In this document: positions 1 to 64,000 of the stretch, piece by piece
Layout of the letters: each line of letters opens with the position of its first letter
Numbering within the stretch: the first letter of the stretch is position 1
NCBI GenBank assembly: GCA_045533835.1
Contig: JAZSIM010000014.1
Span: forward strand, 20,874 to 84,873
Reading direction: 5' to 3'
DNA length: 64,000 nucleotides
DNA from: Acutalibacteraceae bacterium
Lineage (GTDB): Bacteria; Bacillota; Clostridia; Oscillospirales; Acutalibacteraceae
Program-made: the position numbers and the translations under genes
The notes under the pieces: generated by a model
Databases searched by the model: none
What the model saw: the letters and a program-made list of their open reading frames with translations, nothing else
What the model was told of the DNA's origin: nothing

Positions 1-537
1 CACCGCCTCTATGCCGAGAATCGAAGCCTTGCAGAGCATTGTTAAAATTACAATGCCGTAAATAATGATCGGTATTTTCATAAGGCCTTTCAGGTTCATT
101 TTCGATTTCTCTATAAGGAAAATGAAAAGTCCCACAAGAACGACAATCAGAATCAGCTCGGGTACCGAGTAAAAGAACCTTTCCGGGACGGAAACGGTCA
201 GGGAATTGATACCCGTTACATATGCTGTTATGAAAAAGACGTGTGAACCGAGAAAGCATACAAAGCCCACAGCCGTGCAGGCAAAATGAAACCACAGATG
301 CAAAAACAGGTCGCCCAGCCACGAAAGAAGAAGAGCAAGAAGCATAGCCTTGTCAAATTCCGAGCATTCTCCGGTCATCAGAACACAAAGACCGCCCACA
401 GCCATATATCCCGTAGCTCCCACCATTTTAATAAGCAGGGATTTGGGGCAGGCGCCGTCCTTCTGTGCCTTAACAAAAGGGTATGTAAGGGCAATAACAC
501 CTACGGCAATTAAAACTGTCAGAATTTTAAGAAGCAT
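1..537 (-). CDS. YhhN-family membrane protein (lysoplasmalogenase-like); the 3' end runs off the window
   Basis: Absent from the ORF track because no stop lies in the window. Reverse translation from the ATG at 537..535 gives MLLKILTVLIAVGVIALTYPFVKAQKDG...LSWLGDLFLHLWF... with no stop through position 1. It is multi-TM and carries the LGDxxL motif also seen in the paralog at 21649..22362. Confidence 0.6.
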   Translation of the reverse strand, partial: MLLKILTVLIAVGVIALTYPFVKAQKDGACPKSLLIKMVGATGYMAVGGLCVLMTGECSEFDKAMLLALLLSWLGDLFLHLWFHFACTAVGFVCFLGSHVFFITAYVTGINSLTVSVPERFFYSVPELILIVVLVGLFIFLIEKSKMNLKGLMKIPIIIYGIVILTMLCKASILGIEAV

Positions 538-540
538 ATT

Positions 541-1800
541 TTAGCCCACCTTTTTTCTTCTTTTGAAGAAGTAAATCTGCACAATCACAACAACCGCAAC
601 CGCAGCAACGCAAAGGGCAATTCTTACGGGTGTTACGGTAGTGCCTGCGCTTCCGTCCTCAAGTGAGGAAAAATTCTTGTTCACGTCGTTTGCAGCCTTG
701 AAGAGCTCTGCGTGGCATTCCTGCATATCCCTGAGTGAGGAGGAATTATCTCCGAGAAGCCTCTCAGCCTGAGCCACCGCATCGGTATATGCCTTTTTTA
801 TGTCCGAGAGAATTTCATCCTTGAAATCGGGAAGAGTGTGATTTGTTACGTATTTGTCGTAAAGCTCCTGAAGCTCGCTTCTTGCCTCAATGCAGCCTTC
901 TTTATACTGTGAAAAACGTTCTGCGTGGTCCGTTATAATTACGGAATAGCCTCTGGAAATCAGGTCATCCCAGTACATCTCACAGTCCTCTCTGTAGCCT
1001 GAAATTTCAGGTGTTGTGGGGTCTGCAATGATTCTTAATTTTTCTCCGTAGCTGCCCAGAATGCTTCTGTAATAATTTATGCCGTAACGGTTTCCTGTCT
1101 TTAATTCAACAGCGGATGCGGACAAGCCCTCAAGCCCCTTTACATAGGACATAATATTGAAAATAACGTTTCCCTTTATTGAACCTGCAAGCACGGGCTT
1201 TTCGGAAGGCTCCGACACGGCTTCGTTTATTTCCTTTATTTTTCCGTCCGTCAGAATCACGCACATACCGAGTGCATCCTTTTCCTTAAGAAGCGCCGTT
1301 ACCTCGGGAATAAGAGAAGCCCCGCAGCGTATCATCAGGGGAATGTCATTTTCCTTTGCTGTATCAAGGGCTTCACCGAGAGTGGGAATTTTAACGTCCG
1401 TCACTTTTTCGTTGCTGCCGCCGCAGGCATTTCTGAGGAAATATTCTGAAAGCACGGAATACTCCGTATCCGCTACGGTGAAAATCTCCTCTGAGTCCAG
1501 CATTCTTTCCGTTGTATCGTCGCTGAAAAGAATAAGCTCTCCGTCAGCGGTGCGCTTTACGTCAACAGCCGCAAAATCAATCTCCGTCTGTGCGGCTCTT
1601 TCTATTGCAGGAAGAGTGTTTTCGGGAAATTCACCCCATTCACCCTTTGATGAAACACCGATTATTTCACCTGCGGGGTCAATGAAGCTGTCCATGGATG
1701 CTTCAATTCCTGATACTCTCTCTGCTGCACCTGCAAGGGGGATAAATGCCGTGAAAAGCACGGTTACCGCTAAAATTAAAGAGAAAATTTTTGTTTTCAT
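541..1800 (-). CDS. Glycerophosphodiester phosphodiesterase (GDPD)-like protein with a signal peptide and a C-terminal TM anchor
   Basis: ORF 541..1869; the likely start is MKTKIFSLILAVTVLFTAFIPLAGAAE at 1800. The GDPD-like core reads EFPENTLPAIERAA...IDFAAVDVKRTADGELILFSDD. The C-terminus (ALCVAAVAVVVIVQIYFFKRRKK) looks like a membrane anchor. Confidence 0.7.
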   Translation of the reverse strand: MKTKIFSLILAVTVLFTAFIPLAGAAERVSGIEASMDSFIDPAGEIIGVSSKGEWGEFPENTLPAIERAAQTEIDFAAVDVKRTADGELILFSDDTTERMLDSEEIFTVADTEYSVLSEYFLRNACGGSNEKVTDVKIPTLGEALDTAKENDIPLMIRCGASLIPEVTALLKEKDALGMCVILTDGKIKEINEAVSEPSEKPVLAGSIKGNVIFNIMSYVKGLEGLSASAVELKTGNRYGINYYRSILGSYGEKLRIIADPTTPEISGYREDCEMYWDDLISRGYSVIITDHAERFSQYKEGCIEARSELQELYDKYVTNHTLPDFKDEILSDIKKAYTDAVAQAERLLGDNSSSLRDMQECHAELFKAANDVNKNFSSLEDGSAGTTVTPVRIALCVAAVAVVVIVQIYFFKRRKKVG

Positions 1801-1954
1801 AGAAAATTCACTTTCGTTCAATACTTTTTGCTTTATCTTACCATATACTGTATTTATATTAGCATACAAAATTTACATTAACAAGCCCATTTTTTACAAT
1901 ACCGTTGTAAAGCGAAAATCTTTGTATATATTGTAATCTGTGTGAATTTTGATG

Positions 1955-1983
1955 TTTACAAATAACAGCCCCTGTGGTAGAAT
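1955..1983 (+). promoter_or_regulatory. SigmaA-type promoter candidate for the radical SAM gene
   Basis: TTTACA, 17 nt, then TAGAAT with TG immediately upstream of the -10 box, about 40 nt before the ATG at 2025. Confidence 0.45.
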
Positions 1984-2024
1984 TATTCGTCAGAATAAAC
2001 TTCCTTTTGAATGGAGAAGAGAAT

Positions 2025-3437
2025 ATGTCCTTAAAGAAAAAAGCAGTTGTTGCAGGTGCATCCGTTGCTCTTGACGGTGTGCTGAAGTATATTGATAAAA
2101 GACCCGAGGACGGCTTTGTCAATATTCTTACATTTGCAGAAAAGCTTATCGGCAATATGTTTCCTCCCGAAAACTTTGTAAAGCTTAAAGAGGGCGCAAA
2201 GGATCCCGATAACATATACGTAAAGCTCGGAAAGAGTATTCTGAGTGACATTGACCGCGGTATCATCAAGCATACCCTTCTTTCCCTCGGTGTCGAGGCA
2301 GGCTATTTCGGCACCAAGGAGGTACGCGCAAACCGTGAAAAGTATGACTGTAACATACCCTTCCAGATTCTCATTGACCCCACAAGTGCCTGTAATCTCA
2401 AGTGCAAGGGCTGCTGGGCTGCGGAATACGGCCACAAGCAGAGCCTGACTTATGATGAAATGGATTCCGTTGTAACTCAGGCAAAGGCACTCGGAACACA
2501 TTTCTATATGTTCACGGGCGGTGAGCCTCTTATCCGTAAGGACGATATCATCCGTCTTTGCGAGGCACATGCAGACTGTGCATTTATGGCTTACACAAAC
2601 GGCACACTCATTGACGATAAGTTCTGCGAGGAGGTTAAAAGAGTAGGAAACCTTGCATTTGCTCTGAGCATTGAGGGCACCGAGGAAAGCAACGACTTCC
2701 GCCGCGGCGAGGGTGCTTACAAGAGAACCATGGAAGCTATGGCAATGCTCAAGAAGCACAAGTGCCTCTTCGGTATTTCCGTATGCTACACAAGACTTAA
2801 CGTTGACTACGTTACAAGTGACGAATTTGTTGATCTTATGATTGAAAACGGCGTAAAGTATGCCTGGTATTTCAACTATATGCCCGTAGGCCACGGTGCA
2901 GACAAGGAGCTTATCCCCACTCCCGCACAGAGAAAGTATATGTACTTCTGGCTCAGAAAAATGAGAAACTCCAAGACAGGCAAGCCTATGTTCGTTATCG
3001 ACTTCCAGGATGACGGTGAATTTGTAGGCGGCTGTATCGCAGGCGGCAGAAACTACTTCCACGTAAACTCTGCGGGTGATATCGAGCCCTGCGTATTCAT
3101 ACATTACTCAGACTCAAACATCCGTACTCATACTCTTCTTGAGGCTCTTAAGAATCCTCTCTTTATGGAATACAGAAAGGGACAGCCCTTCAACGATAAC
3201 CATCTTCGTCCCTGTCCCATGCTTGAAAATCCCGACAAACTCCGTGAGATTATAAAGAAGACGGGCGCAAAGTCCACCAATCTCATCATTGAAGAGGATG
3301 TTGAAACTCTCTGCTCACGCTGTGATGAGTTCGCATACGAATGGGCACCCGTTGCAGATGAAATCTGGAAAACAACAAAGCATCCCAAAACGCACACTCA
3401 GTATTACAGGGATAACGGCAAGGCTGTAAGACAATAA
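2025..3437 (+). CDS. Radical SAM protein
   Basis: CNLKCKGCWA is a CX3CX2C cluster motif. GGEPL and a C-terminal Cys-containing region (GDIEPCVFIHYSD, RPCPMLENP) are also present. The start MSLKKK follows GGAGAAGAG. Confidence 0.85.
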   Translation: MSLKKKAVVAGASVALDGVLKYIDKRPEDGFVNILTFAEKLIGNMFPPENFVKLKEGAKDPDNIYVKLGKSILSDIDRGIIKHTLLSLGVEAGYFGTKEVRANREKYDCNIPFQILIDPTSACNLKCKGCWAAEYGHKQSLTYDEMDSVVTQAKALGTHFYMFTGGEPLIRKDDIIRLCEAHADCAFMAYTNGTLIDDKFCEEVKRVGNLAFALSIEGTEESNDFRRGEGAYKRTMEAMAMLKKHKCLFGISVCYTRLNVDYVTSDEFVDLMIENGVKYAWYFNYMPVGHGADKELIPTPAQRKYMYFWLRKMRNSKTGKPMFVIDFQDDGEFVGGCIAGGRNYFHVNSAGDIEPCVFIHYSDSNIRTHTLLEALKNPLFMEYRKGQPFNDNHLRPCPMLENPDKLREIIKKTGAKSTNLIIEEDVETLCSRCDEFAYEWAPVADEIWKTTKHPKTHTQYYRDNGKAVRQ

Positions 3438-3451
3438 TCTGCCGATTTTTC

Positions 3452-3480
3452 TTGATTGTGACCTGAATTTGTGGTATAAT
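3452..3480 (+). promoter_or_regulatory. SigmaA-type promoter candidate for the lipoprotein gene
   Basis: TTGATT, 17 nt, then TATAAT with a TG extension (tgtggTATAAT). Confidence 0.5.
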
Positions 3481-3515
3481 AGCTGTGATAAGCAATTATC
3501 ACGGCTATTTTTTTT
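3481..3515 (+). terminator. Rho-independent terminator after the radical SAM gene
   Basis: AGCTGTGATAA-gca-TTATCACGGCT hairpin followed by ATTTTTTTTT. Confidence 0.65.
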
Positions 3516-3528
3516 CGGAGGAAATAAA

Positions 3529-4470
3529 ATGAAAATAAAAAAAGCTATTGCTCTTTTATGTGCTTTTATAATCGTGCTTCTTTCGCTGTCCTCCTGCGGA
3601 TATGAAATAAGCATCAGGAAAAAAGGTGAGGGAAACGAGCTTACAACCACAATTGTGCTTGATCCCGATACAGGGCTTCCTGTTGACGAAGGAAATTCAG
3701 TTCAGCTTCCCGAGGTGACAACGCTTCCGTCTGCCGAAGCTACCACAAGCTCAGGTGCAGGAATTCAGATAGACAACACCTACAGACCTATGGCTATGTC
3801 CTCTCAGGATGTGCTTACCTTCTATAAGAGTGCAATGAATGACGTAAAGGTGCGCGCTCCCGGCTACACCCGTACTGAATATCAGGAGATGTCCGACGTA
3901 TCCGCGGGCGACGGCAATGTTCAGCTTATAAACAGAATCCTCAACCTTGTAGGTACGGAGCTTCTCAAGGATTCGGGCGATGAGCAGAAGACCATACAGA
4001 TTATGGCACACGATGATATTGCCGTGCGTGAAACCTTCCCCCTGTATAACAAGGATGTGGGCTGTGAGCTTAATGATATGTCAATCATAAAGTCCGCAAC
4101 CTGCTATACCGACGGACTTACCTACAAAATCATCATCACCTTTGACGATCAGCTGAATCCCGACTCTCATTACAGCTCCTTCTCTCAGATTATGACTCCC
4201 ATTGACCGCAATGCTCTTTCCGATCCCATTGAGGAATATCTCGTTGTGCTCGATTACAACAACTATAAGTTTGATATCAATTACACCAACTGCGAAATCA
4301 CCTGCATAATTGACAAGGCAACCAACCGTATGACGTCACTTAAGCATAAAATGATTATGGACGTGGAAATTGTCCTTAATCTTGACCTCATCCTTTTCCA
4401 GACAAAGAATGTCAAGGCAAAGGGCAGAATCGTCAATTTCCTGGAATACTACAGCTTTGATTGGACATAA
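3529..4470 (+). CDS. Lipoprotein of unknown function
   Basis: MKIKKAIALLCAFIIVLLSLSSCGY contains an LSSC lipobox. The RBS GGAGGAAA lies upstream. Confidence 0.7.
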   Translation: MKIKKAIALLCAFIIVLLSLSSCGYEISIRKKGEGNELTTTIVLDPDTGLPVDEGNSVQLPEVTTLPSAEATTSSGAGIQIDNTYRPMAMSSQDVLTFYKSAMNDVKVRAPGYTRTEYQEMSDVSAGDGNVQLINRILNLVGTELLKDSGDEQKTIQIMAHDDIAVRETFPLYNKDVGCELNDMSIIKSATCYTDGLTYKIIITFDDQLNPDSHYSSFSQIMTPIDRNALSDPIEEYLVVLDYNNYKFDINYTNCEITCIIDKATNRMTSLKHKMIMDVEIVLNLDLILFQTKNVKAKGRIVNFLEYYSFDWT

Positions 4471-4509
4471 GTCATAATTCACGGAATTATGAAGTGATAT
4501 TTTTTGCTT
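4463..4509 (+). repeat. 47-nt direct repeat, copy 1 (first hairpin plus one GTGATAT box)
   Basis: GGACATAAGTCATAATTCACGGAATTATGAAGTGATATTTTTTGCTT is identical to 4636..4682. It includes the last codons and the TAA stop of the lipoprotein gene. Confidence 0.9.
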
Positions 4510-4536
4510 GTAGGGGAGGGCGTCCTCGACCTCCCG
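4509..4536 (+). repeat. TTGTAGGGG hairpin module, copy 1
   Basis: TTGTAGGGGAGGGCGTCCTCGACCTCCCG. The related copy at 13935..13963 reads TTGTAGGGGATGGCGTCCCCGACATCCCG. Confidence 0.8.
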
Positions 4537-4568
4537 CATTGTACAGAAAAACAAAAAATATGCAAATT

Positions 4569-4610
4569 CCCGTGGGGGACAAAAATGTACCTCCACGGGA
4601 TATTTTTTTT
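4569..4610 (+). terminator. Rho-independent terminator
   Basis: CCCGTGGGGG...CCTCCACGGG stem followed by ATATTTTTTTT. Confidence 0.6.
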
Positions 4611-4635
4611 CTTATAATTTTATTGCATTCAGACG

Positions 4636-4776
4636 GGACATAAGTCATAATTCACGGAATTATGAAGTGATATTTTTTGCTTTGCAAAAAGTGATATTGC
4701 TTCGCAGTGATATTCATTCCTTCGGAATGAGTGATATATTTTCCTTCGGAAAATGTTTCGGAAGGCTTTCGCCTTT
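4636..4776 (+). repeat. GTGATAT-box / mini-hairpin array, plus-strand copy
   Basis: GTGATAT occurs at 4667, 4691, 4707 and 4731. The boxes are separated by short stem-loops (TCATAATTC/GAATTATGA, TTTTTGC/GCAAAAA, TGC/GCA, TCATTCC/GGAATGA, ATTTTCC/GGAAAAT, GAAGGC/GCCTTT). Confidence 0.85.
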
Positions 4777-4801
4777 TCCGCTTACGCTCTATAAAACAAT
4801 C

Positions 4802-4848
4802 AGGGTATCAGCCAAAATTTTATATATGGCTGATACCCTTAGTTTTTT
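4802..4848. terminator. Hairpin terminator between convergent units
   Basis: AGGGTATCAGCC-14 nt-GGCTGATACCCT followed by TAGTTTTTT on the plus strand. It lies just 3' of the minus-strand gene ending at 4866. Confidence 0.5.
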
Positions 4849-4865
4849 CAGAAGTTTGTTGGTTT

Positions 4866-5684
4866 TTACAGGCTTCTGAGATATTTTATGCTGGATTCAA
4901 CTGCGCTGAGCTCCGTGTTGCCCTTGTCGGGAGCATCCTGCTCAACGATGAACCATTCTGCGCCCGATTCCTCACCCGCTTTTATGATTGCAGGGATGTC
5001 CTGAACACCGCTGCCTACGGGCTTGAAGCTGAAATCCTCCTCGCTTGCGGTTTCCTCGTCATCCTCAATGCCGATAAGCTCATAGAGCTTCTTAGGCTTA
5101 TCCTTGCCCTTCATAACAAAGTCCTTGAGGTGGATAACGGGAGTTCTTCCCTTGTACTTGAGAATGTAAGGTGCAGGCTCTTCACCGCCGACGTTTACCC
5201 AGCAGGTGTCAAGCTCTGTCTGAAGACAGTCAGCAGGTACGGTGCTGTACATAACGTCAAGACCGTATTCACCGTCAATTTTTACGAATTCAAAATCGTG
5301 ATTGTGGTAAAGAAGTGTAAGCCCCTCTGCAGCAGCCCTTCTTCCGATTTCCTCAATCTTCTTAAGGGTTTCGGGATAGTCGGGTGTGCCGGGACGGTAC
5401 TTTTCGTCAACGTAAGGAATAGCGATAAACTTACAGCCGATTTCCTTGTAGTCGCAAATAACCTTATCCAGATCCGCAAGCATATCTGCGAGAGGCACGT
5501 GTGCGGATACTGCCTTGAGGGAATACTTTGCGAGAAGCTCCCTGACCTCTGCGGGAGTCTTGTCAAAAAGACCTGCAAATTCAACACCCTCATAGCCCAT
5601 ATCGGCTACCTTTTTAAGAGTGCCCTCAAAGTCCTTTGCCATTTCGTTCTTTACTGAATATAACTGAAGACCTATAGGTAACAT
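4866..5684 (-). CDS. Sugar phosphate isomerase/epimerase (xylose isomerase-like TIM barrel)
   Basis: MLPIGLQLYSVKNEMAKDFEGTLKKVADMGYEGVEFAG...LLYHNHDFEF. The RBS AAGGAG lies upstream. Confidence 0.8.
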   Translation of the reverse strand: MLPIGLQLYSVKNEMAKDFEGTLKKVADMGYEGVEFAGLFDKTPAEVRELLAKYSLKAVSAHVPLADMLADLDKVICDYKEIGCKFIAIPYVDEKYRPGTPDYPETLKKIEEIGRRAAAEGLTLLYHNHDFEFVKIDGEYGLDVMYSTVPADCLQTELDTCWVNVGGEEPAPYILKYKGRTPVIHLKDFVMKGKDKPKKLYELIGIEDDEETASEEDFSFKPVGSGVQDIPAIIKAGEESGAEWFIVEQDAPDKGNTELSAVESSIKYLRSL

Positions 5685-5716
5685 AGTGATTCTCCTTTGC
5701 TTTTATTTCCCTTATT

Positions 5717-5944
5717 TTACCACAGCAGAATATCTTTTACAATAGGAATTTCACTGAAAAAATCCCGTAAATCTTCTGTTGTCACCGTGTCCCTTTCCCG
5801 AATGCCCAGCCTTCCTCCCGTAACATCCCCCGTGTACTCGGTTGCCGTGATAAGTGCCGTTATACACATAATGACAAACACGGACAGAAAAAAGCTCCTT
5901 ATAATTCCCGCAAGCTCCCTGTCATACCTCTTATTTTTCTTCAT
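5717..5944 (-). CDS. Small membrane protein, hypothetical
   Basis: 75-aa ORF with one TM helix (FFLSVFVIMCITALITA). It overlaps the spoIIP stop by 14 nt and has a weak RBS. Confidence 0.3.
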   Translation of the reverse strand: MKKNKRYDRELAGIIRSFFLSVFVIMCITALITATEYTGDVTGGRLGIRERDTVTTEDLRDFFSEIPIVKDILLW

Positions 5945-7031
5945 AAGCCTTGATAATCTCAGTCAGCACCTTTCCCGTAAGATATCCCGAATACATAGCC
6001 TCGTCAAGGGTGTTTGCATCCGTACCCGTTTCAAGCAGCAGAGAGCATACCCCTAAATCCATATTATATTTTCTCTGGCAGAAGTATAAGGGCTTCATAA
6101 GCCCCTCGTATTTTTCTTCTGCCGTTTTCTGAAAGAGAAGCGCGAATTTAAGGTTATTCTCCCAATTCGGGAAATCTGTTATGTAACCCTCCTCGGCACC
6201 GGTTATTATCATAAGCTGAGCCGCCTTTCTGCCGTCAATTTCCGCCGTAGGCTTGGCGTGCTCCGAGTCCGAATAATAAATTGCATCGCGGTGTACGTCA
6301 AGAACAATCTGTATTGTGGGATTCTCTTCAAGGTGCTTTTCCACGCTTAAGCGTGAGCGTGAATATGCCCCCTCGTAAACCTCGTCATAAATATCCGTGT
6401 CGTGAATAAAGCCGATTCCGTTTTCCTCAAGCACCCTGCAGATTTCATCGCCCACACGTATCATATTCCTTTTGCTGTCGGTGCTTCTCGTTTTGTAATC
6501 CTCATAAAAGACACCGTTGTCGGAAAGAAGATAGCTTTCTGTGGTGTGCGTGTGGTAAATAAGCACCGTAGGGGCGGCTTTGTCCGTTATCTTGATATCG
6601 GGTCCCTTTTTCATCAGGGCTTCAAAATCAGGCTTTTTTGTGGCGGTAGTGTTCTTTATGTGAATTCCGTTTGCGCTGTCGGTAGCCCCCGAGGTGCGAA
6701 AAAATACCTCTCTTGTGCTGCCGGCAACGGAAGTCCCTCCGTAAGCCGAAAGATACTCCGCCTCAAAAGCCCTTACGTCAGATGGCGTTTCATAGACGGA
6801 AGATACCTCATCCTTTTTCTCCGGAGCCGGCTTTTGCTCCTGTGGAACCTTGGTGACGGGTGCCGGAGCCGTACCTTCTCCGCTTTCCCGCATAATAAAA
6901 AGCGAGCAGCCCTTATCCGTAAGCTCCGTCACGGGAAGTGCAAATTTTACAGTGAGAAAAAGGGACAGCACAGCAACCGCAATTTTAATAAGCCACGTCC
7001 CGTCACTCCTTAAAATAAACTTCACCTGCAC
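5931..7031 (-). CDS. spoIIP: Stage II sporulation protein P
   Basis: PTVLIYHTHTTESY and VLDVHRDA motifs plus an N-terminal TM segment. The start is a GTG at 7031 or 7025. It sits in gpr-spoIIP synteny. Confidence 0.85.
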   Translation of the reverse strand: MQVKFILRSDGTWLIKIAVAVLSLFLTVKFALPVTELTDKGCSLFIMRESGEGTAPAPVTKVPQEQKPAPEKKDEVSSVYETPSDVRAFEAEYLSAYGGTSVAGSTREVFFRTSGATDSANGIHIKNTTATKKPDFEALMKKGPDIKITDKAAPTVLIYHTHTTESYLLSDNGVFYEDYKTRSTDSKRNMIRVGDEICRVLEENGIGFIHDTDIYDEVYEGAYSRSRLSVEKHLEENPTIQIVLDVHRDAIYYSDSEHAKPTAEIDGRKAAQLMIITGAEEGYITDFPNWENNLKFALLFQKTAEEKYEGLMKPLYFCQRKYNMDLGVCSLLLETGTDANTLDEAMYSGYLTGKVLTEIIKAYEEK

Positions 7032-7061
7032 CGCCCCTTTCAGGATATTTCTTCTTAAATC

Positions 7062-7925
7062 TTATGCGCGGGTAAGTGAAATTATTTCTTCGCGGGTTAA
7101 ATTTTTCTGCAATGCGCAGTTTATTCCGAGAGCTATAAGCTGAGCTCCGCCCGAGGTGATGATGTCGGTATCCTTCGGTGTCACCATCATTCCTGAAAAT
7201 CTGCTGTCCCCCGGGCTTTTTCCCGTAAGGTCAAAGGAAAGCGTTGCGGCATCCACCACCGTAGGTATGCCTATTGCAATCACGGGTACACCGACGGTAT
7301 CGCGGTTTATTGCCTTTCGCTTATTACCCACTCCGGAGCCGGGCTCAATCCCCGTATTGCACAGCTGAATTGTAGTGCCGAGCCTCGTTATGCTTCTTGC
7401 CGCAAGGGCGTCTATCACAATGACGCAGGCGGGCTTTATTCTGTCTGCAATTCCCGAGATGATTTCCCCTGCTTCAATGCCCGTTTTTCCCGTAACCCCT
7501 GCCGAAATCACCGCAACGTCACGAAGACGGGGGAGCTTCAGCTCCTTTTCAGCTTCAGGTGTTATATGTCTTGTTGCAAGGATGCAGTCTGCACACTTGG
7601 GACCTATTGCATCGGGCGTGATGTCAGGATTGCCGAGGGCAGCAACCAGCACCGTGCCCTCAGACGGAAGCAGGTCCACAAGGCTTCCCGTCAGAAGCTC
7701 AAGTCTTCCGTCGCAAAGTGTTGAAGAATCGGGAAATGAGTCCGTTTCAAGGGTCACGTATTTTCCCCTTGGCTTCCCCAAAGCCCTTTCGCCCTCCTCA
7801 GAGGTAATTTCAATCACCGTTGCACGGCAGTCTTCATTCTCTCGGACGCGGACGTCCACACCCTCAAGCTCCCCGTGCGGGAGCATCTCCTGCCGTTCAA
7901 GGGCTAAATCTGTCCTTATATTCAT
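7062..7925 (-). CDS. gpr: Germination protease (GPR endopeptidase)
   Basis: MNIRTDLALERQEMLP... is a typical GPR N-terminus. The ORF-track start at 8339 is an upstream extension that overlaps rpsT on the other strand. Confidence 0.85.
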   Translation of the reverse strand: MNIRTDLALERQEMLPHGELEGVDVRVRENEDCRATVIEITSEEGERALGKPRGKYVTLETDSFPDSSTLCDGRLELLTGSLVDLLPSEGTVLVAALGNPDITPDAIGPKCADCILATRHITPEAEKELKLPRLRDVAVISAGVTGKTGIEAGEIISGIADRIKPACVIVIDALAARSITRLGTTIQLCNTGIEPGSGVGNKRKAINRDTVGVPVIAIGIPTVVDAATLSFDLTGKSPGDSRFSGMMVTPKDTDIITSGGAQLIALGINCALQKNLTREEIISLTRA

Positions 7926-7995
7926 AATATCACCGCTATTATCTTTTACAGGTTTGTAAATAATATACAAAGCCTTAAAAATATAAAAAAAACAG

Positions 7996-8024
7996 TTGAT
8001 TTTCCTGTTACTTCGTGATATTAT
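7996..8024 (+). promoter_or_regulatory. SigmaA-type promoter candidate for rpsT
   Basis: TTGATT, 17 nt, then TATTAT with a TG extension. Confidence 0.55.
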
Positions 8025-8057
8025 ATAGCACGTATGAAGAGAAGGAGGTGTAATACT

Positions 8058-8315
8058 ATGCCCAATATCAAGTCCGCAAAGAAGCGTGTCCTTGTTAACA
8101 AAACAAAGGCTGCTCGTAACAAATCCGCTAACTCTGCACTTAAGACAGCTATCAAGAAGGCTAACGCCGCTATTGATGCAAATGCTGCAGACAAGGCTGC
8201 CGCTGTCAATCTCGCTGTAAAGAAGATCGACCAGGCTGCTGCAAAGGGTCTTATCCACAAGAACAACGCAGCTCGTAAAAAGTCTGCTCTTGTTACAAAA
8301 CTCAACAAGGCATAA
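8058..8315 (+). CDS. rpsT: 30S ribosomal protein S20
   Basis: MPNIKSAKKRVLVNKTKAARNKSANSALKTAIKK. The RBS AGAAGGAGGTG lies upstream. Confidence 0.95.
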   Translation: MPNIKSAKKRVLVNKTKAARNKSANSALKTAIKKANAAIDANAADKAAAVNLAVKKIDQAAAKGLIHKNNAARKKSALVTKLNKA

Positions 8316-8426
8316 GAGTGCCGAGCTTTTTGCAGGCACTCCGCATTTTACGGAGCTGCTCCGAACTCACGGATAAACGGACCGTGTTAAACCGTTTATC
8401 CTAATTATGAAAGGACGGTAATACTA

Positions 8427-8597
8427 ATGAAAAAAGCACTTAAAATCATCGCTATCGTTATAGCAATTGCCGCTGCAATAGCCGGTATTTATGTTGTTGT
8501 TACAAAGTTTATCAACAAAAAGCAGAACACAACAGATGAAGAAAATTATGTATCCTGCTCCTGCGAAGAAGAGTTTTCTTCCGAAACAATAGCTTAA
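8427..8597 (+). CDS. Small single-TM protein, 56 aa (below the ORF-track cutoff)
   Basis: MKKALKIIAIVIAIAAAIAGIYVVVTKFINKKQNTTDEENYVSCSCEEEFSSETIA. AAAGGACGG lies upstream and a strong terminator lies downstream. Confidence 0.45.
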   Translation: MKKALKIIAIVIAIAAAIAGIYVVVTKFINKKQNTTDEENYVSCSCEEEFSSETIA

Positions 8598-8612
8598 AAG
8601 GGATATATAATC

Positions 8613-8647
8613 AAGACGGCGGCATATCAGAATGCCGTCTTTTTTTT
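8613..8647 (+). terminator. Rho-independent terminator
   Basis: AAGACGGC-13 nt-GCCGTCTT followed by TTTTTTT. Confidence 0.7.
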
Positions 8648-8737
8648 GCCGAAAAACAAGCATAAATCACCGTCCCTGACGGATAGAATATAAAGGAGCC
8701 GCAAAAAACTTCCGTTTTTTTACAGCCCCTTTTTTGT

Positions 8738-9448
8738 TTATTCTATTATCAGTTTTTTTACGGTGTATTCCGCAATTCTCAGTCCTGCCTGAGAGGGGAT
8801 GAAGCTGATGCTTGAGGGGGGAAGTCGCTTTTCGTCCTCATTTTCCGGGATGAATTTCGGGCTTACGGGGGATTCGGGTGAATAAAGCACGGTCACCCTT
8901 TTAAGCCCTGCATCACGGTACTTTTTTCTCATAACACGGCACAGGGGACAGTATTCAGTTTTGCCGATATCCGTAATCTTAAAGAATTCTCCCGACATTT
9001 TGGCTCCCGTACCCATTGAGGCAATAAGGGGAGTGTCCGTTTCGGCGCATTTTACGGCAATTGCCGTTTTTGCTGCCGTGTCGTCAATGGCATCAACACA
9101 GAAATCATATTTTACGGGGAAAAATGAATCGATATTTTCCTTTGTAACAAAGTCTGTGATGATATTTACCCTGCAATCGGGATTGATATCAAGAATTCTG
9201 TCACGGGAAACCTCGGTCTTGTATTTTCCCACGGTGGAATGAAGGGCATAAAGCTGACGGTTTATGTTGGAAAGGGAAACCGTATCCCCGTCAACAAGGG
9301 TAATACTGCCCACACCTGCACGGGCAAGAGCCTCTGCCGTATAGGAGCCCACACCGCCCAGACCGAAGATTATCACGGACGAATTATTTAATTTTTCCAC
9401 AGCTGCTTCTCCTAAAAGCATAGCCGTCCTCGAATATTCTTCCTTCAT
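8738..9448 (-). CDS. tcdA: tRNA threonylcarbamoyladenosine dehydratase (ThiF/E1-like)
   Basis: VIIFGLGGVGSYTAEALARAGVGSITLVDGD is a Rossmann/E1-like motif. The 236-aa size fits TcdA/CsdL. Confidence 0.8.
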   Translation of the reverse strand: MKEEYSRTAMLLGEAAVEKLNNSSVIIFGLGGVGSYTAEALARAGVGSITLVDGDTVSLSNINRQLYALHSTVGKYKTEVSRDRILDINPDCRVNIITDFVTKENIDSFFPVKYDFCVDAIDDTAAKTAIAVKCAETDTPLIASMGTGAKMSGEFFKITDIGKTEYCPLCRVMRKKYRDAGLKRVTVLYSPESPVSPKFIPENEDEKRLPPSSISFIPSQAGLRIAEYTVKKLIIE

Positions 9449-9524
9449 ACTATCCTCCGCGGTACAGAACCGGATAAACTTTTATTTTATAATACATCTT
9501 TTTTTTAATATATACAAGACTTAC

Positions 9525-9553
9525 TTGCTTTTTAACAGAAATAATAGTAAAAT
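9525..9553 (+). promoter_or_regulatory. SigmaA-type promoter candidate for the GH38 operon
   Basis: TTGCTT, 17 nt, then TAAAAT. Confidence 0.45.
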
Positions 9554-9584
9554 TAATATGATTATGTATACCAAGGGGGATTTT

Positions 9585-11381
9585 ATGAAAACCATTAAGC
9601 TTAAAAATTCTCTTGCAAGAGAAATAAAGATTTACGGAAAATATGACTCTGCCGTTCCCAAGGGTGCTTTTTCCGTAAAGAGCGGTGCACCCGATCTGTC
9701 GGGTGTGTTATATCCGCTTCCTTCCCGTAAGAAGGATTATACCTGCTTTGCGAAATACGGCAACGTTCTGTGGCTCGGTGCTCCCAACGGACTTACCCGT
9801 TATGATGAAAATGCAGAGTATGAGATAGATAAGGTGCAGTATTTCTCCGCATCCCGCGATCTTCCCGATAATGACGTAAAGGCTGTTTACGTCGAAGAGG
9901 GTGAAAAGGAAAGCGTATGGGTAAAAACCGCTACGGGTGTGACAAATATCGTGCTCAGCGAAATTACCTGCGAGGAAAAGGCTTTAAGGCTTACCGAGGA
10001 AACAGAAAAATACGTTTCCCGCCGCGGTATGTGCACACAGAGAACACTTACGGTCCCCCGTGAGCTTTCCTCCGTTGTGCCTTACGGTCATTCCGACAAC
10101 TCGGGTACCTTCACCTGCGGCTTTGCTATCGGTGAATTATGCAAATACGCAGTTTATAAGAAGAAGTACGGTGCTGACGACGAAAGAACTCTTGCCGCTA
10201 AAAAGAGTGCAATAAGAGCATCAGAGGCATGTCAGCTTCTTATGTATATTCCCGGCCGCGGCGACGGCTTCGTTGCAAGAACCTATATGGTTCCCACAGA
10301 GCCCGTACCCGATGACGGTCTTTTCTATAAAAAGATGGGGGACAAGGCAGTTGTTCTGCCCACAACGGGTGCCAAGCAGAGAGGTATTGCAGGCAAGGAG
10401 ATATATGCAGGTGCGCCCATTCCCGAAAGACTTTCCCATCTTTATACAGACCTCGGTTATTCCCATGAGGGTATAGTTTACAAGGGAGATACAAGCTCCG
10501 ACGAAATCACTCTTCACTATCTCTTTATGTATTTCTTCCACGAGATTATGGGAGAAGAGGACCCCGAGCTTGACGAAATCGTGAAAACAGCCGCTAAGAA
10601 CACAATGAAGCATATCATTGACCACGGCTTCGAATTCCACGAAACCTCAACAGGCAAGCCCACAACCTGGGCAAAGTGGAGCAAGGCTTACTTTGAAACT
10701 CTTCTCGGCTGGTCCGACGGCTGTCTTAATGCAACCGAGCTTCTTATGTACCTTAAGGTCACAATGCACATCACGGGTGAAAAGGGCTTATGGGAGGAAA
10801 CCTACAATAAGCTCGTAAAAGAGGACGGCTATGCAAGGCTTACCTCTCTTCACAAGGAGCGCTTCCATATTTCCGCACTTCTTGAGGGCGGTGAGGACGT
10901 CGAAGGACTTATGTACGGTGACAATATGCTTGCCACAAGTGCATACTGGCTGCTTATCACCCTTGAGGATGATGCAGAGCTTAAGGAGCTTTATAAAAAC
11001 GGCTACAGAGGCTGGAACGGTACCTTCCGCCGTGAGCATAATCCTGCTTATGACATTCCCTTTATGCTTTCCTGCCCCGAGGATGAAATAAATACAGATG
11101 AGCTTGCCGACTGGTTCAGACGCGTGGGCGTTACAAGACTTGTAACATCTGTAAGCCTTTCATCCCGTTATGATGTTCCCTGCCGTAAGAGAATGGGCGG
11201 TGAAAAGGAGGCATCGTGGCGACTCTGCCCCGATGAATTCCCCATTTCAAAATATGACAGAAATCCCTATTCATATAAAGACCACGAGGGCGGAAGAGAT
11301 TGCTATCAGCTTGAAAGCTGTTACGTCTACACCTTCGCATACTGGCTCGGAAGATATGCAGGGCTTATAGAGGAGGAATAA
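9585..11381 (+). CDS. Hypothetical protein (598 aa), first gene of the GH38 operon
   Basis: The start MKTIKLKN follows AAGGGGGA. I recognise no family motif. The stop lies 2 nt before the GH38 ATG. Confidence 0.7.
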   Translation: MKTIKLKNSLAREIKIYGKYDSAVPKGAFSVKSGAPDLSGVLYPLPSRKKDYTCFAKYGNVLWLGAPNGLTRYDENAEYEIDKVQYFSASRDLPDNDVKAVYVEEGEKESVWVKTATGVTNIVLSEITCEEKALRLTEETEKYVSRRGMCTQRTLTVPRELSSVVPYGHSDNSGTFTCGFAIGELCKYAVYKKKYGADDERTLAAKKSAIRASEACQLLMYIPGRGDGFVARTYMVPTEPVPDDGLFYKKMGDKAVVLPTTGAKQRGIAGKEIYAGAPIPERLSHLYTDLGYSHEGIVYKGDTSSDEITLHYLFMYFFHEIMGEEDPELDEIVKTAAKNTMKHIIDHGFEFHETSTGKPTTWAKWSKAYFETLLGWSDGCLNATELLMYLKVTMHITGEKGLWEETYNKLVKEDGYARLTSLHKERFHISALLEGGEDVEGLMYGDNMLATSAYWLLITLEDDAELKELYKNGYRGWNGTFRREHNPAYDIPFMLSCPEDEINTDELADWFRRVGVTRLVTSVSLSSRYDVPCRKRMGGEKEASWRLCPDEFPISKYDRNPYSYKDHEGGRDCYQLESCYVYTFAYWLGRYAGLIEEE

Positions 11382-11383
11382 TA

Positions 11384-13858
11384 ATGGCTGATACATCAAG
11401 AATACATCTCGTAGGCAACGCTCACCTTGACCCCATCTGGCTCTGGCGCTGGCAGGAGGGCTGCGGTGAGGTGCTTCAGACCTTCAGAAGCGCACTTGAC
11501 AGACTTAACGAATATAATGACTTTATTTTTACCTGCTCCTCTGCCGCTTACTATAAGTGGGTTGAGGAAATCGACCCTGATATGTTTGCCGAAATCACTC
11601 AGCGCGTAAAGGAGGGCAGATGGGTGCCCGTAAACGGCTGGTGGGTACAGCCCGACTGCAATATGCCCTCAGGCGAATCCTTTGCCCGTCAGGCTCTTTA
11701 TTCTCAGCTTTATTACTATGAAAAGTTCGGCAAAATCTGCACAACGGGCTATAACGTAGACTCCTTCGGTCATAATGCCATGATGCCGCAGCTGCTTTTC
11801 AAGGGCGGTATGACTAACTATGTTTTCCAGCGTCCCACCCCCAACGAGAATCCCGATATCCCCGTAACCTTCATCTGGGAGAGCATGGACGGCTCAAGAG
11901 TGCTTACCTACCGTCTTCCCCACGGCTATGCCGACCACGGCAAAAATGCAATTGATTCGGGACTTGAATGTGCCGAAAAGTTTATTAATGAAACAGGCCA
12001 CGGTATGATGCTGTTCTACGGCGTCGGTAACCACGGCGGCGGCCCCACAAGAGGAGATATTGAATACCTCAAGGAAAATATGACCCGTGAGGGCTGGCAT
12101 AAGCTGCAGTTCTCATCCCCCGATATGTATTTTAAGGCACTGACATTACAGTTCCCCGACCTTCCCTTATGGAAGGATGAATTACAGCACCACGCAAGCG
12201 GCTGCTACAGCGCAACAAGCCTTGTAAAGAAGCTCAACCGTCAGGCTGAAAACTCCCTTTTTGCATCCGAGGCCTTCTCAACCGTTGCAAATAAGGAATA
12301 TAAGATGGAAGCTAAGACCGAGGACTTTAAGACCGCCTGGCGTGAGGTATGCTTCAATCAGTTCCACGATATTCTCTGCGGCTGCTCCATAATGGAAGCT
12401 TATGATGACGTAAGAGATTCCATGGGACACGCTATGAATATTTCCTCCAAGATTTACAACGAAGCAGTTCTCAGAATCGCAAGGAAGATTGACACCTGGG
12501 TTGACGGTGTTTCGGATCCCGTATGTACTGAGGTCAGAAATCAGTCCTGCGGTAATTTCCCCCGTCCCGTTGTTGTATTCAATCCCCATTCCTTTGATAT
12601 TGAGGTTTCCGTGCGCGCTTACAACGCTTCAAGCAAGGTAACGGACTGCGAGGGCAAGGATGTTCCCTTCCAGAACGTGCGCTCCTCCCGTTCAAACGAC
12701 TCTCATATGGATACCTGCTTTATAGCTAAGGTGCCTGCTCTCGGATATAGCACATACTGGCTTACCTGGTGGAGAGAAAATGACGAGGTAAAGAGCGTTT
12801 CCTCAGACGTAATGGCTGACGGTCTTACAATTGAAAATAAGTATATAAAGGCAACCTTCTCCGAAAAGACGGGCGCAATCGTAAGTCTTATCAATAAGGA
12901 AACAGGCTTCGATTATGCAAGTGCCGAAAAGCCCGTTGCTGTTCCCACGGTAATTGACGACAGTGACACGGACACCTGGGCACATAACGTATTTACCTTC
13001 CACAATGTAAAGGGCACAATGGAGCTTGAAAGTATCGAGCTTGTTGAGGCAGGCCCTGCCCGTGCGGTAGTAAGAGTTAAGAGTAAATTCGGTGAATCCC
13101 ACCTTTCTCAGGACTTCATCCTTGCTGCCGGTGCAAAGGTTCTTCGCGTAAAGTGCAAGGCACTGTGGCAGGAAAGGTTCACTATGCTTAAAATGTCCTT
13201 CCCCGTTACAGGCGACAATGCAGAGAACACCTACGAGATTCCTGCAGGCTTCATAAAGCGTCCCGTAAACGGTGAGGAGGAGCCGGCACAGCGTTGGGGT
13301 GCAATCTCCTTCGATAACGGTGAAAGAAGAACACTTGCAGTTCTTAATGACAGCAAGTATTCCTACGATTGCAAGGGAAATGACCTTCGCATTACTCTTA
13401 TGCGAAATGTTATTTTTGCAGACCACTATTCACACCGTCCTGCAGCAGACTTCAACTTCACGGATGAAGGCAAGCAGACCTTCGAGTACGGCATTTTCCT
13501 TTGTGACGGAGCTCCCGAATTAAACGGCATCACTAAGGAAGCCGCTCTCTTCAATGTCCGTCCCGTGCTCGTTCCCGAAAGCTATCACAAGGGCTCAGAG
13601 CCTCAGCAGAAGAGATTTATTTACTGCGATAAAGACAATGTCATTATGACCGCGTTCAAATTAGCAGAGGACGGCTCAGGCGATACAGTTATCCGTTTTG
13701 CAGAAACCTCAGGTAAGGAAACAAGAGCTGCTATCGTGTGCGATATGCTCGACTGCGGCTTCAGGGCTGATTTCCTTCCCTGCGAAATCAAGACCTTCCG
13801 CGTAGACGCCGACGGCAGAGTAACCGAAGAAAACTTCCTTGAAGGCAATATAAAGTAA
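11384..13858 (+). CDS. Alpha-mannosidase, glycoside hydrolase family 38
   Basis: IHLVGNAHLDPIWLWRWQEG and DSFGHN are typical GH38 N-terminal motifs. Length is 824 aa. Confidence 0.9.
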   Translation: MADTSRIHLVGNAHLDPIWLWRWQEGCGEVLQTFRSALDRLNEYNDFIFTCSSAAYYKWVEEIDPDMFAEITQRVKEGRWVPVNGWWVQPDCNMPSGESFARQALYSQLYYYEKFGKICTTGYNVDSFGHNAMMPQLLFKGGMTNYVFQRPTPNENPDIPVTFIWESMDGSRVLTYRLPHGYADHGKNAIDSGLECAEKFINETGHGMMLFYGVGNHGGGPTRGDIEYLKENMTREGWHKLQFSSPDMYFKALTLQFPDLPLWKDELQHHASGCYSATSLVKKLNRQAENSLFASEAFSTVANKEYKMEAKTEDFKTAWREVCFNQFHDILCGCSIMEAYDDVRDSMGHAMNISSKIYNEAVLRIARKIDTWVDGVSDPVCTEVRNQSCGNFPRPVVVFNPHSFDIEVSVRAYNASSKVTDCEGKDVPFQNVRSSRSNDSHMDTCFIAKVPALGYSTYWLTWWRENDEVKSVSSDVMADGLTIENKYIKATFSEKTGAIVSLINKETGFDYASAEKPVAVPTVIDDSDTDTWAHNVFTFHNVKGTMELESIELVEAGPARAVVRVKSKFGESHLSQDFILAAGAKVLRVKCKALWQERFTMLKMSFPVTGDNAENTYEIPAGFIKRPVNGEEEPAQRWGAISFDNGERRTLAVLNDSKYSYDCKGNDLRITLMRNVIFADHYSHRPAADFNFTDEGKQTFEYGIFLCDGAPELNGITKEAALFNVRPVLVPESYHKGSEPQQKRFIYCDKDNVIMTAFKLAEDGSGDTVIRFAETSGKETRAAIVCDMLDCGFRADFLPCEIKTFRVDADGRVTEENFLEGNIK

Positions 13859-13934
13859 TTCGCAATTCGGAATTCGGAGCTTATACTGATTTACAGATGT
13901 AATTGTTCTTTTGTGCAATAATGTAAATTTTATA

Positions 13935-13963
13935 TTGTAGGGGATGGCGTCCCCGACATCCCG
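13935..13963 (+). repeat. TTGTAGGGG hairpin module, copy 2
   Basis: TTGTAGGGGATGGCGTCCCCGACATCCCG. The stem is GGGATG/CATCCC here versus GGGAGG/CCTCCC in copy 1. Confidence 0.8.
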
Positions 13964-13973
13964 AAAAACAAAA

Positions 13974-14009
13974 GTGCAGAAGTTTTTACGCTTCTGCACT
14001 TAATTTTTT
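13974..14009 (+). terminator. Rho-independent terminator after GH38
   Basis: GTGCAGAAG-8 nt-CTTCTGCAC followed by TTAATTTTTT. Confidence 0.65.
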
Positions 14010-14019
14010 GTATAATGCC

Positions 14020-14158
14020 GACCGCAAGGTCCCGAAACATTTGCCGAAAGGCAAATATATCACTCATTCCGCAGGAATGAATATCACTTCCCGAAGGGAA
14101 ATATCACTTTTTGCGAAGCAAAAAATATCACTTCATAATTTAGCTCGCTAAATTATGA
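14020..14158 (-). repeat. GTGATAT-box / mini-hairpin array, minus-strand copy
   Basis: ATATCAC occurs on the plus strand at 14057, 14081, 14101 and 14125. The hairpins sit at the same relative positions as in 4636..4776. The array starts directly after the TAA of the aminopeptidase gene. Confidence 0.85.
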
Positions 14159-15385
14159 TTACTTCGCCCAGGTGCCGTTTTCGAAAATCTTAGTGGCCTT
14201 TCCGTCCTTGTAGCCTGTAATTTCCATATCGTCTGCACCTATCATAAAGTCAACGTGAATCATACTGTCGTTGATGCCGAGAGCTCTGCATTCCTCGTTA
14301 GTCTTTTCAAGGTGACCGTCGATGGTGTCGTTATAGCCGGCACCGAGTGCTATATGACAGCTTGCGTTTTCATCGAAAAGAGTTTCGTAGAATAAAATTC
14401 CGCTTTCGCTTATGGGACTGTTCTTGGGGATGAGTGCAAGCTCTCCGAGCATTGAGGCATTTTCATCCATTGTAATCATCTTTGTAAGAAGTGAATTGCC
14501 CTTTTCGGCATTCCATTCAACAGCCTTGCCGTCCTTGAAATTAATCCAGAAGTTCTCTATAAGCTGACCCTCATAGGAAAGAGGCATGGTGGAAACAACC
14601 TTGCCCTCTGCCTTACCTGCAATGGGGGAGGTGAATACCTCCTCTGTGGGCATATTTGGATTGAAAACAACTCCCTGCTTTGTCTTCTCGGCTCCTCCGC
14701 ACCAATGTCCCTGGGGGATAAGCCATGCCTTGAAGTCCGTGCCGTTCCCGCTCTTGTAATGAAGATAGTCGAATTTATAGGAATTGAGCCATTCACACTT
14801 CTCTCTGAGGGTCTTGTTGTGCTCCTCCCATTCTGCCACGGGGTCATTATCCTCGGTAACGTGCACGGTCCTGAGAATTGCATCCCATAATTTATTATAT
14901 GCCTGATATTTTGTAAGAGAGGGGAACACCTTCTTTGCCCATTCGTAGGAGGGTACGGCGGCAATTGTCCACTGATGGCGGTTTTCAATAGCATCTCTGT
15001 AGGGCTTAATAATGGGATAGCGTGCAATTCTTGCCTTCTGCATCTTTTCCTGATTAACACCCTTAAGTCCGTCGGGATCCTCGCTGATAATGTAAATACG
15101 GCAGGGAAGCTCCTCGGTCATTAATTTAAGCTTTTCCTCCTCCCACTTTTCAACCTTGGAAAGAGATTTTAAGCTTCTGTGGCGGTAGTCAAGCTTTGTT
15201 ATGGGCTGATGGTCCCACTCAAGCATAACCTTGCTTGCTCCTGCTTTATAGCATTCATCAACAAGAATCGTCACGAATTCATACTGATCAACGCTTGCAT
15301 AGAGCTTTACGGGCTGTCCCTTCTGAATATTTGCACCCGTTCTTGCAATAAGACGGGCGTATTTTCTCTGTATTGATTTTTTCAT
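14159..15385 (-). CDS. Aminopeptidase, peptidase family M29 (AmpS/PepS-like)
   Basis: MKKSIQRKYARLIARTGANIQKGQPVKLYASVDQYEFVTILVDECYKAGA... plus a C-terminal HIALG/DFMIG pattern. Confidence 0.85.
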   Translation of the reverse strand: MKKSIQRKYARLIARTGANIQKGQPVKLYASVDQYEFVTILVDECYKAGASKVMLEWDHQPITKLDYRHRSLKSLSKVEKWEEEKLKLMTEELPCRIYIISEDPDGLKGVNQEKMQKARIARYPIIKPYRDAIENRHQWTIAAVPSYEWAKKVFPSLTKYQAYNKLWDAILRTVHVTEDNDPVAEWEEHNKTLREKCEWLNSYKFDYLHYKSGNGTDFKAWLIPQGHWCGGAEKTKQGVVFNPNMPTEEVFTSPIAGKAEGKVVSTMPLSYEGQLIENFWINFKDGKAVEWNAEKGNSLLTKMITMDENASMLGELALIPKNSPISESGILFYETLFDENASCHIALGAGYNDTIDGHLEKTNEECRALGINDSMIHVDFMIGADDMEITGYKDGKATKIFENGTWAK

Positions 15386-15554
15386 AATATCACTCCGTTG
15401 ATATATATTACGTAAGAAATTCTAACACTTTAATTATGTTTTTTCAATAGCAGCCGTATACAAAAATTACAAAAAGAGTGATAAAAATTACATTACAAAA
15501 ATATTAACTTTTTATGTGCTATGATATATTTGAAGAATTATAAGGAGGAATGCT

Positions 15555-16475
15555 ATGAATTTCAGTATTATCTATAACCCCATTGCAACACAGTTTTCCC
15601 AGGCAGCGCTTGACCATCTTATTTTCAAATTCGTTGAAAAAGGTCTTAAGCTCAACACAGTAGCAAAGAGTGAATATTCGGGTCACGTTATAAAGCTCAT
15701 TAAGGAGCTTGATCCCGTATCAGACTATCTCATAACCTTCGGCGGTGACGGTACTGTAAATGAAGCAGTCCGTGCCTTTAATGATATAGAACAGCACAGT
15801 ATATATGCCCATATTTCAGTCGGTACTACAAACGATATGGCAAACAACTTCAACCTTATAAGAAAGGATGCCATAAAGAGTATTGACAAGCTTGCAGAAA
15901 AGGGCAAGGTTTGTCTTATGGACTCCCTCATTGTAAACGGTGAGCCTGTATGCTACGTTTCAGCCTTCGGCTATATTGCGGCAGTTCCTTACCTTGTGAA
16001 TCCCACCCTCAAGAAGAAGCTCGGTCACGCGGCTTACGTTTTTGCAGCTCTGCCTCCTCTTCTTAAGGGTCCTCAGAAAATAAAGGCTACATACACCGCA
16101 AACGGTGTTACCAAGGATACCAATATACTTCTGGGGCTTATCACAACCTCGAAGGGAATGGGCGGTATATCTCTTTACGAAAATGTTGATCTTAACGACG
16201 GCAAGTTTGAGGTTTGCCTTATCCACGATTTCACCCCCGCAATGATTGCCAAAATCTTCGGTGAATATCTGACAGACAGCGTAGACCTTTCAAAGTATCT
16301 TAAATATGCCGATGTTTTTACAACGGATGAGCTTCATATCAAATTTACGGGTGTGCTTCCTTATCACGATGTTGACAATGACGGCAACAAGGCAGATTTT
16401 CAGCTTACCCTTCACGAAAACGAGCTTCATTACACAGTAGGCAAGAAGATTAAGATTCTGATGCCCGAGTATTAA
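15555..16475 (+). CDS. Diacylglycerol kinase-family lipid kinase (YegS/BmrU-like)
   Basis: The FGGDGTVNEAV catalytic-domain motif is present. The RBS AAGGAGGA lies upstream. Confidence 0.85.
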   Translation: MNFSIIYNPIATQFSQAALDHLIFKFVEKGLKLNTVAKSEYSGHVIKLIKELDPVSDYLITFGGDGTVNEAVRAFNDIEQHSIYAHISVGTTNDMANNFNLIRKDAIKSIDKLAEKGKVCLMDSLIVNGEPVCYVSAFGYIAAVPYLVNPTLKKKLGHAAYVFAALPPLLKGPQKIKATYTANGVTKDTNILLGLITTSKGMGGISLYENVDLNDGKFEVCLIHDFTPAMIAKIFGEYLTDSVDLSKYLKYADVFTTDELHIKFTGVLPYHDVDNDGNKADFQLTLHENELHYTVGKKIKILMPEY

Positions 16476-16490
16476 AAATATTTTTACGGT

Positions 16491-16523
16491 CTGCAGGGAA
16501 ATTTCCTTGCAGGCTGTTTTATT
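16491..16523 (+). terminator. Rho-independent terminator
   Basis: CTGCAGGGA-AATT-TCCTTGCAG followed by GCTGTTTTATT. Confidence 0.5.
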
Positions 16524-16587
16524 AATTGACAACGAAAGCTTTAATTGATATCATATAATTAATATTTGTATCCGGAGGAGATATTTT

Positions 16588-18468
16588 ATGGCAGCAACCT
16601 TAAAAGCTCTTATATCCTTTATGGAGGTCTTTTTGCTTTCAATCGGTCTTATGCCCGTTGATATGGCGGTAAATTACGGCGGTGAAAAGTATGTTGCTCC
16701 TGAGGTTACGGAGCCGGTTTATATCGTCGAAAACGGGGAGAGTGATTATTTCATCGTAACCCCCGACAGCCACGGTGAGTGTATTGACACGGCGGCAGAG
16801 GAATTTCAGACTTACATCGAAAAAATCAGCGGTGAAAAGCTCCCTGTGATTTCCGAATCTGCGCTTCCCGAGGGTGCTGACGCAGTATACCTTGGTGAAA
16901 CAGCCCTTTCCGATACTGTGTTCTGCGACTATTCTTCAATTAAAGAGGACGGCTTCCTGCTGTATTCCGACGGTGAAAATTTTATTATCCGCGGTGAGGA
17001 TGACAGAGGCACACTTTTCGGTGTGTATACCTTCCTTGAGGAGTACCTCGGTGTACGCTGGTTTACCCCCACTCTTGAAAGAGTACCCGAAAATGACGAT
17101 GTTGTGATAGATAAAGCACTTAACCGTATTGTCGAGCCCTCTTTTTCAGTAAGAAGAAACGACACAATGGGAACGAATGAAGCTTACCGTGCAAGAACAA
17201 GAATGAACGTTTCCTTCCATAAGAACGCAACAAAGTACGGCGGAACCCTTACCTATTCCTTGTGGGACGCAACACTTATCACCCTTGTTCCCAAGTCCCT
17301 TTTTGCAGAGCATCCCGAATATTTTGCAATGGATGAAAACGGCAACCGCCATACCGATCACGTCTGTATGACAAATCCCGATGTGCTTGACCTTGTTGTG
17401 AAAAACTGCCGTGAGATAATGTCCAATGCAACAAACGGTGCAAAGTTCATCCACATAGGTCAGGATGATAACATCAACTACTGTCATTGCGACAGCTGTG
17501 AAGCACTTTATGAAAAGTACGGTGCCGTTTCCGCCCCCACCCTTATTTTTACAAATAAGCTTGCGGACATCTTAGGCCCCGAATTTCCCGATTATACCTT
17601 TACTTTCTATGCCTACAACGAAACAGACCGTCCTCCCACGGACACCTCTCTTCGCTGCAGACCAAACGTTGCTCCCGTGCTCTGCGGTCTTCATAAGGCC
17701 TGCCGCAGCCACTCTCTTCTGGAGTGCGGCGCTCAGGACGGAAACGAAACCCTTATGAATCTGTACGGCGACAATCATCCTCAGATTGCAGAGGATTTCA
17801 AGGTATGGACCGAGATTGCCGACAGAACCTACATCTATGATTACACAATAAACTTCCTTTTCTCTGCACAGTTCTTCTCAAACTTCGAGTATATGCAGGA
17901 AACAATGAAGTATATGCATGACATAGGCATTACGGGTTATATCTACAACTGCGGTGACGGTCACACAGCCGCCTTCAACGAGCTTCGTAACTACCTTCTC
18001 TGCAAATTGCAGTGGGACGTTAACGCAGACGTTGAGTATCATATAAACGACTTTATGAAGGAGTATTACGGCGAAGAGGCTGCTCCCTATATCAAGGAAA
18101 TTCTTGATATACAAACAGCACAGATCCGTGCTACCGCTCACGCATTTGACTTCGACTGGCACTATCAGTCAGGCTATTATCCCATCCACACAATGATTAA
18201 GCTCGATCTTCTCTGGGAAAAGGCACTTAAAGCAGAGGGAAGCGAGGCTCAGCACGATAATGTTGAAATTGCAAACTTAAGTTGGGAATTCTTCAAGGCA
18301 AATCAGATGCAGGGCGAATACTTCTTCCTGAATCCCCTAAGAATGAAGGAGCAGGAATGGCTCTACGATAAATTTAAGGAGCACGGTATTGACAGAGTAT
18401 CATCCTTCTCAATTATTCCCGAAAAGGATAAAATAAACTTCATTGAACGTCCTATTGACTGGGAATAA
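16588..18468 (+). CDS. DUF4838-like protein (putative glycan-active enzyme)
   Basis: GFLLYSDGENFIIRGEDDRGTLFGVYTFLEEYLGVRWFTP resembles the N-terminal region of DUF4838/GH-related proteins. The family assignment is from memory only. Confidence 0.55.
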   Translation: MAATLKALISFMEVFLLSIGLMPVDMAVNYGGEKYVAPEVTEPVYIVENGESDYFIVTPDSHGECIDTAAEEFQTYIEKISGEKLPVISESALPEGADAVYLGETALSDTVFCDYSSIKEDGFLLYSDGENFIIRGEDDRGTLFGVYTFLEEYLGVRWFTPTLERVPENDDVVIDKALNRIVEPSFSVRRNDTMGTNEAYRARTRMNVSFHKNATKYGGTLTYSLWDATLITLVPKSLFAEHPEYFAMDENGNRHTDHVCMTNPDVLDLVVKNCREIMSNATNGAKFIHIGQDDNINYCHCDSCEALYEKYGAVSAPTLIFTNKLADILGPEFPDYTFTFYAYNETDRPPTDTSLRCRPNVAPVLCGLHKACRSHSLLECGAQDGNETLMNLYGDNHPQIAEDFKVWTEIADRTYIYDYTINFLFSAQFFSNFEYMQETMKYMHDIGITGYIYNCGDGHTAAFNELRNYLLCKLQWDVNADVEYHINDFMKEYYGEEAAPYIKEILDIQTAQIRATAHAFDFDWHYQSGYYPIHTMIKLDLLWEKALKAEGSEAQHDNVEIANLSWEFFKANQMQGEYFFLNPLRMKEQEWLYDKFKEHGIDRVSSFSIIPEKDKINFIERPIDWE

Positions 18469-18545
18469 ACAATAACGGGCCCCCGTCATTGTTTGAGGTA
18501 AAAGGTAATAGGAAATAGTGAAGAAGTGAATTTCACAAAAAGAAG

Positions 18546-18573
18546 AGCTGCAGAAATTTTCTGCAGCTTTTTT
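18546..18573 (+). terminator. Rho-independent terminator
   Basis: AGCTGCAGAA-ATT-TTCTGCAGCT followed by a T run. Confidence 0.6.
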
Positions 18574-18618
18574 GTATGGTTAAGGGGCTCACTGCTTTTG
18601 TCTGCAGAGCCCCTTGCT

Positions 18619-19527
18619 TTATACTGTTTTATACGGTCTTTGCTTTTTTACATTCCCTGTTTTTTTCTTTTTTGTCAGTATTACTGCAATTCCCGTGACA
18701 AGCGAAAGTGTCAGAGCAGCGTAGGCTGCCGCTGTGACGTACCCCGTATAAATAAAGGGCAGCTTTTCATTGCAGAGTACGGAAAGGAGCTTATCTCTGT
18801 CCTCGGTGCTGACAACGTATATGCTTCTGTTCTTAGGGTAACAGATCTGGATTTTTCCGTCACTTGTGATGTCAATTCTGTTGCCGTTTTCAAGCTTTAC
18901 AGATGCTCTTATAAGCGAATTGTTTATATTGTTTTCTATATCAATGGGGTATGCTTCAATTTCATCGCAAAGCGTATAGAATTCCCCGAAGGTGAGCTTC
19001 GTGCTGTCGGCATCAACAGCCTGAGGCTCCTCCTTTATCATTCCGAAGACCTCTGAAAGCTTTACTTTGTCACCGCTTATCAGGGCTTCATTTTTTTTGT
19101 TAATCCGCTTATTGTCGGCTTCCTTGTATTTCCCCGAATTGATTCTTTCCTGTACCTCTTCCCAAAAGGAGCCTCTTTCAGCCAGATTCAGAGTGTCGGT
19201 ATCATAGCTGTCGGGGAAAAATATATCAAGCTGCCCTTTATCTCCGAGAGCTCCGGCAAAAATATACGTGTTTCCCGGAATAAGCGGTGAAAGAAGACCT
19301 ATGTTCTCAATAATAAGTGAGCCGTCTGTGGGAACATCACCCTTGATGACCTTAAGAGGCTTTATAACAACCTGATCAGAGCTGTAATATACCTTTTTGA
19401 CCTGCCCGAAATAGAGTACGGCTTCGTCATTTTCGGCAATATCCCAGGGGATGGAGCCTGCCGAGGCGGAAAGTGAAGCCCCGAAAAGCATAAGCACAGA
19501 AATAAAGGCGCATATAAATTTTTTCAT
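18619..19527 (-). CDS. Hypothetical exported protein with a C-terminal TM anchor
   Basis: MKKFICAFISVLMLFGASLSASA is a signal peptide, 7 nt after GGAGGG. The C-terminus reads AAAYAALTLSLVTGIAVILTKKKK. Confidence 0.6.
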   Translation of the reverse strand: MKKFICAFISVLMLFGASLSASAGSIPWDIAENDEAVLYFGQVKKVYYSSDQVVIKPLKVIKGDVPTDGSLIIENIGLLSPLIPGNTYIFAGALGDKGQLDIFFPDSYDTDTLNLAERGSFWEEVQERINSGKYKEADNKRINKKNEALISGDKVKLSEVFGMIKEEPQAVDADSTKLTFGEFYTLCDEIEAYPIDIENNINNSLIRASVKLENGNRIDITSDGKIQICYPKNRSIYVVSTEDRDKLLSVLCNEKLPFIYTGYVTAAAYAALTLSLVTGIAVILTKKKKTGNVKKQRPYKTV

Positions 19528-19617
19528 ATTCATCCCTCCTGTTTGCATTTTTACATATTATAAGTTCAATGTAAACAGACTTAAGAAAAACTTAAGAATC
19601 CGGTAAGTTTATATTAA

Positions 19618-19655
19618 TAAAAAACACAAGGCTGCTTTTTACGGTAGCCTTGTGC
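19618..19655 (-). terminator. Rho-independent terminator of the YhhN/DHS-like/PfkB operon
   Basis: On the minus strand: CACAAGGCT-13 nt-AGCCTTGTG followed by TTTTTTATT. Confidence 0.6.
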
Positions 19656-19663
19656 AGTTCTTG

Positions 19664-20671
19664 TTATTCTGCAATTTCTTCAATTTCCTCTGCTGTTGCC
19701 GTACCTGTCATACCGATTTTTTTAACGGTGACGGCAGAAGCAAGTCCTGCCAGGGCTGCTGCCTTTTCCATAGGTGCGCCTGCAGTGATGCCGAGAGAAA
19801 ATGCGGAAAGGGAGGTATCTCCCGCACCGCAGATGTCCAATTCACCCGTAAGTGCCTTGGCTCCCACTCTTACGCCCTTTTTGCCGTCCGTGACAAAAGA
19901 GCCCTTGTCACCGAGAGTGCAGAAAACCCTTGCGTTATTTTTTACTGCAAGTGCCCTTGCTGCTTCGAGGAATTCCTCTTCTGACGCATTAATAAAGCCG
20001 TCGTTTCCGTAAACTGCTCTCCAGCACTCAACCTCGTTTGGCTTTAAGATACAGTCGGTGTATTTTCCGATATTATAGCGGCTGTCGCAGATAACCGTAA
20101 GCCCCTTTTTTGCAAGGGTGATTATTTCATTCCTTACTCTGTCTGTCACAATGCCGCAGCGGAACTGATCAGCAACGCAAAGCACGCTTACCTTCGTTGA
20201 AAGCTCTCTTAAGTATTCAATAACTCTGTTTTCCGTTTCCTCAGTTATGGGACAGCGGTTTTCAAAGTCAAGCCTCGGGTCCTCGTAAACGGTAGCCGAA
20301 ATGCCGTGGCGCATAGGCTTGCAGTAGGCATTTGTAAATCTGCCCTCGGTTTCAATTATATATTCGTCCGAGATTCCGCTCTTTTTAATGAGTGAGCGCA
20401 GAAGCATACCGCGCCAGTCATCGCCTATAAGGGAAACGGCATATATCTTTTCGGGGGAGAGCGCCGCAAGATTTGCCGCAACATTACCGCCTGCCCCCAT
20501 AGAGGTTTTTTCAGCCGTTACGGGTAAGGGATAATGGGGAGTTTCACGGGATAATTCCGAAAGGGTCATATCTGCGTGCCAGTAAATATCAACGCAGAAA
20601 TCACCGACAATACCGATTTTACAGCCTTTTATTTTTTCTGTAATTTCTCTTACTTCATTTTTATTCAGCAT
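19664..20671 (-). CDS. PfkB-family carbohydrate kinase (ribokinase-like)
   Basis: IGIVGDFCVDIYW at the N-terminus and DICGAGDT at the C-terminal anion hole. Confidence 0.8.
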   Translation of the reverse strand: MLNKNEVREITEKIKGCKIGIVGDFCVDIYWHADMTLSELSRETPHYPLPVTAEKTSMGAGGNVAANLAALSPEKIYAVSLIGDDWRGMLLRSLIKKSGISDEYIIETEGRFTNAYCKPMRHGISATVYEDPRLDFENRCPITEETENRVIEYLRELSTKVSVLCVADQFRCGIVTDRVRNEIITLAKKGLTVICDSRYNIGKYTDCILKPNEVECWRAVYGNDGFINASEEEFLEAARALAVKNNARVFCTLGDKGSFVTDGKKGVRVGAKALTGELDICGAGDTSLSAFSLGITAGAPMEKAAALAGLASAVTVKKIGMTGTATAEEIEEIAE

Positions 20672-20672
20672 A

Positions 20673-21635
20673 TCAGTAGCTTTCCTTTATTTTGTCATAA
20701 AGTGTGGGAATCGTAATCTGATGATCGCCCACGAAGTGCCAGCCCCAGCCGCCGCGGCAGGTGGGTCGGTTAACAATGTTCTTACGGGGTCTGTAGTAGT
20801 AATTGGGATCCTCATAGCCAATCTTACAGCGGAAATTGCCGAGATTGATAAGGTCAAAGTTAGCCGTTGTGATATTGAATGTGGGACAGCCCTGATTTCT
20901 TGCAATGGAAAGGGTCTTCAGGAACACCTCGGGACCGATAACGGAGGAGCCGAAATTCAGGAAAACACCGCCGTCAAGCTGAGAAACGGAGTATGCCATC
21001 TTCTTGAAATCAATCCCTGAGCATCTTCCGATATTTGCCATATCGCAGGTTGGGTGCTGATGGATTATATCCGTGCCCAGAGCAATGTGATAGGTTGCGG
21101 GAATGTCAAGCTTATAAGCCTGCCATAAAATACAGTCCTCACGGTTGGGGAATTTTTCGGGATTTTCATCAATATATTTTCCGAGAGCCTCACCGTAGCC
21201 GATACCGAGCTCTGCGCCCTGATTGATAGCCTCGTTCATCCAGGCGCCCGTTTCCTCCCACATGCCGAAGGAGCCGTCCTCAATAGCAGTAGGCACGTCC
21301 TCGGAGGTTCCGCCGAGATAGCATAATTCAAAATCGTGTATGCTTGTGGCACCGTTTGCCGCTATATGAGTGATAATGCCCATCTTCATAAGCTCAATTA
21401 TATATCTTGAAAGATGGTTCTTTATAACGTGCGCACCCATACTCCATATAACGGGTCTGCCGTTTCTTCTTGCCCTTATAATTCTTTCAATAAGCTCATT
21501 GAAGCCCTCGTGAACGAATTCCTCGTGAGGTGTCACACCGGGAGTCATAAGCCTTTCAATGGTTACAAGATTGATTCTGTCCTTTGCGGAAAATGTTTTA
21601 ATGCCCGAAAAATCGAGCTGCTGCTGTCTTCTCAT
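20673..21635 (-). CDS. Hypothetical protein, possibly with a deoxyhypusine-synthase-like fold
   Basis: The start MRRQQQ follows AAAGGAAAAGGAA. The motif GAHVIKNHLSRYIIELMKMGIITHIAANGATSIHDFE is present. The fold assignment is uncertain. Confidence 0.6.
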   Translation of the reverse strand: MRRQQQLDFSGIKTFSAKDRINLVTIERLMTPGVTPHEEFVHEGFNELIERIIRARRNGRPVIWSMGAHVIKNHLSRYIIELMKMGIITHIAANGATSIHDFELCYLGGTSEDVPTAIEDGSFGMWEETGAWMNEAINQGAELGIGYGEALGKYIDENPEKFPNREDCILWQAYKLDIPATYHIALGTDIIHQHPTCDMANIGRCSGIDFKKMAYSVSQLDGGVFLNFGSSVIGPEVFLKTLSIARNQGCPTFNITTANFDLINLGNFRCKIGYEDPNYYYRPRKNIVNRPTCRGGWGWHFVGDHQITIPTLYDKIKESY

Positions 21636-21648
21636 AATTCCTTTTCCT

Positions 21649-22362
21649 TTACATAAAGAGTATCGAGCACGCAATTATAAACTGTGCAATATAATATGTT
21701 ACGTGATTTGTGATAATGTCAACGGGTCTGTTTTTTCCCTCTCCGAAGTATGTTCCCGAAAGAATGATATCCGAAATAATGAAGAACACACCGCCGACAA
21801 AGAATGCGATAAGGTGAAGATTATCCTTGATTCCTGCAAGGAAAGCGCAGTTGAAGGACATTGCTGTCACAAAGAAAAGCAGTCCGCCGTAAAGTGTTGA
21901 GATAATCTTATAATTGGCGTGGTATTTAAGCTTCATAACCTTTTCGCCGAAGTAAATTACAAGACCTGCAATAACGCCTACCACAAGTGACAAGGGGATT
22001 GAAAGAGCCTTGAATTCGGTAGCGCCTGCGATTATTGCGGCAATATAGAAGAAATGGCCGAAGGAGAAGGAGGAGAAGCCTGCTTTTGTGAGGAAGTCCT
22101 CATCCTGACGGTACATAAACTTCATATCGAGCCATATATCGCCTAAGATTCCGCAAACAAGACCTGCAACGATAAGTGCAGAGTAAGCCGAGGGCTTTGC
22201 AATGGTAAGAAATACGCCGGTCAGAATAAACATCACGCTTGTAACGGATTTAAGCATCAGGGACTTTACGTCAGTCTTTCTGACTCTTAAGAATAAAAAT
22301 CCCGTAAGGCTTAAAAGTCCCAGAAGAATGGTACAGGTAATAAGAATAAGTGAAAGGTCCAT
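21649..22362 (-). CDS. YhhN-family membrane protein (lysoplasmalogenase-like)
   Basis: The start MDLSLILITC follows AAGGAGAG. It is multi-TM with a GILGDIWLD motif. Confidence 0.7.
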   Translation of the reverse strand: MDLSLILITCTILLGLLSLTGFLFLRVRKTDVKSLMLKSVTSVMFILTGVFLTIAKPSAYSALIVAGLVCGILGDIWLDMKFMYRQDEDFLTKAGFSSFSFGHFFYIAAIIAGATEFKALSIPLSLVVGVIAGLVIYFGEKVMKLKYHANYKIISTLYGGLLFFVTAMSFNCAFLAGIKDNLHLIAFFVGGVFFIISDIILSGTYFGEGKNRPVDIITNHVTYYIAQFIIACSILFM

Positions 22363-22501
22363 ATATAACTCTCCTTTTGTTTTTGCTGAGTTTATAATAG
22401 CACATAATTTTCCTTTTTTCCACACTTTTTATAAAAAACCGATTGAATAAATATTCCCCTTGTGATAAAGTAAAATTAAGATAATAAGGGAGTGTGTATA
22501 T

Positions 22502-23257
22502 ATGAAGATTATGAGCTTTAACGTGCTTTGTGCAGGTCATGACGGCAGAGAGTGGGAAAACCGTATTCCCCGTGTTGTTGCCGCAATAAAGGCAGCTGAC
22601 CCCGATTCCCTGGGTGTGCAGGAGGCGCACATCGGCTGGATGAATGCCCTTAAGGAAAATCTCCCCGGCTACGATTTCGTAGGTGTCGGCAGAGATGACG
22701 GCAGGGAGGAGGGCGAATTCTCCGCAGTTTTCTATAAAAAGGATAAATTTACACCCGGTGAAAAGGGCAATTTCTGGCTTTCGGAAACTCCCGACGTGCC
22801 GGGAAAGGGCTGGGATGCCGCCTGCATCAGAATCTGCTCCTATGTAATGCTTACGGAAAAGGAAACAGGCAGGAAATTCTGCCATTTCAACACACATCTT
22901 GACCACAGAGGAGAAATTGCTATGCAGAAGGGGGCAGAGCTTGTAGCAATGAAGGCAAATGAAATCTGCACCGACTGTCCCGCAGTATTTACGGGGGACT
23001 TCAATGTAACCCCCGAATCCGCTCCCTGCAAGGCTGTCAAGGACGGAGGCTTCGTTGATTCAAGAGATGCGGCTCCCGTTACCGATAAGGACAATACCTT
23101 CCACGCGTGGCTCGGTGAGGAAAAATACCGCTCCGTCATAGATTATGTTTTTGTTAAGGGTGACGTGAAGGTAAAGAGCTTTTATGTTGACAGAAACGAA
23201 TATCTAGGTGATGTACCCTCGGACCATTATCCCGTTGTTGCAGAAATTGAATTCTGA
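22502..23257 (+). CDS. Endonuclease/exonuclease/phosphatase (EEP) family protein
   Basis: MKIMSFNVLCAG...GVQEA...FNTHLDH...GDFN...SDHYPV is the classic EEP motif series. Confidence 0.85.
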   Translation: MKIMSFNVLCAGHDGREWENRIPRVVAAIKAADPDSLGVQEAHIGWMNALKENLPGYDFVGVGRDDGREEGEFSAVFYKKDKFTPGEKGNFWLSETPDVPGKGWDAACIRICSYVMLTEKETGRKFCHFNTHLDHRGEIAMQKGAELVAMKANEICTDCPAVFTGDFNVTPESAPCKAVKDGGFVDSRDAAPVTDKDNTFHAWLGEEKYRSVIDYVFVKGDVKVKSFYVDRNEYLGDVPSDHYPVVAEIEF

Positions 23258-23258
23258 G

Positions 23259-24155
23259 ATGCAGGGTCATATTTTTAATATTCAGCGTTTTTCAATAAAT
23301 GACGGGCAGGGTATAAGGACTGCCGTGTTTTTCAAGGGCTGTCCCTTAAGGTGCCTCTGGTGTCACAATCCCGAATCCCAAAAAATTTCCCCCGAGCTTC
23401 TTTTTTCGGGGGATAAGTGTATTTATTGCAAAAAATGCGGGTCTGTGTGCGAAAACGGAGTGCATAGCTTCGGAGATACCCATAGTCTTTCCCGTGAAAA
23501 ATGTATTTCCTGCGGAAAATGCATTGAGATATGTCCCGTAAAATGCCTCAGCACAGCAGGGAAAACCGTGACTGCCGACGAGGTTATAAAGGAAGTCCTG
23601 AGGGATAAAATTTTCTTTGATGAATCGGGCGGCGGCATTACCCTTACGGGCGGTGAGCCTTTTATGCAGTATGATTTTATGCTGGAAATTCTCAGAAAAG
23701 CAAAGGAAAAGAAACTGAATACGGCAGTTGAAACCTGCGGCTTTACAGACAGAAAAAAAATGCTTTCTGCCGCAGAATATATTGACGTTTTTCTTTTCGA
23801 TTATAAGCTGACCTCTTCAGCCCTTCACAAGAAATATACGGGTGTCGGGAATGAAAAAATTCTTGAAAACCTGAAGGCTCTGAATGATAACGGCAGTAAA
23901 ATAGTGCTGCGCTGTCCCGTAATCCCCTCGGTAAACGATACTGAGGAGCATTTCAAGGGAATCGGTGAAACGGCAGAAGCCCTGGAAAATATCACGGGCA
24001 TTGAAGTTGCTCCCTATCACGAATTAGGGCTTTCAAAATTAATGCGTATGGGGAAGAAAAACGAAAACCCCTTTACCGTACCGTCTGCGGAAGACGCACA
24101 AGGATATATTGAGGAAATAAAAAAGTATACGCCAAAAGCAGTTAAACTGATGTAA
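23259..24155 (+). CDS. Glycyl-radical enzyme activating protein (PflA-like, with two ferredoxin-type cluster motifs)
   Basis: IQRFSINDGQGIRTAVFFKGCPLRCLWCHNPES, plus CIYCKKCGSVC and CISCGKCIEICP. The ATG lies 1 nt after the EEP TGA stop. Confidence 0.85.
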   Translation: MQGHIFNIQRFSINDGQGIRTAVFFKGCPLRCLWCHNPESQKISPELLFSGDKCIYCKKCGSVCENGVHSFGDTHSLSREKCISCGKCIEICPVKCLSTAGKTVTADEVIKEVLRDKIFFDESGGGITLTGGEPFMQYDFMLEILRKAKEKKLNTAVETCGFTDRKKMLSAAEYIDVFLFDYKLTSSALHKKYTGVGNEKILENLKALNDNGSKIVLRCPVIPSVNDTEEHFKGIGETAEALENITGIEVAPYHELGLSKLMRMGKKNENPFTVPSAEDAQGYIEEIKKYTPKAVKLM

Positions 24156-24200
24156 AGTATAAGGCAGGCGCCGTTCTTCGGTGCCCGCCTTAAATTTTTC

Positions 24201-25055
24201 TTATCTGAGAAGGTTTATTATATTGCTGAATATTGCAAACAGCTCACAGATTACGTTGATTATAACCGCAAAGGAAAGGGGCATCTTAAAATCAAGCCCG
24301 GCTGTACTGATGACGGGCTCAGTTGCTGTGCCGAGTCCCATTTCATAAAGCTTACCGAGAATTACCACGGCAATTTTCTCGTTACCCTTACTTGAGGGAT
24401 GAATCAGATCGTCTGCAAAGTTTTCCGGGTCGCCGTTCAGAGCCTCGGCTACCTCAACAATAACGATTTCACCGGGATGCTCCGTGTCATATTTTCTCAT
24501 CATATCGTTAAGACGGATTCCGCCCTCAAGATAAACCACACCTGCGGCACCCTTCTGAGGATTGTAAATTGTCTGTAAAAGCACAACCGCATCGGGATTC
24601 AGTTCATTGATTATGTCCATAATGGCACAGAGGTCTTCATAGTAAAGAGCTGCAATTTCATCAAAGCTTGTCATATCCTTGCGAACAAGGCTTTCGAAGG
24701 CAAGCCCTATAAGGTTATCTGTAAGGAAGTTATTTCCGCCGATTGAAATGCTGATGATATCGGCTTCGGCAACGCTTGCTCTTACCTCTTCTCTGTCCTC
24801 CAGCATAGAAAGCAGCACGCCCGAGGTGATTCCGGGAATTGAATGGTTTTCGTATGTGTAGCCGTTTGTGTCGGCAACAATTCTGCCGTAGCAGGCATCA
24901 ACAGGATTTACAAGTCCCGAGCCGTAGGCAATCGAGTCACCAAGCACTACGTAGCCCAGAGGCTTTTCCTCTTCGGCAAAGGAAACAACACAGAAGCAGG
25001 AGAGTGCCATAACAAGTGCGAGAGCTAAAGAAATAAGTTTTTTCACATAAATCAC
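24201..25055 (-). CDS. SGNH/GDSL hydrolase, secreted
   Basis: A signal peptide is followed by YVVLGDSIAYGSG (GDS block); DLIHPS lies near the C-terminus. Confidence 0.8.
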   Translation of the reverse strand: MIYVKKLISLALALVMALSCFCVVSFAEEEKPLGYVVLGDSIAYGSGLVNPVDACYGRIVADTNGYTYENHSIPGITSGVLLSMLEDREEVRASVAEADIISISIGGNNFLTDNLIGLAFESLVRKDMTSFDEIAALYYEDLCAIMDIINELNPDAVVLLQTIYNPQKGAAGVVYLEGGIRLNDMMRKYDTEHPGEIVIVEVAEALNGDPENFADDLIHPSSKGNEKIAVVILGKLYEMGLGTATEPVISTAGLDFKMPLSFAVIINVICELFAIFSNIINLLR

Positions 25056-25126
25056 CCTTTTTATTTATTTTCCGTAAAAAGTATACACCGATTTTTTCCT
25101 GATGTAAAGAAAAAAAGTGAATTTTT

Positions 25127-25154
25127 AATAAAAACAGGCGGGATTTCTCCCGCC
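25127..25154 (-). terminator. Rho-independent terminator of the aro operon
   Basis: On the minus strand: GGCGGGA-GAAA-TCCCGCC followed by TGTTTTTATT. Confidence 0.65.
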
Positions 25155-25161
25155 GTCAATT

Positions 25162-25590
25162 TTATTTCTGTAATTTTTCTTTAAGGTATTCTAAAGCCTT
25201 AGTGTATCCTTCAAGTCCTTTCCCTGCAATCTGCTTTTCGGCATAAAGGGAAACATAGGAGAATTTTCTGAATTCCTCACGGGAATTGATGTCTGAAATG
25301 TGAACCTCAACCGTAGGTATTCCCACAGCCTTTAAAGCGTCAAGAATCGCAACACTCGTATGTGTGTATGCGGCAGGGTTAATTACAATGCCGTCGGTGT
25401 CGGGGTAGGCGGACTGAATTTTATCAACAATAGCTCCCTCGTGGTTTGACTGAAAAATCTCGAAATCAATACCTTCACAAGCCTTTTCTATCATACCGCA
25501 AAGGGTGTTATAGTCCTGTTTTCCGTAAATATCGGGCTCTCTGAGTCCCAGTAAATTCAGATTCGGTCCGTTTATTATAAGAAGCTTCAT
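25162..25590 (-). CDS. aroQ: 3-dehydroquinate dehydratase, type II
   Basis: MKLLIINGPNLNLLGLREPDIYG... Confidence 0.95.
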   Translation of the reverse strand: MKLLIINGPNLNLLGLREPDIYGKQDYNTLCGMIEKACEGIDFEIFQSNHEGAIVDKIQSAYPDTDGIVINPAAYTHTSVAILDALKAVGIPTVEVHISDINSREEFRKFSYVSLYAEKQIAGKGLEGYTKALEYLKEKLQK

Positions 25591-26832
25591 TTACATTCTC
25601 CTTAATTTCTCAAGAATTATTTCTGCGGTTTCCTCTGCGTTTTCACTTACGTCAACCGAAAAATCAGAGAAATCCTCATAAAGGGGAGCTCTTTTTTTAC
25701 AAAGCTCTGCCATATTATTTTTTTGTGATATGGGTCTGCCGTCAATGGGCAGAAGGGAAAGATCCCTTTTCAGCCATATTACCGCGGAATTCTGCTTTAC
25801 TGAGTAGCGGTTTTCTTTTCTTGTAATAATACCGCCGCCCGTAGCAATAACGGCACCCGACATTTTTCCTGCTTCGGTTATCGCTTCTGTTTCAATTTCT
25901 CTGAATCTGTCCTCTCCGTAAAGAGAGAATATTCCGGGAATGGGCATACCCGCCTTTTCTGTGATAATGTCATCAGTATCAATAAATTTTCTTCCGAGCT
26001 TTTTTGCAAGAATTTTGCCGATTGTGGTTTTTCCTGCACCGGGCATTCCGATAAGCACAATATTTTTCGTTTTATTCTCAATTGCACTTATTATTTTTTC
26101 AATTTCACCGTCGGGGATGTGCTCACCCGTAAAAAGCTCAGCCGCTCTTTTTCCCTGAGCCACAAGCATTGAAAGTCCGTTTATGTAAGGTATACCGAGG
26201 CTTTTTGCATCGTATAAAAGCCGTGTCTGAGCAGGATTATATATTAAATCAAGCACTCCTGAGAGCTTCGGAAAAGCCTTCAGGTCTACCGGGCTTTTTC
26301 CCGTATCGGGGTACATTCCCACGGGGGTTGTATTTACAATAACGTCCGTGTCGGAATGCCTTTCTATGTTATCGTAATTGTCCTCTCCGCTTCTCGAGAT
26401 AACAACGATTTCCCTTGCCTTCATATCGGCAAGCACCGCTTTTACTGTAACCGATGCCCCTCCCGAGCCGAGAATAAGCACCTTTTTATCCGTAATCTCA
26501 ATTCCGCTTTTCTTCAGCATATAAGAAAAGCCGTAATAGTCGGTATTGTAGCCGTAAAGACCGTCCGCTTTTTTTATAATCGTGTTGACCGAGCCTATCC
26601 TTTTTGCTTCATCGGAAATATATCCGAGATACGGCATTACGGTTTTTTTATAGGGGATTGTTACATTCAGGGCATCAAGAGGACAGCGTTCAAGAAAAGC
26701 CGCCACCTCATTTTCTTCCATTTCATAAAGCTTATATTCGTAATCTGCAAGAAAGGAGTGGATTTCAGGTGAGAAGCTGTGCCCGAGTCTGCGTCCTATA
26801 AGCCCTGCTCTTAAATTTTCACAATGTATCAT
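25591..26832 (-). CDS. aroE: Shikimate dehydrogenase / shikimate kinase fusion
   Basis: N-terminal LIGRRLGHSFSPEIHS (AroE) and C-terminal NIVLIGMPGAGKTTIGKILAKKLGRKFIDTD (AroK Walker A). The start MIHCEN at 26832 lies 1 nt after the aroC stop. Confidence 0.9.
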   Translation of the reverse strand: MIHCENLRAGLIGRRLGHSFSPEIHSFLADYEYKLYEMEENEVAAFLERCPLDALNVTIPYKKTVMPYLGYISDEAKRIGSVNTIIKKADGLYGYNTDYYGFSYMLKKSGIEITDKKVLILGSGGASVTVKAVLADMKAREIVVISRSGEDNYDNIERHSDTDVIVNTTPVGMYPDTGKSPVDLKAFPKLSGVLDLIYNPAQTRLLYDAKSLGIPYINGLSMLVAQGKRAAELFTGEHIPDGEIEKIISAIENKTKNIVLIGMPGAGKTTIGKILAKKLGRKFIDTDDIITEKAGMPIPGIFSLYGEDRFREIETEAITEAGKMSGAVIATGGGIITRKENRYSVKQNSAVIWLKRDLSLLPIDGRPISQKNNMAELCKKRAPLYEDFSDFSVDVSENAEETAEIILEKLRRM

Positions 26833-26833
26833 A

Positions 26834-28177
26834 TTAGCCGACACTTTCTTCGTCCGTTTCTGCGGACTGATATTTTTTTGAAAGAGCAAGAATTTCCTTG
26901 TAAAGCTCCTCGGTATAGCCGGAGAATTCATCCTTTGAAAGCGCCTTTACTCTTCCGAGAAGCTCATTTTCTCTTTCGGGTACGTACACGGGAAGCCCGT
27001 TTTCCTTTTTATAGCGTGCAATATCTTCCGATACCGCCATTCTTTCACAGAAAAGACGCACGATTTCCTTGTCTATTGCATCAATTTTCTCTCTTGATGC
27101 CTCAAGGGAAACGCTTTTTCCGTCAAGCAGCATATCAAGCACCGCCAGCGCTGCCGATGACTCAATTACGGGTACGGCTCTCGGTACAATACACGGGTCA
27201 TGTCTTCCTTTTACCGTGTATTTGATGTTTTCCTTTGTTTCAAGGTTTACGGTATCCTGCTCCTTCCCTATGGAGGGAGTGGGCTTCAGGGCACACCTGA
27301 AAACCAGGGGCATACCGTTTGTCATTCCGCCGAGAATACCGCCGCAGTTGTTGGTGTATGTTTTTACTGTATCACCGTCAAAATAAAAGCTGTCATTATT
27401 TTCAGAACCGAGAAGCTCTGCACACCTGAAGCCGTTTCCGAATTCAATGGCCTTTACCCCGGGTACGGAGAATACAGCGGATGAAATTCTGCCCTCGGCA
27501 CCTGCAAAAAGATGCTCGCCAAGACCGACGGAAAGCCCCGTTACGACACATTCAATAACACCGCCTACGGAATCAAGCTGTTCCTTAGCCTTTTTTATGA
27601 CAGCCTTCATTTCTTCCCCTGCTGTTTCGTTAATTACGGGGAAGCCGTCAGCAATCCCTTCGTTGCAGTCCGCGGAGAATGGCTTGTCCTTAACACCGCC
27701 GACCGAATATATATGAGCCTTGATTTCAATGCCCTTTTCCCTTAAATACTGAATAGCAAGCGCGCCTGCAACGCAGGTAAGAGCGGTAAGCCTGCCCGAA
27801 AAATGTCCTCCGCCTCTCAGGTCAACAGAGCTTCCGTATTTTACAATTGCAGGGAAATCCGCGTGTGAGGGACGGGGAATTATACCTGCATCGCCGTAGT
27901 CCCCCGAGTGCTGATTCGTGTTATAAATAACGGCTGTTATCCTGCCGCCCGTGGTAGCTCCGTTTTCAACGCCTGACAAAAAAACGGGCTTGTCCGCTTC
28001 CTTTCTTTTGGTGGACCATTCATTCTGTCCCGGGGCGCGTCTTTTCATAAATGCAGAAAGAAGCTCCTCATCAATACGAAGTCCTGCGGGGAAGCCCTCA
28101 AGTGTCATTGTCAGCCTTTCGCCGTGGCTTTCGCCGTCAATATAAAGCTTTATGTTGTTTCCGTAGGGAAAGCTCAT
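26834..28177 (-). CDS. aroC: Chorismate synthase fused to a C-terminal AroQ-class chorismate mutase domain
   Basis: The AroC body runs MSFPYGNNIKLYIDGESHGERL...GRHDPCIVPRAVPV. It is followed by REKIDAIDKEIVRLFCERMAVSEDIARYKKENGLPVYVPERENELL (CM_2-like). Confidence 0.88.
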   Translation of the reverse strand: MSFPYGNNIKLYIDGESHGERLTMTLEGFPAGLRIDEELLSAFMKRRAPGQNEWSTKRKEADKPVFLSGVENGATTGGRITAVIYNTNQHSGDYGDAGIIPRPSHADFPAIVKYGSSVDLRGGGHFSGRLTALTCVAGALAIQYLREKGIEIKAHIYSVGGVKDKPFSADCNEGIADGFPVINETAGEEMKAVIKKAKEQLDSVGGVIECVVTGLSVGLGEHLFAGAEGRISSAVFSVPGVKAIEFGNGFRCAELLGSENNDSFYFDGDTVKTYTNNCGGILGGMTNGMPLVFRCALKPTPSIGKEQDTVNLETKENIKYTVKGRHDPCIVPRAVPVIESSAALAVLDMLLDGKSVSLEASREKIDAIDKEIVRLFCERMAVSEDIARYKKENGLPVYVPERENELLGRVKALSKDEFSGYTEELYKEILALSKKYQSAETDEESVG

Positions 28178-28181
28178 CTTT

Positions 28182-29405
28182 TCACCTTATTTCATCCCAG
28201 AAAAGGGGATAGGATTTTTTTACAGCCCCGGCACCGCTTATCGTTACCGTACCGCTTGTTGAAAATGCAGCCGCAGCCGCACTCATTGCAATTCTGTGGT
28301 CGTTGCAGGAATCAACCTCACCGCCCGTAAGGGGGGAGCCTTCAATAATTATACTGTCATCACGGACGGCAATTTTTCCGCCGAGGTTCTTTATCATATT
28401 ATAAACCGCTTCAATTCTGTCGCTTTCCTTGAAGCGAAGCCTTCCGCAGTTTATAATTTCCGTCTGACCTTTGGCATTTGCCGCAACAACCGACAAAACG
28501 GGTACAAGGTCGGGTATGTCCGCAGCATCAACCGTAATTCCGTGAAGCACGGAGGGGTAAGCAGTTATGCCGTTTTCTGTTATTTCAATATCTGCACCGA
28601 AACCGCGAAGCACGGTAAGGATTTTTTTATCCCCCTGAACGGAGTCTGTTTCAAGCCCCGTAAGTGTGATTGCTTTTCTGCCGATAGCACCTGCAGAAAG
28701 GAAAAATGCGGCATTTGACCAATCTCCACCGGCTTTTATTTCTCCCGGAGAGATAAGGGGAACAGTTTTTGGCACCGTGATTATGTTTTCCGAAAAGCTG
28801 ACATAGCAGCCGAATTTTTTCAGTGCATCAATTGTCATTTCAATATAAGGCAGGCTTTCGGTCTTACCGGTTATTTCAATTCTGCCGCCCGTTTTTGTCA
28901 GCATAAATATAAGGCCCGAAATAAACTGCGAGGATACGTTGCCTGCTATTGAAAAATCGGTTTTTTTGCATCTGCCCGAAACCTTTATACGGCTGTCCTC
29001 TTTTTCTATGGTGACTCCTGCCCCTTCAAGCTCCTCCTTTAAGGGGGAAAGAGGTCTGTCGCCCAGGCGCCCCTCTGTAACAAATACTGCAGATTTGCCG
29101 TAAAGAGATGAAAGGGGCAGTAAAAAGCGGAGCGTTGAGCCCGATTCCTTAGGATGCAGCACGGGATTTTCAGGTACGTCCGCGATGGGCTTTACCGTAA
29201 AGATACCGTCTGAAAAGGAAATTTCCGCACCGAGGGACTTAAGACAGTTAACCGTTGCTTCAATATCCTCATTTGTTCCGTCGCAGTGTACTTTTGTCAT
29301 TTTGTCGGAAAGAGCCGCACATATAAGAAGACGGTGCACCTCTGATTTTGAAGCAGGTATTTTTATGATGTCCTCCGTTTTCGGAGAAAAAAGCGTTTTT
29401 ACCAT
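28182..29405 (-). CDS. aroA: 3-phosphoshikimate 1-carboxyvinyltransferase (EPSP synthase)
   Basis: KIPASKSEVHRLLICAAL..., LRFKESDR. The start MVKTLF at 29405 lies 1 nt after the aroB stop. Confidence 0.9.
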   Translation of the reverse strand: MVKTLFSPKTEDIIKIPASKSEVHRLLICAALSDKMTKVHCDGTNEDIEATVNCLKSLGAEISFSDGIFTVKPIADVPENPVLHPKESGSTLRFLLPLSSLYGKSAVFVTEGRLGDRPLSPLKEELEGAGVTIEKEDSRIKVSGRCKKTDFSIAGNVSSQFISGLIFMLTKTGGRIEITGKTESLPYIEMTIDALKKFGCYVSFSENIITVPKTVPLISPGEIKAGGDWSNAAFFLSAGAIGRKAITLTGLETDSVQGDKKILTVLRGFGADIEITENGITAYPSVLHGITVDAADIPDLVPVLSVVAANAKGQTEIINCGRLRFKESDRIEAVYNMIKNLGGKIAVRDDSIIIEGSPLTGGEVDSCNDHRIAMSAAAAAFSTSGTVTISGAGAVKKSYPLFWDEIR

Positions 29406-29406
29406 A

Positions 29407-30453
29407 TCAGAAGCCCTCCGCAAGAAAACCGGCAAGCTCTGCTACGGGAGTCGGCTTAAGTATACAGCTGCCCGCATACCGGGGGATTACAAGAGTGATT
29501 TCTTCACCCCGGCGTTTTTTGTCGGAAAGGGCAGCTCGTGCTAGCTCCCCGGGAGTAAAAACGGGTACTGACGGCAGGGAAAACTTATCAAGAAGAGAAA
29601 GAAGAGCTCCGAGAGCCGCTTCTTCGCAAAGCCCCTTTTTTATTGCCGCCCTTGTCATAATAACCATACCTATTGCCACCGCGGAGCCGTGGGAAACCGT
29701 ATATTCCGAAAGCACCTCAATGCCGTGGGCAGGTGTATGTCCGAAATTCAGAAGCTGTCTTATTCCGTTATCTCTTTCGTCAACGGCAACAATATCACGC
29801 TTTGCCGTTACGGAGATTTCAATAATTTCATTTATATCATAATCCCCCGAAAGCAGCTCTAAAAGCACGGGGGTGTTTATCATTCCGTATTTTATGATCT
29901 CAGCCATACCGTCATTGAAGATTTTTTCAGGCAGCGTAGACAGCGTGTCGGGGTCAATAATCACAAGTGACGGCTGATAAAAGGCTCCTGCAAGATTTTT
30001 ACCGTTTTTAAGATCAACGGCAGTTTTTCCGCCGACTGAGGAATCTGTCATGGAGAGAAGGGTAGTCGGGATGTTTACATATTTTATTCCTCTTAAAAAC
30101 GTAGCGGCGGCAAAGCCCGTAAGATCGCCCGTCACACCGCCCCCGAGGGCTATGAGAATATCTGAACGGGTTACGTGCTTTTCTGCAAGGAATTCCCATA
30201 AGGACACGAGCGTATCTGTGCATTTTCTGTCTTCGCCTGCTTCAAAAACAAAGGAAATGACGCTGAAGCCCTCCTTTTTCAGCGTAGCTTCAAGCACATT
30301 GCCGTAAAGCGGGAATACGTTTGAATCTGAAACGATTACCGCAGTATTTCCCTTTGAAATATCTCTTATGAGCCTTCCCGATTCTCCGAGAAGACCGTTG
30401 CCTATCAGGACATCATAACCTGCAGATGCCTCAATGTGTACCTTTTTCATCAT
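29407..30453 (-). CDS. aroB: 3-dehydroquinate synthase
   Basis: ALGGGVTGDLTGFAAATFLRGIKYVNIPTTLLSMTDSSVGGKTAV. Confidence 0.9.
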   Translation of the reverse strand: MMKKVHIEASAGYDVLIGNGLLGESGRLIRDISKGNTAVIVSDSNVFPLYGNVLEATLKKEGFSVISFVFEAGEDRKCTDTLVSLWEFLAEKHVTRSDILIALGGGVTGDLTGFAAATFLRGIKYVNIPTTLLSMTDSSVGGKTAVDLKNGKNLAGAFYQPSLVIIDPDTLSTLPEKIFNDGMAEIIKYGMINTPVLLELLSGDYDINEIIEISVTAKRDIVAVDERDNGIRQLLNFGHTPAHGIEVLSEYTVSHGSAVAIGMVIMTRAAIKKGLCEEAALGALLSLLDKFSLPSVPVFTPGELARAALSDKKRRGEEITLVIPRYAGSCILKPTPVAELAGFLAEGF

Positions 30454-31302
30454 TTATCCCTTCTTCTGTGAGCTTCCGTCTATCTGCTCCTTCATAAGCC
30501 TTCCGTCCCTGAGAAGCTTACAAAGCGTATCGCTGTCATTATTTTCGAGGGCGCTTTTGTATTCGCCCAGAGAGCTTATTATGAAGTTAAGCTCTCTTAT
30601 AAGATTATCGGAGTTTTCAGTAAAAAGCTCTGTCCACATATTTTCGTTGAGCCACGCAACTCTTGTCATATCCTTGTATGAGCCTGCCGAGAAGCCTCCG
30701 TGATTTTTTGCCGTTTCACTTTTTATATATGCGTTTGAAACGATGTGAGCAAGCTGTGAAGTAAAGGCTATCATTTCATCGTGCTTTTCGGCGGTTGTCA
30801 CGGAGATACTTCCGAAGCCCATAGGGGAGATTATATTTTTTATATTTTCAAGCAGTCCTATATCATCAAACACCGGGGGAACAATTACCATAGGTGCGCC
30901 CCTGAAGAGATCCTTTCTCGAATACTTTATGCCCGAAAACTGCGTGCCTGCCATAGGATGGGCACCCACAAAGTTAAAGCCGTATTCCTCTGCCAGGCTG
31001 AAGCCCGTTTTGCAGATTTCTCTTTTTGTACCGCAAAGGTCAAGCACAAAGGCATCCTTTTTTATGAACGGTGCATTTTCCTTCAGATATTCCTCTGCCG
31101 CTTTCGGGTACAGGGCAATAAATATCACGTCACAGGAGCTTACGGCTTCTGAAGTCAGCTCCCCGTCAATTATTCCCGACAGCATTGCATATCCGAGCGT
31201 GCCCTTATCCGTATCCCTGCCGAGCACCCTGCAGTCGGCAGCCTTATATGCACGGGCAGCCGAGCCGCCTATAAGTCCTAAGCCTACAACACCGACAGTC
31301 AT
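30454..31302 (-). CDS. tyrA: Prephenate dehydrogenase
   Basis: MTVGVVGLGLIGGSAARAYK...GAHPMAG. The start shares one base with the upstream stop (TAATG). Confidence 0.85.
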   Translation of the reverse strand: MTVGVVGLGLIGGSAARAYKAADCRVLGRDTDKGTLGYAMLSGIIDGELTSEAVSSCDVIFIALYPKAAEEYLKENAPFIKKDAFVLDLCGTKREICKTGFSLAEEYGFNFVGAHPMAGTQFSGIKYSRKDLFRGAPMVIVPPVFDDIGLLENIKNIISPMGFGSISVTTAEKHDEMIAFTSQLAHIVSNAYIKSETAKNHGGFSAGSYKDMTRVAWLNENMWTELFTENSDNLIRELNFIISSLGEYKSALENNDSDTLCKLLRDGRLMKEQIDGSSQKKG

Positions 31303-32315
31303 TATAATGCCTCCCTTAATGCGCTTCTTACAACGCTTACGGATTTCATCATATCTGAAAACTGCTCGGGTGTCAGTGACTGAGCTCCGTCACACAGAGC
31401 GTGTATGGGGTCAGAATGCACCTCTGTCATAAGTCCGTCCGCGCCTGCTGCAACAGCTGCCAATGCCATGCTTTTTACATATTTTGAGGAGCCCGTTGCG
31501 TGGGAGGGGTCAATAATAACGGGTAAGTGCGTCAGCTCCTTAAGAACGGGAACGGCAGATAAGTCCAGACAGTTTCTGGTGTATTGGCTGTCAAAGGTCC
31601 TTATTCCTCTTTCGCAGAGCATTACGTTTTCATTTCCGCCAGCCATAATGTATTCTGCAGACATAAGCCATTCTTTTATTGTACTCGAAAGTCCGCGTTT
31701 TAGCAAGATAGGTTTGTCGGTTTTTCCCAGTTCTTTTAACAGTTCAAAGTTCTGCATATTCCGTGCGCCTACCTGAATCACGTCAACATCCTGGAAAAGG
31801 GGAAGGTGGTGTGCATCCATAATTTCCGTAACTATCGGCAGTCCCGTTTCCTTTTTTGCCTTCAGAAGAAGCTCTATACCCTCGGCTTTCAGCCCCTGAA
31901 AATCATAAGGAGAGGTTCTGGGCTTGAAGGCTCCGCCTCTGAGCATATTACAGCCCGCCGTTTTTACGGCTCTTGCAATCCCCGTCAGCTGATCCTCGGA
32001 TTCAACGGAGCAGGGGCCTGCAATAACTGCAAAATTACCGCCGCCCACCATTACACCGCTGCAGTTGATTATACTGTCATCGGGATGAAATTTTCTGTTT
32101 GCGCTTTTGAAGGGGTCGGAAACGCGTCTTACCGCCTCAACAATGCTGAGGCTTCCGATAAGGTCTGCATCAAGCCTTGTGGTGTCACCTATAAGACCGA
32201 CAACCGTCTGGAATTCGCCCTTTGAAATGTGAACGTCAAGTCCGAAGCCTCTGAGCCATTCCGTAAAATTGCCGAGCTGCTCCTGTGTTGTTCCCTGTTT
32301 TAATACTGCAATCAT
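31302..32315 (-). CDS. aroF: 3-deoxy-7-phosphoheptulonate (DAHP) synthase, type I-beta, with an N-terminal ferredoxin-like regulatory domain
   Basis: MIAVLKQGTTQEQLGNFTEWLRGFGLDVHISKGEFQTVVGLIGD is followed by a KDO8PS/DAHPS-like barrel (IAGPCSVES, LRGGAFKPRTSPY). The RBS GGTGAGGT lies upstream. Confidence 0.9.
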   Translation of the reverse strand: MIAVLKQGTTQEQLGNFTEWLRGFGLDVHISKGEFQTVVGLIGDTTRLDADLIGSLSIVEAVRRVSDPFKSANRKFHPDDSIINCSGVMVGGGNFAVIAGPCSVESEDQLTGIARAVKTAGCNMLRGGAFKPRTSPYDFQGLKAEGIELLLKAKKETGLPIVTEIMDAHHLPLFQDVDVIQVGARNMQNFELLKELGKTDKPILLKRGLSSTIKEWLMSAEYIMAGGNENVMLCERGIRTFDSQYTRNCLDLSAVPVLKELTHLPVIIDPSHATGSSKYVKSMALAAVAAGADGLMTEVHSDPIHALCDGAQSLTPEQFSDMMKSVSVVRSALREAL

Positions 32316-32346
32316 TTTTATTACCTCACCTTTAAGATATTCTGCG

Positions 32347-32382
32347 AAAAAAATTAAATGCACCCGATTTTCACCGGGTGCA
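32347..32382 (-). terminator. Leader (attenuator) terminator upstream of aroF
   Basis: The minus-strand RNA reads UGCACCCG-GUGAAAAU-CGGGUGCA followed by UUUAAUUUUUUU. It ends about 30 nt before the aroF ATG. Confidence 0.6.
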
Positions 32383-32429
32383 CTGAAATAACCTTTATAC
32401 GTTACTTTGATTTGCAGACAGCGAAAATC

Positions 32430-32489
32430 TTACCTTTTTTCTTCTGAAAAAAAGTAATAATAATATGCTGCTGCAAAAAGCTTGGTCAT
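32430..32489 (-). CDS. Leader peptide MTKLFAAAYYYYFFSEEKR (19 aa), attenuation-type
   Basis: ATG at 32489 and TAA at 32432..32430. GGAAGGA lies 9 nt upstream. It contains four consecutive Tyr codons and two Phe codons. It sits between the promoter and the leader terminator of the aro/tyrA operon. Confidence 0.55.
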   Translation of the reverse strand: MTKLFAAAYYYYFFSEEKR

Positions 32490-32522
32490 AAAACTTAATC
32501 CTTCCGTTTGCTTGTTGAGGTC

Positions 32523-32551
32523 AGTTTAACACTTTATATCATTAAAGTCAA
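32523..32551 (-). promoter_or_regulatory. SigmaA-type promoter candidate of the aro operon
   Basis: On the minus strand: TTGACT, 17 nt, then TAAACT. Confidence 0.55.
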
Positions 32552-32655
32552 TACTTTTTTTCAGTTTAAGAAAAAATATCAAAAATGTAATCAATGTTGA
32601 TATTTTTTTTGCAGATGTTAAAATAAACATACAATAAAGAAAGGCGGTGTTTTTT

Positions 32656-32901
32656 ATGTATGAAATAATAAATACTCTTTTTTGTGCAATACCGATTTTA
32701 GTCATTGTAGTATTCGTTGTTCTTCTGTTTGTTTACAGAAAGAGAAAGAAGGAAGCACCGGAAGCGGCTTCCTGTAAGAATTCAGCAGAGCTTAATTCAC
32801 TGAAAACCGCAATAAAGGTGTTCGGTATACTTTCCGCTGTGTTTGCGGGTGTTGTCGTAATCCTCGGTGTGTTGTTCTGTATGTTTGTGGCATATATGTG
32901 A
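32656..32901 (+). CDS. Small two-TM membrane protein, hypothetical
   Basis: MYEIINTLFCAIPILVIVVFVVLLFVYRKRKK...VFGILSAVFAGVVVILGVLFCMFVAYM. The start could also be the GTG at 32647. Confidence 0.45.
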   Translation: MYEIINTLFCAIPILVIVVFVVLLFVYRKRKKEAPEAASCKNSAELNSLKTAIKVFGILSAVFAGVVVILGVLFCMFVAYM

Positions 32902-32911
32902 GGGAAAGATA

Positions 32912-33052
32912 ATGAGAGAGAAATATTTCAGATTCCTTCTGATTCTTGTTCTTGTGCTTTGCATTACCGTTACCGTAGTACACGTTGCCTACGACGTATA
33001 TGCTTACGGCCATTGCTCAATAATACAGTTTATTGCAAAGGAGCTGTGGTAG
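32912..33052 (+). CDS. Small single-TM protein, hypothetical (46 aa)
   Basis: MREKYFRFLLILVLVLCITVTVVHVAY... follows GAGGGAAAG. The stop lies 1 nt before the next ATG. Confidence 0.35.
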   Translation: MREKYFRFLLILVLVLCITVTVVHVAYDVYAYGHCSIIQFIAKELW

Positions 33053-33053
33053 A

Positions 33054-34040
33054 ATGAAGCTTTTAAAACAGCTGTCGGTGCTTCTCGGTATTATTCTGCT
33101 TTTTACTCTGTTCAACGTGGCTGTATACTTTTCGGTTACTGTACGTCTTTCAAATAATTTCAGCGATGCAACTCAGGCGAAAATGATTGACGTCGGTGAA
33201 TTTCTTCCTTTTAGGGAGGAGTCCGACCTTGCACGTACGGAAACGGACTTTACTCTTGAAGGGGAGCTTCCCGTGCTTGATGGTGCGGCGGCGCTTGTTC
33301 CGGTATATGCCTCTGTGATTAATGCGGTTTATCCCGAGTCCTCTGTAACGTATATCGGCGGTGAGTTCTGTGATGATAATTTTTACGGTGAGAATTTTGC
33401 TCCGGACAGTAAAATGCAGTATAAGAATACCGTAAGGGGATATACCGCTGTTGTTGACGGAGATACGGATATTCTTTTCTGTGCCGCTCCTTCTGCGGAG
33501 CAGAAAAAGTATGCGGAGGATAAGGGTGTTGAACTTGAATATGTCCCCGTAGGACTTGAAGCCTTCGTTTTCTTTGTCAATAAGAATAATCCCGTTGAGA
33601 ATCTTACTGCAGAGCAGATAAGGGATATTTACGGCGGTACTTATAAAAACTGGAAGGATGTTGGCGGTGCCAACCGTGTAATCAATCCCGTAACACGTAT
33701 GGAGGGAAGCGGAAGCCAGTCCGCAATGAATTCCTTTATGGGAGACAGAAAAATTGCCCTGAAATCTCCGCTGTCAATAACCGGTGCTTCAATAGGCTTT
33801 TCCTTCAGATACTATATGGATGGTATCGTAGATAACGGTGAGGTTAAAATGCTGTCATTGAACGGCGTTTATCCGTCAGCGGAAAATATCAGAAACGGTA
33901 CTTATCCCGTAATTGCAGAATTTTATGCAATTTACCGTAAGGATAACGAAAACGAAAACATTAAAAAGCTCATAGACTGGATTCTTTCAGATGAGGGACA
34001 GTCCCTTATTGAGGAAAGCGGCTATGTGAGAATTAAATAA
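33054..34040 (+). CDS. PstS-family (PBP_like_2) substrate-binding domain protein with an N-terminal TM anchor
   Basis: NLTAEQIRDIYGGTYKNWKDVGGANRVINPVTRMEGSGSQSAMNSF is a PstS-like signature. Confidence 0.7.
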   Translation: MKLLKQLSVLLGIILLFTLFNVAVYFSVTVRLSNNFSDATQAKMIDVGEFLPFREESDLARTETDFTLEGELPVLDGAAALVPVYASVINAVYPESSVTYIGGEFCDDNFYGENFAPDSKMQYKNTVRGYTAVVDGDTDILFCAAPSAEQKKYAEDKGVELEYVPVGLEAFVFFVNKNNPVENLTAEQIRDIYGGTYKNWKDVGGANRVINPVTRMEGSGSQSAMNSFMGDRKIALKSPLSITGASIGFSFRYYMDGIVDNGEVKMLSLNGVYPSAENIRNGTYPVIAEFYAIYRKDNENENIKKLIDWILSDEGQSLIEESGYVRIK

Positions 34041-34045
34041 AAAGA

Positions 34046-34075
34046 TACCGCAGTCTGTGAAAAGAGGCTGCGGTA
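34046..34075. terminator. Hairpin between convergent genes
   Basis: TACCGCAG-14 nt-CTGCGGTA, with only weak T runs. Confidence 0.4.
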
Positions 34076-34080
34076 AAGTT

Positions 34081-35643
34081 TTATTCGTTATTATTTACTC
34101 CTACAATTGAGAGAAGCTCTGTTTTTGTTTTATCCTCATCGTAGGTGTTGCAGCCGACGCGGAGAATATCTCCCTCCTGCAGGTAGCCGCTGTGTCTTAC
34201 ACCGCCCTCGGGGTGGGTAACGGACAGCACGAAAAGCTTGTGAGGCCAGAAGATGTCCTTGAGCTCCTTGCCCTCTGCAAAGGAATCCTTGTTTACCGTA
34301 ACATTAAATTCAATATATTTACTCTTTTTGCCCTCATGCTCCTTATGTATGCGTCTTTCAAGGGCAAATTCGTTTATTGATTCGGAATGAGAAAGCACGG
34401 CAATCATATAGGCTACGCCTGCTGCAATAATAATGGCGGAAAGGTTTGTTGAACAGCCCAGGGCCTCAAGTGCAAAAACAACTGCCGTGAAGGGGATATT
34501 CATAATACCCGACATTCCTGCAACAAGTCCCAGTACCACAACAAGGGTGTAATAATATTCGGGAATAAGCCCCGTAAGAATCAGCACGTTTGAAAGCACG
34601 GATGCCGTAAGTGCCGATACTGCGAGAGTAGGAAGAAACAGTCCGCCCGTAAGCCCTGCCGAATTTGCGGAAAGTGTAAGAATCGTACGGAGAATTATCG
34701 TTACTATAATTATGAGCGTAAGAGAATGGTGGGTAAAAAGCTCCTCCGTCAGGTGGTGTCCCGTTGAAATGAAGGTATAGGAATACATACCTGCGGCAAG
34801 CGTCATAATTAGGATTAAAAATATCTTTATCCCGCTGTCCGTCTTTTTAAGTGTTGTGTTGAAGAGCTTGTTTATTCTTCTGAAGGTATGCAGGAAGACA
34901 ACAGAGAAAATGCCTAATGTGATGCCCGTCAGCAGGGGAATCCACATTTCGCTTACTGAAAGCGGGGGGATTGAAATGTCGTGGAAAATTTCGGGAGAAA
35001 TACCGAAAAGGGGACAGAGTAGCTGAGTTACAACCCTGCAGGCTGCTACGGATACAATGGTGATGATAATTATTACAGGGGAGAGCCTTCTGTGCATTTC
35101 CTCAATTATGAAAATAATGCCCGTCATAGGAGCGCCCGTTGCCGCCGCAAAGCCGGCGGAAGCACCGCCCGTTATGCTGTAACGGCTCCAAACCTCTCCC
35201 TTTTTACCGAGTGCTTTTGTTACGGATTCACCAAGAGAAGCGCCCATAAGCACGCAGGGACCTTCATTACCGAGGGGTACGCCGAGAAGAAAATTGAGAA
35301 GTGAAAGAGTAAAGGTGCCCACAAGGGAGCGAAGCCACTTGAAGGAGAAAATGCCTCCCACAAGCCCCATTGTGTCGCTGATTCCTCCGCCCTTTACGGA
35401 GGGGTATTTTTTATAAATGAAGCGGAGTGCAAGGGCAATAAGCGCCGGCACGGGAACGGCAGCAGCAATAAATACGGGCTTTTCCCTAAGAAAATTATAA
35501 ATGCTCTCCGAAAAGGAAATGGCATAGAAGGCAAGGAAGCGGTACAGGGTAACGACAGCTCCCGTCAATGCTCCTGTTGAAATACCGATTACAATAACCG
35601 GCACCATCAGCCTTAAGGTATGTAATTGTTTCAGTCTGTTCAT
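34081..35643 (-). CDS. ClC-family voltage-gated chloride channel with a C-terminal TrkA-C-like domain
   Basis: GNEGPCVLMGASLG and GAPMTGIIFIIEE selectivity-filter motifs are present. It has about 10-12 TM helices. Confidence 0.88.
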   Translation of the reverse strand: MNRLKQLHTLRLMVPVIVIGISTGALTGAVVTLYRFLAFYAISFSESIYNFLREKPVFIAAAVPVPALIALALRFIYKKYPSVKGGGISDTMGLVGGIFSFKWLRSLVGTFTLSLLNFLLGVPLGNEGPCVLMGASLGESVTKALGKKGEVWSRYSITGGASAGFAAATGAPMTGIIFIIEEMHRRLSPVIIIITIVSVAACRVVTQLLCPLFGISPEIFHDISIPPLSVSEMWIPLLTGITLGIFSVVFLHTFRRINKLFNTTLKKTDSGIKIFLILIMTLAAGMYSYTFISTGHHLTEELFTHHSLTLIIIVTIILRTILTLSANSAGLTGGLFLPTLAVSALTASVLSNVLILTGLIPEYYYTLVVVLGLVAGMSGIMNIPFTAVVFALEALGCSTNLSAIIIAAGVAYMIAVLSHSESINEFALERRIHKEHEGKKSKYIEFNVTVNKDSFAEGKELKDIFWPHKLFVLSVTHPEGGVRHSGYLQEGDILRVGCNTYDEDKTKTELLSIVGVNNNE

Positions 35644-35695
35644 AAGGATTCCTCCTTTATGCGAGTGAAAAGTGAAGAGTGAATAGGTAATAAGT

Positions 35696-35730
35696 AAAAA
35701 AACGACAGGTATTAAACCTGTCGTTTTTTT
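35696..35730 (-). terminator. Terminator after the tRNA-Ser pair
   Basis: AAAAAAACGACAGG-5 nt-CCTGTCGTTTTTTT, symmetric. Confidence 0.6.
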
Positions 35731-35823
35731 GGCGGAGCAGGAGAGACTCGAACTCTCGCGCCGGGGTTTAGCCGACCTACGCCCTTAGCAGGGGCGCCTC
35801 GTCACCAACTTGAGTACTGCTCC
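35730..35823 (-). tRNA. tRNA-Ser (anticodon GCU)
   Basis: The reverse complement is GGAGCAGTACTCAAGTTGGTGACGAGGCGCCCCTGCTAAGGGCG...GTTCGAGTCTCTCCTGCTCCGCCA. It shows a 7-bp acceptor stem, a CUGCUAA anticodon loop, a long variable arm, GTTCGAGTC and an encoded CCA. Confidence 0.85.
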
Positions 35824-35853
35824 GTATGGTAAACGTGATTATATTAAAAAAAA

Positions 35854-35944
35854 TGGCGGAGAGAGTGGGATTCGAACCCACGGTACCCGTAAGAGTACGA
35901 CGGTTTTCAAGACCGTTCCGTTATGACCGCTTCGGTATCTCTCC
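35854..35944 (-). tRNA. tRNA-Ser (anticodon UGA)
   Basis: The reverse complement is GGAGAGATACCGAAGCGGTCATAACGGAACGGTCTTGAAAACCGTCG...GGTTCGAATCCCACTCTCTCCGCCA. It shows a CUUGAAA anticodon loop, a long variable arm and an encoded CCA. Confidence 0.85.
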
Positions 35945-35958
35945 AATTAGCATTTGAT

Positions 35959-35987
35959 ATATTACCACAATCCGTTTTCCTTGTCAA
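35959..35987 (-). promoter_or_regulatory. SigmaA-type promoter candidate of the tRNA-Ser pair
   Basis: On the minus strand: TTGACA, 17 nt, then TAATAT with a TG extension, about 15 nt upstream of the first tRNA. Confidence 0.6.
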
Positions 35988-36076
35988 GTCCTTTTCTCAA
36001 GTTATTTTTTTAAGTCGCGAAGAAAAAAATATTTGCAATTTCTTAATATTTTATACACAAATGGCTTACGTTGTAT

Positions 36077-36105
36077 TTGACTATGTTTTTCCTTTGTGAT
36101 AAAAT
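36077..36105 (+). promoter_or_regulatory. SigmaA-type promoter candidate
   Basis: TTGACT, 17 nt, then TAAAAT with a TG extension. Confidence 0.55.
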
Positions 36106-36143
36106 ATATGTAATAATTATTACTTCCGGAAGGAGAAATTTAT

Positions 36144-37814
36144 ATGAAAAAGCTTATTGCAATAATTCTTTGCATCACGCTTGTATTTGCCGTGACTGCT
36201 CCTGCGGTATCAGCAGCAGACGAAGAAAGACTGCCTACGGTTTATATCCGCGGCAACGGAGAGAAGCTTTATAACGCAGACGGCACTCCCCTTAATGCCG
36301 ATTTTGCCGGCATCAGCCTTGGCGGCGGTGAAGAAGGCGAAGAGGACGATTCCGTCGAAAAAATTGTTGAGGCTGTTGTCAACATTCTCAAGCCCTTTGT
36401 TTTAGAGGGAATGCTTTTTGATAATTGGGATAATTACGGCAGGGCTATTTATGATGAGCTTGCTCCCCTGTTCAAGGATTCGGGGCTTGATGAAAACGGC
36501 AATGCCAAGAACGGCACCGGTGTTTCAACGGAGGAGCTTGAGGCCTCTACCGCACAGTCCAAGACTTCTGAACACTATATCTACAATCACGACTATAACT
36601 TTGTATATGACTGGCGTCTTTCTCCCTATGACCACGTAGACAGACTTCATCAGTTTATTACGGATATTATCAGCGCTACGGGAAAGTCACAGGTGAACAT
36701 ATATGCAAGATGCATCGGCGGCAGTCTGCTTATGGCTTACCTTGAAAAGTACGGTCATCTCGGTCATGTAAAGAACGTAATGTTTGTTGAGGTTCTTTCA
36801 AACGGCTCAACTGTTATCTCAAAATCATTCAGCGGCAAGGTTGAGTTTGATGATATACTTCTTGAAAAATATCTCGGTCAGCTGGATTACTGTGGTACAA
36901 ACGGTGTCGGTGTCGGTTTTGAGTTTCCTGCGCTTCTCAGAGAAATCGTATTCAAAACAATGGATTTCTTTAATCAGGTGAACGCTACAAATATGGTTCT
37001 CGGCAGTGTTGAAAAGCTTTATGAAAGACTTTATGAGGCTCTTATTCCTGCTATTCTGCATGCAACAGGACTTGCAACACAGGTAAATTTCTGGACCTGT
37101 GTCAAGGAAGAGGATATGAATGATGCACTGAATCTTGTGTTCGGACAGCCCGGTTCAGAGCTTCGCATAAAGTATGCCGGACTCATCGAAAAAATTCTTT
37201 ATTACAGAGAGCATATTTCCTCTGACCTTAAGGGCTATTATGACAGCCTCAGAGAAAAGGGTATTCACTTCGGCTTTACCGCAAATTACGGCCTCCTCAA
37301 TGCTCCCTTCACGGAAGATGCCGATCTGCAGTCGGATGCACTTGTAAGTCTTGAGGATGCGACATTCGGCGCAACTGCGGCAAAAATAGGAAAAACACTT
37401 TCCGATGAATATATTGCTGCACGTATTGAAAAGGGAAAGGGCAAATATATTTCAGCGGATAAGGTTGTAGACCTTTCAACTGCATACTCTCCCGAAACAA
37501 CCTGGGTATTCAAGAATGCTCACCACGATATTCTTGCTCCGTGTATGGATGTAATCCGCAGCTTTCTCAACGGCACCGGTGAAACTGTTGACAGTGTAAG
37601 CAACGGTGTCTGCTTTATGATTTATAATGAAGAAGCAAAAATTATGGAGCCTATGACGGCAGATAACTGCGGCGACCTTTCATTTATGAAAATCGGCATA
37701 GAGGAGCCTACAATCGGCTCTGCATTCAAGGCATTTGTTGATTTCTGTAAAATGTTCTTCAAGCTTATCGGAATGCTTTTCCGCGGTGAGCTTGACCTTG
37801 GAAGCCTTTTTTGA
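36144..37814 (+). CDS. Secreted alpha/beta-hydrolase-like protein (LCAT/lipase-like)
   Basis: Signal peptide MKKLIAIILCITLVFAVTAPAVSAADEE. An FVYDWRLSPYD motif (the YDWR of LCAT-like lipases). A nucleophile-elbow-like VNIYARCIGGSL. Confidence 0.55.
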   Translation: MKKLIAIILCITLVFAVTAPAVSAADEERLPTVYIRGNGEKLYNADGTPLNADFAGISLGGGEEGEEDDSVEKIVEAVVNILKPFVLEGMLFDNWDNYGRAIYDELAPLFKDSGLDENGNAKNGTGVSTEELEASTAQSKTSEHYIYNHDYNFVYDWRLSPYDHVDRLHQFITDIISATGKSQVNIYARCIGGSLLMAYLEKYGHLGHVKNVMFVEVLSNGSTVISKSFSGKVEFDDILLEKYLGQLDYCGTNGVGVGFEFPALLREIVFKTMDFFNQVNATNMVLGSVEKLYERLYEALIPAILHATGLATQVNFWTCVKEEDMNDALNLVFGQPGSELRIKYAGLIEKILYYREHISSDLKGYYDSLREKGIHFGFTANYGLLNAPFTEDADLQSDALVSLEDATFGATAAKIGKTLSDEYIAARIEKGKGKYISADKVVDLSTAYSPETTWVFKNAHHDILAPCMDVIRSFLNGTGETVDSVSNGVCFMIYNEEAKIMEPMTADNCGDLSFMKIGIEEPTIGSAFKAFVDFCKMFFKLIGMLFRGELDLGSLF

Positions 37815-37838
37815 ATAAGCTCAGCTTGTAGCTTTTTA

Positions 37839-37875
37839 CTCCCGGAAGGAAAATCTCCTTCCGGGAGCTTTTTTT
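37839..37875 (+). terminator. Rho-independent terminator
   Basis: CTCCCGGAAGGA-AAATC-TCCTTCCGGGAG followed by CTTTTTTT. Confidence 0.75.
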
Positions 37876-37939
37876 AGGTTTCCTGCAAATACAAAAGGGA
37901 CTGCACAAGCATACGCTTTTACAGTCCCGAGGGTATCTT

Positions 37940-38222
37940 TTATTCAATTGATGTTGCGGTAAGATATGCGGCTTTTGTTGCATCTGCAATTTTTCCGACC
38001 TTTTTTGCGTCGCCGATGGCTGTTACGTCAAAGCCTGCTGCTGAAAGCTCCTTTGCAAGCTTATTTTCGGATTTTGAACCGAGTGCAAGAACCACTTTTT
38101 TCGCAGGGAATTTCTCTTGTCTTCTTTGTCCTTACGTTTTCGGTCACAATAAAGCCGTTATTGACCTCAGTCAGCTTTTCGCCCGTAAAAATTTCTGTAA
38201 ACAGTCTTCCCGTTACAGCGTA
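37940..38222 (-). pseudogene. C-terminal relic of a FadH/OYE-type flavin oxidoreductase paralog, frameshifted and 5'-truncated
   Basis: The minus strand reads ...TGEKLTEVNNGFIVTENVRTKKTREIPCEK, then a frameshift in the run GAAAAAAG, then VVLALGSKSENKLAKELSAAGFDVTAIGDAKKVGKIADATKAAYLTATSIE*. Compare the C-terminus of 38335..40395 (...[19 protein letters not shown]...[12 protein letters not shown]...). Confidence 0.5.
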
Positions 38223-38272
38223 AAATATCAAAAAATAATTGACAAAAAATTGTCACAGTATTTCAAATTACC

Positions 38273-38301
38273 TTGACATAATAATCTGTTTTTTATATAC
38301 T
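38273..38301 (+). promoter_or_regulatory. SigmaA-type promoter candidate of the oxidoreductase gene
   Basis: TTGACA, 17 nt, then TATACT. Confidence 0.55.
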
Positions 38302-38334
38302 ATTTAATTGGAAAAAAGAAAGGACGGGTTATTT

Positions 38335-40395
38335 ATGGACAACAAGTATGATGCTTTATTTACCCCCTGGAAGATAGGCAATTGTGAAATCAAAAACAGA
38401 ATTGTTATGTGTCCCATGGGCGGTACCTCACTTTTCGGCTGGTTTGAGCTTGGCGGCTGCCATTTTGACAAGGAAGCAGCAAAGCTTTTCATTGAAAGAG
38501 CCAACAATAACGTAGGTCTTATCATTCCCGGTATTGCACCTCTTCGCGATACCTTCTGGGGCAAGTGGCTCTGGCAGAATCCCAAGATGTTTGAGGACCT
38601 CAAGGTATTTATGGATGAAATCCATAAGACAGGCGCAAAGCTTTTCGTTCAGCTTACAGCAGGTATGGGCAGAAGCTGGGCTATCACCGAGCTTATTGCA
38701 CCTCTTCACAAGAACAAGATTACAAGGGCTATCATTAAGCCTATTATTGATACCTCACACGAGCTTGCTTCTCCCAGTCCCCAGCCCTCACGCTGGGCAC
38801 ACGATATTATCTGCCCCGAAATGACAAAGGAGCAGATTCACGAAATCATTGAAGCATTCGCAAAGACCGCAAAGCTCTGCCGTGATGCAGGCGTTGACGG
38901 TGTTGAGGTTCACGCTGTTCACGAGGGCTATCTTCTTGACCAGTTCGCAATTGAATTTTTCAATAAGAGAAGCGACGAATACGGCGGAAGCTTTGAAAAC
39001 AGATACCGCTTTGCAGCAGAGGTTGTAAAGGCTATCAAGTGTGCCTGCGGTGACGATTATCCCGTATCTCTTCGTTACTCCGTTGAATCCAAGATGAAGG
39101 GCTTCTGCGAGGGTGCAATGCCCGGTGAGGACTATGTTGAGGTCGGCAGAAATATGGAGGAATCCGAAAGAGCTGCAAAGTACCTTCAGGACGCAGGTTA
39201 TGATATGCTCAATGCCGACAACGGCACCTATGACTCCTGGTACTGGGCTCATCCCCCCATGTATATGCCCGAAAACTGCAACCTTGAGGATGTTGCACAC
39301 ATCAAGAAGTTTGTTGACATTCCCGTTGTATGCGCAGGCCGTATGGATGCTGCTACAGCTTCAGAGGCTATCGCTGAGGGCAAGATTGACGGTGTAGGCG
39401 TTGCACGTCAGTTCCTTGTTGACCCCGAATGGATCACAAAGATTATTGAGGACAGACTTGAGGACATCAAGCCCTGTATCTGCTGTCACAGCGGCTGCTT
39501 CAACTTCTCCTCCTCAAAGGGTCACGCAAATACTCAGGATCTCTTCGATACAATGGGTCTTGCACGCTGTGCTCTTAACCCCAGGACCATGCAGTCCAAA
39601 AAGTATAAGATTGAAAAGGCTAAGAAGCAGAAGAACATTGCTGTTATCGGCGGCGGTATCGGCGGTATGGAGGCAGCTATCGTTCTCGCTCAGAGAGGCC
39701 ATAAGGTTACTCTTTACGAAAAGACCGACAAGCTTGGCGGTGTATTCATTGCTGCTGCCGCTCCCTCCTTCAAGGAGAAGGACCGTGACCTTATTGCATG
39801 GTACAGACGCGAAATCACAAGATATCCCATCGAGATCAAGTTCAATACCGAGGTAAAGAACATTGAGGCTCTCGGTGCTGATGAGGTTATCGTGGCAACA
39901 GGTGCAGTTGCAAACAAGATTCCTGTTCCCGGTGCAGATAAGGCTATCGAAGCATGCGAATACCTTCTCGGTGAAAAGACCGTAGGTGAAAACGTTGTTA
40001 TTGTCGGCGGCGGTCTTACAGGCTGTGAAATTGCTTACGACTTATTCCTTCAGGGCAAGAAGCCCGTTATCGTTGAAATGCAGGATGACCTTATCACCAC
40101 TCCCGGTGTTGCACTTGCAAACACAAGCTTCCTTCGTGACTGCTTCAAGACAAATAAGGTTCCCGTATATCTCGAAACAAAGACAACAGAAATCCGTGAC
40201 AATGGTGTTACCGTTATGGATAAGAACGGCAAGAAGACAGATATCCCCTGCGATAACGTAATTCTTTCCGTAGGCTACAGACCCGCTCCCGTAGCAGAAA
40301 AGAGCAAGAAGGTTCACGTAATCGGTGACGCTTGCAAGGTAGGAAATCTCCGTACCGTTATCTGGCAGGCATGGGACGTTGCAATGAAGCTGTAA
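38335..40395 (+). CDS. NADH:flavin oxidoreductase (OYE domain) fused to an FAD/NAD(P)-binding domain, 2,4-dienoyl-CoA reductase (FadH) family
   Basis: [29 protein letters not shown] is an OYE N-terminus. A CxxCxxxC-like cluster region (CICCHSGC) is present. [14 protein letters not shown] and [12 protein letters not shown] are dinucleotide folds. Confidence 0.88.
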
Positions 40396-40421
40396 TTCCA
40401 TATTAAAAAAACATAATAATC

Positions 40422-40464
40422 AAAGCACAGAGCTACCGTAAAAAAGCAGCTCTGTGCTTTTTTC
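40422..40464 (+). terminator. Rho-independent terminator
   Basis: AAAGCACAGAGCT-11 nt-AGCTCTGTGCTTT followed by TTTC. Confidence 0.75.
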
Positions 40465-40561
40465 TGTTTGCTTCCTTATGACGGATTGAGCGTTTTATTT
40501 TTGAAAATTTATAATGAATTCACCTGTATTTTTTTAACCTCTCCCGGAATGCGATAAATAA

Positions 40562-40591
40562 ACCCGATGGGATAAAAATGTCCCATCGGGT
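40562..40591. promoter_or_regulatory. Perfect 11-bp inverted repeat next to the WYL gene promoter (candidate operator)
   Basis: ACCCGATGGGA-taaaaatg-TCCCATCGGGT. It is directly followed by TTGTAA, 17 nt, then TAAAAT. Confidence 0.3.
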
Positions 40592-40639
40592 ATTGTAATA
40601 TATGGCTGAAAGTGATAAAATGCTTATGAGGTGACCGGT

Positions 40640-41698
40640 ATGTCTTCAAAGCAACCTAAAAAACAGCTTATTCTTAATGTTCTTGATATTCTCAAAAAGT
40701 ATACGGATGAAGATCACAGACTTTCTCAGAAGGAAATCGTTGATATTCTCAGAATTGAATATGATATGTCGGCAGACAGAAAATCCGTAAGACGAAATAT
40801 CCTTGATCTTATAGAGCTTGGCTATGAAATTGAATACAGCGAAGCCATCCGGATGGTGCCGAATAAAGCAACGGGAGAATTGGAAGAAAGCTACATCTGG
40901 TCTGATTTTTACCTTGTACGGGAATTTGCGGACAGCGAGCTCAGACTTCTTATTGACAGCCTTCTGTTTTCCAAGCATATTCCTTACAGCCAGTGCAAGG
41001 AGCTTATCGGAAAGCTTGAAGGACTTTCGAACAGATACTTCAGATCAAAGGTAAAGCATATCAGGACCATGCCCGACAGTTCACTTGACAACCGTCAGCT
41101 TTTCTATACAATAGATGTACTTGATGAAGCCATAAGCCGCGGCAGACAAGTGTCTTTCTGCTATAACCGATACGGCACGGACAAAAAGCTTCATGCCGAA
41201 AAGGATGCAAACGGTAAGGTCAGGGAGTATATTATCAACCCGTATCAGATAGCCGCCACCAACGGCAGATATTATCTTATCGCAAATTACGATAAATACG
41301 AAAATGTGTCACATTACAGACTTGACCGCATTACTGACATAAAAATACTTCAGTCAGCGGTGAAGCCGATAAAGCAGGTAAAAGGACTTGAAAACGGTTT
41401 TTCTCTTCCGAAGCATATGGCAGAGCACGTTTATATGTTTTCGGGGGAAAGTATTCCCGTTGTATTCAAAGCAAAAAAATACATCGTCGGAGATGTTCTC
41501 GACTGGTTCGGAAAAAATGTTGAGTTTTCCGATGAAACGAAGGATGAAATCACAGTCCGTGTAACGGTCAACGAAAAAGCAATGCGCCGCTGGGCTCTGC
41601 AGTATGCTCTCCATACGAAAATCATTTCCCCCGAGAGCCTTATGGAGCAGATAAAGGAAGATTTAAAAAGGGCTACGGAGAATTACGACAATAGCTGA
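40640..41698 (+). CDS. WYL-domain transcriptional regulator (N-terminal wHTH)
   Basis: N-terminal LILNVLDILKKYTDEDHRLSQKEIVDIL (HTH). A central SHYRLDRITDIKIL WYL-type motif. The start MSSKQ lies 6 nt after GAGGTGA. Confidence 0.8.
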   Translation: MSSKQPKKQLILNVLDILKKYTDEDHRLSQKEIVDILRIEYDMSADRKSVRRNILDLIELGYEIEYSEAIRMVPNKATGELEESYIWSDFYLVREFADSELRLLIDSLLFSKHIPYSQCKELIGKLEGLSNRYFRSKVKHIRTMPDSSLDNRQLFYTIDVLDEAISRGRQVSFCYNRYGTDKKLHAEKDANGKVREYIINPYQIAATNGRYYLIANYDKYENVSHYRLDRITDIKILQSAVKPIKQVKGLENGFSLPKHMAEHVYMFSGESIPVVFKAKKYIVGDVLDWFGKNVEFSDETKDEITVRVTVNEKAMRRWALQYALHTKIISPESLMEQIKEDLKRATENYDNS

Positions 41699-41726
41699 CA
41701 ATTAAATGAAGAAAAGAATAACAAAT

Positions 41727-41759
41727 GGGATGTGTATGCGAATACATGTCCCGTTTTTT
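41727..41759 (+). terminator. Terminator hairpin, copy 1 of 3
   Basis: GGGATGTGTAT-GCGA-ATACATGTCCC (two G:U pairs) followed by GTTTTTT. Confidence 0.6.
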
Positions 41760-41807
41760 GTACATGTCCTGCGTTATATTTGTGTCAGAAAACAAAGGAG
41801 AATAACA

Positions 41808-42470
41808 ATGGAAAATAAAAATAAACAGCAAACCGGATATTATAAGTGTAAGATTAAAGATACACACTACAATTCAGATGGTAGTATACGTTATTGTCGT
41901 GAAACAGAATATGATAATAACGGAAACGAGATAAAAATTACTTCATTTAACCCCGATGGCAGTATACATTGGTGGAGTGAAAAGCAATATGACGAAAACA
42001 ACAGGGAAATAAAGTTAATTGATTACAATCATGATGGCATTATAGATGGATGGTATGAAACAGAATATGATAATAACGGAAATGAGATAAACTTTACTTC
42101 ATTTAACTCCGATGGTAGAAATAATTGGTGGTATGAAAAAGAATATGATGAAAACAACAGGCAGATAAAGCTTATTTATTACAATCCTGATGGCAGCATA
42201 CGTTGGTGGCGTGAAACAGAATATTATAATAACGGGAATGAGATAAAATGTACTACATTTAACTCCGACGGCAGTATAGATTGGTGGAGCGAAAATGAAT
42301 ATGACGCAAATTACAGGTTGATAAACGAGTCTGATGGCGACATAAACGAGTGGAATGAATATGAATATGATGATAATGGCAATAAGGTAAGGTGTAATTG
42401 TTTCGACTCCGCAGGAAAAATAAAAAGAGTTATTGAATATGAATACCGAAAATCTGAAATAACCGGATAA
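41808..42470 (+). CDS. Repeat protein 1 (220 aa; about eight 26-aa YD-like repeats)
   Basis: MENKNKQQTGYYKCKIKDTHYNSDGSIRYCRETEYDNNGNEIKITSFNPDGSIHWWSEKQYDENNREIK... The RBS AAAGGAG is present. It has no signal peptide. Confidence 0.75.
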   Translation: MENKNKQQTGYYKCKIKDTHYNSDGSIRYCRETEYDNNGNEIKITSFNPDGSIHWWSEKQYDENNREIKLIDYNHDGIIDGWYETEYDNNGNEINFTSFNSDGRNNWWYEKEYDENNRQIKLIYYNPDGSIRWWRETEYYNNGNEIKCTTFNSDGSIDWWSENEYDANYRLINESDGDINEWNEYEYDDNGNKVRCNCFDSAGKIKRVIEYEYRKSEITG

Positions 42471-42481
42471 TTCACCGTTAC

Positions 42482-42514
42482 GGGATGTGTATGCGAATAC
42501 ATGTCCCGTTTTTT
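42482..42514 (+). terminator. Terminator hairpin, copy 2 of 3
   Basis: Identical to 41727..41759. Confidence 0.6.
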
Positions 42515-42562
42515 GTACATGTCCTGCGTTATATTTGTGTCAGAAAACAAAGGAGGATAACA

Positions 42563-43393
42563 ATGGAAAATAAAAGCAAACAGCAAACCGGATATTATAA
42601 GTGTAATATAAAAGATACACACTACAATTCAGATGGTAGTATACGTTATTATCGTGAAACAGAATATGATAATAACGGAAACGAGATAAAATCTACTTCA
42701 TTTAAACCCGATGGCAGTATAGATTGGTGGACTGAAAAAGAATATGACGAAAACAACAGGCAGATAAAGCATATTGCTTACAATTCTGATGGCAGCGTAA
42801 TCAACTGGTATGAAGAAGAATATAACAACAACGGAAACGAGATAAAACAAACTGAATATGATTCTGACGGCAGTATATATTGGTGGAGTGAAACAGAATA
42901 TGATAATAACGGAAATGTGATAAAACAAACCGGCTATGATTCTGACGGCAGTATAAATTGGTGGAGTAAAAAAGAATATGATAATAACGGAAATGAGATA
43001 AAGCTGACTGAATATAATTCTGACGGCAGTATAGATTGGTGGAGTGAAAAGGAATATGACGAAAACAACAGACAGATAAAGCATATTTATTACAAGTCTG
43101 ATGGCAGCATAAACCGTTGGCATGAAAAAGAATATAACAAAAACGGTAATAAGATGAAATTTTCTTCATTTAGCCCAGACGGCAGTATAGATTGGTGGAG
43201 CGAAAATGAATATGACGCAAATAACAGGTTGATAAAGCATACTGTTTACGAGTCTGATGGCGACATAAACGAGTGGAATGAATATGAATATGACGATAAT
43301 GGCAATAAGGTAAGGTGTAGTTGTTTCGACTCCGCAGGAAAAATAAAAAGAGTTATTGAATATGAATACCGAAAACCTGAAATAACCGGATAA
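42563..43393 (+). CDS. Repeat protein 2 (276 aa; about ten or eleven 26-aa YD-like repeats), paralog of 41808..42470
   Basis: MENKSKQQTGYYKCNIKDTHYNSDGSIRYYRETEYDNNGNEIK...; the 5' and 3' ends are nearly identical in DNA to gene 1. Confidence 0.75.
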   Translation: MENKSKQQTGYYKCNIKDTHYNSDGSIRYYRETEYDNNGNEIKSTSFKPDGSIDWWTEKEYDENNRQIKHIAYNSDGSVINWYEEEYNNNGNEIKQTEYDSDGSIYWWSETEYDNNGNVIKQTGYDSDGSINWWSKKEYDNNGNEIKLTEYNSDGSIDWWSEKEYDENNRQIKHIYYKSDGSINRWHEKEYNKNGNKMKFSSFSPDGSIDWWSENEYDANNRLIKHTVYESDGDINEWNEYEYDDNGNKVRCSCFDSAGKIKRVIEYEYRKPEITG

Positions 43394-43405
43394 TTCACCT
43401 TCAGC

Positions 43406-43438
43406 GGGATGTGTATGCAAATACATATCCCGTTTTTT
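43406..43438 (+). terminator. Terminator hairpin, copy 3 of 3
   Basis: GGGATGTGTAT-GCAA-ATACATATCCC followed by GTTTTTT. Confidence 0.6.
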
Positions 43439-43448
43439 CTTTTTCAGC

Positions 43449-44888
43449 TTATTTCTTATTTACAAACTGTGCGGCAGCATATCTTGAATGAACATCCAGC
43501 TTGCGATAAATCTTTTTTGTATAGTCGTTTACCGTATGCTCCGAAATAAACAGGGCCTTTGCAATTTCCGAATTGCTGTAGCCGCAGCCTATAAGGTCAA
43601 GCACCTCAAGCTCTCTTTTTGTAAGTGTTTTAATCATATCGTTAATACCTTCATTCTCTGCCGCTTCTGTAAACTCTGCTTCGTCGGAACAGACAACAGC
43701 CTCCTGTATTTCTGAGCTTTCCTTCACCGTATCAGTATCGGGTATTTTTCTTTTGAATGCATACATAAAGTACGGCTCAATCTGTAAATAGATAATTACA
43801 AGAATTACCATTATAATGCCGTAGGTAAGATTCAGCATTGAAGGAATATCGCGGAAGACTTCAACCATTGTGCTCTGGACAAGCACCGCAACAAGTGCAA
43901 GACCGATAGTTACCGGAGTGAGGTATTTTGACGGGTATGATTTCATCATCATAACACAGTAAAGGGGAATCATCTGGCATGGAACCATACCGATACCGAT
44001 AAGAACACAGGATACATAAGAAAGCGCAGGTATATAGGCTGCCGCGTACATCAGGAGAAAGCCTACTCCTCCAAGAGCCATTGAAACGGAAATTGAACGG
44101 AAGGGATGCACGTTCAGTTTCTTATAAAGCACATAAATAAGTATTGATACGGCGGCATCCGTAAGATATGTAATAAATACACCGTGAGACACTTCTCCGG
44201 AAATTGAAGGACCGGAAACCGCCATAAGCGCAGATATGAAAATAAGAATGTATGTGCCGCAAAGCAGCTTTTTAGGTGCGGTAAAATTATCTTTTTTTCT
44301 GACATATTCCGGAAAGCTGTCCTTGGTTGCCGGCATACTGAAATAGAATACAAGAAGAAAAATAAGTGCGAACACGGTAACAATACGGAAAAAGGGGAAG
44401 GATATGGGAAGAAAATCGTTCTGCACGGCGGAAATCAGAAGCAGAGATACGCCGTATGCTACCGTAAGGTGTCTTATTGCCGCTTTCTCCGAAAAGAAAT
44501 TCACCATAAGAAAGGACTCAAAGCCAATCATTGTACAGCAGATGAATATGTGGGCATATATAAGAAGTCTCAGTATAGCTTCTTCAAGAGGAAGGAATAA
44601 GCAGAAAATTGTTACAAGGGCGGCTATGGTGCAGATTCTTCCTGCAATAACCACTTTTTTTGGCAGTACGAGCATAAACAGAATTGAAACGACGTATGCT
44701 GCTGCTATAAGCGTTGCAATATTATCCATCGATATAGGGAGCGGAGTTCTTCCGTCAATGTTAAGTGCCGGCCCCATAAAGTATATAAATCCCATTTGCC
44801 AGAAGCAGAACATAGAAAAACACAGCAGCTGCCACAGCGGCGGGTCAAGTCTTTTCTGTTGATTTCTTAATAATAGTGAATTGCTCAT
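43449..44888 (-). CDS. Membrane-embedded LuxR-family regulator (about 10-12 TM helices plus a C-terminal GerE/LuxR HTH)
   Basis: C-terminal LTKRELEVLDLIGCGYSNSEIAKALFISEHTVNDYTKKIYRKLDVHSR. The N-terminal 390 aa are strongly hydrophobic. Confidence 0.8.
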   Translation of the reverse strand: MSNSLLLRNQQKRLDPPLWQLLCFSMFCFWQMGFIYFMGPALNIDGRTPLPISMDNIATLIAAAYVVSILFMLVLPKKVVIAGRICTIAALVTIFCLFLPLEEAILRLLIYAHIFICCTMIGFESFLMVNFFSEKAAIRHLTVAYGVSLLLISAVQNDFLPISFPFFRIVTVFALIFLLVFYFSMPATKDSFPEYVRKKDNFTAPKKLLCGTYILIFISALMAVSGPSISGEVSHGVFITYLTDAAVSILIYVLYKKLNVHPFRSISVSMALGGVGFLLMYAAAYIPALSYVSCVLIGIGMVPCQMIPLYCVMMMKSYPSKYLTPVTIGLALVAVLVQSTMVEVFRDIPSMLNLTYGIIMVILVIIYLQIEPYFMYAFKRKIPDTDTVKESSEIQEAVVCSDEAEFTEAAENEGINDMIKTLTKRELEVLDLIGCGYSNSEIAKALFISEHTVNDYTKKIYRKLDVHSRYAAAQFVNKK

Positions 44889-45140
44889 AATTTTTCTCTC
44901 TTTTCTTATAAAAAAACTGCAAATTTGGGTAGTAAACCTAAAAACCCCTTGAATAAGGGATAGAAAACTCCCGCTTTTTTTTGATATAATCCGGGTGTAA
45001 ACAGCATTTTATTGTTTACCTGTTGTCTGTCTTACTTTTTCATTATAACAAAGAAAAAGTAAAAGTTCAATCTCGATTGAGTTTTCCTACCAGTTTGAAC
45101 AGAAAAACTACCCATATTGACTAAAAAAGGAGTGATGCCG

Positions 45141-45419
45141 ATGAACAGAGTAACTGACGAAAAGACACATTTTTTTGACTATATGGAGCTTTTGAGCCGG
45201 GAATTCAAAATACTGAAGGAAAAATATCCGGAGCTTGGTGAATTATCCCACAGAGAGCTGGAAGTATTTCTGCTGCTTATGTCAGATAAAACACAGAAAC
45301 AGATAGCCGAGGAACTGTTTGTTTCAGCCTCTGCCATTCATTTTCATACAAAAAATATCTATAAAAAGCTGAGTATATCCGGCAGAAAGCAGCTCCTTAT
45401 TAAGTACAGTAATATTTGA
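45141..45419 (+). CDS. Small LuxR/GerE-family HTH protein (92 aa)
   Basis: LSHRELEVFLLLMSDKTQKQIAEELFVSASAIHFHTKNIYKKLSISGRKQL. The start MNRVTDEK lies 8 nt after AAGGAG. Confidence 0.7.
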   Translation: MNRVTDEKTHFFDYMELLSREFKILKEKYPELGELSHRELEVFLLLMSDKTQKQIAEELFVSASAIHFHTKNIYKKLSISGRKQLLIKYSNI

Positions 45420-45433
45420 AGGAGGTTTTTATA

Positions 45434-46282
45434 ATGGGATTTCTTGAACGTGCAATAAGGCGCGGTATCAGCGAGGGCATCGGGAAAGCAGTCGGTAATG
45501 CAATAAATCAGGCAATTGAACCGAAAGCCTCCGAGCTTATTAACCGTGCAGCTAACCAGCTTGACAATGCGGCAGGGAATACGCAGGCAAGAAATGAGAG
45601 TTATTCCGATGTTCAGACTGCATTTTCGGGCTTTGAAAAGGCGGCACAGAGCTTTGTTACCAAACAGGCAGAGAATCTGAAAATATGCTCTCATTGCGGA
45701 GAGTCCGCTGCTGCCTCACAGAAATTTTGTCAGAGCTGCGGAAACGCTTTGCCTGAGATGACTGTAGCAGATGCTGCGGTGTGTCCCGCCTGCGGTAAGC
45801 AGAATACCATCGGTACAAAATTCTGTACGGATTGCGGAACTAAGCTTCCGTCAGCCGTAATGGAGGAAGAGGCTCACAGGAGAGAGCTTGCAGAGATTTC
45901 TGCACAATGGCAGGAAAAATTGCCACAGTATCCCGAGTGGAGTTTCGGCGGAGAAAATCTTTATATAGATGAATATGACGGATATATTGTTTTCGGTGCC
46001 GATTTCAGAAATAATGCCGGTGCTGCAAGAAATGCCTTTGAGCAGTACCGCAGTATGGCAAAGCAGAACGGCTTCAGACCTGCAGGTCAGTACCCCACAG
46101 ATGACCATTTATATAAAATGACAGGCTCCGTTTGTTATCATATTGATTTTGAGCATAGCTTTGAAAGCGGAAGCTGTCAGGTGTCTTTGGGATTTATGAC
46201 AGGTGAACCCACAGGCGGCTTCAATTACGTAAAGCCTGAGCAAAAAAAGCCCGTAGGGCTTAAAGACATATTTAAATTTTGA
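45434..46282 (+). CDS. Double zinc-ribbon protein, hypothetical
   Basis: CSHCGESAAASQKFCQSCGNAL and CPACGKQNTIGTKFCTDCGTKL. The RBS GAAGGAGG is present. The C-terminal half is unassigned. Confidence 0.7.
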   Translation: MGFLERAIRRGISEGIGKAVGNAINQAIEPKASELINRAANQLDNAAGNTQARNESYSDVQTAFSGFEKAAQSFVTKQAENLKICSHCGESAAASQKFCQSCGNALPEMTVADAAVCPACGKQNTIGTKFCTDCGTKLPSAVMEEEAHRRELAEISAQWQEKLPQYPEWSFGGENLYIDEYDGYIVFGADFRNNAGAARNAFEQYRSMAKQNGFRPAGQYPTDDHLYKMTGSVCYHIDFEHSFESGSCQVSLGFMTGEPTGGFNYVKPEQKKPVGLKDIFKF

Positions 46283-46306
46283 TTTTATCTGAAGGAGGGA
46301 ACGACA

Positions 46307-46804
46307 ATGACTTACTGTTCAAAATGTTCAACTACACTTGAAGACGGATTGAAATTCTGCCCGAATTGCGGTGCGGCGGTGGTGGTAAAGGTTAATGAAC
46401 CTGCCGAAGCTGAAGAGACAAAAAATGCTCAAAACGGCTTTGAAACTGCAGTTTCAGAAAAAATCAGTCACTTAAACGACACAAAGGATGATACGGACAG
46501 CTTTGATAAGGCTGATATCGAAAAAAATAAGGTAATGGCAGTTCTTGCATACATTATATTCCTGATTCCTCTTTTTGCGGCAAAGGATTCACCCTTTGCA
46601 AGATTCCACACAAATCAGGGATTGCTTCTTGTTATTGCCGTTGTAATTTTATCTGTCATTGCTGCAATTCCCGTCATCGGTTGGATAATTGCTCCCGTTA
46701 TCGGTATTGCTGTAACCGTGCTTGCAGTTATCGGCATATTGAATGCTCTTAACGGCAAAGCAAAAGAGCTTCCCTTAATAGGAAAATTCAGGATTCTTAA
46801 GTGA
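46307..46804 (+). CDS. Zinc-ribbon protein with a C-terminal DUF4870-like membrane domain
   Basis: MTYCSKCSTTLEDGLKFCPNCGAAV, followed by KVMAVLAYIIFLIPLFAAKDSPFARFHTNQGLLL and further TM segments. Confidence 0.72.
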   Translation: MTYCSKCSTTLEDGLKFCPNCGAAVVVKVNEPAEAEETKNAQNGFETAVSEKISHLNDTKDDTDSFDKADIEKNKVMAVLAYIIFLIPLFAAKDSPFARFHTNQGLLLVIAVVILSVIAAIPVIGWIIAPVIGIAVTVLAVIGILNALNGKAKELPLIGKFRILK

Positions 46805-46841
46805 GGCTCCTCATTAGTTTTAAGAAAGGAAAAAACAGATT

Positions 46842-49502
46842 ATGAAAAAGACTCTATTGGTAATATTTTCCGTTTTAATGCTTATTGCCGTGCTTGCGGT
46901 GTCGTCATCGGCTTATACCGTTGACAGTGAAACGAGCTTGCCCATACCCACTGAAGCCCCCGAAATATATTATATCTCGAATGATGCCCGAGATGACGGA
47001 GATCGGGTATTTGCATACTATATCAATTCCGAAGAAATTATAAATATGCAAAGGGAAATTGATGTGCTGGGTGAAGAAGCATATCTTAAAAAATACGGCT
47101 TCAATATAAGCACTGAGGAAGATTCATGGGATTCTGCAAGCATTAGTTTTTATGTTCAGTTTGCTTATTCCTTTGATAATGTGAACTGGATAAACGACAG
47201 CGATTATGCGGATTACGACGATACCAACTGGCTTCCCACCAGTATATATGATTACGACAGCTCAAAGTATACATATTATGGTCTGCCTAATGCAGACGAT
47301 ACATACTATTGGTTTGAATATAAACAGATTTTTAATCTTGCAACATTTTACGAGTGGAATTTCAGCAACCATGCACAGCTTGCTTCAAATATGACTCAGG
47401 GAAGAGCCTTCAGAACAAATGTAAATGATGAGGATACAGGCTACAGCGTAAACTTCAACAATGAAACTCTTTATGTTAAAGCCAGGTACCGTCTGTGGTA
47501 TTATACCCGCGTTGGCGGAGTTGGAAGCTACCACGTATTTTATTCTCCCTGGTCTGAAACTGTTTCCTACAACAATACCTCCAAGGGGCTTACCTATGAA
47601 ATGCCTGCTGAAGGAAATATCAATGAAGCTCCCGCATTAAAGCATATCAGAACAAGAAAATCAGGTGATTCATCATATTATCTTGTATCAATAGATTATC
47701 CCGACACATTAAAAAGAGCCGGTGCAGCCGCTGATGCTGCTTACCATAATTATGATGATGAGTATGATATTTTCCTTGATGATAATTACTACTGGGACAG
47801 AAATGTACAGTATGAATTCAGGGTGAATGACGGTCAGTGGTATGAATATACAACCACGTGGCCCGGTAATTCTGATTATGAATTTACTAATTATTTGATA
47901 TCCGAATTCTTTGAGGATGAAGGAATTGCCTACGAGCAGGGTGACACCGTTTATCTTCGTGCAAGAGTTATTATCGGTGATTTTGATTACGGTGACTACG
48001 GTAAGGTGCCGGGTGATGAGTGCTATTGGGTATCGCAGTATTCAGAGCCCATTGTAATTCCTCTTGACGGTTATTACAGAATTAATTATGACCTTAACTA
48101 CGGCGAATTTGATTACAATGCCGAAATTTTAAGACAGTTTACCGAAGAATCAACCGTAGTTATTGACCTTACAAGTGCCGATTATACTCCCACCCGTTAC
48201 GGCTATAAATTTGAGGGTTGGTACACAACCGAGGATTTCGCAGAGGGAACCAAGATAACAAGCATTGATACATCTGCTGAAACAAACCACAGAGTTTATG
48301 CAAAATGGTCTGCAACGGAATATAACATAACCTATGTTCCCGGTACTAAGAGATATGTATATAATTACAATCCTTCCCTTGTAACAACCTATATGGATAA
48401 CGAGGTGCTTGAAGACCCCTCCTGCTCGGGACTTACCTTCCTCGGCTGGTATACAACAGCTGATTTTAAGGCAGGAACCGAAATTACGGAAATAAAGTGC
48501 TCAGAGCTTACAGGCGACATTACATTATATATGAAGTGGAACATTCCCACATATACCATTACTTATGTATTGAACGGCGGAACGAATGCCCCTGAAAATC
48601 CCACAAGCTTTACTGTTGATATTGAGGATGAAGATGATTATATCAACATAAAGGCACCCACAATGAAGGGTATGATTTTTGACGGCTGGTATTATTATGA
48701 AGATTTCTCAAGCGCACTTACAAAAACCGAAAACGGCTACAATATGCACCGCTACGGACATAATATCACCCTTTATGCAAAATGGATTAAGGCAAGATAT
48801 GACATAACATACGTTCAGCCTGCGGCTCAGAAGAATGTATCTAACCCCAATCCCTCACAGTATACATACGGTGATACGGTGAAGCTTCAGGCTTTATCAG
48901 ACACGGGTTATACCTTCGGCGGATGGTTCACCGATGCCGCATTTACCAAAAAGGCTGCCGATATTACCGCAACGGATGAGGGCGCAAGAACCTTCTATGC
49001 AAAGTGGACAGAAAATGTTTACAATATAGTTTATGTTCACGATACAATTGCCGCACTTACTCCTCCTGCAAATAAAATCAATAACAGCAATCCCGCTACA
49101 AGAAAATATACTCAGAAGGTAACTCTTACCGCACCCTACACGGGAGACGGCATATTTGAATTCATGGGCTGGTATAATAACGTTAATTTCCAGGGCAATG
49201 CCGTAACCGAAATTGCAGCAAACAAGGCTGAGCATACAACCCTTTATGCAAAATGGTTTGTATATCAGTGGGGTGACATTAATCTTGACGGTACAGTTTC
49301 CGCTGCTGATGCAAGACTTGCCCTGAGACATTCCGTAGGTCTTGAAAAAATTGAAGGCAAGGGATTCTATTGGGGAGATATCACTTACAGCGATAATGCA
49401 ATCTCAGCATCCGATGCAAGACTGATTTTAAGAATGTCTGTAGGCTTTGATTCTGCAGAATCCCTGCAGCTTCCCGAAATTCCGCCGGCACTAAAAAAAT
49501 AA
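46842..49502 (+). CDS. Cell-surface protein: signal peptide, unknown N-terminal region of about 400 aa, Listeria-Bacteroides (Flg_new) repeats, C-terminal type I dockerin
   Basis: The repeated pattern GYKFEGWYTTEDFAEGTKITSI / LTFLGWYTTADFKAGTEI / MIFDGWYYYEDF / YTFGGWFTDAAFTKK / FEFMGWYNNVNFQG is present. The dockerin reads GDINLDGTVSAADARLALRHSVG...GDITYSDNAISASDARLILRMSVG. Confidence 0.85.
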   Translation: MKKTLLVIFSVLMLIAVLAVSSSAYTVDSETSLPIPTEAPEIYYISNDARDDGDRVFAYYINSEEIINMQREIDVLGEEAYLKKYGFNISTEEDSWDSASISFYVQFAYSFDNVNWINDSDYADYDDTNWLPTSIYDYDSSKYTYYGLPNADDTYYWFEYKQIFNLATFYEWNFSNHAQLASNMTQGRAFRTNVNDEDTGYSVNFNNETLYVKARYRLWYYTRVGGVGSYHVFYSPWSETVSYNNTSKGLTYEMPAEGNINEAPALKHIRTRKSGDSSYYLVSIDYPDTLKRAGAAADAAYHNYDDEYDIFLDDNYYWDRNVQYEFRVNDGQWYEYTTTWPGNSDYEFTNYLISEFFEDEGIAYEQGDTVYLRARVIIGDFDYGDYGKVPGDECYWVSQYSEPIVIPLDGYYRINYDLNYGEFDYNAEILRQFTEESTVVIDLTSADYTPTRYGYKFEGWYTTEDFAEGTKITSIDTSAETNHRVYAKWSATEYNITYVPGTKRYVYNYNPSLVTTYMDNEVLEDPSCSGLTFLGWYTTADFKAGTEITEIKCSELTGDITLYMKWNIPTYTITYVLNGGTNAPENPTSFTVDIEDEDDYINIKAPTMKGMIFDGWYYYEDFSSALTKTENGYNMHRYGHNITLYAKWIKARYDITYVQPAAQKNVSNPNPSQYTYGDTVKLQALSDTGYTFGGWFTDAAFTKKAADITATDEGARTFYAKWTENVYNIVYVHDTIAALTPPANKINNSNPATRKYTQKVTLTAPYTGDGIFEFMGWYNNVNFQGNAVTEIAANKAEHTTLYAKWFVYQWGDINLDGTVSAADARLALRHSVGLEKIEGKGFYWGDITYSDNAISASDARLILRMSVGFDSAESLQLPEIPPALKK

Positions 49503-49526
49503 GCTTATAAACCCTTAACTGCAATC

Positions 49527-49566
49527 AAAACCACCGGTTAAATTAATGAACCGGTGGTTTTGGCTT
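49527..49566 (+). terminator. Rho-independent terminator
   Basis: AAAACCACCGGTT-9 nt-AACCGGTGGTTTT followed by GGCTTT. Confidence 0.75.
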
Positions 49567-49631
49567 TATTTCCGGAAATTATCAATCATCAGAAATCAGC
49601 AGAATTGCACATATATATTTATCGGACAAAG

Positions 49632-49661
49632 GTCATATCCCGGGACAAGTGTGCATAGAAT
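49632..49661 (+). promoter_or_regulatory. SigmaE-type (mother-cell) promoter candidate of spoIIIA
   Basis: TCATATC, 14 nt, then CATAGAAT. Compare the B. subtilis sigmaE consensus ZHATAxx-14-CATACAHT as I recall it. It lies about 20 nt upstream of spoIIIAA. Confidence 0.45.
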
Positions 49662-49679
49662 GTGACAGAGGGTGAGAAA

Positions 49680-50660
49680 ATGAACAAGCTTTTAAGTGAC
49701 GTGCTGAAGATTATGCCGTCGGGGCTTAAAACGCCCTTGTCTTTTGCCTTTGAAGATGCGGACGGTATTTATGAGGTAAGGATGATTTGCGGTGAGTCCG
49801 TTTATCTCGTGACGGAAAACGGGACAATGTTTCTTGACGAAAACGGAAATCTGTCACGGTTTTTTCCTCTTAATGCTCTTAAGCCCACAGCTTCCGAGCT
49901 TAGTGAAATAACCGACAGAAGCATAGGATATTCGGGCTTTTTCCGTGAAAACGAGCTTAAAAACGGCTGCATTACATATTCGGACGGCATCAGAATCGGT
50001 CTTTGCGGTGACGCATCTGCAGAAAACGGAGGGATCGGAAAAATCACCTCCCTTAATATCCGTATTCCCTATTTCGGGAAAGCCGATACGGGAACGGATT
50101 TCGGGAAGCTTCTCTCCTTTTCCTCGGGCCTTCTCATAGCAGGGGCTCCGTCAAGCGGAAAAACCACGCTTCTCCGCGGAATTGCAGAATGGCTTTCCCG
50201 TGGTAAGACGGGAGAATATCAGAAGGTCTGTATAATTGACGAAAGAGGGGAGCTGACGGCAGGGAAAAGCCTTGGTCCCTGTGCGGACGCAATAAGGGGT
50301 ATGAAAAAGGCGGATGCAATTTTGCACGCTGTAAGGCTTCTTTCTCCCCGTTATATAATCTGCGATGAAATCGGAGGAACCGAGGAAACAAAAAGCATTC
50401 TTCAGGGGCTCAATTCCGGTGTGTCCTTTATTGCTTCGATTCATGCAGGTGACGTGTCTTCTCTTGTACGCAGACAGCAGTTCAGAATTCTTTTTTCCGA
50501 AAACGTTTTCGATAAGGCGGTATTTCTTTCCTCTTCATCACCGGGAAAAATTACTGCCCATTATTCTTACGGGGAGCTTTTATATGAAATTCGCAGGTCT
50601 TATGAGCCTTTGCACGGCAATAACGCTTTCGGGGCTGTATCTTTCACTTCTTCAGAATAA
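49680..50660 (+). CDS. spoIIIAA: Stage III sporulation protein AA (ATPase)
   Basis: Walker A GAPSSGKTTLLRG is present. It is the first gene of an eight-gene spoIIIA-ordered operon. Confidence 0.85.
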   Translation: MNKLLSDVLKIMPSGLKTPLSFAFEDADGIYEVRMICGESVYLVTENGTMFLDENGNLSRFFPLNALKPTASELSEITDRSIGYSGFFRENELKNGCITYSDGIRIGLCGDASAENGGIGKITSLNIRIPYFGKADTGTDFGKLLSFSSGLLIAGAPSSGKTTLLRGIAEWLSRGKTGEYQKVCIIDERGELTAGKSLGPCADAIRGMKKADAILHAVRLLSPRYIICDEIGGTEETKSILQGLNSGVSFIASIHAGDVSSLVRRQQFRILFSENVFDKAVFLSSSSPGKITAHYSYGELLYEIRRSYEPLHGNNAFGAVSFTSSE

Positions 50661-51090
50661 GAGGCTCCGGCTGTTGAGGGAGCTTTGTGCCTTCTTTGGT
50701 GATATAGGGGAGCTTGCAGGCTCCGGCAGGTCGGATTTTACTGAAATCTTTTCAAGTCTGTCCGAGGCCCGTAAATACAGATATCTTACCTTTATAGATA
50801 CGGTGGCATCCCGTTATGAAAGCGGACAAAACCTTAAGGAGGTCTGGAAGAGTGCCGTGCAGTCCTTTTGCCCCTTTTTTATAAATTCCGAAATAAAGAC
50901 CTTGCTTTTTTCTTTCTCCGACGTTTTCGGCAGATGCACAAGGGAGGGCTTCCTTAAAAGGTGCGGGGAAATTTCTTCACTTGCGGGAAGGCTTCTTTCG
51001 GAAGAGGAAAAGAGGTATGAGAAAAACCGCAGTATGACGGTATATTCGGGGGTGCTTGCAGCCGCTGCCATATTCTTTATTTTCATTTAA
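50584..51090 (+). CDS. spoIIIAB: Stage III sporulation protein AB
   Basis: MKFAGLMSLCTAITLSGLYLSLLQNKRLRLLRELCAFF... follows GGGGAG. At 168 aa, its size and position fit SpoIIIAB. It overlaps spoIIIAA by 77 nt. Confidence 0.7.
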   Translation: MKFAGLMSLCTAITLSGLYLSLLQNKRLRLLRELCAFFGDIGELAGSGRSDFTEIFSSLSEARKYRYLTFIDTVASRYESGQNLKEVWKSAVQSFCPFFINSEIKTLLFSFSDVFGRCTREGFLKRCGEISSLAGRLLSEEEKRYEKNRSMTVYSGVLAAAAIFFIFI

Positions 51091-51093
51091 GGA

Positions 51094-51297
51094 GTGAACG
51101 GTACGGATATAGAAATTATTTTCAAGGTTGCTGCCGTAGGGCTTATTGTTGCGGTGCTCAATCAGGTGCTTACCCGTTCGGGGCGGGATGAGTATACAAT
51201 GATAACCACCCTGGCAGGCCTTGTTATTGTTATTATGATGGTGCTTCCGTATGTGGGAACAATGTTTTCTTATGTCAGGAGTGTGTTTGACCTTTGA
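51094..51297 (+). CDS. spoIIIAC: Stage III sporulation protein AC
   Basis: DIEIIFKVAAVGLIVAVLNQVLTRSGRDEY... The GTG start is uncertain. Confidence 0.8.
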   Translation: MNGTDIEIIFKVAAVGLIVAVLNQVLTRSGRDEYTMITTLAGLVIVIMMVLPYVGTMFSYVRSVFDL

Positions 51298-51683
51298 TGG
51301 TTAAAATTGCGGGAATTGTGCTGACGGAGCTTCTGGTATATGCGCTCTTAAGACAGTATAAGCCCGAGCTTGCCGTGTTTTCGGGGCTCGGTGCAGCTGC
51401 GGTGCTGATATTTGCCATAGGGGATGAATTGCGGGATACTCTCGGCTTCTTTGACAGTCTGTTTTCCTCAGGCGGTGCCTCCTCTCTTTACGTGAGTGTG
51501 CTTATAAGGGTGCTCGGTATCACTCTTATCACTCAGGTGCTTTCGGATATGTGCCGTGACAGCGGTGATTCAGCTGCCGCAACAAAGCTTGAATTTGCAG
51601 GAAAGGTAATAATAACGGCAGTAAGCCTTCCCGTTATAAAGGGCTTCGTGTCGTATGTGGCGGGATTGGTAAACGGTGTATGA
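51297..51683 (+). CDS. spoIIIAD: Stage III sporulation protein AD
   Basis: MVKIAGIVLTELLVYALLRQYKPELAVF... There is a TGATG overlap with spoIIIAC. Confidence 0.85.
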   Translation: MVKIAGIVLTELLVYALLRQYKPELAVFSGLGAAAVLIFAIGDELRDTLGFFDSLFSSGGASSLYVSVLIRVLGITLITQVLSDMCRDSGDSAAATKLEFAGKVIITAVSLPVIKGFVSYVAGLVNGV

Positions 51684-52771
51684 AAAGGTTTGCTGTATTT
51701 CTTATCTGTATTTTCCTTCTTTTTTGCTTTTCCGTAACGGCTAGCGCCTCCGAGGTGTACGGTGAGATTTTTGATTTCTTTTCCGATGATGCTCTGTCGC
51801 TTCTCAGCGAGTTCGGAATTGATACGGACGGGCAGGGGGATTTTTTTGACATTACCCCCGGAAAGGCTCTCGGTACGGTAGCCGGGCTTTTTACAAAGGG
51901 CTTTTCCGATATTTTCCGTGCAGGGCTTACGTCCCTTACCCTTATAATTGTAGCAGCTCTCTTTACGGGATTTTTCCCCGAGGGCGGAAATCTTTTCTTT
52001 ATGGGAAAGAGTGTGGCGGTAATGACGGTTATGTTTTCAGCCGTCAGCTTTACGGGCGAAATTTTCTCGGAATGTGCTTCGGCGCTTCTGATGACAAAAA
52101 ATTTTATGCTGACACTCATTCCCGTTTTTACGGGTGTTGTTGCCGTATCGGGAAATCCTGCATTGGCTGTCAGCTTCAATTCTGTGGTCTTTGCCTTCGC
52201 AGAGGGTATAGCCCTTCTTTTCAGTAACGTTATTCCCGTAATGTCTGCCGTACTTGTTGCCGTATGCTCTGCGGGAGCTGTAAATCCCTATATGAGCCTT
52301 CAGGGGATAGGGCGGACGCTGTCACGGGCAATTACTCTGCTTATGGCGTTTGTTGCCGGTATTTTCGTTGCCGTGCTGTCCGTAAGAGGTGTTATTGCAG
52401 GTGCCGCTGACTCGGTAACCATAAGGGGCTTCAGATTTCTTATCGGTAACACCGTCCCCGTTGTCGGCTCTGCTATCGGTGAAGCCCTCAACTCCGTGGT
52501 TGCAGGCATAGGCCTTATAAAAAGCACCGCAGGTATGCTCGGTATTATGGGTATCACCGTCATAAACCTGCCTGTGCTTGTTAATATAATTCTGTGGAAA
52601 GGAGCGCTTTTCGTTATGGGTGTTACGGCGGATATTACGGGTAACAGCGAAATCAAGGGCTTTTCCGAAAGCTTAAGCGGAGTTATTTCCGTTATCACGG
52701 GAGCTCTTTGCTTTGTGTCCCTTGTGTTTATTCTCAGTATAGCAATCATCCTTACGGTAAGCAGGTCATAA
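51680..52771 (+). CDS. spoIIIAE: Stage III sporulation protein AE
   Basis: A signal peptide plus a multi-TM body; the 363-aa size fits. There is an ATGA overlap with spoIIIAD. Confidence 0.85.
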   Translation: MKRFAVFLICIFLLFCFSVTASASEVYGEIFDFFSDDALSLLSEFGIDTDGQGDFFDITPGKALGTVAGLFTKGFSDIFRAGLTSLTLIIVAALFTGFFPEGGNLFFMGKSVAVMTVMFSAVSFTGEIFSECASALLMTKNFMLTLIPVFTGVVAVSGNPALAVSFNSVVFAFAEGIALLFSNVIPVMSAVLVAVCSAGAVNPYMSLQGIGRTLSRAITLLMAFVAGIFVAVLSVRGVIAGAADSVTIRGFRFLIGNTVPVVGSAIGEALNSVVAGIGLIKSTAGMLGIMGITVINLPVLVNIILWKGALFVMGVTADITGNSEIKGFSESLSGVISVITGALCFVSLVFILSIAIILTVSRS

Positions 52772-52772
52772 A

Positions 52773-53240
52773 ATGGAGGAGCTTAAGGACTGGGGGCTTC
52801 TGCTTTTATTCTTAAGTGCGGGAAGTCTTATTTATTGCTTTTTGCTTCCCTCGGGCACGGTTTCAAAAACCGCCAAATCTGTTATAAGCGTTGTTCTTAT
52901 GTCACTTGTATTTATTCCGATGTTTTCATCCTTCGGTAATATAAGCACAGAGGATTTCGGGCTTTCCGGGGAATACGAAACGGAAAACTACGATTACCTT
53001 CTTGAAGAAGGGGTCCGTGTATCTGTTGAGGAGGTAATAAAAACAACCGTGAGGAAATTTACCTCAGTACCCTGTAAAACGGAAATTTTTATTAATAAAG
53101 CCGAAGACGGCAGCATAAATATTGAATATGTAGGTATTACCTTTGAAGCAAAGCCTCAGGCCGAGGAAAAGCTCAGAGATGCCCTTTGCGAGGCGCTGGG
53201 GATAATACCCGATATCAGGGTGGAATTGACTGATGAATAA
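52773..53240 (+). CDS. spoIIIAF: Stage III sporulation protein AF
   Basis: Two N-terminal TM helices, 155 aa, at the expected operon position. Confidence 0.75.
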   Translation: MEELKDWGLLLLFLSAGSLIYCFLLPSGTVSKTAKSVISVVLMSLVFIPMFSSFGNISTEDFGLSGEYETENYDYLLEEGVRVSVEEVIKTTVRKFTSVPCKTEIFINKAEDGSINIEYVGITFEAKPQAEEKLRDALCEALGIIPDIRVELTDE

Positions 53241-53748
53241 ACTGACGGAAAAAATTACCGAAAGGCTTAAAAAGGACAAAAAGCTTCTTATTATTGTGCT
53301 TCTCGGCTTTTCGGGAATGCTGCTCCTTCTTTTTTCCGGAGGAGAAAATAATGAGAAGCAGACACAGGAGATATCCCCGGATATTGCCGCTGTTGAAAAA
53401 AGCATAGAGGAAAGACTTGCCTCTCTCATCAAAACCGTTGACGGCGCAGGGAGAGTAAGGGTTATTGTAACCGTCGACTGCCTCGAAGAAAAATCGGTGG
53501 CAATCAACAGCGAATCCGAAAACGCAGAAAACAAAGGTGAATACAAAAACGAATACGTTATAATTGAAAGCTCGGGGGACGAAGAAGGGCTTCTTCTGAA
53601 AATTACCGCTCCCGTTATAAGAGGTGTGGGAATCACCTGCGAGGGTGCGGCAAGCCCGGGTGTCAGGCAGGAAATCATAAGGCTTGTAAGTGCATCTCTC
53701 GGTGTGCCCGTAAACAGAATATGGGTAACGAAAATGGCAAAAAAATAA
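53233..53748 (+). CDS. spoIIIAG: Stage III sporulation protein AG
   Basis: An N-terminal TM helix and a C-terminal VIRGVGITCEGAASPGVRQEIIRLVSASLGVPVNRIWV. Confidence 0.8.
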   Translation: MNKLTEKITERLKKDKKLLIIVLLGFSGMLLLLFSGGENNEKQTQEISPDIAAVEKSIEERLASLIKTVDGAGRVRVIVTVDCLEEKSVAINSESENAENKGEYKNEYVIIESSGDEEGLLLKITAPVIRGVGITCEGAASPGVRQEIIRLVSASLGVPVNRIWVTKMAKK

Positions 53749-53765
53749 CTAACGGAGGAAATATT

Positions 53766-54305
53766 ATGCACGTTCTTTTAGGTAAAAAACAGATAGTTCT
53801 TGCAGCGCTCGTTGTGGCTCTCGGCCTTGCGGTGTTTGTAAACTGGTACTATACGGGGACAGATACCCGCCTTTTCCCCGAGGGTGATGCTCAGAATAAT
53901 CTTTCTGTTGAAGCACCCGACGGCACCGCACAGCTTGTAAACGGTGAAAATCAGGCTGAACACTTCTCTGAAATCAGGCTTCAGCGAGATACCGCCCATG
54001 CCTCAGCCTTGGAGGAATTGCAGGCAGTTCTTGCATCTGCAACGGGCGAAACGGAGGCCTCTGTCACCACCGCCAAGGCAATTGAAAGGCTTCAGAATGA
54101 AATTAAAATGGAATCGGACATAGAAAGCCTTGTTACGGGCAGAACGGGCAGCGACTGTATTGCCGTAATTTCAGAAAATGCCGTTGAAATAGTAGTCCCC
54201 ACCGCCGCTCTTTCGGATACAAACGTGCTTGCCATTTCCGACGTGGTAAACGAGGTCTGCTCGGGAAAATACGAAAACATAAAAATCTCGGGTGCTGCCG
54301 GTTGA
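53766..54305 (+). CDS. spoIIIAH: Stage III sporulation protein AH
   Basis: MHVLLGKKQIVLAALVVALGLAVFVNWYY follows ACGGAGGAA. It is the last gene of the operon. Confidence 0.75.
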   Translation: MHVLLGKKQIVLAALVVALGLAVFVNWYYTGTDTRLFPEGDAQNNLSVEAPDGTAQLVNGENQAEHFSEIRLQRDTAHASALEELQAVLASATGETEASVTTAKAIERLQNEIKMESDIESLVTGRTGSDCIAVISENAVEIVVPTAALSDTNVLAISDVVNEVCSGKYENIKISGAAG

Positions 54306-54330
54306 CAAAATTACCGCCTTTCTGTATAGT
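54302..54330 (+). promoter_or_regulatory. SigmaA-type promoter candidate for the DUF1292 gene
   Basis: TTGACA, 17 nt, then TATAGT, overlapping the spoIIIAH stop. Confidence 0.5.
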
Positions 54331-54352
54331 TAAAGCAGAAGGCGGTGTTTTT

Positions 54353-54607
54353 ATGGATTATATAAATAAGGGTAAAAACGGAGAAATTATTTTATCTGAC
54401 GGCAAAAACGAGGCTGAGTTTGAATTTCTTGAGATGTATGTCCTTGACGGGCAGGAGTATGCCGTGCTTCTCCAGGCAGGGGATGATATGATAACCATAA
54501 TGAAATTTACGGAATCCGACGGCAAAAGCCCCGAAATCTACTCCGAAATCGAGGACGACGAAACCTTCAATACGCTTCTTTCAATGTACGAGGAAGACAA
54601 CGACTGA
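54353..54607 (+). CDS. DUF1292-family small acidic protein
   Basis: FEFLEMYVLDGQEYAVLLQAGDDMITIMKF...DDETFNTLLSMYEE. Confidence 0.75.
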   Translation: MDYINKGKNGEIILSDGKNEAEFEFLEMYVLDGQEYAVLLQAGDDMITIMKFTESDGKSPEIYSEIEDDETFNTLLSMYEEDND

Positions 54608-54635
54608 CCGCAGAGAAATCTGCGGTTTTGTTTTT
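54607..54635 (+). terminator. Rho-independent terminator
   Basis: ACCGCAGA-GAAA-TCTGCGGT followed by TTTGTTTTT. Confidence 0.7.
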
Positions 54636-54638
54636 GTG

Positions 54639-54667
54639 TTGCAAACAGTCTTAAAATATTATATAAT
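54639..54667 (+). promoter_or_regulatory. SigmaA-type promoter candidate
   Basis: TTGCAA, 17 nt, then TATAAT. Confidence 0.55.
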
Positions 54668-54687
54668 AACATCTCAGAGGTGTTTTT

Positions 54688-55944
54688 ATGAAATCTGATG
54701 TAATTGTTATAGGCGGCGGGCCTGCAGGGCTTATTGCCGCAGGCAAGGCGGCAGAGAGAGGACTCCGCGTAACCGTCCTCGAGAGGAATCCCCGTCCTGC
54801 AAGAAAGCTTATGATAACGGGTAAGGGCAGATGCAATGTGACAAATGCCTGCACCCTTGTAAATGAGCTTATGGAGGCAATTCCCCATAACTCCCGTTTT
54901 CTTTACGGCGCATTCTCAAGGTTTATGCCCTATGATACAATGGATTTGTTTGAAGGCATGGGTGTACCCCTTAAAATAGAAAGAGGCAACCGTGTTTTTC
55001 CCGAGTCGGACAAGGCTGTTGATATTGTTGACGCAATTGTGGCTTATGCAAAAAACAACGGCGCAAAAATCATAACGGGGGAGAGGGTGACGGCACTTCT
55101 CACCGATGAAAACGGTATAACGGGTGTTGCCACGGAAAGCGGTAACAAATATGAGGCTCCCGACGTAATTGTTGCAACCGGCGGCTGCTCTTATCCTCTT
55201 ACAGGCTCCACGGGTGACGGCTATACCCTTTCGGAGTGTGTGGGACATAACGTAACACCGCCCACCCCCTCTCTTGTACCCCTTGAAACAGAGGAATACT
55301 GGGTAAGAAAGCTTCAGGGACTTTCCCTTAAAAATGTTTCAATCACAATAAGAGATACAGACACCTACAAGGAGGTTTATACGGATTTCGGTGAAATGCT
55401 CTTTACGCATTTCGGTGTTTCGGGTCCGATGATTTTAAGTGCTTCCGCACATCTCAGGGATATAAAGCCCGGTAAATATGAGCTTTCAATTGACTTGAAG
55501 CCTGCACTTACCGAGGAAAAGCTTGATGAGAGAGTAATAAAGGATTTCGGGAAATATTCCAATAAGGCTCTCGGTAACGCCCTTCAGGAGCTTTTACCCC
55601 GTAAGCTTATCCCTGTAATCGTTAGTCTGTCGGGCATAGAGCCTGACCTTCGTGCCAACAAAATCACAAGGGATATGCGAAAGGATCTTGTGTGGCTTCT
55701 TAAAAATCTTACCTGCACTATTAAATGCACCCGTCCCATTGACGAGGCAATTATTACTGCAGGCGGTATAAAAACAGATGAAATCGACCCCAAAACGATG
55801 CAGTCCAGAAAGGTGAGAGGACTTTATTTCGCAGGTGAGGTAATTGATGTTGATGCCTATACGGGCGGATATAATCTGCAGATTGCCTTTTCAACGGGCG
55901 CTCTTGCGGGGAACAGCGTAAAAGGAGAGAACAGAAATGATTAA
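54688..55944 (+). CDS. NAD(P)/FAD-dependent oxidoreductase, HI0933/YhiN (BaiN-like) family
   Basis: MKSDVIVIGGGPAGLIAAGKAAERG...KLMITGKGRCNVTNA...GLYFAGEVIDVDAYTGGYNLQ. Confidence 0.85.
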   Translation: MKSDVIVIGGGPAGLIAAGKAAERGLRVTVLERNPRPARKLMITGKGRCNVTNACTLVNELMEAIPHNSRFLYGAFSRFMPYDTMDLFEGMGVPLKIERGNRVFPESDKAVDIVDAIVAYAKNNGAKIITGERVTALLTDENGITGVATESGNKYEAPDVIVATGGCSYPLTGSTGDGYTLSECVGHNVTPPTPSLVPLETEEYWVRKLQGLSLKNVSITIRDTDTYKEVYTDFGEMLFTHFGVSGPMILSASAHLRDIKPGKYELSIDLKPALTEEKLDERVIKDFGKYSNKALGNALQELLPRKLIPVIVSLSGIEPDLRANKITRDMRKDLVWLLKNLTCTIKCTRPIDEAIITAGGIKTDEIDPKTMQSRKVRGLYFAGEVIDVDAYTGGYNLQIAFSTGALAGNSVKGENRND

Positions 55945-56602
55945 TATAGCAATCGACGGTCCTGCAGGCGCAGGAAAAAGCTCCGTTGCAAGGCTTGCGG
56001 CAAAGGAGCTCGGTTTTATTTATATTGATACGGGTGCACTTTACCGTGCAGTGGGAATTGCCGTGCTGAGAAAAGGGCTTAAAACAGACTGCCGCGAGGA
56101 TGTTGTTTCCGTTCTTCCCGGACTTGAGCTTCAGCTTAAGTTTACGGACGGTGAGCAGAGAGTGATGCTTAACGGTGAGGACGTAAGCCGTGATATCCGC
56201 CTGCCCGAGGCTTCAATGGCAGCTTCAAACGTTTCCGCAATCCCCGAGGTGCGTGAGTTCCTGCTTGAAATGCAGAAGAAATTCGCAAGAGAAAACAACT
56301 GTCTTATGGACGGAAGAGATATCGGTACAGTAATTCTTCCCCACGCAAAACCCAAAATCTTCCTTACCGCTTCACCTGAGGTGAGAGCAGACAGAAGATA
56401 CAAGGAGCTTATGGAAAAGGGTACCCCCAAGGCTTATGACGAGCTTTTAGAGGAAATAAAGCTCAGGGACTATAATGACTCCCACCGTGCCGTAGCTCCC
56501 TTAAAGCCTGCTGACGACGCATATATTCTTGATACCTCTCATATGCCCATAGATGAGGTTGTTGCAAAAATAGTATCACTTACAAAGGAAGCTACGGAAT
56601 GA
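55937..56602 (+). CDS. cmk: Cytidylate kinase
   Basis: MINIAIDGPAGAGKSSVARLAAKELGFIYIDTGALYRA. Confidence 0.95.
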   Translation: MINIAIDGPAGAGKSSVARLAAKELGFIYIDTGALYRAVGIAVLRKGLKTDCREDVVSVLPGLELQLKFTDGEQRVMLNGEDVSRDIRLPEASMAASNVSAIPEVREFLLEMQKKFARENNCLMDGRDIGTVILPHAKPKIFLTASPEVRADRRYKELMEKGTPKAYDELLEEIKLRDYNDSHRAVAPLKPADDAYILDTSHMPIDEVVAKIVSLTKEATE

Positions 56603-58692
56603 AAATAACTCTTGCAGAATCTGCAGGCTTCTGCTTCGGCGTTGCCCGTGCCGTGAAGCAGGCAGAGGATTATATAAAAGAAGGCGTGAATGCCTGTACA
56701 CTCGGTCCCCTTATTCACAACCCCCTGTTTGTAGGCTCTCTTGAGGCAAAGGGTGTGTACGTGGCAGACGGTATTCCCGAGGTAAAGGACGGCTACACGC
56801 TTATCATCCGTACTCACGGAATAACAAAAGAGCTTTTTTCTGAAATAGAGAACAGCGGAATCAGCTTTTTTGATGCCACCTGTCCCTTCGTAAAGAAGAT
56901 TCACAGAATCGTGGAAAAGGAAAGCGCCGACGGCAGTAAAATTATTATTGCAGGCGACCCGGATCATCCCGAGGTGAAGGGAATCAGAAGCTACTGTAAA
57001 ACGGAAAGCTATGTGGTATCCTCATCGGAAGAGCTGGAATCCATTAAGAAAAATAATGGTTTTTCGGAAAATGATGCATTTTCTTTGGTATCTCAGACAA
57101 CTTTTGATGCAAAAGAGTTTAAAAAATGTGAAAAAATTGCAAAAACACTCTTCACAAACCTGAAAATATTTGATACAATATGTAATGCTACCGCTCTGAG
57201 GCAGGAAGAGGCTATCGCCCTTGCCAAGGAGAATGATATGATGATTGTGATAGGCGGACGTAACAGCTCGAATACGGAGAAGCTCCGTAAGCTGTGCGCT
57301 GAAATCACAGACACTTATCTTATTGAAGAGGCTTCCGAGCTGTCGGGAATTAAATTTGACAAGGCTTCTTCAGTCGGAGTTACTGCCGGAGCGTCCACTC
57401 CGGACGGTATAATTAAGGAGGTAATCAGAACAATGTCCGAGTCCAATGTAAACATCGAATCAGCAGTTGAAAACCAGGGACAGGTTGAGGCTGTTGAGAA
57501 CACCGAGGAAATGTCCTTCGAGCAGGCTCTTGAGGAATCCCTCAACAGCATGAACAATGATCAGAAAGTAACAGGCGTAGTTATGCACGTTGCTCCCAAC
57601 GAAATCCAGGTTGATATCGGAAGAAAGCAGACAGGCTATATTCCCAGCGACGAATACAGTGCAGATCCTACAGCAGATCCCATGAAAGAGCTCAAGGTAG
57701 GCGACGAGCTTACACTCATCATTATGAAGACTAATGATGTTGAAGGCACAATTATGCTTTCAAAGCGCCGTTATGACGCAATTAAGAACTGGGATACAAT
57801 TGTTGCAGCAAAAGAGGAAGGAACGGTTCTTGAAGGTGTCGTTGTTGAAGTTATCAGCAAGGGACTCATCGTTGTAGTTAACGGTACAAGAATTTTTGTT
57901 CCCGCTTCTCTCTCAGGCGTACCCAAGAGCGGCAGACTTGAAGATATGACAGGTAAGACCGTTAACTTCGTTGTTATTGATATAGACAAGCGCCGCAGAA
58001 GAGCAGTAGGCTCCATCCGCGAGGCTAACTCAATTGCACGTAAGGCTAACAAGGAAAAGTTCTGGGCAAATGCTGAAGAAGGCCAGAAATACACAGGTGT
58101 TGTTAAATCTCTTACTGATTACGGCGCATTCGTTGATTTTGAAGGCGTTACAGGTATGATTCACAGAACAGAGCTCTCATGGAAGAGAATCAAGCACCCC
58201 TCAGAGGTTGTAAATCCCGGTGATACAGTTGAAGTATACATCAAGGGTCTTGACAGAGAAAAGGGCAAGATTTCTCTCGGTTTCAAGAGAATTGAAGACA
58301 ATCCCTGGGAAATCCTCAAGAGAGATTATCCCGAAGGAACAGAAACAGACGTTAAGATCGTAAAGCTTACAACCTTCGGTGCTTTCGCTGAAATCTTCCC
58401 CGGTATGGAAGGTCTTATCCACATTTCACAGATCGCTTATGAAAGAATCGAAAAGCCTCAGGATGTTCTTTCAATTGACGAAACCGTTAAGGTTAAGATC
58501 ATTGAGATCGACTCCGAAAAGAGAAAGATCGCTCTTTCAATCAAGGCTCTTCTTCCCGCACCCGAGAAGAAGGTTGTTGAAGAGGCTCCCAAAAAGGATT
58601 CTGCTCCCGTAACAATGTCTATCGATGAGCTCATCGCAAAGGCAAACGAGGAAGCAGCAGCTGCTGCTGAAGAAGCAACTGACGCTGAATAA
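56599..58692 (+). CDS. ispH: 4-hydroxy-3-methylbut-2-enyl diphosphate reductase fused to four S1 RNA-binding domains
   Basis: N-terminal MKITLAESAGFCFGVARAV...ATCPFVKKIH...ICNAT (IspH Cys triad). The C-terminal repeats of the form G.V..V...G..V.. are S1 motifs. There is an ATGA overlap with cmk. Confidence 0.9.
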   Translation: MKITLAESAGFCFGVARAVKQAEDYIKEGVNACTLGPLIHNPLFVGSLEAKGVYVADGIPEVKDGYTLIIRTHGITKELFSEIENSGISFFDATCPFVKKIHRIVEKESADGSKIIIAGDPDHPEVKGIRSYCKTESYVVSSSEELESIKKNNGFSENDAFSLVSQTTFDAKEFKKCEKIAKTLFTNLKIFDTICNATALRQEEAIALAKENDMMIVIGGRNSSNTEKLRKLCAEITDTYLIEEASELSGIKFDKASSVGVTAGASTPDGIIKEVIRTMSESNVNIESAVENQGQVEAVENTEEMSFEQALEESLNSMNNDQKVTGVVMHVAPNEIQVDIGRKQTGYIPSDEYSADPTADPMKELKVGDELTLIIMKTNDVEGTIMLSKRRYDAIKNWDTIVAAKEEGTVLEGVVVEVISKGLIVVVNGTRIFVPASLSGVPKSGRLEDMTGKTVNFVVIDIDKRRRRAVGSIREANSIARKANKEKFWANAEEGQKYTGVVKSLTDYGAFVDFEGVTGMIHRTELSWKRIKHPSEVVNPGDTVEVYIKGLDREKGKISLGFKRIEDNPWEILKRDYPEGTETDVKIVKLTTFGAFAEIFPGMEGLIHISQIAYERIEKPQDVLSIDETVKVKIIEIDSEKRKIALSIKALLPAPEKKVVEEAPKKDSAPVTMSIDELIAKANEEAAAAAEEATDAE

Positions 58693-58710
58693 TTCCGCTT
58701 AATAAAAACT

Positions 58711-58747
58711 GACCTTAAGTAACTTTTGTTACCTAAGGTCTTTTTTT
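58711..58747 (+). terminator. Rho-independent terminator
   Basis: GACCTTAAGTAAC-TTTTG-TTACCTAAGGTC followed by TTTTTTT. Confidence 0.8.
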
Positions 58748-58787
58748 GTCTGAAGCTTTGATTTTGCACGATAACTGAGAGATGATG

Positions 58788-58988
58788 TCGGCACGGGAGT
58801 GCCGGACTGAAAGTTTTGTTTGAGCTTTTTCAAAAGCTCACGGTGTCAAGAGGCAGAGCCTCTTGTCGCTGTCCGCAGACAGCGAGCAAAATTCCCAATG
58901 CTTCCAAGAGTGCAGGAGGGAAGAAAAACAGTCCGTCGGACTGTTTTTCGTTGGGAACCCACGCCGGGGGTTCCCAAGTGCGAAGCAC
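58788..58988. repeat. Cluster of seven back-to-back short perfect hairpins in a convergent intergenic region
   Basis: Hairpins lie at 58788-58808, 58821-58840, 58847-58865, 58866-58885, 58924-58948, 58951-58977 and 58978-58988, for example TGAGCTTTT-tc-AAAAGCTCA and TTGGGAACCC-acgccg-GGGTTCCCAA. Confidence 0.8.
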
Positions 58989-59040
58989 ACGGGAATCAAT
59001 ACCGGAAAGAATCTCCCATTTTCATAGAAGAGGCAAAGGC

Positions 59041-61458
59041 TCAGCGTAATTTCTGAAGATTTATTATCATTCTTAAAACTTCCATAGCATTTTTCTGCAT
59101 TTCACCCGTAGTGATACCGCCTTCCTTGCCGATGGAAGCCATAAGCGTGCCGTCAGGCTCACGCTTGCCCGTTCTGTTGCCTCCGGGCATAAGAACATTT
59201 ACGCCTGCTCTTACACGGTATGCCTGATTTTCCATTACGGGGAATTCGGGAGAAGCGGAGGGCTGCATCCACCAGTCTGTCATAACACAGCCGTCATAAC
59301 CCCATTCGCCTCTGAGTATACCTGTCACAAGATCATAATTATAATGCCCCCATACACCGTTTATCTTATTGTAAGAGGTCATTATATTAAGAGGCTTTGC
59401 GGTCTTAACGCAGATTTCAAAGCCCTTGAGGTAAATTTCGCGGAGCGCACGCTCGGATACCACGGAATTGTTTTTTGTGCGTCTGATCTCCTGATTGTTA
59501 CAGGCAAAGTGCTTGGGACAGGCGCTGACACCTGAGGACTGAAGGCCCTTTGTAACCGCTGCCGCAAAACAGCCCGCATTAACGGGGTCCTCCGAGAAAT
59601 ATTCAAAGTTTCTTCCGCAAAGGGGATTTCTGTGAATATTCATTCCGGGAGCTAAAAGCACGTCGGAGCCTCTTTCTCTCATTTCTGAGCCGAGCTTTCT
59701 GTAAAGCTCCTCCACAAGCTCGGTGTTCCAGGTACAGGCAAGTGCCGTACCGCAGGGGAAAAGAGCACTGTATGCGGCAATTCTGATGCCTGAGGGACCG
59801 TCCGTTGTGGTTATGGGGGGAACCCCCTTATCTCTTAAGGAGGGAAGAACGCCGCCGAATACGCCTGCGTTACCCTTTGCTCCGAGAGGAGAGTTCATAA
59901 CGTAGTCACCGCGGGATATTGCCTCAAGCTCCTCATAGGAAAGAGTAGCAACAAAGCTCTCAAGAGTAATTTTTTCTTCCCTTACGTCGTCAAGGCTGTA
60001 TTTTCTGCCGACTGTCATATAAAGGGTTTCGGGAAGGTTATTTTCAATAGTTTCTTTAAGGGAAACCGTTCTTACGGGTACGGACTCATAGGTCTTGTAT
60101 GCATTGCCGTTTCTGTAGGATACGGAAAGACGCTTGAAGACGTTATTTTCTTCTACTGCACTGATTTCGGAAAGCTGCTCTGTAACCTCAGTTTCCTTTC
60201 TTTCCATAACACCTGCCGTTACGGTGCTTCTTACATCAAAGCCGACCTCAAAGCGGTATGTGCCGGATGAGAGAATATATGCACTTCTGAAGCCCGAAAT
60301 GCCTGCGTCATCGTAAGAGGAAAGCTCATAGAAGGATACGGAGAAAAGAACGTTCTGTTCTTCACCGGGAGCTAATTCCTTGGTCTTTGTGAATGCCTTC
60401 AGTACAATACACGGCACGGGAAGCACGGCATTTTCCTGCTTGAGATAAAGTCCCACGCTCTTTTTGCCGGGTACTGAGCCCGTATTTCTGATAACCGCAC
60501 TTACATTTACGCCTTCGTCGCCTACGGAGAAATCTAAGTCCTTTATTTCAAAATCCGTATAGGAAAGACCGTGACCGAAGGGGTACATTACCTTGTCCCT
60601 GCAGAAGGTTTCAAAATATCTGTAGCCCACGAAAATATCCTCGGTGTATTTGTTGAGATCCTTTCCGCCGAAATTATCGGAGGAGGGATAGTCCTTATAG
60701 GAATATGCAACGGTATCGGTAAGTGCACCCGAGGGGGACACTTTTCCGGTAAGCACGTCGCTGAGGCCGTTTCCGGCCTCCATACCGCCCTGCCAGCAGA
60801 TTAATGCAGCAGGGATTTTATATTTTTCAATAAAGGAGAAATCGATGATATTGCCGATATTGAGAACAACAGTCCATTTCTTAAAGCACATTCCCACAAG
60901 CATCAGCATCTTTTCTTCCTCATCGGTAAGATAGAAGCTGCCCTTCGTGAGGGTGTTTTCACGGTCCTCGCCTGCCGCTCTTCCGATAAATACAATGGCA
61001 GTATCGCTTTTTTCCGCGGCTGTGCTTACAATATCATAGGTAAGGGGCTTTTCGTCATAGCACATAGGCCAGTTACCCCAGAAGCCGTCATCGGGCCTGT
61101 TCTGCTTTCTCCATTTATCGTAAATCGAAAGGAGTTCCTTGTTGATGCTCACGTCTGCATTGATAAGTCCCTCGCGGAAGCTTACCCTGTAATGGGGCTT
61201 GACGTCACCGCCCGAGCCGTAGCCGACAAAGAAGGTATCTCCCTGTACTCTGCCGAAAAGAGAAACGGTTTCTTCAGCCTTCAGGGGCAGAATCCCCTCG
61301 TTTTTAAGAAGAACTATGCTTTCTGCCGCCGCCTGACGGGATAGCTCATCAATGCCCTCAGCCATGGAAAAGCTTTTGTCTATATCCTTTCCGGAGGTCT
61401 GTGAAACGGAGTTTGCCACAAGTGTCACTATTTTGTTTACAGGCTTTGGTAATTTCAT
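59041..61458 (-). CDS. Glycoside hydrolase family 3 (beta-glucosidase/BglX-like)
   Basis: ESIVLLKNEGILPL, GVSACPKHFACNNQE and CVMTDWW (GH3 nucleophile region), plus a C-terminal FnIII-like segment. Confidence 0.88.
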   Translation of the reverse strand: MKLPKPVNKIVTLVANSVSQTSGKDIDKSFSMAEGIDELSRQAAAESIVLLKNEGILPLKAEETVSLFGRVQGDTFFVGYGSGGDVKPHYRVSFREGLINADVSINKELLSIYDKWRKQNRPDDGFWGNWPMCYDEKPLTYDIVSTAAEKSDTAIVFIGRAAGEDRENTLTKGSFYLTDEEEKMLMLVGMCFKKWTVVLNIGNIIDFSFIEKYKIPAALICWQGGMEAGNGLSDVLTGKVSPSGALTDTVAYSYKDYPSSDNFGGKDLNKYTEDIFVGYRYFETFCRDKVMYPFGHGLSYTDFEIKDLDFSVGDEGVNVSAVIRNTGSVPGKKSVGLYLKQENAVLPVPCIVLKAFTKTKELAPGEEQNVLFSVSFYELSSYDDAGISGFRSAYILSSGTYRFEVGFDVRSTVTAGVMERKETEVTEQLSEISAVEENNVFKRLSVSYRNGNAYKTYESVPVRTVSLKETIENNLPETLYMTVGRKYSLDDVREEKITLESFVATLSYEELEAISRGDYVMNSPLGAKGNAGVFGGVLPSLRDKGVPPITTTDGPSGIRIAAYSALFPCGTALACTWNTELVEELYRKLGSEMRERGSDVLLAPGMNIHRNPLCGRNFEYFSEDPVNAGCFAAAVTKGLQSSGVSACPKHFACNNQEIRRTKNNSVVSERALREIYLKGFEICVKTAKPLNIMTSYNKINGVWGHYNYDLVTGILRGEWGYDGCVMTDWWMQPSASPEFPVMENQAYRVRAGVNVLMPGGNRTGKREPDGTLMASIGKEGGITTGEMQKNAMEVLRMIINLQKLR

Positions 61459-64000
61459 ATTTCCCTCTCCTTGACTGTTATTTTTACCTCACCAGTAAGA
61501 CCCCATCCGGAGTCCTCAGGGAAGTTTGAATACTTTGACGGTACCGTGCTGTAGTGGTTGCAAAGGGTAGAGGATACCGTGATTTTTATATGGTTTTCAC
61601 CGTTACGGATAAAGTCCGTAATGTCGGCTGTAAAGGGTCTGTAGGTGAAAACAACGGCAGTCTTTCCGTTGATTTCAACGTTTACGGTGGCAGAAGCATC
61701 GGAAATATCAAGGTAAAATCTTCTGTCGGTGTAGATTTTACTTAAGGTAACGTCCTTTTCGTAAACTGCCTTGCCCGAGAAATTTTTGAGTGCGCCCGTC
61801 CTGCAAAGGTCGCCCGTTGTCATTTTTCCCTTTTCGGAATAAAGCTTTACGGGCTCAGGAATAAGGGATGTATATTCTTTTCCGTCGGTGCTTTTTACGA
61901 AGAAGATAACACGGGAAACGTCGGGATTGATGCTTTTTATCTCTGCGGTGTATTTTGCCGAGCCGAAATTGCATGTGCCGTTGGGAGTAAGATCAAGCCT
62001 TTCACCGTTGCTGTACGCCTCAACAAGCTCTCCGAAAACGCTGAATTCCAGACCTCTGAGAGCGGGTACACTGTCAAATTCAAAGCGGAAAAGTCCGTTT
62101 TCTGCTTCATTGCCCGAAAATCCGTAATAGGAGCTGTTTCCGAAAGACGAAACGGAAAGGGGATAGCCCGTTTTTACGGTATTTTCCTTTGTGACGTAAA
62201 GCGACGTTCTTTTAAGATAAGATGAATTCCTGTAATCGGGCTTTTCATTTTCATCATAAATAAATGCTGCGAAAAGAAGGTTTTTGCCCTTATGAAGCCT
62301 TATCTTACCCTCTGTGACCTCTTCGGAATTAAGAATTATAAATTCGGGTCTGATTGCTCCCGTTGAGAGCATTGCTTCCGTGTCCTCGGGAGAATAAACG
62401 TAGGTAAAGAAGATACAGTCCTCGCTGAAAATAAGGTTATCATCATAAACTCTTCCCTTAAGACCATGGTGTCCCTGCTCGTAAAGCGAGGGGGAGTATT
62501 CGCAGGAATGGAAGCCGTAGCGGTCATGAAGAGCAGGTCTTTCAATTTTATATTCTTCACCCTCAAAAACGAGGGAATCAGCTGTCAAAAGCCTGCGGTT
62601 ATCGGTAAGGTATTTTATAAGTGCTCTTTTGTTTCTTCTGACCGTGATTCTGCCGATTGCTCCGGCTGTGCAGAAGGGCATATCCGTAAAATCGGGCTTT
62701 TCGGGAGAATCGGCTGTATTCTTTACCGCAGTCACATCAAAGAATCTGCCCTCTGCTCCGATAATGCCGCCTGCAGGAATATAATAATCCCCGAAGGTGT
62801 TGTCGAGTGTGGGAATAATATGAAAATCCCAATCGCCGTCAAGGTATATTTCCTCTGCCGTGCTTTCCTTCAGGGGGAAGGCGACGTTAATTTCTCTGTC
62901 GCAGGGAATATCCTCTGCAGTAAAGAGAATAAGCGTGTCATCCTCTGCCTCAAGAGGCATTTTTATGTAGGTAAAGCCGTCTTTTTCTACTGTGCCTGAA
63001 AGAAGAATCACCTCACCCTTATCAGGGTCAAAAAGATATGTTTTTCCCGTTGCCTCAAAACGGCATACGCTGTCTTTTTTTACATATCGCACGAAAAACA
63101 GACTGCTGTCCCCGTGTACTCTTCTGTGAACAAAAGCCTTTGTAACTCCCGAGGCTATATCCGTAATGAAGCTTCTTTTTATGTTCTTGTTTATAACTGT
63201 AAGTGCACCCTGCTCGTTTGAGGTAAGGTGGCAGCTCTTAAAGGACAGCATTCTTTCAATCTGCCCTCTGAGTGCGTCGGAGCCTGCACCGTATTTGTCG
63301 GAAATATATGGGGTGATTCCCGAGAAAATAACTGTGCCGCCGTTTTTCAGAAATTCCTCTGCCTTGTCCAGAGATGACTGTCTTATCGCATCAACACCTG
63401 CAAAAATCAGCACCCTGTACTGCTCGTCCGAAACCTTGAGAAGTCCGTTTTCGCAGACTGAATTTTCAATTGACTGGAAATCTATAAAGTCAAAGTCAAT
63501 TCCGTTATTGAAGATATGCTCAGCCATACCGAACGTTGCTTCAATGCAGGTTTTGTGGTTTTCTCCGTAGTCGCAGGAGGAAACGGGATAGAATATTGCC
63601 GCATCGCACCGGTGCACACCCGTTGTGAGAAGTGCGGACATCCTCTTGTATTTATCAAGCCACGTCTTTTCATCATCCCAATAGGGCATACGGAAGTGGA
63701 AATCCGGGGGTGCCCATTCAAAGAAGCCGCCGTTCGTGCCGTAATAAAGTCCGTGAAGATTAAGAAGGTTTGCACCGTAAATAAAGTTATCGCTTGTGGG
63801 TGCCGTGATGCTTTCAAGTGTTGTGCCCCAGCCTGAGCTGTGATAGCCCTCAAGCCATACCCTCGGTCTTTTATAAAGATGGGCAATGGAGCTGTTTACC
63901 TTTACCTTAATAAGGTCTGCGGCTCTTCCGGGGGTATCGTTGCCGGGGGCTGTGAACCAACGGACAGTTCTGAAGTAATCCGAAAATTCATCGGGCTCCT
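61455..64000 (-). CDS. Large putative glycoside hydrolase with a C-terminal galactose-binding-like jelly-roll; the 5' end is outside the window
   Basis: The frame stays open upstream of the track's Met at 63689 all the way to position 64000 (...VWLEGYHSSGWGTTLESI...LLNLHGLYYGTNGGFFEWAPPDFHFRMPYWDDE...). The C-terminus reads FSGKAVYEKDVTL...YLDISDASATVNVEINGK. There is an ATGA overlap with the GH3 start. Confidence 0.6.
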   Translation of the reverse strand, partial: EPDEFSDYFRTVRWFTAPGNDTPGRAADLIKVKVNSSIAHLYKRPRVWLEGYHSSGWGTTLESITAPTSDNFIYGANLLNLHGLYYGTNGGFFEWAPPDFHFRMPYWDDEKTWLDKYKRMSALLTTGVHRCDAAIFYPVSSCDYGENHKTCIEATFGMAEHIFNNGIDFDFIDFQSIENSVCENGLLKVSDEQYRVLIFAGVDAIRQSSLDKAEEFLKNGGTVIFSGITPYISDKYGAGSDALRGQIERMLSFKSCHLTSNEQGALTVINKNIKRSFITDIASGVTKAFVHRRVHGDSSLFFVRYVKKDSVCRFEATGKTYLFDPDKGEVILLSGTVEKDGFTYIKMPLEAEDDTLILFTAEDIPCDREINVAFPLKESTAEEIYLDGDWDFHIIPTLDNTFGDYYIPAGGIIGAEGRFFDVTAVKNTADSPEKPDFTDMPFCTAGAIGRITVRRNKRALIKYLTDNRRLLTADSLVFEGEEYKIERPALHDRYGFHSCEYSPSLYEQGHHGLKGRVYDDNLIFSEDCIFFTYVYSPEDTEAMLSTGAIRPEFIILNSEEVTEGKIRLHKGKNLLFAAFIYDENEKPDYRNSSYLKRTSLYVTKENTVKTGYPLSVSSFGNSSYYGFSGNEAENGLFRFEFDSVPALRGLEFSVFGELVEAYSNGERLDLTPNGTCNFGSAKYTAEIKSINPDVSRVIFFVKSTDGKEYTSLIPEPVKLYSEKGKMTTGDLCRTGALKNFSGKAVYEKDVTLSKIYTDRRFYLDISDASATVNVEINGKTAVVFTYRPFTADITDFIRNGENHIKITVSSTLCNHYSTVPSKYSNFPEDSGWGLTGEVKITVKEREI

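Follow-up and report, generated by a model that had tools for sequence, protein, structure and literature searches.

The stretch of DNA analysed here (64,000 nucleotides of an Acutalibacteraceae bacterium, hereafter the window) contains an intergenic array in which a fixed heptamer alternates with small hairpins, and it raises the question of which family, if any, the array belongs to and whether it works as RNA or as DNA. An earlier note, made from the sequence alone, had recognized no described family in it. We find that the array is very probably one copy of Gut-1 (Rfam RF01706), a modular repeat in the intergenic DNA of gut Oscillospirales and other Clostridia, and that the best explanation overall, to which we give a probability of about one half, is a Gut-1 copy transcribed as a module of a 3' untranslated region (3' UTR).

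Anatomy of the array

The array, hereafter abbreviated as copy 1, spans positions 4645-4775 of the plus strand and consists of four exact (A)GTGATAT boxes alternating with six short perfect hairpins; both this architecture and the box spacings of 24, 16 and 24 nt agree with the earlier description. It opens with a 9-bp 5' hairpin (TCATAATTC-acg-GAATTATGA, 4645-4665) that is seen in the sequence, in the inverted-repeat search and in the predicted fold. There follow, on the same strand, an A with the first box (4666-4673, the box itself at 4667-4673), a 7-bp hairpin TTTTTGC-ttt-GCAAAAA (4674-4690), the second box (4691-4697), a 3-bp hairpin TGC-ttc-GCA (4698-4706), the third box (4707-4713), a 7-bp hairpin (4714-4730), the fourth box (4731-4737), one more 7-bp hairpin (4738-4754), a degenerate terminal box GTTTCGG (4755-4761) and a last hairpin of 5 bp (4762-4775). 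The region is non-coding, as had been proposed. Two details of the loops need correction: that of TTTTTGC-ttt-GCAAAAA had been read as tt, and the loops likened to UUCG are 3-nt UUC loops closed by a C-G pair, not UUCG tetraloops.

In the whole window the box motif AGTGATAT is present 11 times, a count attained in none of 100 shuffles (expectation 1.47 ± 1.11), and pairs of boxes lying 8-24 nt apart occur six times, against 0.06 expected. For the box-sense RNA of copy 1 the predicted fold has -45.9 kcal/mol (z = -4.5), and here the terminal UAU of one box is joined to the initial GUG of the following one by two wobble pairs and one A-U pair. Because most of each box is paired in the prediction, the heptamer need not be single-stranded, contrary to what had been supposed.

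Downstream of the last hairpin lies a tail, (T)TTCCGCTTACGCTCTAT (4776-4792, plus strand), which is also present in copies from two related loci, L241 and L242 (compared loci are designated in this way throughout), and absent from the second complete copy of the window (copy 2). Its form TTCCGCT...GCTCTAT(A/T)n is conserved 3' of the last hairpin in one subfamily, comprising the window copy at 4776-4792 and those of L241 and L242. In place of this tail, copy 2 and the copies of L194 and L243 have GGCATTATAC, AGCATTGTAT or GGCATTTTAA, all giving TAnAAT when the complementary strand is read.

Family identity

Copy 2, the second locus alluded to in the earlier note, occupies 14020-14158 on the minus strand and includes a 5' hairpin, four boxes (at 14131, 14107, 14087 and 14063, read downwards), the intervening hairpins, GTTTCGG and the last hairpin. 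The Rfam model of Gut-1 matches it at 14052-14133 with 56.5 bits, above the gathering cut-off of 50. Copy 1 is matched at 4705-4768 (plus strand) with 33.5 bits, under the cut-off (E = 8e-5 locally and 0.01 window-wide), and its upstream half (4640-4702) gives a further 17.2 bits. This lower score is due to the very short second hairpin, TGC-ttc-GCA. Since copy 1 is 83% identical to the threshold-passing copy 2 (141 aligned columns, including the flanking hairpins outside the model), it can be assigned to the same family. It has the Gut-1 architecture, namely four GUGAAAU-like boxes (at 4667, 4691, 4707 and 4731) with three hairpins between them, and its core array (4667-4737, plus strand) is the portion covered by the Rfam model. 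A match to a catalogued RNA family had been named in the earlier note among the results that would refute its proposal, and the match to Gut-1 refutes the claim of novelty. The window copies are thus further members of a known family, with little that is new at the level of family identity.

Gut-1 was described on the basis of 43 examples, all from human-gut metagenomes, as a candidate small RNA without known host organism, and neither a function nor expression data were given (Weinberg et al. 2010, Genome Biol 11:R31; PMC2864571). The published element resembles the window copies in having four GUGAAAU/GUGAUAU boxes with three covarying hairpins between them, as well as in its provenance from gut bacteria, and the published alignment contains the same arrays, also in a convergent form with ATATCAC boxes, after tRNA genes or terminators (PMC2864571). 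We found no paper on Gut-1 in the literature after that study. The window element is longer than the 77-position model, to which it adds a 5' hairpin, a fourth hairpin, the terminal GTTTCGG and a last hairpin; the order of elements in this 3' part (4738-4775 in copy 1) is repeated in copy 2, L194, L241 and L242. Whereas no host was known in 2010, Gut-1 is now found in MAGs of Acutalibacteraceae, Oscillospiraceae and other Clostridia. The family can be defined by its unit: a box of invariant sequence, (A)GTGATAT(T) or GTGAAAT, in alternation with hairpins that are short, GC-clamped and near-perfect.

Dispersal and forms of Gut-1 arrays

A scan for three AGTGA[AT]AT boxes lying 8-24 nt apart, in which every species was represented by one genome, listed at least 120 matches. 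With simple tandem repeats from unrelated phyla left out, there are at least 112 hairpin-spaced arrays in at least 94 loci (at least 114 arrays when both window copies are included). The dispersal agrees with the options previously offered, a REP/BOX-like dispersed element or a structured 3' UTR or small RNA. Nearly all arrays among the matches listed come from gut MAGs (human, goat, sheep, deer, yak, buffalo and cattle), which are labelled Acutalibacteraceae, Oscillospiraceae, Ruminococcus, Faecousia, Christensenellaceae, Eubacteriales or Clostridia, while Lachnospiraceae (Roseburia and Butyrivibrio crossotus) account for a few. A single contig has been assigned to Akkermansia by binning. This contig, L124 (Akkermansia sp., goat caecum), carries three above-threshold Gut-1 matches with GTGAAAT boxes at 2312-3306, and either is mis-binned or indicates that the family is present outside Firmicutes. 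Among the same matches, the array most similar to the window copy is from an Acutalibacteraceae MAG. Copy 1 is 77-78% identical to the array of L194, and none of the compared loci is a close relative of the window. With the Rfam model, 17 Gut-1 matches above threshold were obtained in 12 of the 18 related loci sampled.

The family is present in multiple copies. At least 10 MAGs contributed two separate array-bearing contigs each, several 8-kb loci carry two or three elements, and three contigs of a single metagenome hold about seven arrays or array fragments. Extrapolation from this local density suggests that a genome probably contains tens of copies. The 5' hairpin is common to the copies of one genome or metagenome.

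Two forms can be distinguished. Solo arrays, which include both window copies and those of L130, L140, L202, L212, L218, L232 and L238, are arranged as stop codon or terminator, 5' hairpin, boxes with hairpins, terminal GT[GT]nnGG, last hairpin and terminator. Composite arrays, which are common, consist of a four-box array on one strand that abuts a three-box array on the other; along one strand they read as boxes, TATATTCGCC...AACTG and ATATCAC boxes ending in GGCGAATATA, with terminator-like hairpins on both flanks. In several cases the composite is located some 39 nt past a tRNA gene of the same orientation, and another composite is close to an SRP RNA gene (L215). Often it is the three-box side that starts about 39 nt past the co-oriented tRNA gene and its terminator (L131, L134, L164 and L197), and placement by tRNA genes is seen in the 2010 alignment too (PMC2864571). 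Nested and tandem partial arrays are found on the reverse strand of L241 (approximately 130-300 and 2130-2331), where a 92-nt unit, which has the 5' hairpin and three boxes and in which the third hairpin is broken, is repeated at least three times, and another array is cut within its third box and followed by a fresh 5' hairpin and array.

BLAST searches of plasmid and phage collections gave no match to the element. A loose three-box scan of viral contigs returned mostly coding sequences or simple tandem repeats, and only L046, and perhaps L073, resembled true arrays. L046 (IMG/VR 3300018495_002688, a 4.2-kb contig classed as viral) carries, around position 2672 of its reverse strand, a true A-type Gut-1 array built of the hairpin modules that are also present in L132 and L235.

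Surroundings of the window copies

The gene upstream of copy 1 and co-oriented with it is a lipoprotein-like ORF (3469-4470, plus strand), for which no Pfam family was matched. Its stop codon is the TAA at 4468-4470; the TAA at 4641-4643, previously taken for this stop, lies within the second arm of a perfect 47-nt direct duplication (4463-4509 and 4636-4682, plus strand, 100% identity). Each arm runs from the last codons of the gene, with the stop codon, through the 5' hairpin and the first box into the first inter-box hairpin, of which it includes one half. What the first arm contains is therefore a truncated element. This 38-nt fragment (4472-4509, plus strand) contains the 5' hairpin (4472-4492), an A with the box (4493-4500) and half of hairpin 1, breaking exactly within the loop of the latter.

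Between the arms lies a 126-nt insert (4510-4635, plus strand) that begins with GTAGGGG and contains a GTAG-tagged REP-like hairpin (4510-4535, plus strand), as well as a terminator-like hairpin at 4568-4598 (plus strand) followed by a T-run to 4610, which is evident in the sequence and corresponds to the terminator-like part of a His_leader alignment. Together, duplication and insert look like a recent insertion or template-switch event. The junction specific to the window, AATTATGAAGTGATATTTTTTGCTT, had no match in an exact metagenome scan, so no strain lacking the 173-nt duplication and insert was found. Beyond copy 1, the inverted-repeat search detects a long hairpin followed by a T-run (4793-4855, plus strand; arms 4793-4814 and 4827-4848), which is likely to be the terminator of the plus-strand transcript, and then comes a convergent gene for a xylose-isomerase-like TIM barrel protein (PF01261; 4866-5684, minus strand).

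The first base of copy 2 is directly 3' of the TAA of a co-oriented gene for an M29 aminopeptidase (PF02073; 14159-15385, minus strand). Downstream of copy 2 are a bidirectional terminator-like hairpin (13972-14001), an adjoining GTAG-tagged REP-like hairpin (GTAGGGGATGGCGTCCCCGACATCCC; 13937-13962, plus strand) and a convergent GH38 mannosidase gene (11384-13858, plus strand).

The GTAGGGG sequence followed by a 5-8-bp hairpin constitutes a separate REP-like family in these Clostridia. Besides the two window copies (4510-4535 and 13937-13962, both plus strand), it is found at L160 988/1013, L171 7029/7054, L205 1005/1030 and L241 1776/1908, often as REPIN- or MITE-like inverted doublets 25 nt apart (about 130 nt in L241). 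The related loci, 693 kb in total, contain 27 copies, and for six of these a Gut-1 array is no more than 400 nt away.

Elsewhere in the window, 41868-43313 contains long tandem repeats with periods of 78, 156, 234 and 312 nt (65-80% matches) and is probably a repeat-domain coding region. Two tRNA genes lie at 35733-35944 (minus strand), in a region 82% identical to L166, from an Acutalibacteraceae MAG. SpoIIP and Gpr are also encoded in the window, which marks its host as a spore-former among the Clostridia, probably of Oscillospirales in view of the Acutalibacteraceae origin of the most similar array.

Conservation of the hairpins

The structure was evaluated on an alignment of 51 four-box arrays, in which the three inter-box hairpins were examined. 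In these arrays 92.4% of the cells are paired, compared with 63.3 ± 1.0% in shuffles; sliding the partner lowers the value to 38-50%. Changes on both sides are found for 19 of the 20 pairs, and compensatory cells number 252 versus 65 ± 7 in shuffles, with 10 one-sided changes. The hairpins recognized in the earlier note are thus real and conserved by compensatory change.

Two features, the composition of the stems and the strong asymmetry of the loops, are atypical of an RNA under selection on a single strand. In 202 distinct hairpins, 1163 stem pairs are Watson-Crick (96%), the remainder being 8 G·U, 11 A·C and 25 other mismatches; wobble pairs are tolerated no better than other mismatches, and the count of G·U versus A·C (8 against 11) did not discriminate the functional strand. 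The loops on the box strand include TTC (26), TTT (17), TGC (14), TTGC (12), TAC (12) and TTAC (8), versus GAA (2). On the opposite strand these loops are therefore GAA/GCA/GTA and GCAA/GTAA, which are stable GNA or GNRA types, and loops of the GAAA type occur on that strand as well. In the window copies the strand opposite to the boxes reads GCGAAGC, CCGAAGG and CCGAAAGG, separated by ATATCAC. GCGAAGC and CCGAAGG are exceptionally stable single-stranded DNA mini-hairpins, present in phage G4 origins, ssiA priming signals and N4 promoters (PMC13037366). In predicted folds, the box-sense RNA exceeds the antisense RNA in stability by about 10 kcal/mol, as each of its stems is extended by the UAU/GUG wobble pairs; the two DNA strands are equal.

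Comparison with other repeat and RNA systems

Parallels exist with dispersed bacterial repeats. Like the REP/BIME elements of enterobacteria and GTAG-tagged palindromes, Gut-1 has many intergenic copies, often located after stop codons or between convergent genes, and like them it combines a short conserved tag with an adjacent hairpin and occurs in both orientations. REP elements of Escherichia coli stabilise the upstream mRNA, and a comparable role has been proposed for pneumococcal BOX. Membership of the REP/BIME class was nevertheless rejected, for the tag is AGTGATAT rather than GTAG or, more generally, GT(A/G)G, and the units are direct repeats with differing hairpin sequences instead of one sequence common to all; true GTAG-tagged hairpins are present separately in the same genomes. 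The BOX elements of Streptococcus pneumoniae are modular dispersed repeats of Firmicutes, structured and intergenic, with a variable number of internal modules. They share with Gut-1 this modular, dispersed, strongly structured and intergenic character, but not sequence similarity; their modules are about 45-60 nt long, compared with 16-25 nt, and have no invariant heptamer between hairpins. No gene of the RAYT (Y1 transposase) type was found recurring near the arrays. Gut-1 would thus work like REP/BIME or BOX without being one of them, given its different tag, its different units and the lack of a recurring RAYT-type gene near the arrays.

Sponge RNAs such as CsrB and RsmZ also repeat a short motif on a hairpin scaffold, but they present GGA in hairpin loops; in Gut-1 the loops are UUC, UUU or UGC and the conserved box, which has no GGA, lies between the hairpins, so this type was rejected. 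The multivalent platform for a binding protein that the earlier note had proposed would be a mechanism of a similar kind; it is conceivable, but neither a partner protein nor a recurring neighbour gene was found, and in the RNA the heptamer may be largely paired. So was a CRISPR array, as the repeat is only 7-9 nt long, compared with the minimum of approximately 23 nt for CRISPR, and the 'spacers' are palindromes of 9-19 nt. A type III antitoxin of the ToxI kind needs tandem repeats of about 36 nt immediately 5' of a gene for a toxin endoribonuclease, and was rejected on finding a terminator and a convergent gene downstream with no recurring neighbour; triplet arrays of the TRAP or HutP type were rejected on anatomy. 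The G4 origin, ssiA and N4 promoter sites have the same stable mini-hairpins that Gut-1 carries on the strand complementary to the boxes (GCGAAGC, CCGAAGG and CCGAAAGG), but are single sites of replicons or phages whose strand is fixed with respect to replication, whereas Gut-1 is chromosomal, many-copy and present in both orientations. The sequence AGTG↓ATATT may bear a resemblance to the nick sites of HUH nucleases (phiX174 CAACTTG↓ATATT, pC194 CTTG↓ATA and ISDra2 TTGAT↓), and GUGAU may be complementary to the 3' region of 16S rRNA.

Gut-1 as a proposed transcribed 3' UTR module

Both window copies start 0-1 nt past a TAA context (the duplicated one in the case of copy 1), and both face a convergent gene, encoding the TIM-barrel protein (4866-5684, minus strand) or the GH38 mannosidase (11384-13858, plus strand), with a terminator in between. 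Solo arrays in L212, L218, L232, L177, L184 and L157 likewise begin 0-40 nt past a stop codon. According to crude ORF calls, 27 solo arrays have the same orientation as the nearest gene upstream and 9 the opposite one, whereas composites have no bias. The higher predicted stability of the box-sense RNA relative to the antisense RNA, with equal DNA strands, is also in favour of transcription as 3' UTR. The start at the stop-codon context of a co-oriented gene and the end before a terminator thus point to a REP/BOX-like repeat that is transcribed as 3' UTR, which is the reading that we favour.

How such a module might act can be outlined tentatively, from position and predicted structure. Each window copy would be transcribed as the 3' untranslated end of the mRNA of its upstream co-oriented gene, up to the intrinsic terminator, and the transcript would fold into a comb of six short hairpins. 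The comb may then serve as a stable 3'-end module, a barrier both to 3' exonucleases and to read-through between convergent genes, in which a putative family-specific factor would recognize the invariant box. Copies would spread or be homogenised within the genome by duplication or recombination at the repeats, as suggested by two observations, the duplication of 47 nt near copy 1 and the partial arrays, nested or in tandem, of L241.

Several observations do not sit easily with the 3' UTR reading. Composites and some solo copies (L194 and L242) lie after terminators or tRNA genes, and thus would not be co-transcribed with the upstream gene unless there is read-through; even in the window, the terminator-like hairpin at 4568-4598 with its T-run stands between the real stop codon and the complete array of copy 1. 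The 96% Watson-Crick stems, with 10 one-sided versus 252 double changes, and the stable GNA/GNRA loops on the strand complementary to the boxes, rather than box-sense, also speak against it. As regards family identity, copy 1 by itself is below the Rfam gathering score.

Alternative explanations

The properties of the stems and loops favour the main rival, possible if on balance unlikely, according to which the array is a palindromic DNA-level repeat similar to REP/BIME: its hairpins would act as single-stranded DNA or cruciforms, being propagated, bound or cut by a dedicated putative protein, and any transcript would be incidental. The palindromes are near-perfect and show no wobble excess (8 G·U and 11 A·C among 1163 Watson-Crick pairs), double changes exceed one-sided ones (252 to 10), and the predominant 3-nt loops become GAA/GCA/GTA, or else GCAA/GTAA/GAAA, on the complementary strand, where hairpins such as GCGAAGC and CCGAAGG are known to be exceptionally stable as single-stranded DNA (PMC13037366). 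The equal folding of the two DNA strands is in line with this reading, as are the frequent convergent pairs between terminators, where little transcription is expected, the partial arrays of L241 together with the 47-nt duplication, and the presence of GTAG-tagged REP-like hairpins in the same intergenic regions. However, the hairpin sequences differ between units, which would not fit a single hairpin-specific enzyme of the RAYT type, and no transposase or other gene recurs near the arrays: when the ORFs of 97 loci were clustered all-against-all, no family was found in more than 8 loci, and therefore no cis-encoded partner or transposase emerges. The top neighbour families, which include common paralogues of sugar metabolism, comprise GFO/IDH/MocA oxidoreductases, xylose-isomerase-like TIM barrels and AraC regulators, besides PALP enzymes and ABC transporters. 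Moreover, the plasmid and phage collections held no match, the opposite orientation of the window copies, only 9.4 kb apart, speaks against a function that depends on replication direction, and the orientation bias of solo arrays (27 to 9) points to transcription.

Extended to the whole family, it is doubtful, though conceivable, that Gut-1 constitutes a class of self-propagating or protein-managed DNA elements of gut Clostridia, or a structure of both strands, and not a conventional small RNA. The mini-hairpins of GCGAAGC/CCGAAGG type may then act as single-stranded DNA, and AGTGATAT may be the recognition or cleavage site of a putative protein.

We regard as improbable that the array is, in agreement with the label given to Gut-1 in Rfam, a free-standing small RNA gene with its own promoter and terminator, acting in trans, for instance as a multivalent protein sponge, and perhaps transcribed from the strand opposite to the Rfam model. 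Composites are insulated by terminators on both sides and would therefore need a promoter of their own if expressed; some follow tRNA or SRP RNA genes. Among the matches listed, 27 of 111 arrays spell TTGnnn, 16-18 nt and TATTnT preceded by TGn, a near-consensus extended -10 promoter that spans the last two boxes and the hairpin between them. (In A-type arrays such as those of L134, L164, L199, L210 and L215, the last T of box 3 and the start of the hairpin form TTGAAA or TTGAAG, and 16-17 nt further on box 4 and the next bases form TGaTATTAT.) The antisense TAnAAT hexamers just outside the 3' end of copy 2 and of the L194 and L243 copies, and the GNRA-type loops of the antisense strand, would also suit a small RNA. 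Yet such promoter-like motifs are absent from most arrays, and the window copies have only a weak match at 9 of 12 positions (TTCATT-16-TATATT) and abut stop codons, which leaves no room for a promoter; nor was any candidate partner protein found beside the arrays.

Finally, a product of chance or a simple tandem repeat with unselected structure deserves practically no credence. In its favour, a 24-nt period (1.9 copies) is detected by Tandem Repeats Finder at 4706-4751, but this reading is refuted by box and box-gap-box counts far exceeding those of shuffles and by covariation of 19 out of 20 pairs in 51 arrays of many species, and the sister copy scores above the Rfam threshold.

Implications for the Gut-1 family

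For the window itself, these results amount mainly to annotation: two Gut-1 elements and one fragment are located in the 3' regions of genes for a lipoprotein-like protein and an M29 peptidase. For the family, an orphan motif since 2010 is now placed in named MAG lineages, and emerges as a modular, many-copy element that often forms convergent pairs and extends past the Rfam model. Its scarce wobble pairs and the stable loops of the opposite strand fit badly with a simple small RNA acting from one strand. The label 'function unknown' is thereby narrowed to a few alternatives, namely a stabiliser in the 3' UTR, a DNA-level repeat or an autonomous small RNA.

Follow-up and report, generated by a model that had tools for sequence, protein, structure and literature searches.

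A Gut-1 copy behind an aminopeptidase gene

The structured element at positions 14158-14020 on the minus strand of the window (the whole 64-kb stretch of DNA analysed) is a copy of Gut-1, Rfam family RF01706. In a cmscan search its score was 56.5 bits (E = 1.6e-8), above the gathering score of 50, with the full model, 1-77, aligned to 14052..14133 on the minus strand. Gut-1 is a published motif whose role is unexplained (Weinberg et al. 2010, Genome Biol 11:R31, PMC2864571). It has stood in Rfam since 2010 as an orphan, modelled over 77 nt and recorded from human-gut metagenomes alone, with no host, context or function. Our searches of open-access PubMed Central and bioRxiv returned no paper on Gut-1 or RF01706 other than that of 2010. 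The structured element proposed in the initial annotation is real, although that it was already catalogued had gone unrecognised there.

Gut-1 can now be placed in genomes, those of Oscillospirales-type Clostridia and a few phages. The repeat, which is dispersed, non-autonomous and built of multiple hairpins, belongs to gut and rumen Clostridia (Oscillospirales-type MAGs) and to some of their phages, and it behaves as strain-variable. The relatives, from gut and rumen, are MAGs assigned to Clostridia, Oscillospiraceae and Acutalibacteraceae, and copies also occur in Akkermansia MAGs, Bacteroidaceae MAGs and phage-like contigs. Two contexts are reproducible: solo arrays flush with stop codons in mRNAs, and a paired form behind tRNA genes, upstream of an Avd-like protein family. 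The orphan motif thereby yields testable hypotheses on mRNA 3′-end stability, a protein partner and a mechanism of mobility.

The window holds a second copy (copy 1) on the opposite strand, which alone scores 33.5 bits for RF01706, under the gathering score. It is 92% identical to the M29-site copy (copy 2) over 127 aligned nt, and the two have 41-nt blocks in common, at 95-98% identity. Sister copies elsewhere all pass: 56.5 bits twice in L241, 52.4 in L245, 71 in L103 (an Acutalibacteraceae MAG) and 58 in the phage-like contig L365. The top scores, 72-80 bits, belong to the ‘short arm’ of the larger paired element, which follows tRNA genes and precedes PF05635 genes; the window's two copies are gene-less solo derivatives. 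GTGATAT occurs 22 times in the window versus 5.8 +/- 2.3 times in shuffles, and the 206-nt RNA has a folding energy of -72.5 kcal/mol (z = -6.5). With the shared 41-nt blocks, this excess and the fold z-score show that the element is not a product of chance.

Anatomy of the two copies

Copy 2 consists of six hairpins (H1-H6) and four GTGATAT boxes, and its surroundings are laid out as follows.

14159..15385, minus strand: M29 aminopeptidase gene, from the ORF list (Pfam PF02073, E = 1e-157)
14161-14159, minus strand: M29 stop codon, TAA
14133..14158, minus strand: H1, AT-rich 5′ hairpin TCATAATTTAG-cgag-CTAAATTATGA, from the first base past TAA onward
14131-14125, minus strand: box 1, GTGATAT
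14124-14108, minus strand: H2, TTTTTGC-ttc-GCAAAAA
14107-14101, minus strand: box 2, GTGATAT
14100-14088, minus strand: H3, TTCCC-ttc-GGGAA
14087-14081, minus strand: box 3, GTGATAT
14080-14064, minus strand: H4, TCATTCC-tgc-GGAATGA
14063-14057, minus strand: box 4, GTGATAT
14056-14039, minus strand: H5, ATTTGCC-tttc-GGCAAAT, opening the 3′ module (14020..14056)
14038-14032, minus strand: linker GTTTCGG, in the 3′ module
14031-14020, minus strand: H6, GACC-ttgc-GGTC, in the 3′ module, then GGCATTATAC at 14019-14010
13964..14001, minus strand: intrinsic terminator from the terminator scan, a bidirectional hairpin with T-runs on both strands that would end the M29 transcription unit; a homologous one is present in L241 and L242
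13937..13962, plus strand: REP-like GTAG and GC-rich palindrome GTAGGGGATGGCGTCCCCGACATCCC, a separate repeat family adjoining the element

The sequence bears out the reported spacing of the boxes (24, 20 and 24 nt) and the abutment on the M29 stop, with no spacer before H1. Two hairpin readings are corrected here: the H1 loop, given as gag, is CGAG on an 11-bp stem, and hairpin 6 of copy 1, given as GAAGGC-tttc-GCCTTT, is AAGGC-tttc-GCCTT. The other stem differences that had been listed between the copies are present in copy 1, and hairpin pairing is kept between the two while the sequence differs. Copy 1, L103 and the M29 orthologues all retain the base of H1, TCATAATT/AATTATGA, under an upper stem that is variable and still paired. 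The tail of copy 2 (H5, GTTTCGG, H6) is the same in L103 and L365. Like the Rfam family, copy 2 has at least three covarying hairpins joined by GUGAAAU or GUGAUAU and has relatives of gut and rumen origin, whereas its conserved parts extend beyond the Rfam model to H1, which abuts the stop codon, and to H5, GTTTCGG and H6, and it would lie inside an mRNA 3′ UTR. We rejected the element as an intrinsic terminator: H1-H6 lack U tracts, the scan flags only H3 and H4, and weakly, and the real terminator is at 14001-13964.

Copy 1 lies in a rearranged locus (4463-4848).

4463..4509, plus strand: partial copy 1′, an exact 47-nt duplicate of 4636-4682
4510..4635, plus strand: segment between the 47-nt repeats, with REP-like GTAGGGGAGGGCGTCCTCGACCTCCC and the native terminator
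4645..4797, plus strand: copy 1, full, with box spacings of 24/16/24
4645-4665, plus strand: H1 of copy 1
4667, 4691, 4707 and 4731, plus strand: starts of the copy 1 boxes
4738-4754, plus strand: H5 of copy 1
4755-4761, plus strand: GTTTCGG of copy 1
4762-4775, plus strand: H6 of copy 1 (AAGGC-tttc-GCCTT)
4776-4797, plus strand: tail of copy 1
4802-4848: second terminator, 3′ of copy 1

The 47-nt duplicate comprises the last 5 nt of a CDS, TAA, G, H1, box 1 and half of H2, and partial copy 1′ stands directly 3′ of the real stop of ORF 3469-4470. REP-like GTAGGGGAGGGCGTCCTCGACCTCCC (4510-4535) begins exactly where the H2 loop breaks, and the native terminator of the locus (4564-4610) is homologous to the sole intergenic feature of L367. 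Neither simple transposition nor tandem duplication fits the A-B-A-C structure at 4463-4682. Copy 1, like copy 2, is placed between a stop codon and a terminator.

Placement relative to genes and terminators

Copy 2, flanked by the M29 and GH38 genes, occupies the whole M29 3′ UTR and ends 18 nt ahead of the intrinsic terminator. From this end point, and from the start of H1 on the first base past TAA, we infer that it is transcribed as the tail of the M29 mRNA. No promoter-like site was found on the minus strand at copy 2, which, with the lack of a spacer and the terminator on the 3′ side, argues for a 3′ UTR. The two window copies lie on opposite strands within one GC-skew domain, so that orientation follows the gene and not replication.

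The initial annotation had proposed that such arrays follow stop codons in the sense orientation. This stands as a polar tendency in a subset of solo arrays, but not as a universal rule. Of 48 arrays, 12 have a co-oriented stop no more than 32 nt from box 1, and none of 43 has a convergent stop that near its last box; family-wide, however, by a crude ORF call, 33 arrays have the same orientation as the upstream ORF and 42 the opposite. About two thirds of the arrays are inverted pairs, often after tRNA genes, situated after a terminator-like hairpin and before a promoter, sites at which little transcription is expected.

Some copies are intercistronic. Each of two consecutive intercistronic gaps in L365 is filled by a sense array that starts at the stop codon. 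In L245, the element separates the M29 gene from a DAHP synthase gene with no terminator, and in L044 it is flanked by co-oriented genes for two ABC-transporter ATP-binding proteins, the stop of the upstream one being the TGA of box 1.

Dispersal and strain polymorphism

Copy 1 is absent at its site in four related genomes (L366-L369), including L366, whose flanking protein is 99% identical. At the site orthologous to that of copy 2, a strain at 96% (L241) has two tandem copies, L242 a decayed one, and L243 and L244 none. Presence and absence between strains with 99% identical flanking proteins argue that a given copy is dispensable. Near-identical copies occur in different contexts in L058, L118 and L103. 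Duplicate copies in L058, L118 and L380/L383 start ..AAAAAAGC and end ..ATTTCACT, and they have neither terminal inverted repeats nor flanking direct repeats; since inverted termini and target-site duplications are lacking in these duplicates, we rejected the element as a MITE. The left junction (marked here by a slash) is usually ..CCA/G and also TAA/, and rearrangement breakpoints fall inside hairpin loops at window position 4509/4510 and in L395. We found no transposase or HUH gene that recurs beside the arrays, PF05635 being the only recurrent neighbour, and no tnpA or RAYT gene among the immediate neighbours of any copy.

We rejected a single 9.5-kb transposon with the inverted window copies as its ends, since the copies enclose housekeeping genes and vary independently among strains. 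The genes between them encode TIM-barrel AP endonuclease-like, SpoIIP, Gpr, ThiF and GH38 proteins, and are syntenic in relatives without copy 1. A search of a plasmid collection gave zero matches. In viral contigs, 3 of 120 pattern matches were true arrays (L281, L306, L365), so the family is not chiefly viral. A metagenome scan for window-type copies (TCATAATT..AATTATGA..RTGAWAT) returned 120 loci, all 120 of them chance matches.

Conservation of pairing and the question of the strand

Conservation of pairing is already established for the Gut-1 family, for which the published alignment has 18 covarying pairs (Weinberg et al. 2010, PMC2864571). The covariation suggested from two copies holds with more of them compared: in 279 distinct inter-box hairpins, the outer four pairs are Watson-Crick in 81.6% of cases versus 27.6 +/- 1.4% in partner shuffles, as outer-justified pair counts made by script, registers having slipped in the MAFFT alignment for a formal covariance model. 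All four pair types are present at every stem position in this set. The units of one array are wholly different from each other except for the heptamer. In L245, an 86%-identical relative, the orthologous M29 site has the same architecture with different but paired stems, and three double substitutions relative to the window fall within H2 alone.

The initial annotation had taken covariation as an argument that secondary structure is selected. Pairing is indeed kept amid sequence turnover, but covariation alone is no proof of selection on an RNA fold, because the stems have no excess of G-U over A-C: G-T pairs make up 3.1% and A-C pairs 4.1% in the 279 hairpins (9 versus 15 in a separate count), and neither count has an asymmetry that would point to the functional strand. 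A selected RNA fold seldom lacks such an excess, and DNA palindromes kept perfect by template switching would be expected to give the same covariation pattern. The loops, on the other hand, are strand-asymmetric, with a bias to TTC, TGC and TTAC... closed by C-G, so that it is the complement of the mRNA strand that carries the canonically stable GNA/GNRA loops. In practical terms, the ‘new’ structured element is a member of a catalogued family, and covariation in perfect palindromes is not by itself proof of RNA function.

The paired form and PF05635 genes

A complete paired form of Gut-1 lies directly upstream of a gene for a PF05635 (Avd-like four-helix-bundle) protein in 27 of 27 loci that were selected via the protein, and the linkage is also found in 9 loci reached via the DNA pattern. 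It holds down to ~50% protein identity, despite turnover of the hairpin sequences, and the last box of the paired element abuts a -35-like hexamer of the PF05635 gene's promoter. The 64-kb window has no PF05635 gene. Avd is an accessory protein of diversity-generating retroelements (DGRs) and binds nucleic acid. PF05635 has been described as resembling it (PMC10053308), and the family found beside paired Gut-1 is equally an orphan. We rejected a DGR, since the PF05635 genes beside paired elements are orphans whose neighbours are unrelated, and near them neither a reverse transcriptase nor a template or variable repeat was seen.

It is conceivable, although we consider it unlikely, that Gut-1 arrays are the cis-acting nucleic-acid partner of this large clostridial Avd-like PF05635 subfamily, in an undescribed cassette that sheds solo arrays. 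Such a cassette would run from a terminator-like hairpin through a sense 3-box arm, an antisense 4-box arm and a promoter to the PF05635 gene, and would settle at 3′ boundaries of transcription units, namely tRNA CCA ends and stop codons. The window's two gene-less arrays would then be solo arrays shed by it, and the conserved heptamers putative binding sites of the PF05635 protein.

Proposed role and alternatives

The reading that we favour, with a confidence falling somewhat short of even, is that copy 2 is a solo Gut-1 repeat, co-transcribed in the M29 3′ UTR. By analogy with REP/BIME and pneumococcal BOX elements, it would most likely serve as a cis-acting 3′-end or intercistronic RNA module. 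Its RNA would form six short independent hairpins with the heptamer GUGAUAU at four joints; in the Rfam model, each heptamer contributes its outer GU and AU to the closure of the adjacent stems, with a 3-nt single-stranded GAU left between them. The hairpins would need only to pair, and the heptamer, the C-G closing pair and the T-N-C loops would be the conserved and presumably recognised parts. Such an array would block 3′ exonucleases, and its GAW linkers could serve as a platform for an endonuclease or a binding protein. The terminating ribosome may also sense the array, because H1 begins at the stop codon. Copies would be gained and lost via duplication, insertion and recombination at the DNA level, probably starting from a larger cassette. 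Several observations tell against this reading: the family-wide orientation counts (33 same, 42 opposite), the prevalence of inverted pairs at sites where transcription should be low, the missing G-U excess, stable loops on the strand opposite the mRNA, and the apparent dispensability of a given copy.

An alternative, to which we give distinctly less credence, is a selfish repeat acting purely as DNA, whose single-stranded DNA hairpins are mobilised in trans by an HUH-type (IS200/IS605- or RAYT-like) enzyme and which is tolerated past stops and terminators. Transcription in the M29 3′ UTR would then be incidental, and the ‘compensatory’ changes would be template-switch corrections of quasi-palindromes and not products of selection on RNA. 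The presence/absence and copy-number polymorphism among near-identical strains would be expected of such a repeat, as would identical copies in varied contexts that, like IS200/IS605-type elements, lack terminal inverted repeats and target duplications, with a left junction that is usually ..CCA/G. The stems are almost perfectly Watson-Crick without G-U bias, on one strand the loops yield C(GNA)G or C(GNNA)G DNA hairpins of great stability, breakpoints lie within hairpin loops (4509/4510 in the window; L395), and the spread to Akkermansia MAGs, Bacteroidaceae MAGs and phage-like contigs fits as well. However, the sole recurrent neighbour of the arrays is PF05635 and not a transposase or HUH gene. 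The copy in L245 is intact in architecture over 14% protein divergence, whereas a dead insertion is expected to decay as in L242, unless refreshed by conversion, and the polarity of stop abutment tracks transcription rather than replication.

The linkage to PF05635 also raises the rather doubtful prospect that the heptamer-hairpin units are multivalent RNA or DNA sites for an oligomeric protein, PF05635 being the best candidate, with solo copies that titrate or recruit it in trans. The paired element upstream of PF05635 in all 27 protein-selected and 9 DNA-pattern loci, the persistence of that linkage to ~50% protein identity despite hairpin turnover, the last box adjoining the -35-like hexamer of the promoter and the resemblance of PF05635 to Avd (PMC10053308) are consistent with it. 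Yet the linkage may just reflect travel in one cassette, the 64-kb window is without a PF05635 gene, and 3-5 boxes with spacers of 9-20 nt are a poor fit to a fixed oligomer. Rfam (type ‘Gene; sRNA’) and Weinberg et al. 2010 (PMC2864571) class Gut-1 as probably a non-coding RNA without a cis-regulatory role, and known sponge RNAs likewise have repeated single-stranded motifs set between hairpins. A free-standing sRNA gene with its own promoter, acting in trans, for example as a CsrB-like sponge for an RNA-binding protein, nevertheless seems very improbable to us: at copy 2, H1 directly follows the stop codon and leaves no space for a promoter, the minus strand has no promoter-like site, copy number is strain-variable and some copies are intercistronic.

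Comparison with known systems

Several other explanations of the array were rejected. A CRISPR array does not fit a repeat of 7 nt whose ‘spacers’ are palindromes of 9-20 nt with no cas genes nearby, nor does a type III toxin-antitoxin RNA (ToxI-like) fit units that differ save for the heptamer, beside M29 and GH38 genes. The boxes contain GTG/ATG and TGA, but mini-ORFs or translational coupling are at odds with spacings of 24/20/24 and 24/16/24, which break the frame. To our knowledge, K-turn, box C/D, CsrA, TRAP and HutP sites do not match the array in motif or geometry.

Pneumococcal BOX, bcr1 of B. cereus and mycobacterial MIRU elements resemble Gut-1 in being modular intergenic repeats with a variable number of internal units, which are co-transcribed with flanking genes as highly structured RNA; MIRUs moreover lie in operon gaps in sense orientation, overlapping stop and start codons. 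None of the three, however, is related to Gut-1 in sequence. Terminal inverted modules or target duplications mark BOX and bcr1 but were not found for Gut-1, and the near-identical units of MIRU are translated in a frame that the Gut-1 spacings of 24/20/24 would break. The IS200/IS605-derived palindrome-associated elements (PATE), which HUH enzymes move, share with Gut-1 the absence of terminal inverted repeats and target duplications, hairpins near the ends, strand polarity and a recurrent short left-flank sequence (in Gut-1, ..CCA/G and TAA/), but have one hairpin per end, where Gut-1 has arrays without an adjacent tnpA or RAYT gene. PF05635 genes, annotated ‘23S rRNA intervening-sequence protein’, include a large clostridial subfamily with paired Gut-1 constantly upstream. 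Like rRNA intervening-sequence ORFs, these genes lie beside stable-RNA genes (here tRNAs) and have structured flanks, but they are not within an rRNA gene.

The REP/BIME elements of enterobacteria and pseudomonads are likewise clustered, strain-polymorphic extragenic palindromes with a short motif 5′ of each hairpin, found in 3′ UTRs and intercistronic gaps. They stabilise upstream mRNA and, near a stop codon, affect translation. REP units, however, consist of GTAG and one GC-rich imperfect palindrome in alternating orientation, while Gut-1 units consist of GTGAWAT and short stems of any sequence in direct order, with no RAYT nearby. The mismatch in unit motif and order led us to reject Gut-1 as a REP/BIME element; it is the separate GTAGGGGA... 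repeats that form a REP-like family. Its sites number only two in the window, and each coexists beside one of the two Gut-1 copies.

Identity and anatomy of the element

The element behind the M29 aminopeptidase gene (copy 2) is a solo, strain-variable member of the Gut-1 RNA family, placed precisely between the stop codon and a terminator, and its hairpins have been kept as hairpins. Its parts (H1 to H6 denote the hairpins), and the other full copy in the window, are as follows.

Features of the two Gut-1 copies in the window
14159-15385, minus strand: M29 aminopeptidase ORF (PF02073, E = 1e-157), stop codon TAA at 14161-14159
14158-14133, minus strand: H1, a 26-nt AT-rich hairpin that begins at the base right after the M29 TAA
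14131, 14107, 14087 and 14063, minus strand: four exact GTGATAT boxes with spacings of 24, 20 and 24, and perfect hairpins H2-H4 between them
ending at 14020, minus strand: H5, then the linker GTTTCGG, then H6
14001-13964: bidirectional intrinsic terminator past copy 2
4645-4797, plus strand: copy 1, with its parts in the same order as copy 2 and spacings of 24/16/24

The initial annotation had described the array from sequence, and its order of parts, its 24/20/24 spacings and the stem differences between the copies are all there; two hairpin details needed correction, as the loop of H1 is CGAG and copy 1 has AAGGC/GCCTT as its H6 stem. The window contains 22 GTGATAT heptamers where 5.8 +/- 2.3 would be expected, the two copies have 41-nt blocks in common at 95-98% identity, and the fold of the 206-nt RNA has z = -6.5. 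Copy 2 matches the Rfam family RF01706 (Gut-1 RNA) with 56.5 bits, above the curated threshold of 50, and copy 1 with 33.5 bits; no further Gut-1-like sequence was found within the 64-kb window. In the Rfam structure, each heptamer lends its terminal GU and AU to the closing of the adjoining stems, leaving 3-nt GAA/GAU linkers between hairpins. A REP identity was rejected for want of a GTAG unit and a MITE identity for want of terminal inverted repeats or a target duplication, and the element is neither a terminator, a CRISPR array nor a type III antitoxin.

The kind is thus already known, and the window element is an additional member. Gut-1 was first described from 43 representatives, all in human-gut metagenomes, with 18 covarying pairs in the alignment; it was rated as certainly RNA and probably not cis-regulatory, and no function was proposed (Weinberg et al. 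2010, PMC2864571). We found no mention of Gut-1 beyond that paper in open-access PubMed Central and bioRxiv. New here are the host genomes, the additional parts of the solo subtype, polar abutment on stop codons, gain, loss and duplication between strains, a tRNA-proximal paired form and, above all, the constant association of that form with an orphan family of Avd-like proteins.

Covariation across the family

One genome per species was scanned for three boxes of the family-wide form GTGAWAT, which gave at least 120 loci; a hairpin filter left 97 arrays in 74 loci among the matches listed, with genes called by a crude longest-ORF heuristic. Nearly all hosts among these matches are MAGs from gut or rumen that bear the label Clostridia, Oscillospiraceae, Acutalibacteraceae, Ruminococcus or Christensenellaceae. 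The minority consists of a few Akkermansia/Akkermansiaceae MAGs and one Bacteroidaceae MAG (L004, L006, L014, L117; all hairpin-supported), which point either to horizontal transfer between phyla or to contaminated bins.

Across loci the boxes are constant, while the hairpin sequences are wholly different and always palindromic. We counted the outer four pairs of each spacer in arrays defined by their boxes only, a definition that is unbiased and leaves chance matches in. Among the matches listed, 81.6% of these pairs are Watson-Crick (279 distinct spacers), against 27.6 +/- 1.4% in 500 partner shuffles (maximum 31.7%), and every outer pair position shows all four pair types. The covariation proposed in the initial annotation is therefore borne out very strongly. 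Its further step, that selection acts on an RNA fold, is tempered by two other properties of the hairpins. G-T pairs are not in excess over A-C mismatches, either in the outer pairs (3.1% vs 4.1%) or inside stems (9 vs 15). Moreover, the loops are strongly strand-asymmetric (TTC 38, TGC 25, TTAC 13, TTT 12, TTGC 11, etc., among the matches listed) and a C-G pair closes 181 of the 217 hairpins listed, so that C(GNA)G and C(GNRA)G, the classic stable loops, fall on the opposite strand. Quasi-palindrome correction at the DNA level would likewise yield near-perfect palindromes without wobble pairs.

Solo and paired subtypes

About two thirds of the arrays listed are paired. In the paired form, a short arm of three boxes with 9-13-nt hairpins, bracketed by a ~10-bp inverted repeat (GAAATAAATCC...GGATTTATTTC or TATATTCGCC...GGCGAATATA), is followed in opposite orientation by a long arm of four boxes with 15-18-nt hairpins. 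The top RF01706 scores (72-80 bits) go to the short arm. This arrangement is also visible in the original seed sequences, whose alignment also has matches 240 nt apart on single contigs (PMC2864571). The window copies belong to a solo subtype with an AT-rich H1 (TCATAATT..AATTATGA), four boxes and an H5-GTTTCGG-H6 tail. It occurs three times in the Acutalibacteraceae MAG contig L103, and the tail is also found in the phage-like contig L365; the arrays of both contigs all exceed the Rfam threshold.

Paired elements, tRNA genes and PF05635

A tRNA gene, of many specificities, lies within 400 nt in 16 of the 74 loci listed. The order is then invariable: tRNA, terminator-like hairpin, sense short arm, antisense long arm (for example L058 94-385, L013 5223-5510 and L370 914-1347), and the left junction is usually ..CCA|G. 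In nine DNA-pattern loci among the matches listed (L013, L025, L028, L049, L068, L069, L097, L107, L110), a gene of ~116 aa starts 30-70 nt past the long arm. Its family is PF05635 ('23S rRNA intervening-sequence protein') and TIGR02436 (four-helix-bundle protein), which has been likened to the accessory protein Avd of DGRs (PMC10053308). We found no reverse transcriptase near the PF05635 genes of paired loci, and a DGR identity was rejected on this ground. The 64-kb window has no PF05635 gene.

As an independent test starting from the protein, we took every available contig for three PF05635 homologues and kept the loci with enough upstream sequence; homologues form more than 8000 clusters, many on 0.5-1.5-kb contigs. 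All 27 such loci (within L370-L399) have a complete paired element upstream in constant register. The cassette reads ..CCA|G-AAAAAAGC[hairpin]GCTTTTTT-CAACGAAATAAATCC..-(GTGAAAT-hairpin)x3-..GGATTTATTTC in its 5′ half and (ATTTCAC-hairpin)x3-ATTTCAC-TTATAGACA-17 nt-TATAAT/TACAAT-AAGGAG-ATG in its 3′ half, with a sigma-70-like promoter between the last ATTTCAC box and the ribosome-binding site of the PF05635 gene. Since its flanks are conserved and its stem is variable, the terminator-like hairpin belongs to the element. The same cassette stands behind different tRNAs (L380 vs L383; L392 vs L390), and duplicate copies show neither terminal inverted repeats nor target duplication.

In L392, L395 and L399, a second paired element with ATGAAAT/ATTTCAT boxes lies ~130-480 nt past the stop of the four-helix-bundle gene. 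The hairpin before it is homologous to the one preceding the cassette, which is thus flanked by direct repeats of a ~38-nt hairpin.

Stop codons and orientation

The initial annotation had also held that the element touches stop codons in the sense orientation. As a family rule this fails: by the crude gene calls, the nearest upstream ORF is co-oriented with 33 of the arrays listed and opposed to 42. What survives is a polar tendency of solo arrays. Among the matches listed, 48 arrays have a co-oriented open frame of 120 codons or more whose end lies no further than 400 nt upstream, and in 12 of them the stop is within 32 nt of box 1, where it directly adjoins the 5′ hairpin, falls within it, or is formed by the TGA of box 1 itself (L024, L044, L061). 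At the other end, 0 of 43 convergent frames stop within 32 nt (minimum 47 nt).

Two arrays fill two successive intercistronic gaps of the GC-rich IMG/VR contig L365 (3800-4400), both sense and each opening with a hairpin immediately past TAA or TAG. One has the GTTTCGGGACCTGCGGTCGGCATTATA tail of the window copy despite a very different base composition, and the small gene between them is presumably Prp-like. The array of L044 lies between two co-oriented ABC-transporter ATP-binding genes, putatively ecfA1/ecfA2. As one GC-skew domain contains both window copies, on opposite strands, orientation follows the neighbouring gene and not replication.

Gain and loss at orthologous sites

Like the two ends of a transposon, the window copies point towards each other, at a distance of 9.3 kb. 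They do not, however, bound a single transposon: the genes between them are ordinary chromosomal ones (TIM-barrel AP-endonuclease-like, SpoIIP, Gpr germination protease, ThiF, GH38 mannosidase), with unchanged order in relatives without copy 1, and the copies are independent.

At the M29 site, L241 (a strain 96% identical in the M29 protein) has two tandem copies past the stop (2543-2820; unit ~146 nt; Rfam matches at 2568 and 2714), joined at ...GGTCGGCA|TAATCATAATT... with the stop-codon TAA included. L245 (86%) has one copy of unchanged architecture, with stems that differ yet pair; its H2 has changed from TTTTTGC/GCAAAAA to TCATAGC/GCTATGA, three double substitutions, and the element is intercistronic, leading straight into a DAHP synthase gene. 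L242 (87%) has a decayed copy, and L243 and L244 (both 86%) have no array at this site, only TCATAATT...AATTATGA around ~100 nt of unrelated sequence. The tail is of the GACC type in the window and L241 and of the AAGGC type, like copy 1, in L242 and L245, a switch that suggests replacement or conversion at this site.

The copy-1 site is without Gut-1 in L366 (99%-identical flanking protein), where it contains a terminator, a REP-like doublet and nothing else, and likewise in 87%, 83% and 70% relatives; copy 1 is thus a recent gain. L367 has only a terminator, homologous to window 4564-4610. Single copies are gained and lost, but one site at least has retained a structurally intact copy across species.

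Next to copy 1, window 4463-4682 has an A-B-A-C arrangement in which two exact direct copies of a 47-nt stretch, made up of the final 5 nt of the CDS, the TAA, H1, box 1 and one half of H2, enclose a 126-nt segment. This segment holds the native terminator of the locus, and REP-like sequence opens it at a point exactly within the H2 loop. The full copy 1, together with a second terminator, lies between TTCAGA hexamers (4628-4852). No simple insertion or duplication model fits the arrangement.

Possible roles

By analogy with REP/BIME and BOX repeats, we tentatively read copy 2 as a 3′-end or intercistronic RNA module, a reading that is possible but short of probable. It would be co-transcribed with the M29 gene and fold into a row of six hairpins that would hinder 3′ exonucleases, while the GAW linkers beside the hairpins would be offered to an endonuclease or binding protein. 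With H1 starting right at the stop codon, a terminating ribosome would have to unfold this hairpin, and the fold could be coupled to translation in this way.

A selfish repeat that works at the DNA level alone and is recognised in the form of single-stranded hairpins is, in our view, rather unlikely overall; in its favour are stems that lack G-U pairs, biased loops, polymorphism between strains and breakpoints inside hairpin loops. A multivalent platform for the PF05635 protein, compatible with the other readings, is improbable, and a free-standing sRNA very improbable: copy 2 leaves no room for a promoter and so fits it poorly.

Other repeats and features in the window

A separate REP-like repeat (GTAG plus a GC-rich palindrome, GTAGGGGAnnGCGTCC...) is present at just two places in the window, 4510-4535 and 13937-13962 (both plus strand), each time beside a Gut-1 copy; the former starts exactly at the H2-loop break of the partial copy. 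The doublet at the empty site of L366 is an inverted pair of a related sequence.

GC skew is negative at 1-32 kb and positive at 32-64 kb, with the cumulative minimum at ~24-36 kb; the switch at ~28000-36000 may mark a replication origin or terminus, or a switch in gene orientation. Two long-arm tRNA genes lie at 35733-35944 (minus strand). The 78-nt tandem repeats at 41706-43393 (plus strand) are coding and belong to two paralogous genes of 254 and 302 aa, built of ~26-aa repeats (NSDGSIxWWxExEYDxNGNEIK), each with the same 34-nt terminator-like hairpin CGGGATGTGTATGCGAATACATGTCCCGTTTTTT before and after it.

Follow-up and report, generated by a model that had tools for sequence, protein, structure and literature searches.

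Upstream of aroF in the 64-kb window (the whole stretch of DNA that was analysed, 64,000 nucleotides) lies a leader that is very probably a ribosome-mediated transcription attenuator: a Tyr/Phe leader peptide is predicted to set readthrough into the aroF-aroQ operon, by the logic of trpL and pheL. The sequence elements, three alternative helices and their energies, the conservation and covariation found in related loci, and in-silico folds that change with the position of the ribosome carry this reading. The features are listed below, with the evidence for each in brackets.

32546..32551, minus strand: -35 hexamer TTGACT (sequence; promoter scan)
32523..32531, minus strand: extended -10, TGT-TAAACT (sequence; promoter scan)
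32499..32505, minus strand: Shine-Dalgarno sequence GGAAGGA, 9 nt 5' of the leader ATG (sequence)
32430..32489, minus strand: leader ORF MTKLFAAAYYYYFFSEEKR with its TAA stop (sequence; homologous aromatic-run ORFs in relatives)
32467..32477, minus strand: segment 1 UUUGCAGCAGC, 5' strand of the anti-antiterminator (duplex energy, ribosome mask, cognate-pairing z)
32448..32465, minus strand: putative regulatory codons TAT TAT TAT TAC TTT TTT, Tyr x4 and Phe x2 (sequence)
32427..32461, minus strand: inner hairpin in the 1:2 loop, AUUAUUACUUUUUUUC / GAAAAAAGGUAAGAU (MFE folds)
32411..32429, minus strand: segment 2 GAUUUUCGCUGUCUGCAAA (duplexes, alignments, ribosome mask)
32386..32407, minus strand: small spacer hairpin AAGUAAC...GUUAUUU, the antiterminator apex (folds)
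32366..32382, minus strand: segment 3 UGCACCCGGUGAAAAUC, comprising the 5' arm and loop of the terminator and the first base of its 3' arm (folds, covariation)
32357..32384, minus strand: intrinsic terminator hairpin (3:4), 10-12 bp, GAAA loop (folds, terminator scan)
32347..32358, minus strand: terminator U-tract TTTAATTTTTTT (sequence; terminator scan)
25162..32315, minus strand: putatively regulated operon, seven genes from aroF to aroQ (Pfam)
31302-32315, minus strand: aroF, DAHP synthase with an FXD domain (Pfam)
30454-31302, minus strand: tyrA, prephenate dehydrogenase (Pfam)
29407-30453, minus strand: aroB, DHQ synthase (Pfam)
28182-29435, minus strand: aroA, EPSP synthase (Pfam)
26834-28177, minus strand: aroC-CM fusion, chorismate synthase and chorismate mutase (Pfam)
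25591-26931, minus strand: aroE-aroK fusion, shikimate dehydrogenase and shikimate kinase (Pfam)
25162-25590, minus strand: aroQ, type II DHQase (dehydroquinase) (Pfam)

The leader of the source DNA and its alternative helices

The promoter that had been proposed, TTGACT and TAAACT separated by 17 nt, can be read directly from the minus strand (32551-32546 and 32528-32523, with a TG at 32531-32530), and the promoter scan lists the same site with 9/12 matches and TG = yes. The distance from the -10 hexamer to GGAAGGA had been put at about 25 nt and has to be corrected, as the Shine-Dalgarno sequence starts 17 nt past the hexamer. The ORF itself is as predicted in each of its elements: behind the Shine-Dalgarno sequence it opens with the ATG at 32489, has 19 sense codons (ATG ACC AAG CTT TTT GCA GCA GCA TAT TAT TAT TAC TTT TTT TCA GAA GAA AAA AGG), including the YYYYFF run, and closes with TAA at 32432-32430, giving the product MTKLFAAAYYYYFFSEEKR. 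Like the leaders of the attenuator class, it is a short ORF that has a Shine-Dalgarno sequence and a start codon of its own and lies past the promoter and ahead of the first structural gene, and its codon run is for amino acids of the pathway downstream, as YYYYFF precedes an operon for the shikimate pathway, chorismate mutase and prephenate dehydrogenase. The Pfam domains agree with this operon content, which had been read as DAHP synthase, prephenate dehydrogenase, the shikimate pathway and chorismate mutase. The aroF gene opens with the ATG at 32315, 31 nt past the terminator T-run on the minus strand, in line with an earlier figure of about 30 nt. Some parts of the ORF are also constrained as RNA: segment 1 consists of the codons for F-A-A, and UUACUUU is base-paired to AAAGUAA. 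A search of the 64-kb window for a second leader-peptide attenuator (a short ORF with a codon run, a Shine-Dalgarno sequence and a terminator) found none that was convincing.

Segment 2 is divided between two partners, its 3' part pairing with segment 1, and its 5' part together with UGCA pairing with segment 3. Both of these pairings had been claimed from the sequence and were recovered by computation: the 1:2 duplex joins UUUGCAGCAGC (32477-32467) to GCUGUCUGCAAA (32422-32411) over 11 bp with one bulge (-14.2 kcal/mol), and the 2:3 duplex joins GAUUUUCGCUG (32429-32419) to CGGUGAAAAUC (32376-32366) over 11 bp including 2 G:U (-11.9 kcal/mol). With the inner hairpin added, 1:2 becomes a single long hairpin (-24.3 kcal/mol). 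The antiterminator, of which segment 3 is the 3' strand, contains the 11-bp helix as proposed but is larger than had been stated: the pairing of UGCA (32416-32413) with UGCA (32382-32379) and the apical hairpin (32407-32386) have to be added, and the whole spans nearly the entire 5' arm of the terminator. The terminator hairpin and its U-tract to 32347 likewise stand, with the extent of the stem revised, since 10-12 bp are possible with a GAAA loop. This intrinsic terminator (32384-32357, with the U-tract to 32347) separates the leader ORF from the first structural gene, and the antiterminator is mutually exclusive with it, as 2:3 overlaps its 5' arm and loop. The composite antiterminator hairpin has an energy of -22.0 kcal/mol compared with -17.1 kcal/mol for the terminator (24-nt core). 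The helix energies of classical attenuators are of the same order as the -14.2, -11.9 and -17.1 kcal/mol found here. The spacer hairpin fits both the terminator and the antiterminator state, and in one related locus (L003) it is maintained via ACAU/AUGU in place of UAAC/GUUA. The leader as a whole folds with z = -6.46 relative to dinucleotide shuffles.

Predicted response to ribosome position

In the mechanism that we propose, transcription would start a few bases past the TAAACT -10 box, and the input sensed would be the supply of charged tRNA-Tyr and/or tRNA-Phe. With no ribosome on the leader, or after its departure, segment 1 and the aromatic codons would fold with segment 2, helix 3:4 would form, and RNA polymerase would halt at 32347. 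When Tyr and Phe are plentiful, the ribosome would reach the TAA (32432-32430) and cover 32447-32421; segment 3 would then be free, the terminator would form and the operon would be off. When tRNA-Tyr or tRNA-Phe is poorly charged, the ribosome would stall on YYYYFF, covering segment 1 and freeing segment 2, which would at once pair with the 5' arm and loop of the terminator (GAUUUUCGCUG..UGCA with UGCA..CGGUGAAAAUC); formation of 2:3 would block the terminator, and the operon would be transcribed. We infer that the ORF is translated and that the ribosome stalls on it, and likewise the kinetic order in which the helices fold and how the cell responds physiologically.

To place the ribosome, we assumed a footprint from -15 to +11 of the A site, an E. 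coli value that may not be that of the host. A ribosome stalled with Tyr as its A-site codon then masks 32477-32451, which covers segment 1, and one that has reached the stop codon masks 32447-32421 and thereby 9/11 nt of the antiterminator 5' strand; in silico, the stalled ribosome occupies the 5' strand of 1:2 and the ribosome at the stop blocks 2:3. The original prediction had suggested folding the leader as a check; on the full-length transcript at equilibrium the folds did not discriminate among the states, as the terminator persisted under every ribosome mask. The switch would therefore require kinetic, co-transcriptional competition, and would only work if the antiterminator forms ahead of synthesis of the terminator 3' arm. 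In the full-length fold, a ribosome that has reached or passed the last Phe codon leaves segment 1 uncovered, so the Tyr codons may dominate the response. The full-length MFE structure also shows that the Shine-Dalgarno/AUG region of the leader (32501-32487) can pair with 32399-32385.

Because equilibrium folding could not discriminate, it was replaced by a partition function on a transcript truncated just 5' of the terminator 3' arm, as a kinetic proxy, and scored by how much of the terminator 5' arm and loop is paired with upstream sequence. Here, folding behaved as the model predicts. For the source-DNA leader this sequestration was 0.30 with no ribosome, 0.75-0.81 with a stalled ribosome and 0.32 with a ribosome at the stop (in silico). 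Related loci were compared in two sets, 80 orthologous genome loci and 80 metagenome loci (ORF counts in the latter are out of 71), and the genome set for terminators and masks comprised 61 leaders (60 loci and the source-DNA leader). The metagenome relatives reach 76-77% amino acid identity at best and none is near-identical; the set therefore served as replication, a fine-scale synonymous/non-synonymous analysis of the own lineage being impossible. In the 61 leaders, sequestration was 0.47 with no ribosome, 0.63 when stalled and 0.40 at the stop, and the difference between stall and stop was +0.23 (44 positive, 6 negative, p = 6.5e-8), with shuffles ranging from -0.02 to +0.02. The metagenome loci replicated this difference (+0.27; 38 positive, 4 negative, p = 5e-7). 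About 10% of leaders had the opposite sign in the masking test. The proposed logic, that a stall frees the antiterminator, is thus reflected in predicted folds that depend on ribosome position in the leaders and not in shuffles.

Conservation in related loci and alternative explanations

Short upstream ORFs with at least three consecutive Y/F/W were found in 62/80 genome loci, compared with 6 in the reverse complement and 7.6 in shuffles. For longer runs ([YFW]{4,}) the corresponding numbers are 53/80, 1 and 1.75, roughly a 30-fold excess. The metagenome loci have aromatic-run ORFs in 47/71, and [YFW]{4,} in 37/71 with 1 in the control. The run is in frame and composed solely of T[AT][TC] codons, and 74/78 non-redundant leader ATGs have an SD-like 4-mer before them, as opposed to 12% of the remaining ATGs of these regions. 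Clostridial leaders carry 4-10 aromatic codons together with a conserved segment 2 core, roughly AAGRGURAUUUKUGCUGC in the family, and UUACUUU and AAAGUAAG hardly vary across the family alignment. The stop codon lies 5-11 nt 5' of this core in 27/50 relatives, and the ORF extends through segment 2 in 19/50; with either placement, before or past the core, an unstalled ribosome is predicted to block 2:3. The adjacency of aroF and tyrA is kept in 123/160 related loci, and the Tyr share of the leader is 0.48 where tyrA follows aroF and 0.38 otherwise, a weak trend uncorrected for phylogeny (p = 0.017) that carries no weight in our reading.

A covariance model built from 1:2 and the terminator has a single match in the 64-kb window (32350-32486, minus strand, 68.5 bits), and on the plus strand it has 52 matches among the 80 genome loci and 43 among the 80 metagenome loci. 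With few exceptions, they are directly 5' of aroF; L080 has a weak match (E = 0.002) about 300 nt upstream. An ATG-started aromatic-run ORF is present in 50/52 model matches before aroF, and L079 has the same with a GTG/TTG start, so that relatives with the RNA motif have kept the ORF and its aromatic run, whose loss the original prediction had named as evidence against itself. By depositors' labels, the range among gut Clostridia covers Oscillospiraceae, Ruminococcaceae, Acutalibacteraceae, Lachnospiraceae and Anaerovoracaceae, and cultured carriers include Hominicoprocola fusiformis CLA-AA-H269 (L011, leader MKSIFVFAYYYYFTMDS) and Pseudoflavonifractor sp. AF19-9AC (L041).

These data bear on a different reading of the leader as an untranslated structured switch (a riboswitch, or a protein- or tRNA-binding, T-box-like element), in which the Tyr/Phe "ORF" would be a by-product of U/A-rich helix strands. 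The RNA-level constraint on the F-A-A codons (segment 1) and on UUACUUU:AAAGUAA would fit it, and aromatic-responsive riboswitch-like candidates before aroFBC-tyrA have been proposed in Enterococcus (PMC4448216). We nevertheless consider it very unlikely: a non-coding switch would not account for properly spaced Shine-Dalgarno sequences at 74/78 leader ATGs over the 12% background, for an in-frame run of T[AT][TC] codons alone at roughly 30-fold over controls, for a stop placement and ORF length that track segment 2, or for a fold change specific to ribosome position. No T-box or other Rfam family matches the leader, and the family alignments have no large ligand-pocket-like conserved core besides the helices.

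Nearly all leaders also have the terminator, with an intrinsic terminator between leader stop and aroF in all 61/61 leaders of the genome set and before aroF in 44/47 metagenome leaders. It is 93.8% paired in the family, with compensatory changes in 10/10 pairs. For the alternative helices, alignment-free comparison gave -14.5 kcal/mol for cognate 1:2 duplexes and -11.15 for non-cognate ones (z = -9.9), and -13.6 and -9.8 for 2:3 (z = -11.0); in the non-redundant set z was -5.8 (1:2) and -7.4 (2:3). The gain over shuffles of their own composition was -4.6 (1:2) and -5.0 (2:3) kcal/mol, p about 1e-10. A fixed register on alignment A1 was 65.5% paired against 59.5 +/- 1.2 (0/500), with all slid registers at <=50%, and the motif-anchored 2:3 flanks were 68.3% paired against 57.2 +/- 2.9 (0/2000), with swaps including AAU:UUA, AGC:UCG and UUA:AAU. 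The support for 2:3 in one fixed register of the model-based alignment is modest (64.3% against 61.5 +/- 1.2, 10/500) because terminator loop lengths vary, and RNAalifold on the MAFFT alignment recovers the terminator only, missing 1:2 and 2:3 because registers differ among subfamilies. Both alternative pairings, 1:2 and 2:3, thus covary. The comparison with orthologs that had been called for thus favours the prediction, with ORF, Shine-Dalgarno sequence and aromatic run conserved and the pairings covarying.

This covariation also speaks to control at the level of translation or mRNA stability, by sequestration of the aroF ribosome-binding site or by coupling, with hairpin and U-run acting as a constitutive leaky terminator or processing site. 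The pairing of 32501-32487 with 32399-32385 shows that additional long-range pairings are possible. The terminator, however, ends 31 nt before the aroF ATG and leaves out the aroF ribosome-binding site, and in relatives likewise the gap between terminator and aroF ATG ranges from 14 to 146 nt (mostly 20-60 nt). Covariation with segment 2 is seen in both its loop and its 5' arm, as expected only if terminator formation is regulated; we regard translation or stability control as highly improbable.

The peptide itself varies in length from 15 to about 45 aa, and its sequence beyond the aromatic run is unconserved, both of which argue against a nascent-chain arrest peptide, similar to TnaC, that would respond to free Tyr or free Phe within the ribosome tunnel and not to tRNA charging. 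Nascent chains rich in aromatic residues can contact the exit tunnel, and the element is translation-dependent by design. A stall induced by the ligand would, however, switch the biosynthetic operon on at abundance, the wrong logic for it, and the stall-site geometry is such that stalling releases the antiterminator, making an arrest peptide exceedingly unlikely. Chance has virtually no probability left: TAT/TTT codons and weak hairpins do arise from AT-rich sequence, but an AT-rich intergenic region with a fortuitous short ORF and complementary stretches is already refuted by the comparative data (the ORF in about 100 independent loci with 1-2 expected, covariation in three helices, and model matches upstream of aroF and not elsewhere in flanking DNA) and by the folding z of -6.46.

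Relation to known regulators and significance

The attenuator reading was compared with known RNA families. Rfam cmscan of 20000-40000 (E <= 5) gave no match in 32340-32560, and at the gathering threshold the whole 64-kb window contained no leader, T-box or riboswitch family. The proteobacterial Phe/Trp/His/Leu/Thr leader families of Rfam were rejected for want of a covariance-model match, as was the T-box riboswitch, which had no model match in the leader, the 64-kb window or 20 leaderless orthologous loci; the Rfam scan of these 20 loci found no other family either. T-boxes and TRAP, the usual aromatic/aminoacyl-tRNA regulators in Firmicutes, have the same input (tRNA charging or amino-acid level) and the same output (terminator versus antiterminator), whereas the leader here is without a specifier loop, T-box sequence or (G/U)AG repeats and the translating ribosome would be the sensor. 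With pheL-pheA and trpL-trp of E. coli and other Gammaproteobacteria it shares the cognate-codon ORF, the 1:2/2:3/3:4 segments and the terminator before the first gene, as well as the principle that a stall frees segment 2 and a ribosome at the stop masks it. It differs from them in having no sequence or structure homology and no Rfam leader match, in its mixed Tyr and Phe codons in place of a single amino acid, in its predicted control of the common shikimate pathway and tyrA and not of a terminal branch, in an antiterminator 3' strand consisting of the distal 5' arm and the whole terminator loop, and in its host, which is a clostridium (Bacillota).

The closest functional analogue with experimental support is the aroR (F-Y-F) leader upstream of aroF in Corynebacterium glutamicum, where stalling enhances transcription (Neshat et al. 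2014, via PMC11802643) and a response to Phe but not Tyr limitation is reported (PMC11802643). Both are Phe/Tyr leaders before a DAHP-synthase-led operon; aroR belongs to an Actinobacterium, has three aromatic codons only and shows no evidence of homology, whereas the Clostridial leaders have 4-10 and the segment 2 core. A second precedent is uORFC-13-1, a uORF before aroF in Acholeplasma and unassigned environmental DNA (24 sequences; Brewer et al. 2021, PMC8632094), with a promoter, RBS, AUG, a Phe-coding U-run ("at least one Phe") and an adjacent intrinsic terminator, always before aroF, for which the authors proposed a ribosome-speed attenuator (PMC8632094). All features given in that published description are present at the source locus, and a Bacillota-related lineage is common to both; neither a Tyr run nor an antiterminator model is described for uORFC-13-1. 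The uORFC-13-1 motif was not found in Rfam. Among Firmicutes, there are documented or predicted leader-peptide attenuators of ilv-leu in Listeria and S. aureus (PMC5864092, PMC5794164), and His leaders in bacilli, relatives of C. difficile and Erysipelotrichales (PMC2965389, PMC9413887). These are of the same mechanism class and phylum as the Clostridial aro leader, but serve other amino acids and operons, have narrower taxonomic ranges and are unrelated in sequence. The original prediction's view that such an attenuator is unusual for Firmicutes is accordingly overstated, as these ilv-leu and his leaders and the aroF-linked uORF (PMC8632094) precede it.

A search of the freely accessible literature found no description of a Clostridial Tyr/Phe aro leader, and the Clostridial aro leader, a new and widespread family of a known mechanism, does not appear to have been described in this bacterial group. 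We consider it evenly balanced whether it is the founding example of a single homologous RNA family (with the AAGRGURAUUUKUGCUGC core and the terminator loop in the antiterminator) that would be the main regulator of the common aromatic pathway in several orders of gut Clostridia, sensing Tyr and Phe jointly and Trp in a few lineages. If there is such a single widespread family, ribosomes would keep up with RNA polymerase in these Firmicute leaders despite the uncoupled "runaway" transcription reported in B. subtilis and proposed to be widespread (reviewed in PMC7858274). Runaway transcription would oppose control of this kind by the ribosome, except where RNA polymerase pauses within the leader. 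As the mechanism needs a ribosome near RNA polymerase, the leader offers a test bed for transcription-translation coupling or leader pausing in Clostridia, a question opened by the B. subtilis work.

For annotation, these short ORFs would be leader peptides, not sequences to be ignored or called hypothetical proteins, and the covariance model defines the family. The short list of Firmicute leader-peptide attenuators would gain a broad aromatic-specific case in a phylum for which T-boxes, TRAP and riboswitches count as the usual regulators, and the element could be used as a Tyr/Phe-responsive part for engineering gut Clostridia. For these abundant and little-studied organisms, which make and consume aromatic amino acids and metabolites, the leader would provide a concrete regulator, in about 100 loci, of the shikimate/tyrosine operon.

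Leader anatomy and the aromatic operon

The promoter, Shine–Dalgarno (SD) sequence, ORF, terminator and aroF start codon of the original prediction were all located on the minus strand, with the SD lying 17 nt downstream of the -10 hexamer rather than the claimed distance of about 25 nt. The seven ORFs downstream of the leader, as assigned by Pfam, likewise bore out the expected complete common aromatic pathway plus the Tyr branch.

Features of the leader and operon
32551-32546, minus: -35 hexamer TTGACT (sequence, promoter scan)
32528-32523, minus: -10 hexamer TAAACT with TG upstream, 17 nt from TTGACT (sequence, promoter scan)
32505-32499, minus: SD GGAAGGA, 9 nt from ATG (sequence)
ATG 32489, TAA 32432-32430, minus: leader ORF MTKLFAAAYYYYFFSEEKR, 19 codons (sequence)
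32384-32357, minus: terminator hairpin, then TTTAATTTTTTT to 32347 (sequence, terminator scan)
32315, minus: DAHP synthase start ATG (sequence)
aroF, minus: DAHP synthase with N-terminal ferredoxin-like regulatory domain (Pfam)
aro operon, minus: prephenate dehydrogenase; DHQ synthase; EPSP synthase (Pfam)
26834-28177, minus: chorismate synthase fused to C-terminal type II chorismate mutase (Pfam)
25591-26931, minus: shikimate dehydrogenase fused to C-terminal shikimate kinase (Pfam)
aro operon, minus: type II dehydroquinase (Pfam)

The hairpin at 32384-32357 (-17.1 kcal/mol) is the sole terminator-like site found by the scan in 32000-33100, and the whole leader folds with z = -6.46 against dinucleotide shuffles. 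Both predicted alternative pairings proved genuine: The segment 1:2 duplex (anti-antiterminator) has 11 bp with one bulge (-14.2 kcal/mol), and the 2:3 duplex (antiterminator) 11 bp including two G:U pairs (-11.9 kcal/mol). The original prediction made the antiterminator too short: 2:3, a UGCA:UGCA pairing and an apical hairpin form a composite hairpin (-22.0 kcal/mol) spanning nearly the entire terminator 5' arm. UUACUUU, the last Tyr-Phe codons, pairs with the stop-containing AAAGUAAG (32427-32461, minus); both are near-invariant family-wide in a MAFFT alignment, and their pairing merges with 1:2 into a single long hairpin (-24.3 kcal/mol), which could act as an RNA polymerase pause hairpin. 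It should be noted that the full-length, ribosome-free MFE fold also pairs the leader SD/AUG (32501-32487, minus) over 13 bp with the pre-terminator spacer (32399-32385), a pairing that might keep ribosomes from re-initiating on leader transcripts that have been terminated.

As listed, the 25591-26931 ORF begins within the 26834-28177 ORF, overlapping it by about 100 nt, so the aroE-aroK fusion probably has its true start further downstream. The nearest DAHP synthases (93-94% identity) are from MAGs labelled Acutalibacteraceae (Clostridia, Bacillota), and adjacency of aroF and tyrA is kept in 123/160 orthologous loci. Elsewhere in the window, a divergent promoter-like site at 32597-32624 on the plus strand (TTGATA, 16 nt, TAAAAT with TG; 10/12 matches) points at a small ORF (32647-32901) and a PBP-like gene (33033-34040). 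The neighbouring tRNA genes at 35733-35823 and 35857-35944 (minus) have long variable arms and both look like tRNA-Ser, given anticodon loops GCU and UGA in the cmscan alignment. A Gut-1 RNA (RF01706) matches at 14052-14133, minus (56.5 bits, gathering score 50); the first description of this RNA came from gut metagenomes, in agreement with a gut Clostridial origin of the window.

Distribution of the leader among aroF loci

We searched for short ATG-started ORFs within 400 nt upstream of aroF in 80 orthologous loci from species-representative genomes and 80 from metagenomes (numbered with L below), with reverse complements and dinucleotide shuffles as controls. The small ORF with its aromatic codons is conserved, as the original prediction would have it: Runs of at least three Tyr, Phe or Trp codons occur in 62/80 genome loci (6 in reverse complements, 7.6 in shuffles) and runs of at least four in 53/80 (1 and 1.75, respectively), the latter replicated in 37/71 metagenome loci versus 1. 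The peptides share little besides M..(L/I)FA(A/T)(A/E) followed by 4-10 alternating Tyr/Phe, and 74/78 non-redundant leader ATGs have an SD-like motif in front, versus 12% of the remaining ATGs in the same regions.

Trp codons join the run in L088, L089, L095, L101 and L109 (e.g., AYFYYFWFTRQ, YYFYFWF), and these lineages may thus read all three aromatic amino acids. In leaderless loci, aroF mostly follows directly on a gene of the same orientation, or the MAG carries a Bacteroidaceae label; Rfam searches found no T-box in them, and L071 and L079 carry versions that are degenerate or have a GTG/TTG start. Six Bacteroidota-binned contigs have DAHP synthases with 66-68% identity to the Clostridial query: L022, L035, L039, L043 and L069, labelled Bacteroidaceae, are without a leader, and L049, labelled Alloprevotella sp., has a Clostridial-type leader (MFRYFFTRTIS and the conserved segment 2), suggesting either mis-binning or horizontal transfer.

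A strong hairpin with a U-tract lies between leader stop and aroF in 61/61 genome-set leaders (60 loci and the window) and in 44/47 metagenome-set leaders; in the alignments, the terminator is 93.8% paired, with double compensatory changes at 10/10 pairs. A covariance model of helix 1:2 and the terminator, seeded with 27 non-redundant leaders, detects one copy in the 64-kb window (32350-32486, minus, 68.5 bits) and no second. Its plus-strand matches number 52 across the 80 genome loci and 43 across the 80 metagenome loci; nearly all sit immediately before aroF, and about half come from outside the seed. The ATG-started aromatic ORF is retained in 50 of the 52 genome matches, so that the RNA motif nearly always keeps its ORF, as the original prediction requires. 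The match at L080:1137-1273 is weak (31 bits, E = 0.002) and lies about 300 nt before aroF; an 83-aa ORF intervenes, an aromatic leader ORF is lacking, and the match may be either a false positive or a decayed copy.

Covariation and ribosome-dependent folding of the alternative helices

As helix registers vary among subfamilies, we first used an alignment-free test, pairing each segment 2 with its own or other leaders' segment 1 or terminator 5' half. Own partners pair better for both 1:2 (-14.5 vs. -11.15 kcal/mol, z = -9.9) and 2:3 (-13.6 vs. -9.8 kcal/mol, z = -11.0), also among 31 non-redundant terminators (z = -5.8 and -7.4) and against own-composition shuffles (gains of -4.6 and -5.0 kcal/mol, p ~ 1e-10). 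A fixed-column count on the MAFFT alignment gave 65.5% of cells paired versus 59.5 ± 1.2 (0/500) and 36 double-sided changes versus 23 (0/500), with slid registers all at or below 50%; on the model-fitted alignment, for which 2:3 played no part in the fitting, the 2:3 signal is modest (64.3 vs. 61.5 ± 1.2, 10/500). With ..UUUGUG and CACAG.. as the only anchors, 68.3% of pairs at the seven variable positions beside them are canonical versus 57.2 ± 2.9 for permuted partners (0/2000), with swaps including AAU:UUA, AGC:UCG and UUA:AAU. The segment 2 U-run also follows the terminator-loop A-run in length (UUUU:AAAA in the window, UUUUUU:AAAAAA in L007). The terminator loop is thus under selection for complementarity to segment 2, sensible only if 2:3 forms.

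Because the terminator persists in the full-length equilibrium fold under every ribosome mask, we adopted the classical kinetic picture: The transcript was folded up to the terminator loop with a ribosome footprint (A-site -15 to +11) masked, and the share of terminator 5' arm and loop paired with upstream sequence was recorded. In the window, this sequestration is 0.30 without a ribosome, 0.75-0.81 with one stalled in YYYYFF and 0.32 with one at the stop codon, in line with the original prediction. The 61 leaders together give 0.47, 0.63 and 0.40 in these three states. The stalled value exceeds the stop value by 0.23 (44 leaders positive, 6 negative; p = 6.5e-8), compared with differences of -0.02 to +0.02 in eight rounds of shuffled upstream sequence, and in the metagenome set the excess is 0.27 (38 positive, 4 negative; p = 5e-7). 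Under the stall mask, 71/78 non-redundant leaders form an antiterminator of 5 bp or more (12 bp in the median), and in all 71 the terminator forms fully when ribosome-free.

A ribosome whose A site holds a Tyr codon lies over 32477-32451, which takes in the entire segment 1 of the window, and one at the stop codon over 32447-32421, 9/11 nt of the antiterminator 5' strand. In 27/50 leaders the stop is a conserved UAA/UAG within GUAAG and precedes the segment 2 core by 5-11 nt, and in 19/50 model-aligned leaders the ORF passes through segment 2 and stops beyond; either arrangement would let an unstalled ribosome prevent 2:3. A subfamily with this long form of the ORF, continuing through segment 2 (L016, L024, L027, L038, L041, L042, L062 and others), has recurrent C-termini ..SDxCCK or ..VLFAANNG... 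In the full-length fold of the window, segment 1 is no longer covered once the ribosome stalls at the last Phe codon or beyond, so the Tyr codons may carry most of the signal there, in agreement with tyrA as second gene; across loci, the leader Tyr share is weakly higher with tyrA next (0.48 vs. 0.38, p = 0.017, uncorrected for phylogeny).

A probable ribosome-mediated attenuator in gut Clostridia

The leader is a real regulatory element, and its elements, helix energies, conservation, covariation and ribosome-position-dependent folding in silico agree with the original interpretation, which we judge correct. The best-supported mechanism is a trpL/pheL-type ribosome-mediated transcription attenuator reading the charging of tRNA-Tyr and/or tRNA-Phe: A ribosome stalled on the Tyr/Phe codons would cover segment 1, allowing 2:3 to form and to sequester the terminator 5' arm and loop, and an unstalled one would block 2:3. 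We infer translation of the ORF, stalling, this order of folding and the physiological response. As transcription outpaces translation in Bacillus subtilis, possibly a widespread situation (reviewed in PMC7858274), the attenuator presumably depends on the polymerase pausing within the leader, with the long 1:2 hairpin as one candidate site.

The logic is that of the textbook trpL/pheL attenuators, and the element is not homologous to any Rfam leader, the window leader having no Rfam match even at E <= 5; nor did Rfam find a T-box across the entire 64-kb window. Functionally, its nearest precedent is the F-Y-F leader aroR, which precedes aroF in Corynebacterium glutamicum and is reported to respond to Phe limitation (PMC11802643). 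In Bacillota-related lineages, the nearest by its described features is uORFC-13-1, a motif predicted in front of aroF in Acholeplasma and in environmental sequences without assignment (PMC8632094). Leader-peptide attenuators known or predicted in Firmicutes concern ilv-leu and his (PMC5864092, PMC5794164, PMC2965389, PMC9413887), and a search of openly accessible papers turned up no account of a Tyr/Phe leader in front of Clostridial aro operons. The mechanism itself is not new; the leader is a new, widespread member of a well-known mechanistic class. It closes a gap in what is known of regulation in abundant gut Clostridia and gives a way into studying how transcription and translation are coupled in Firmicutes.
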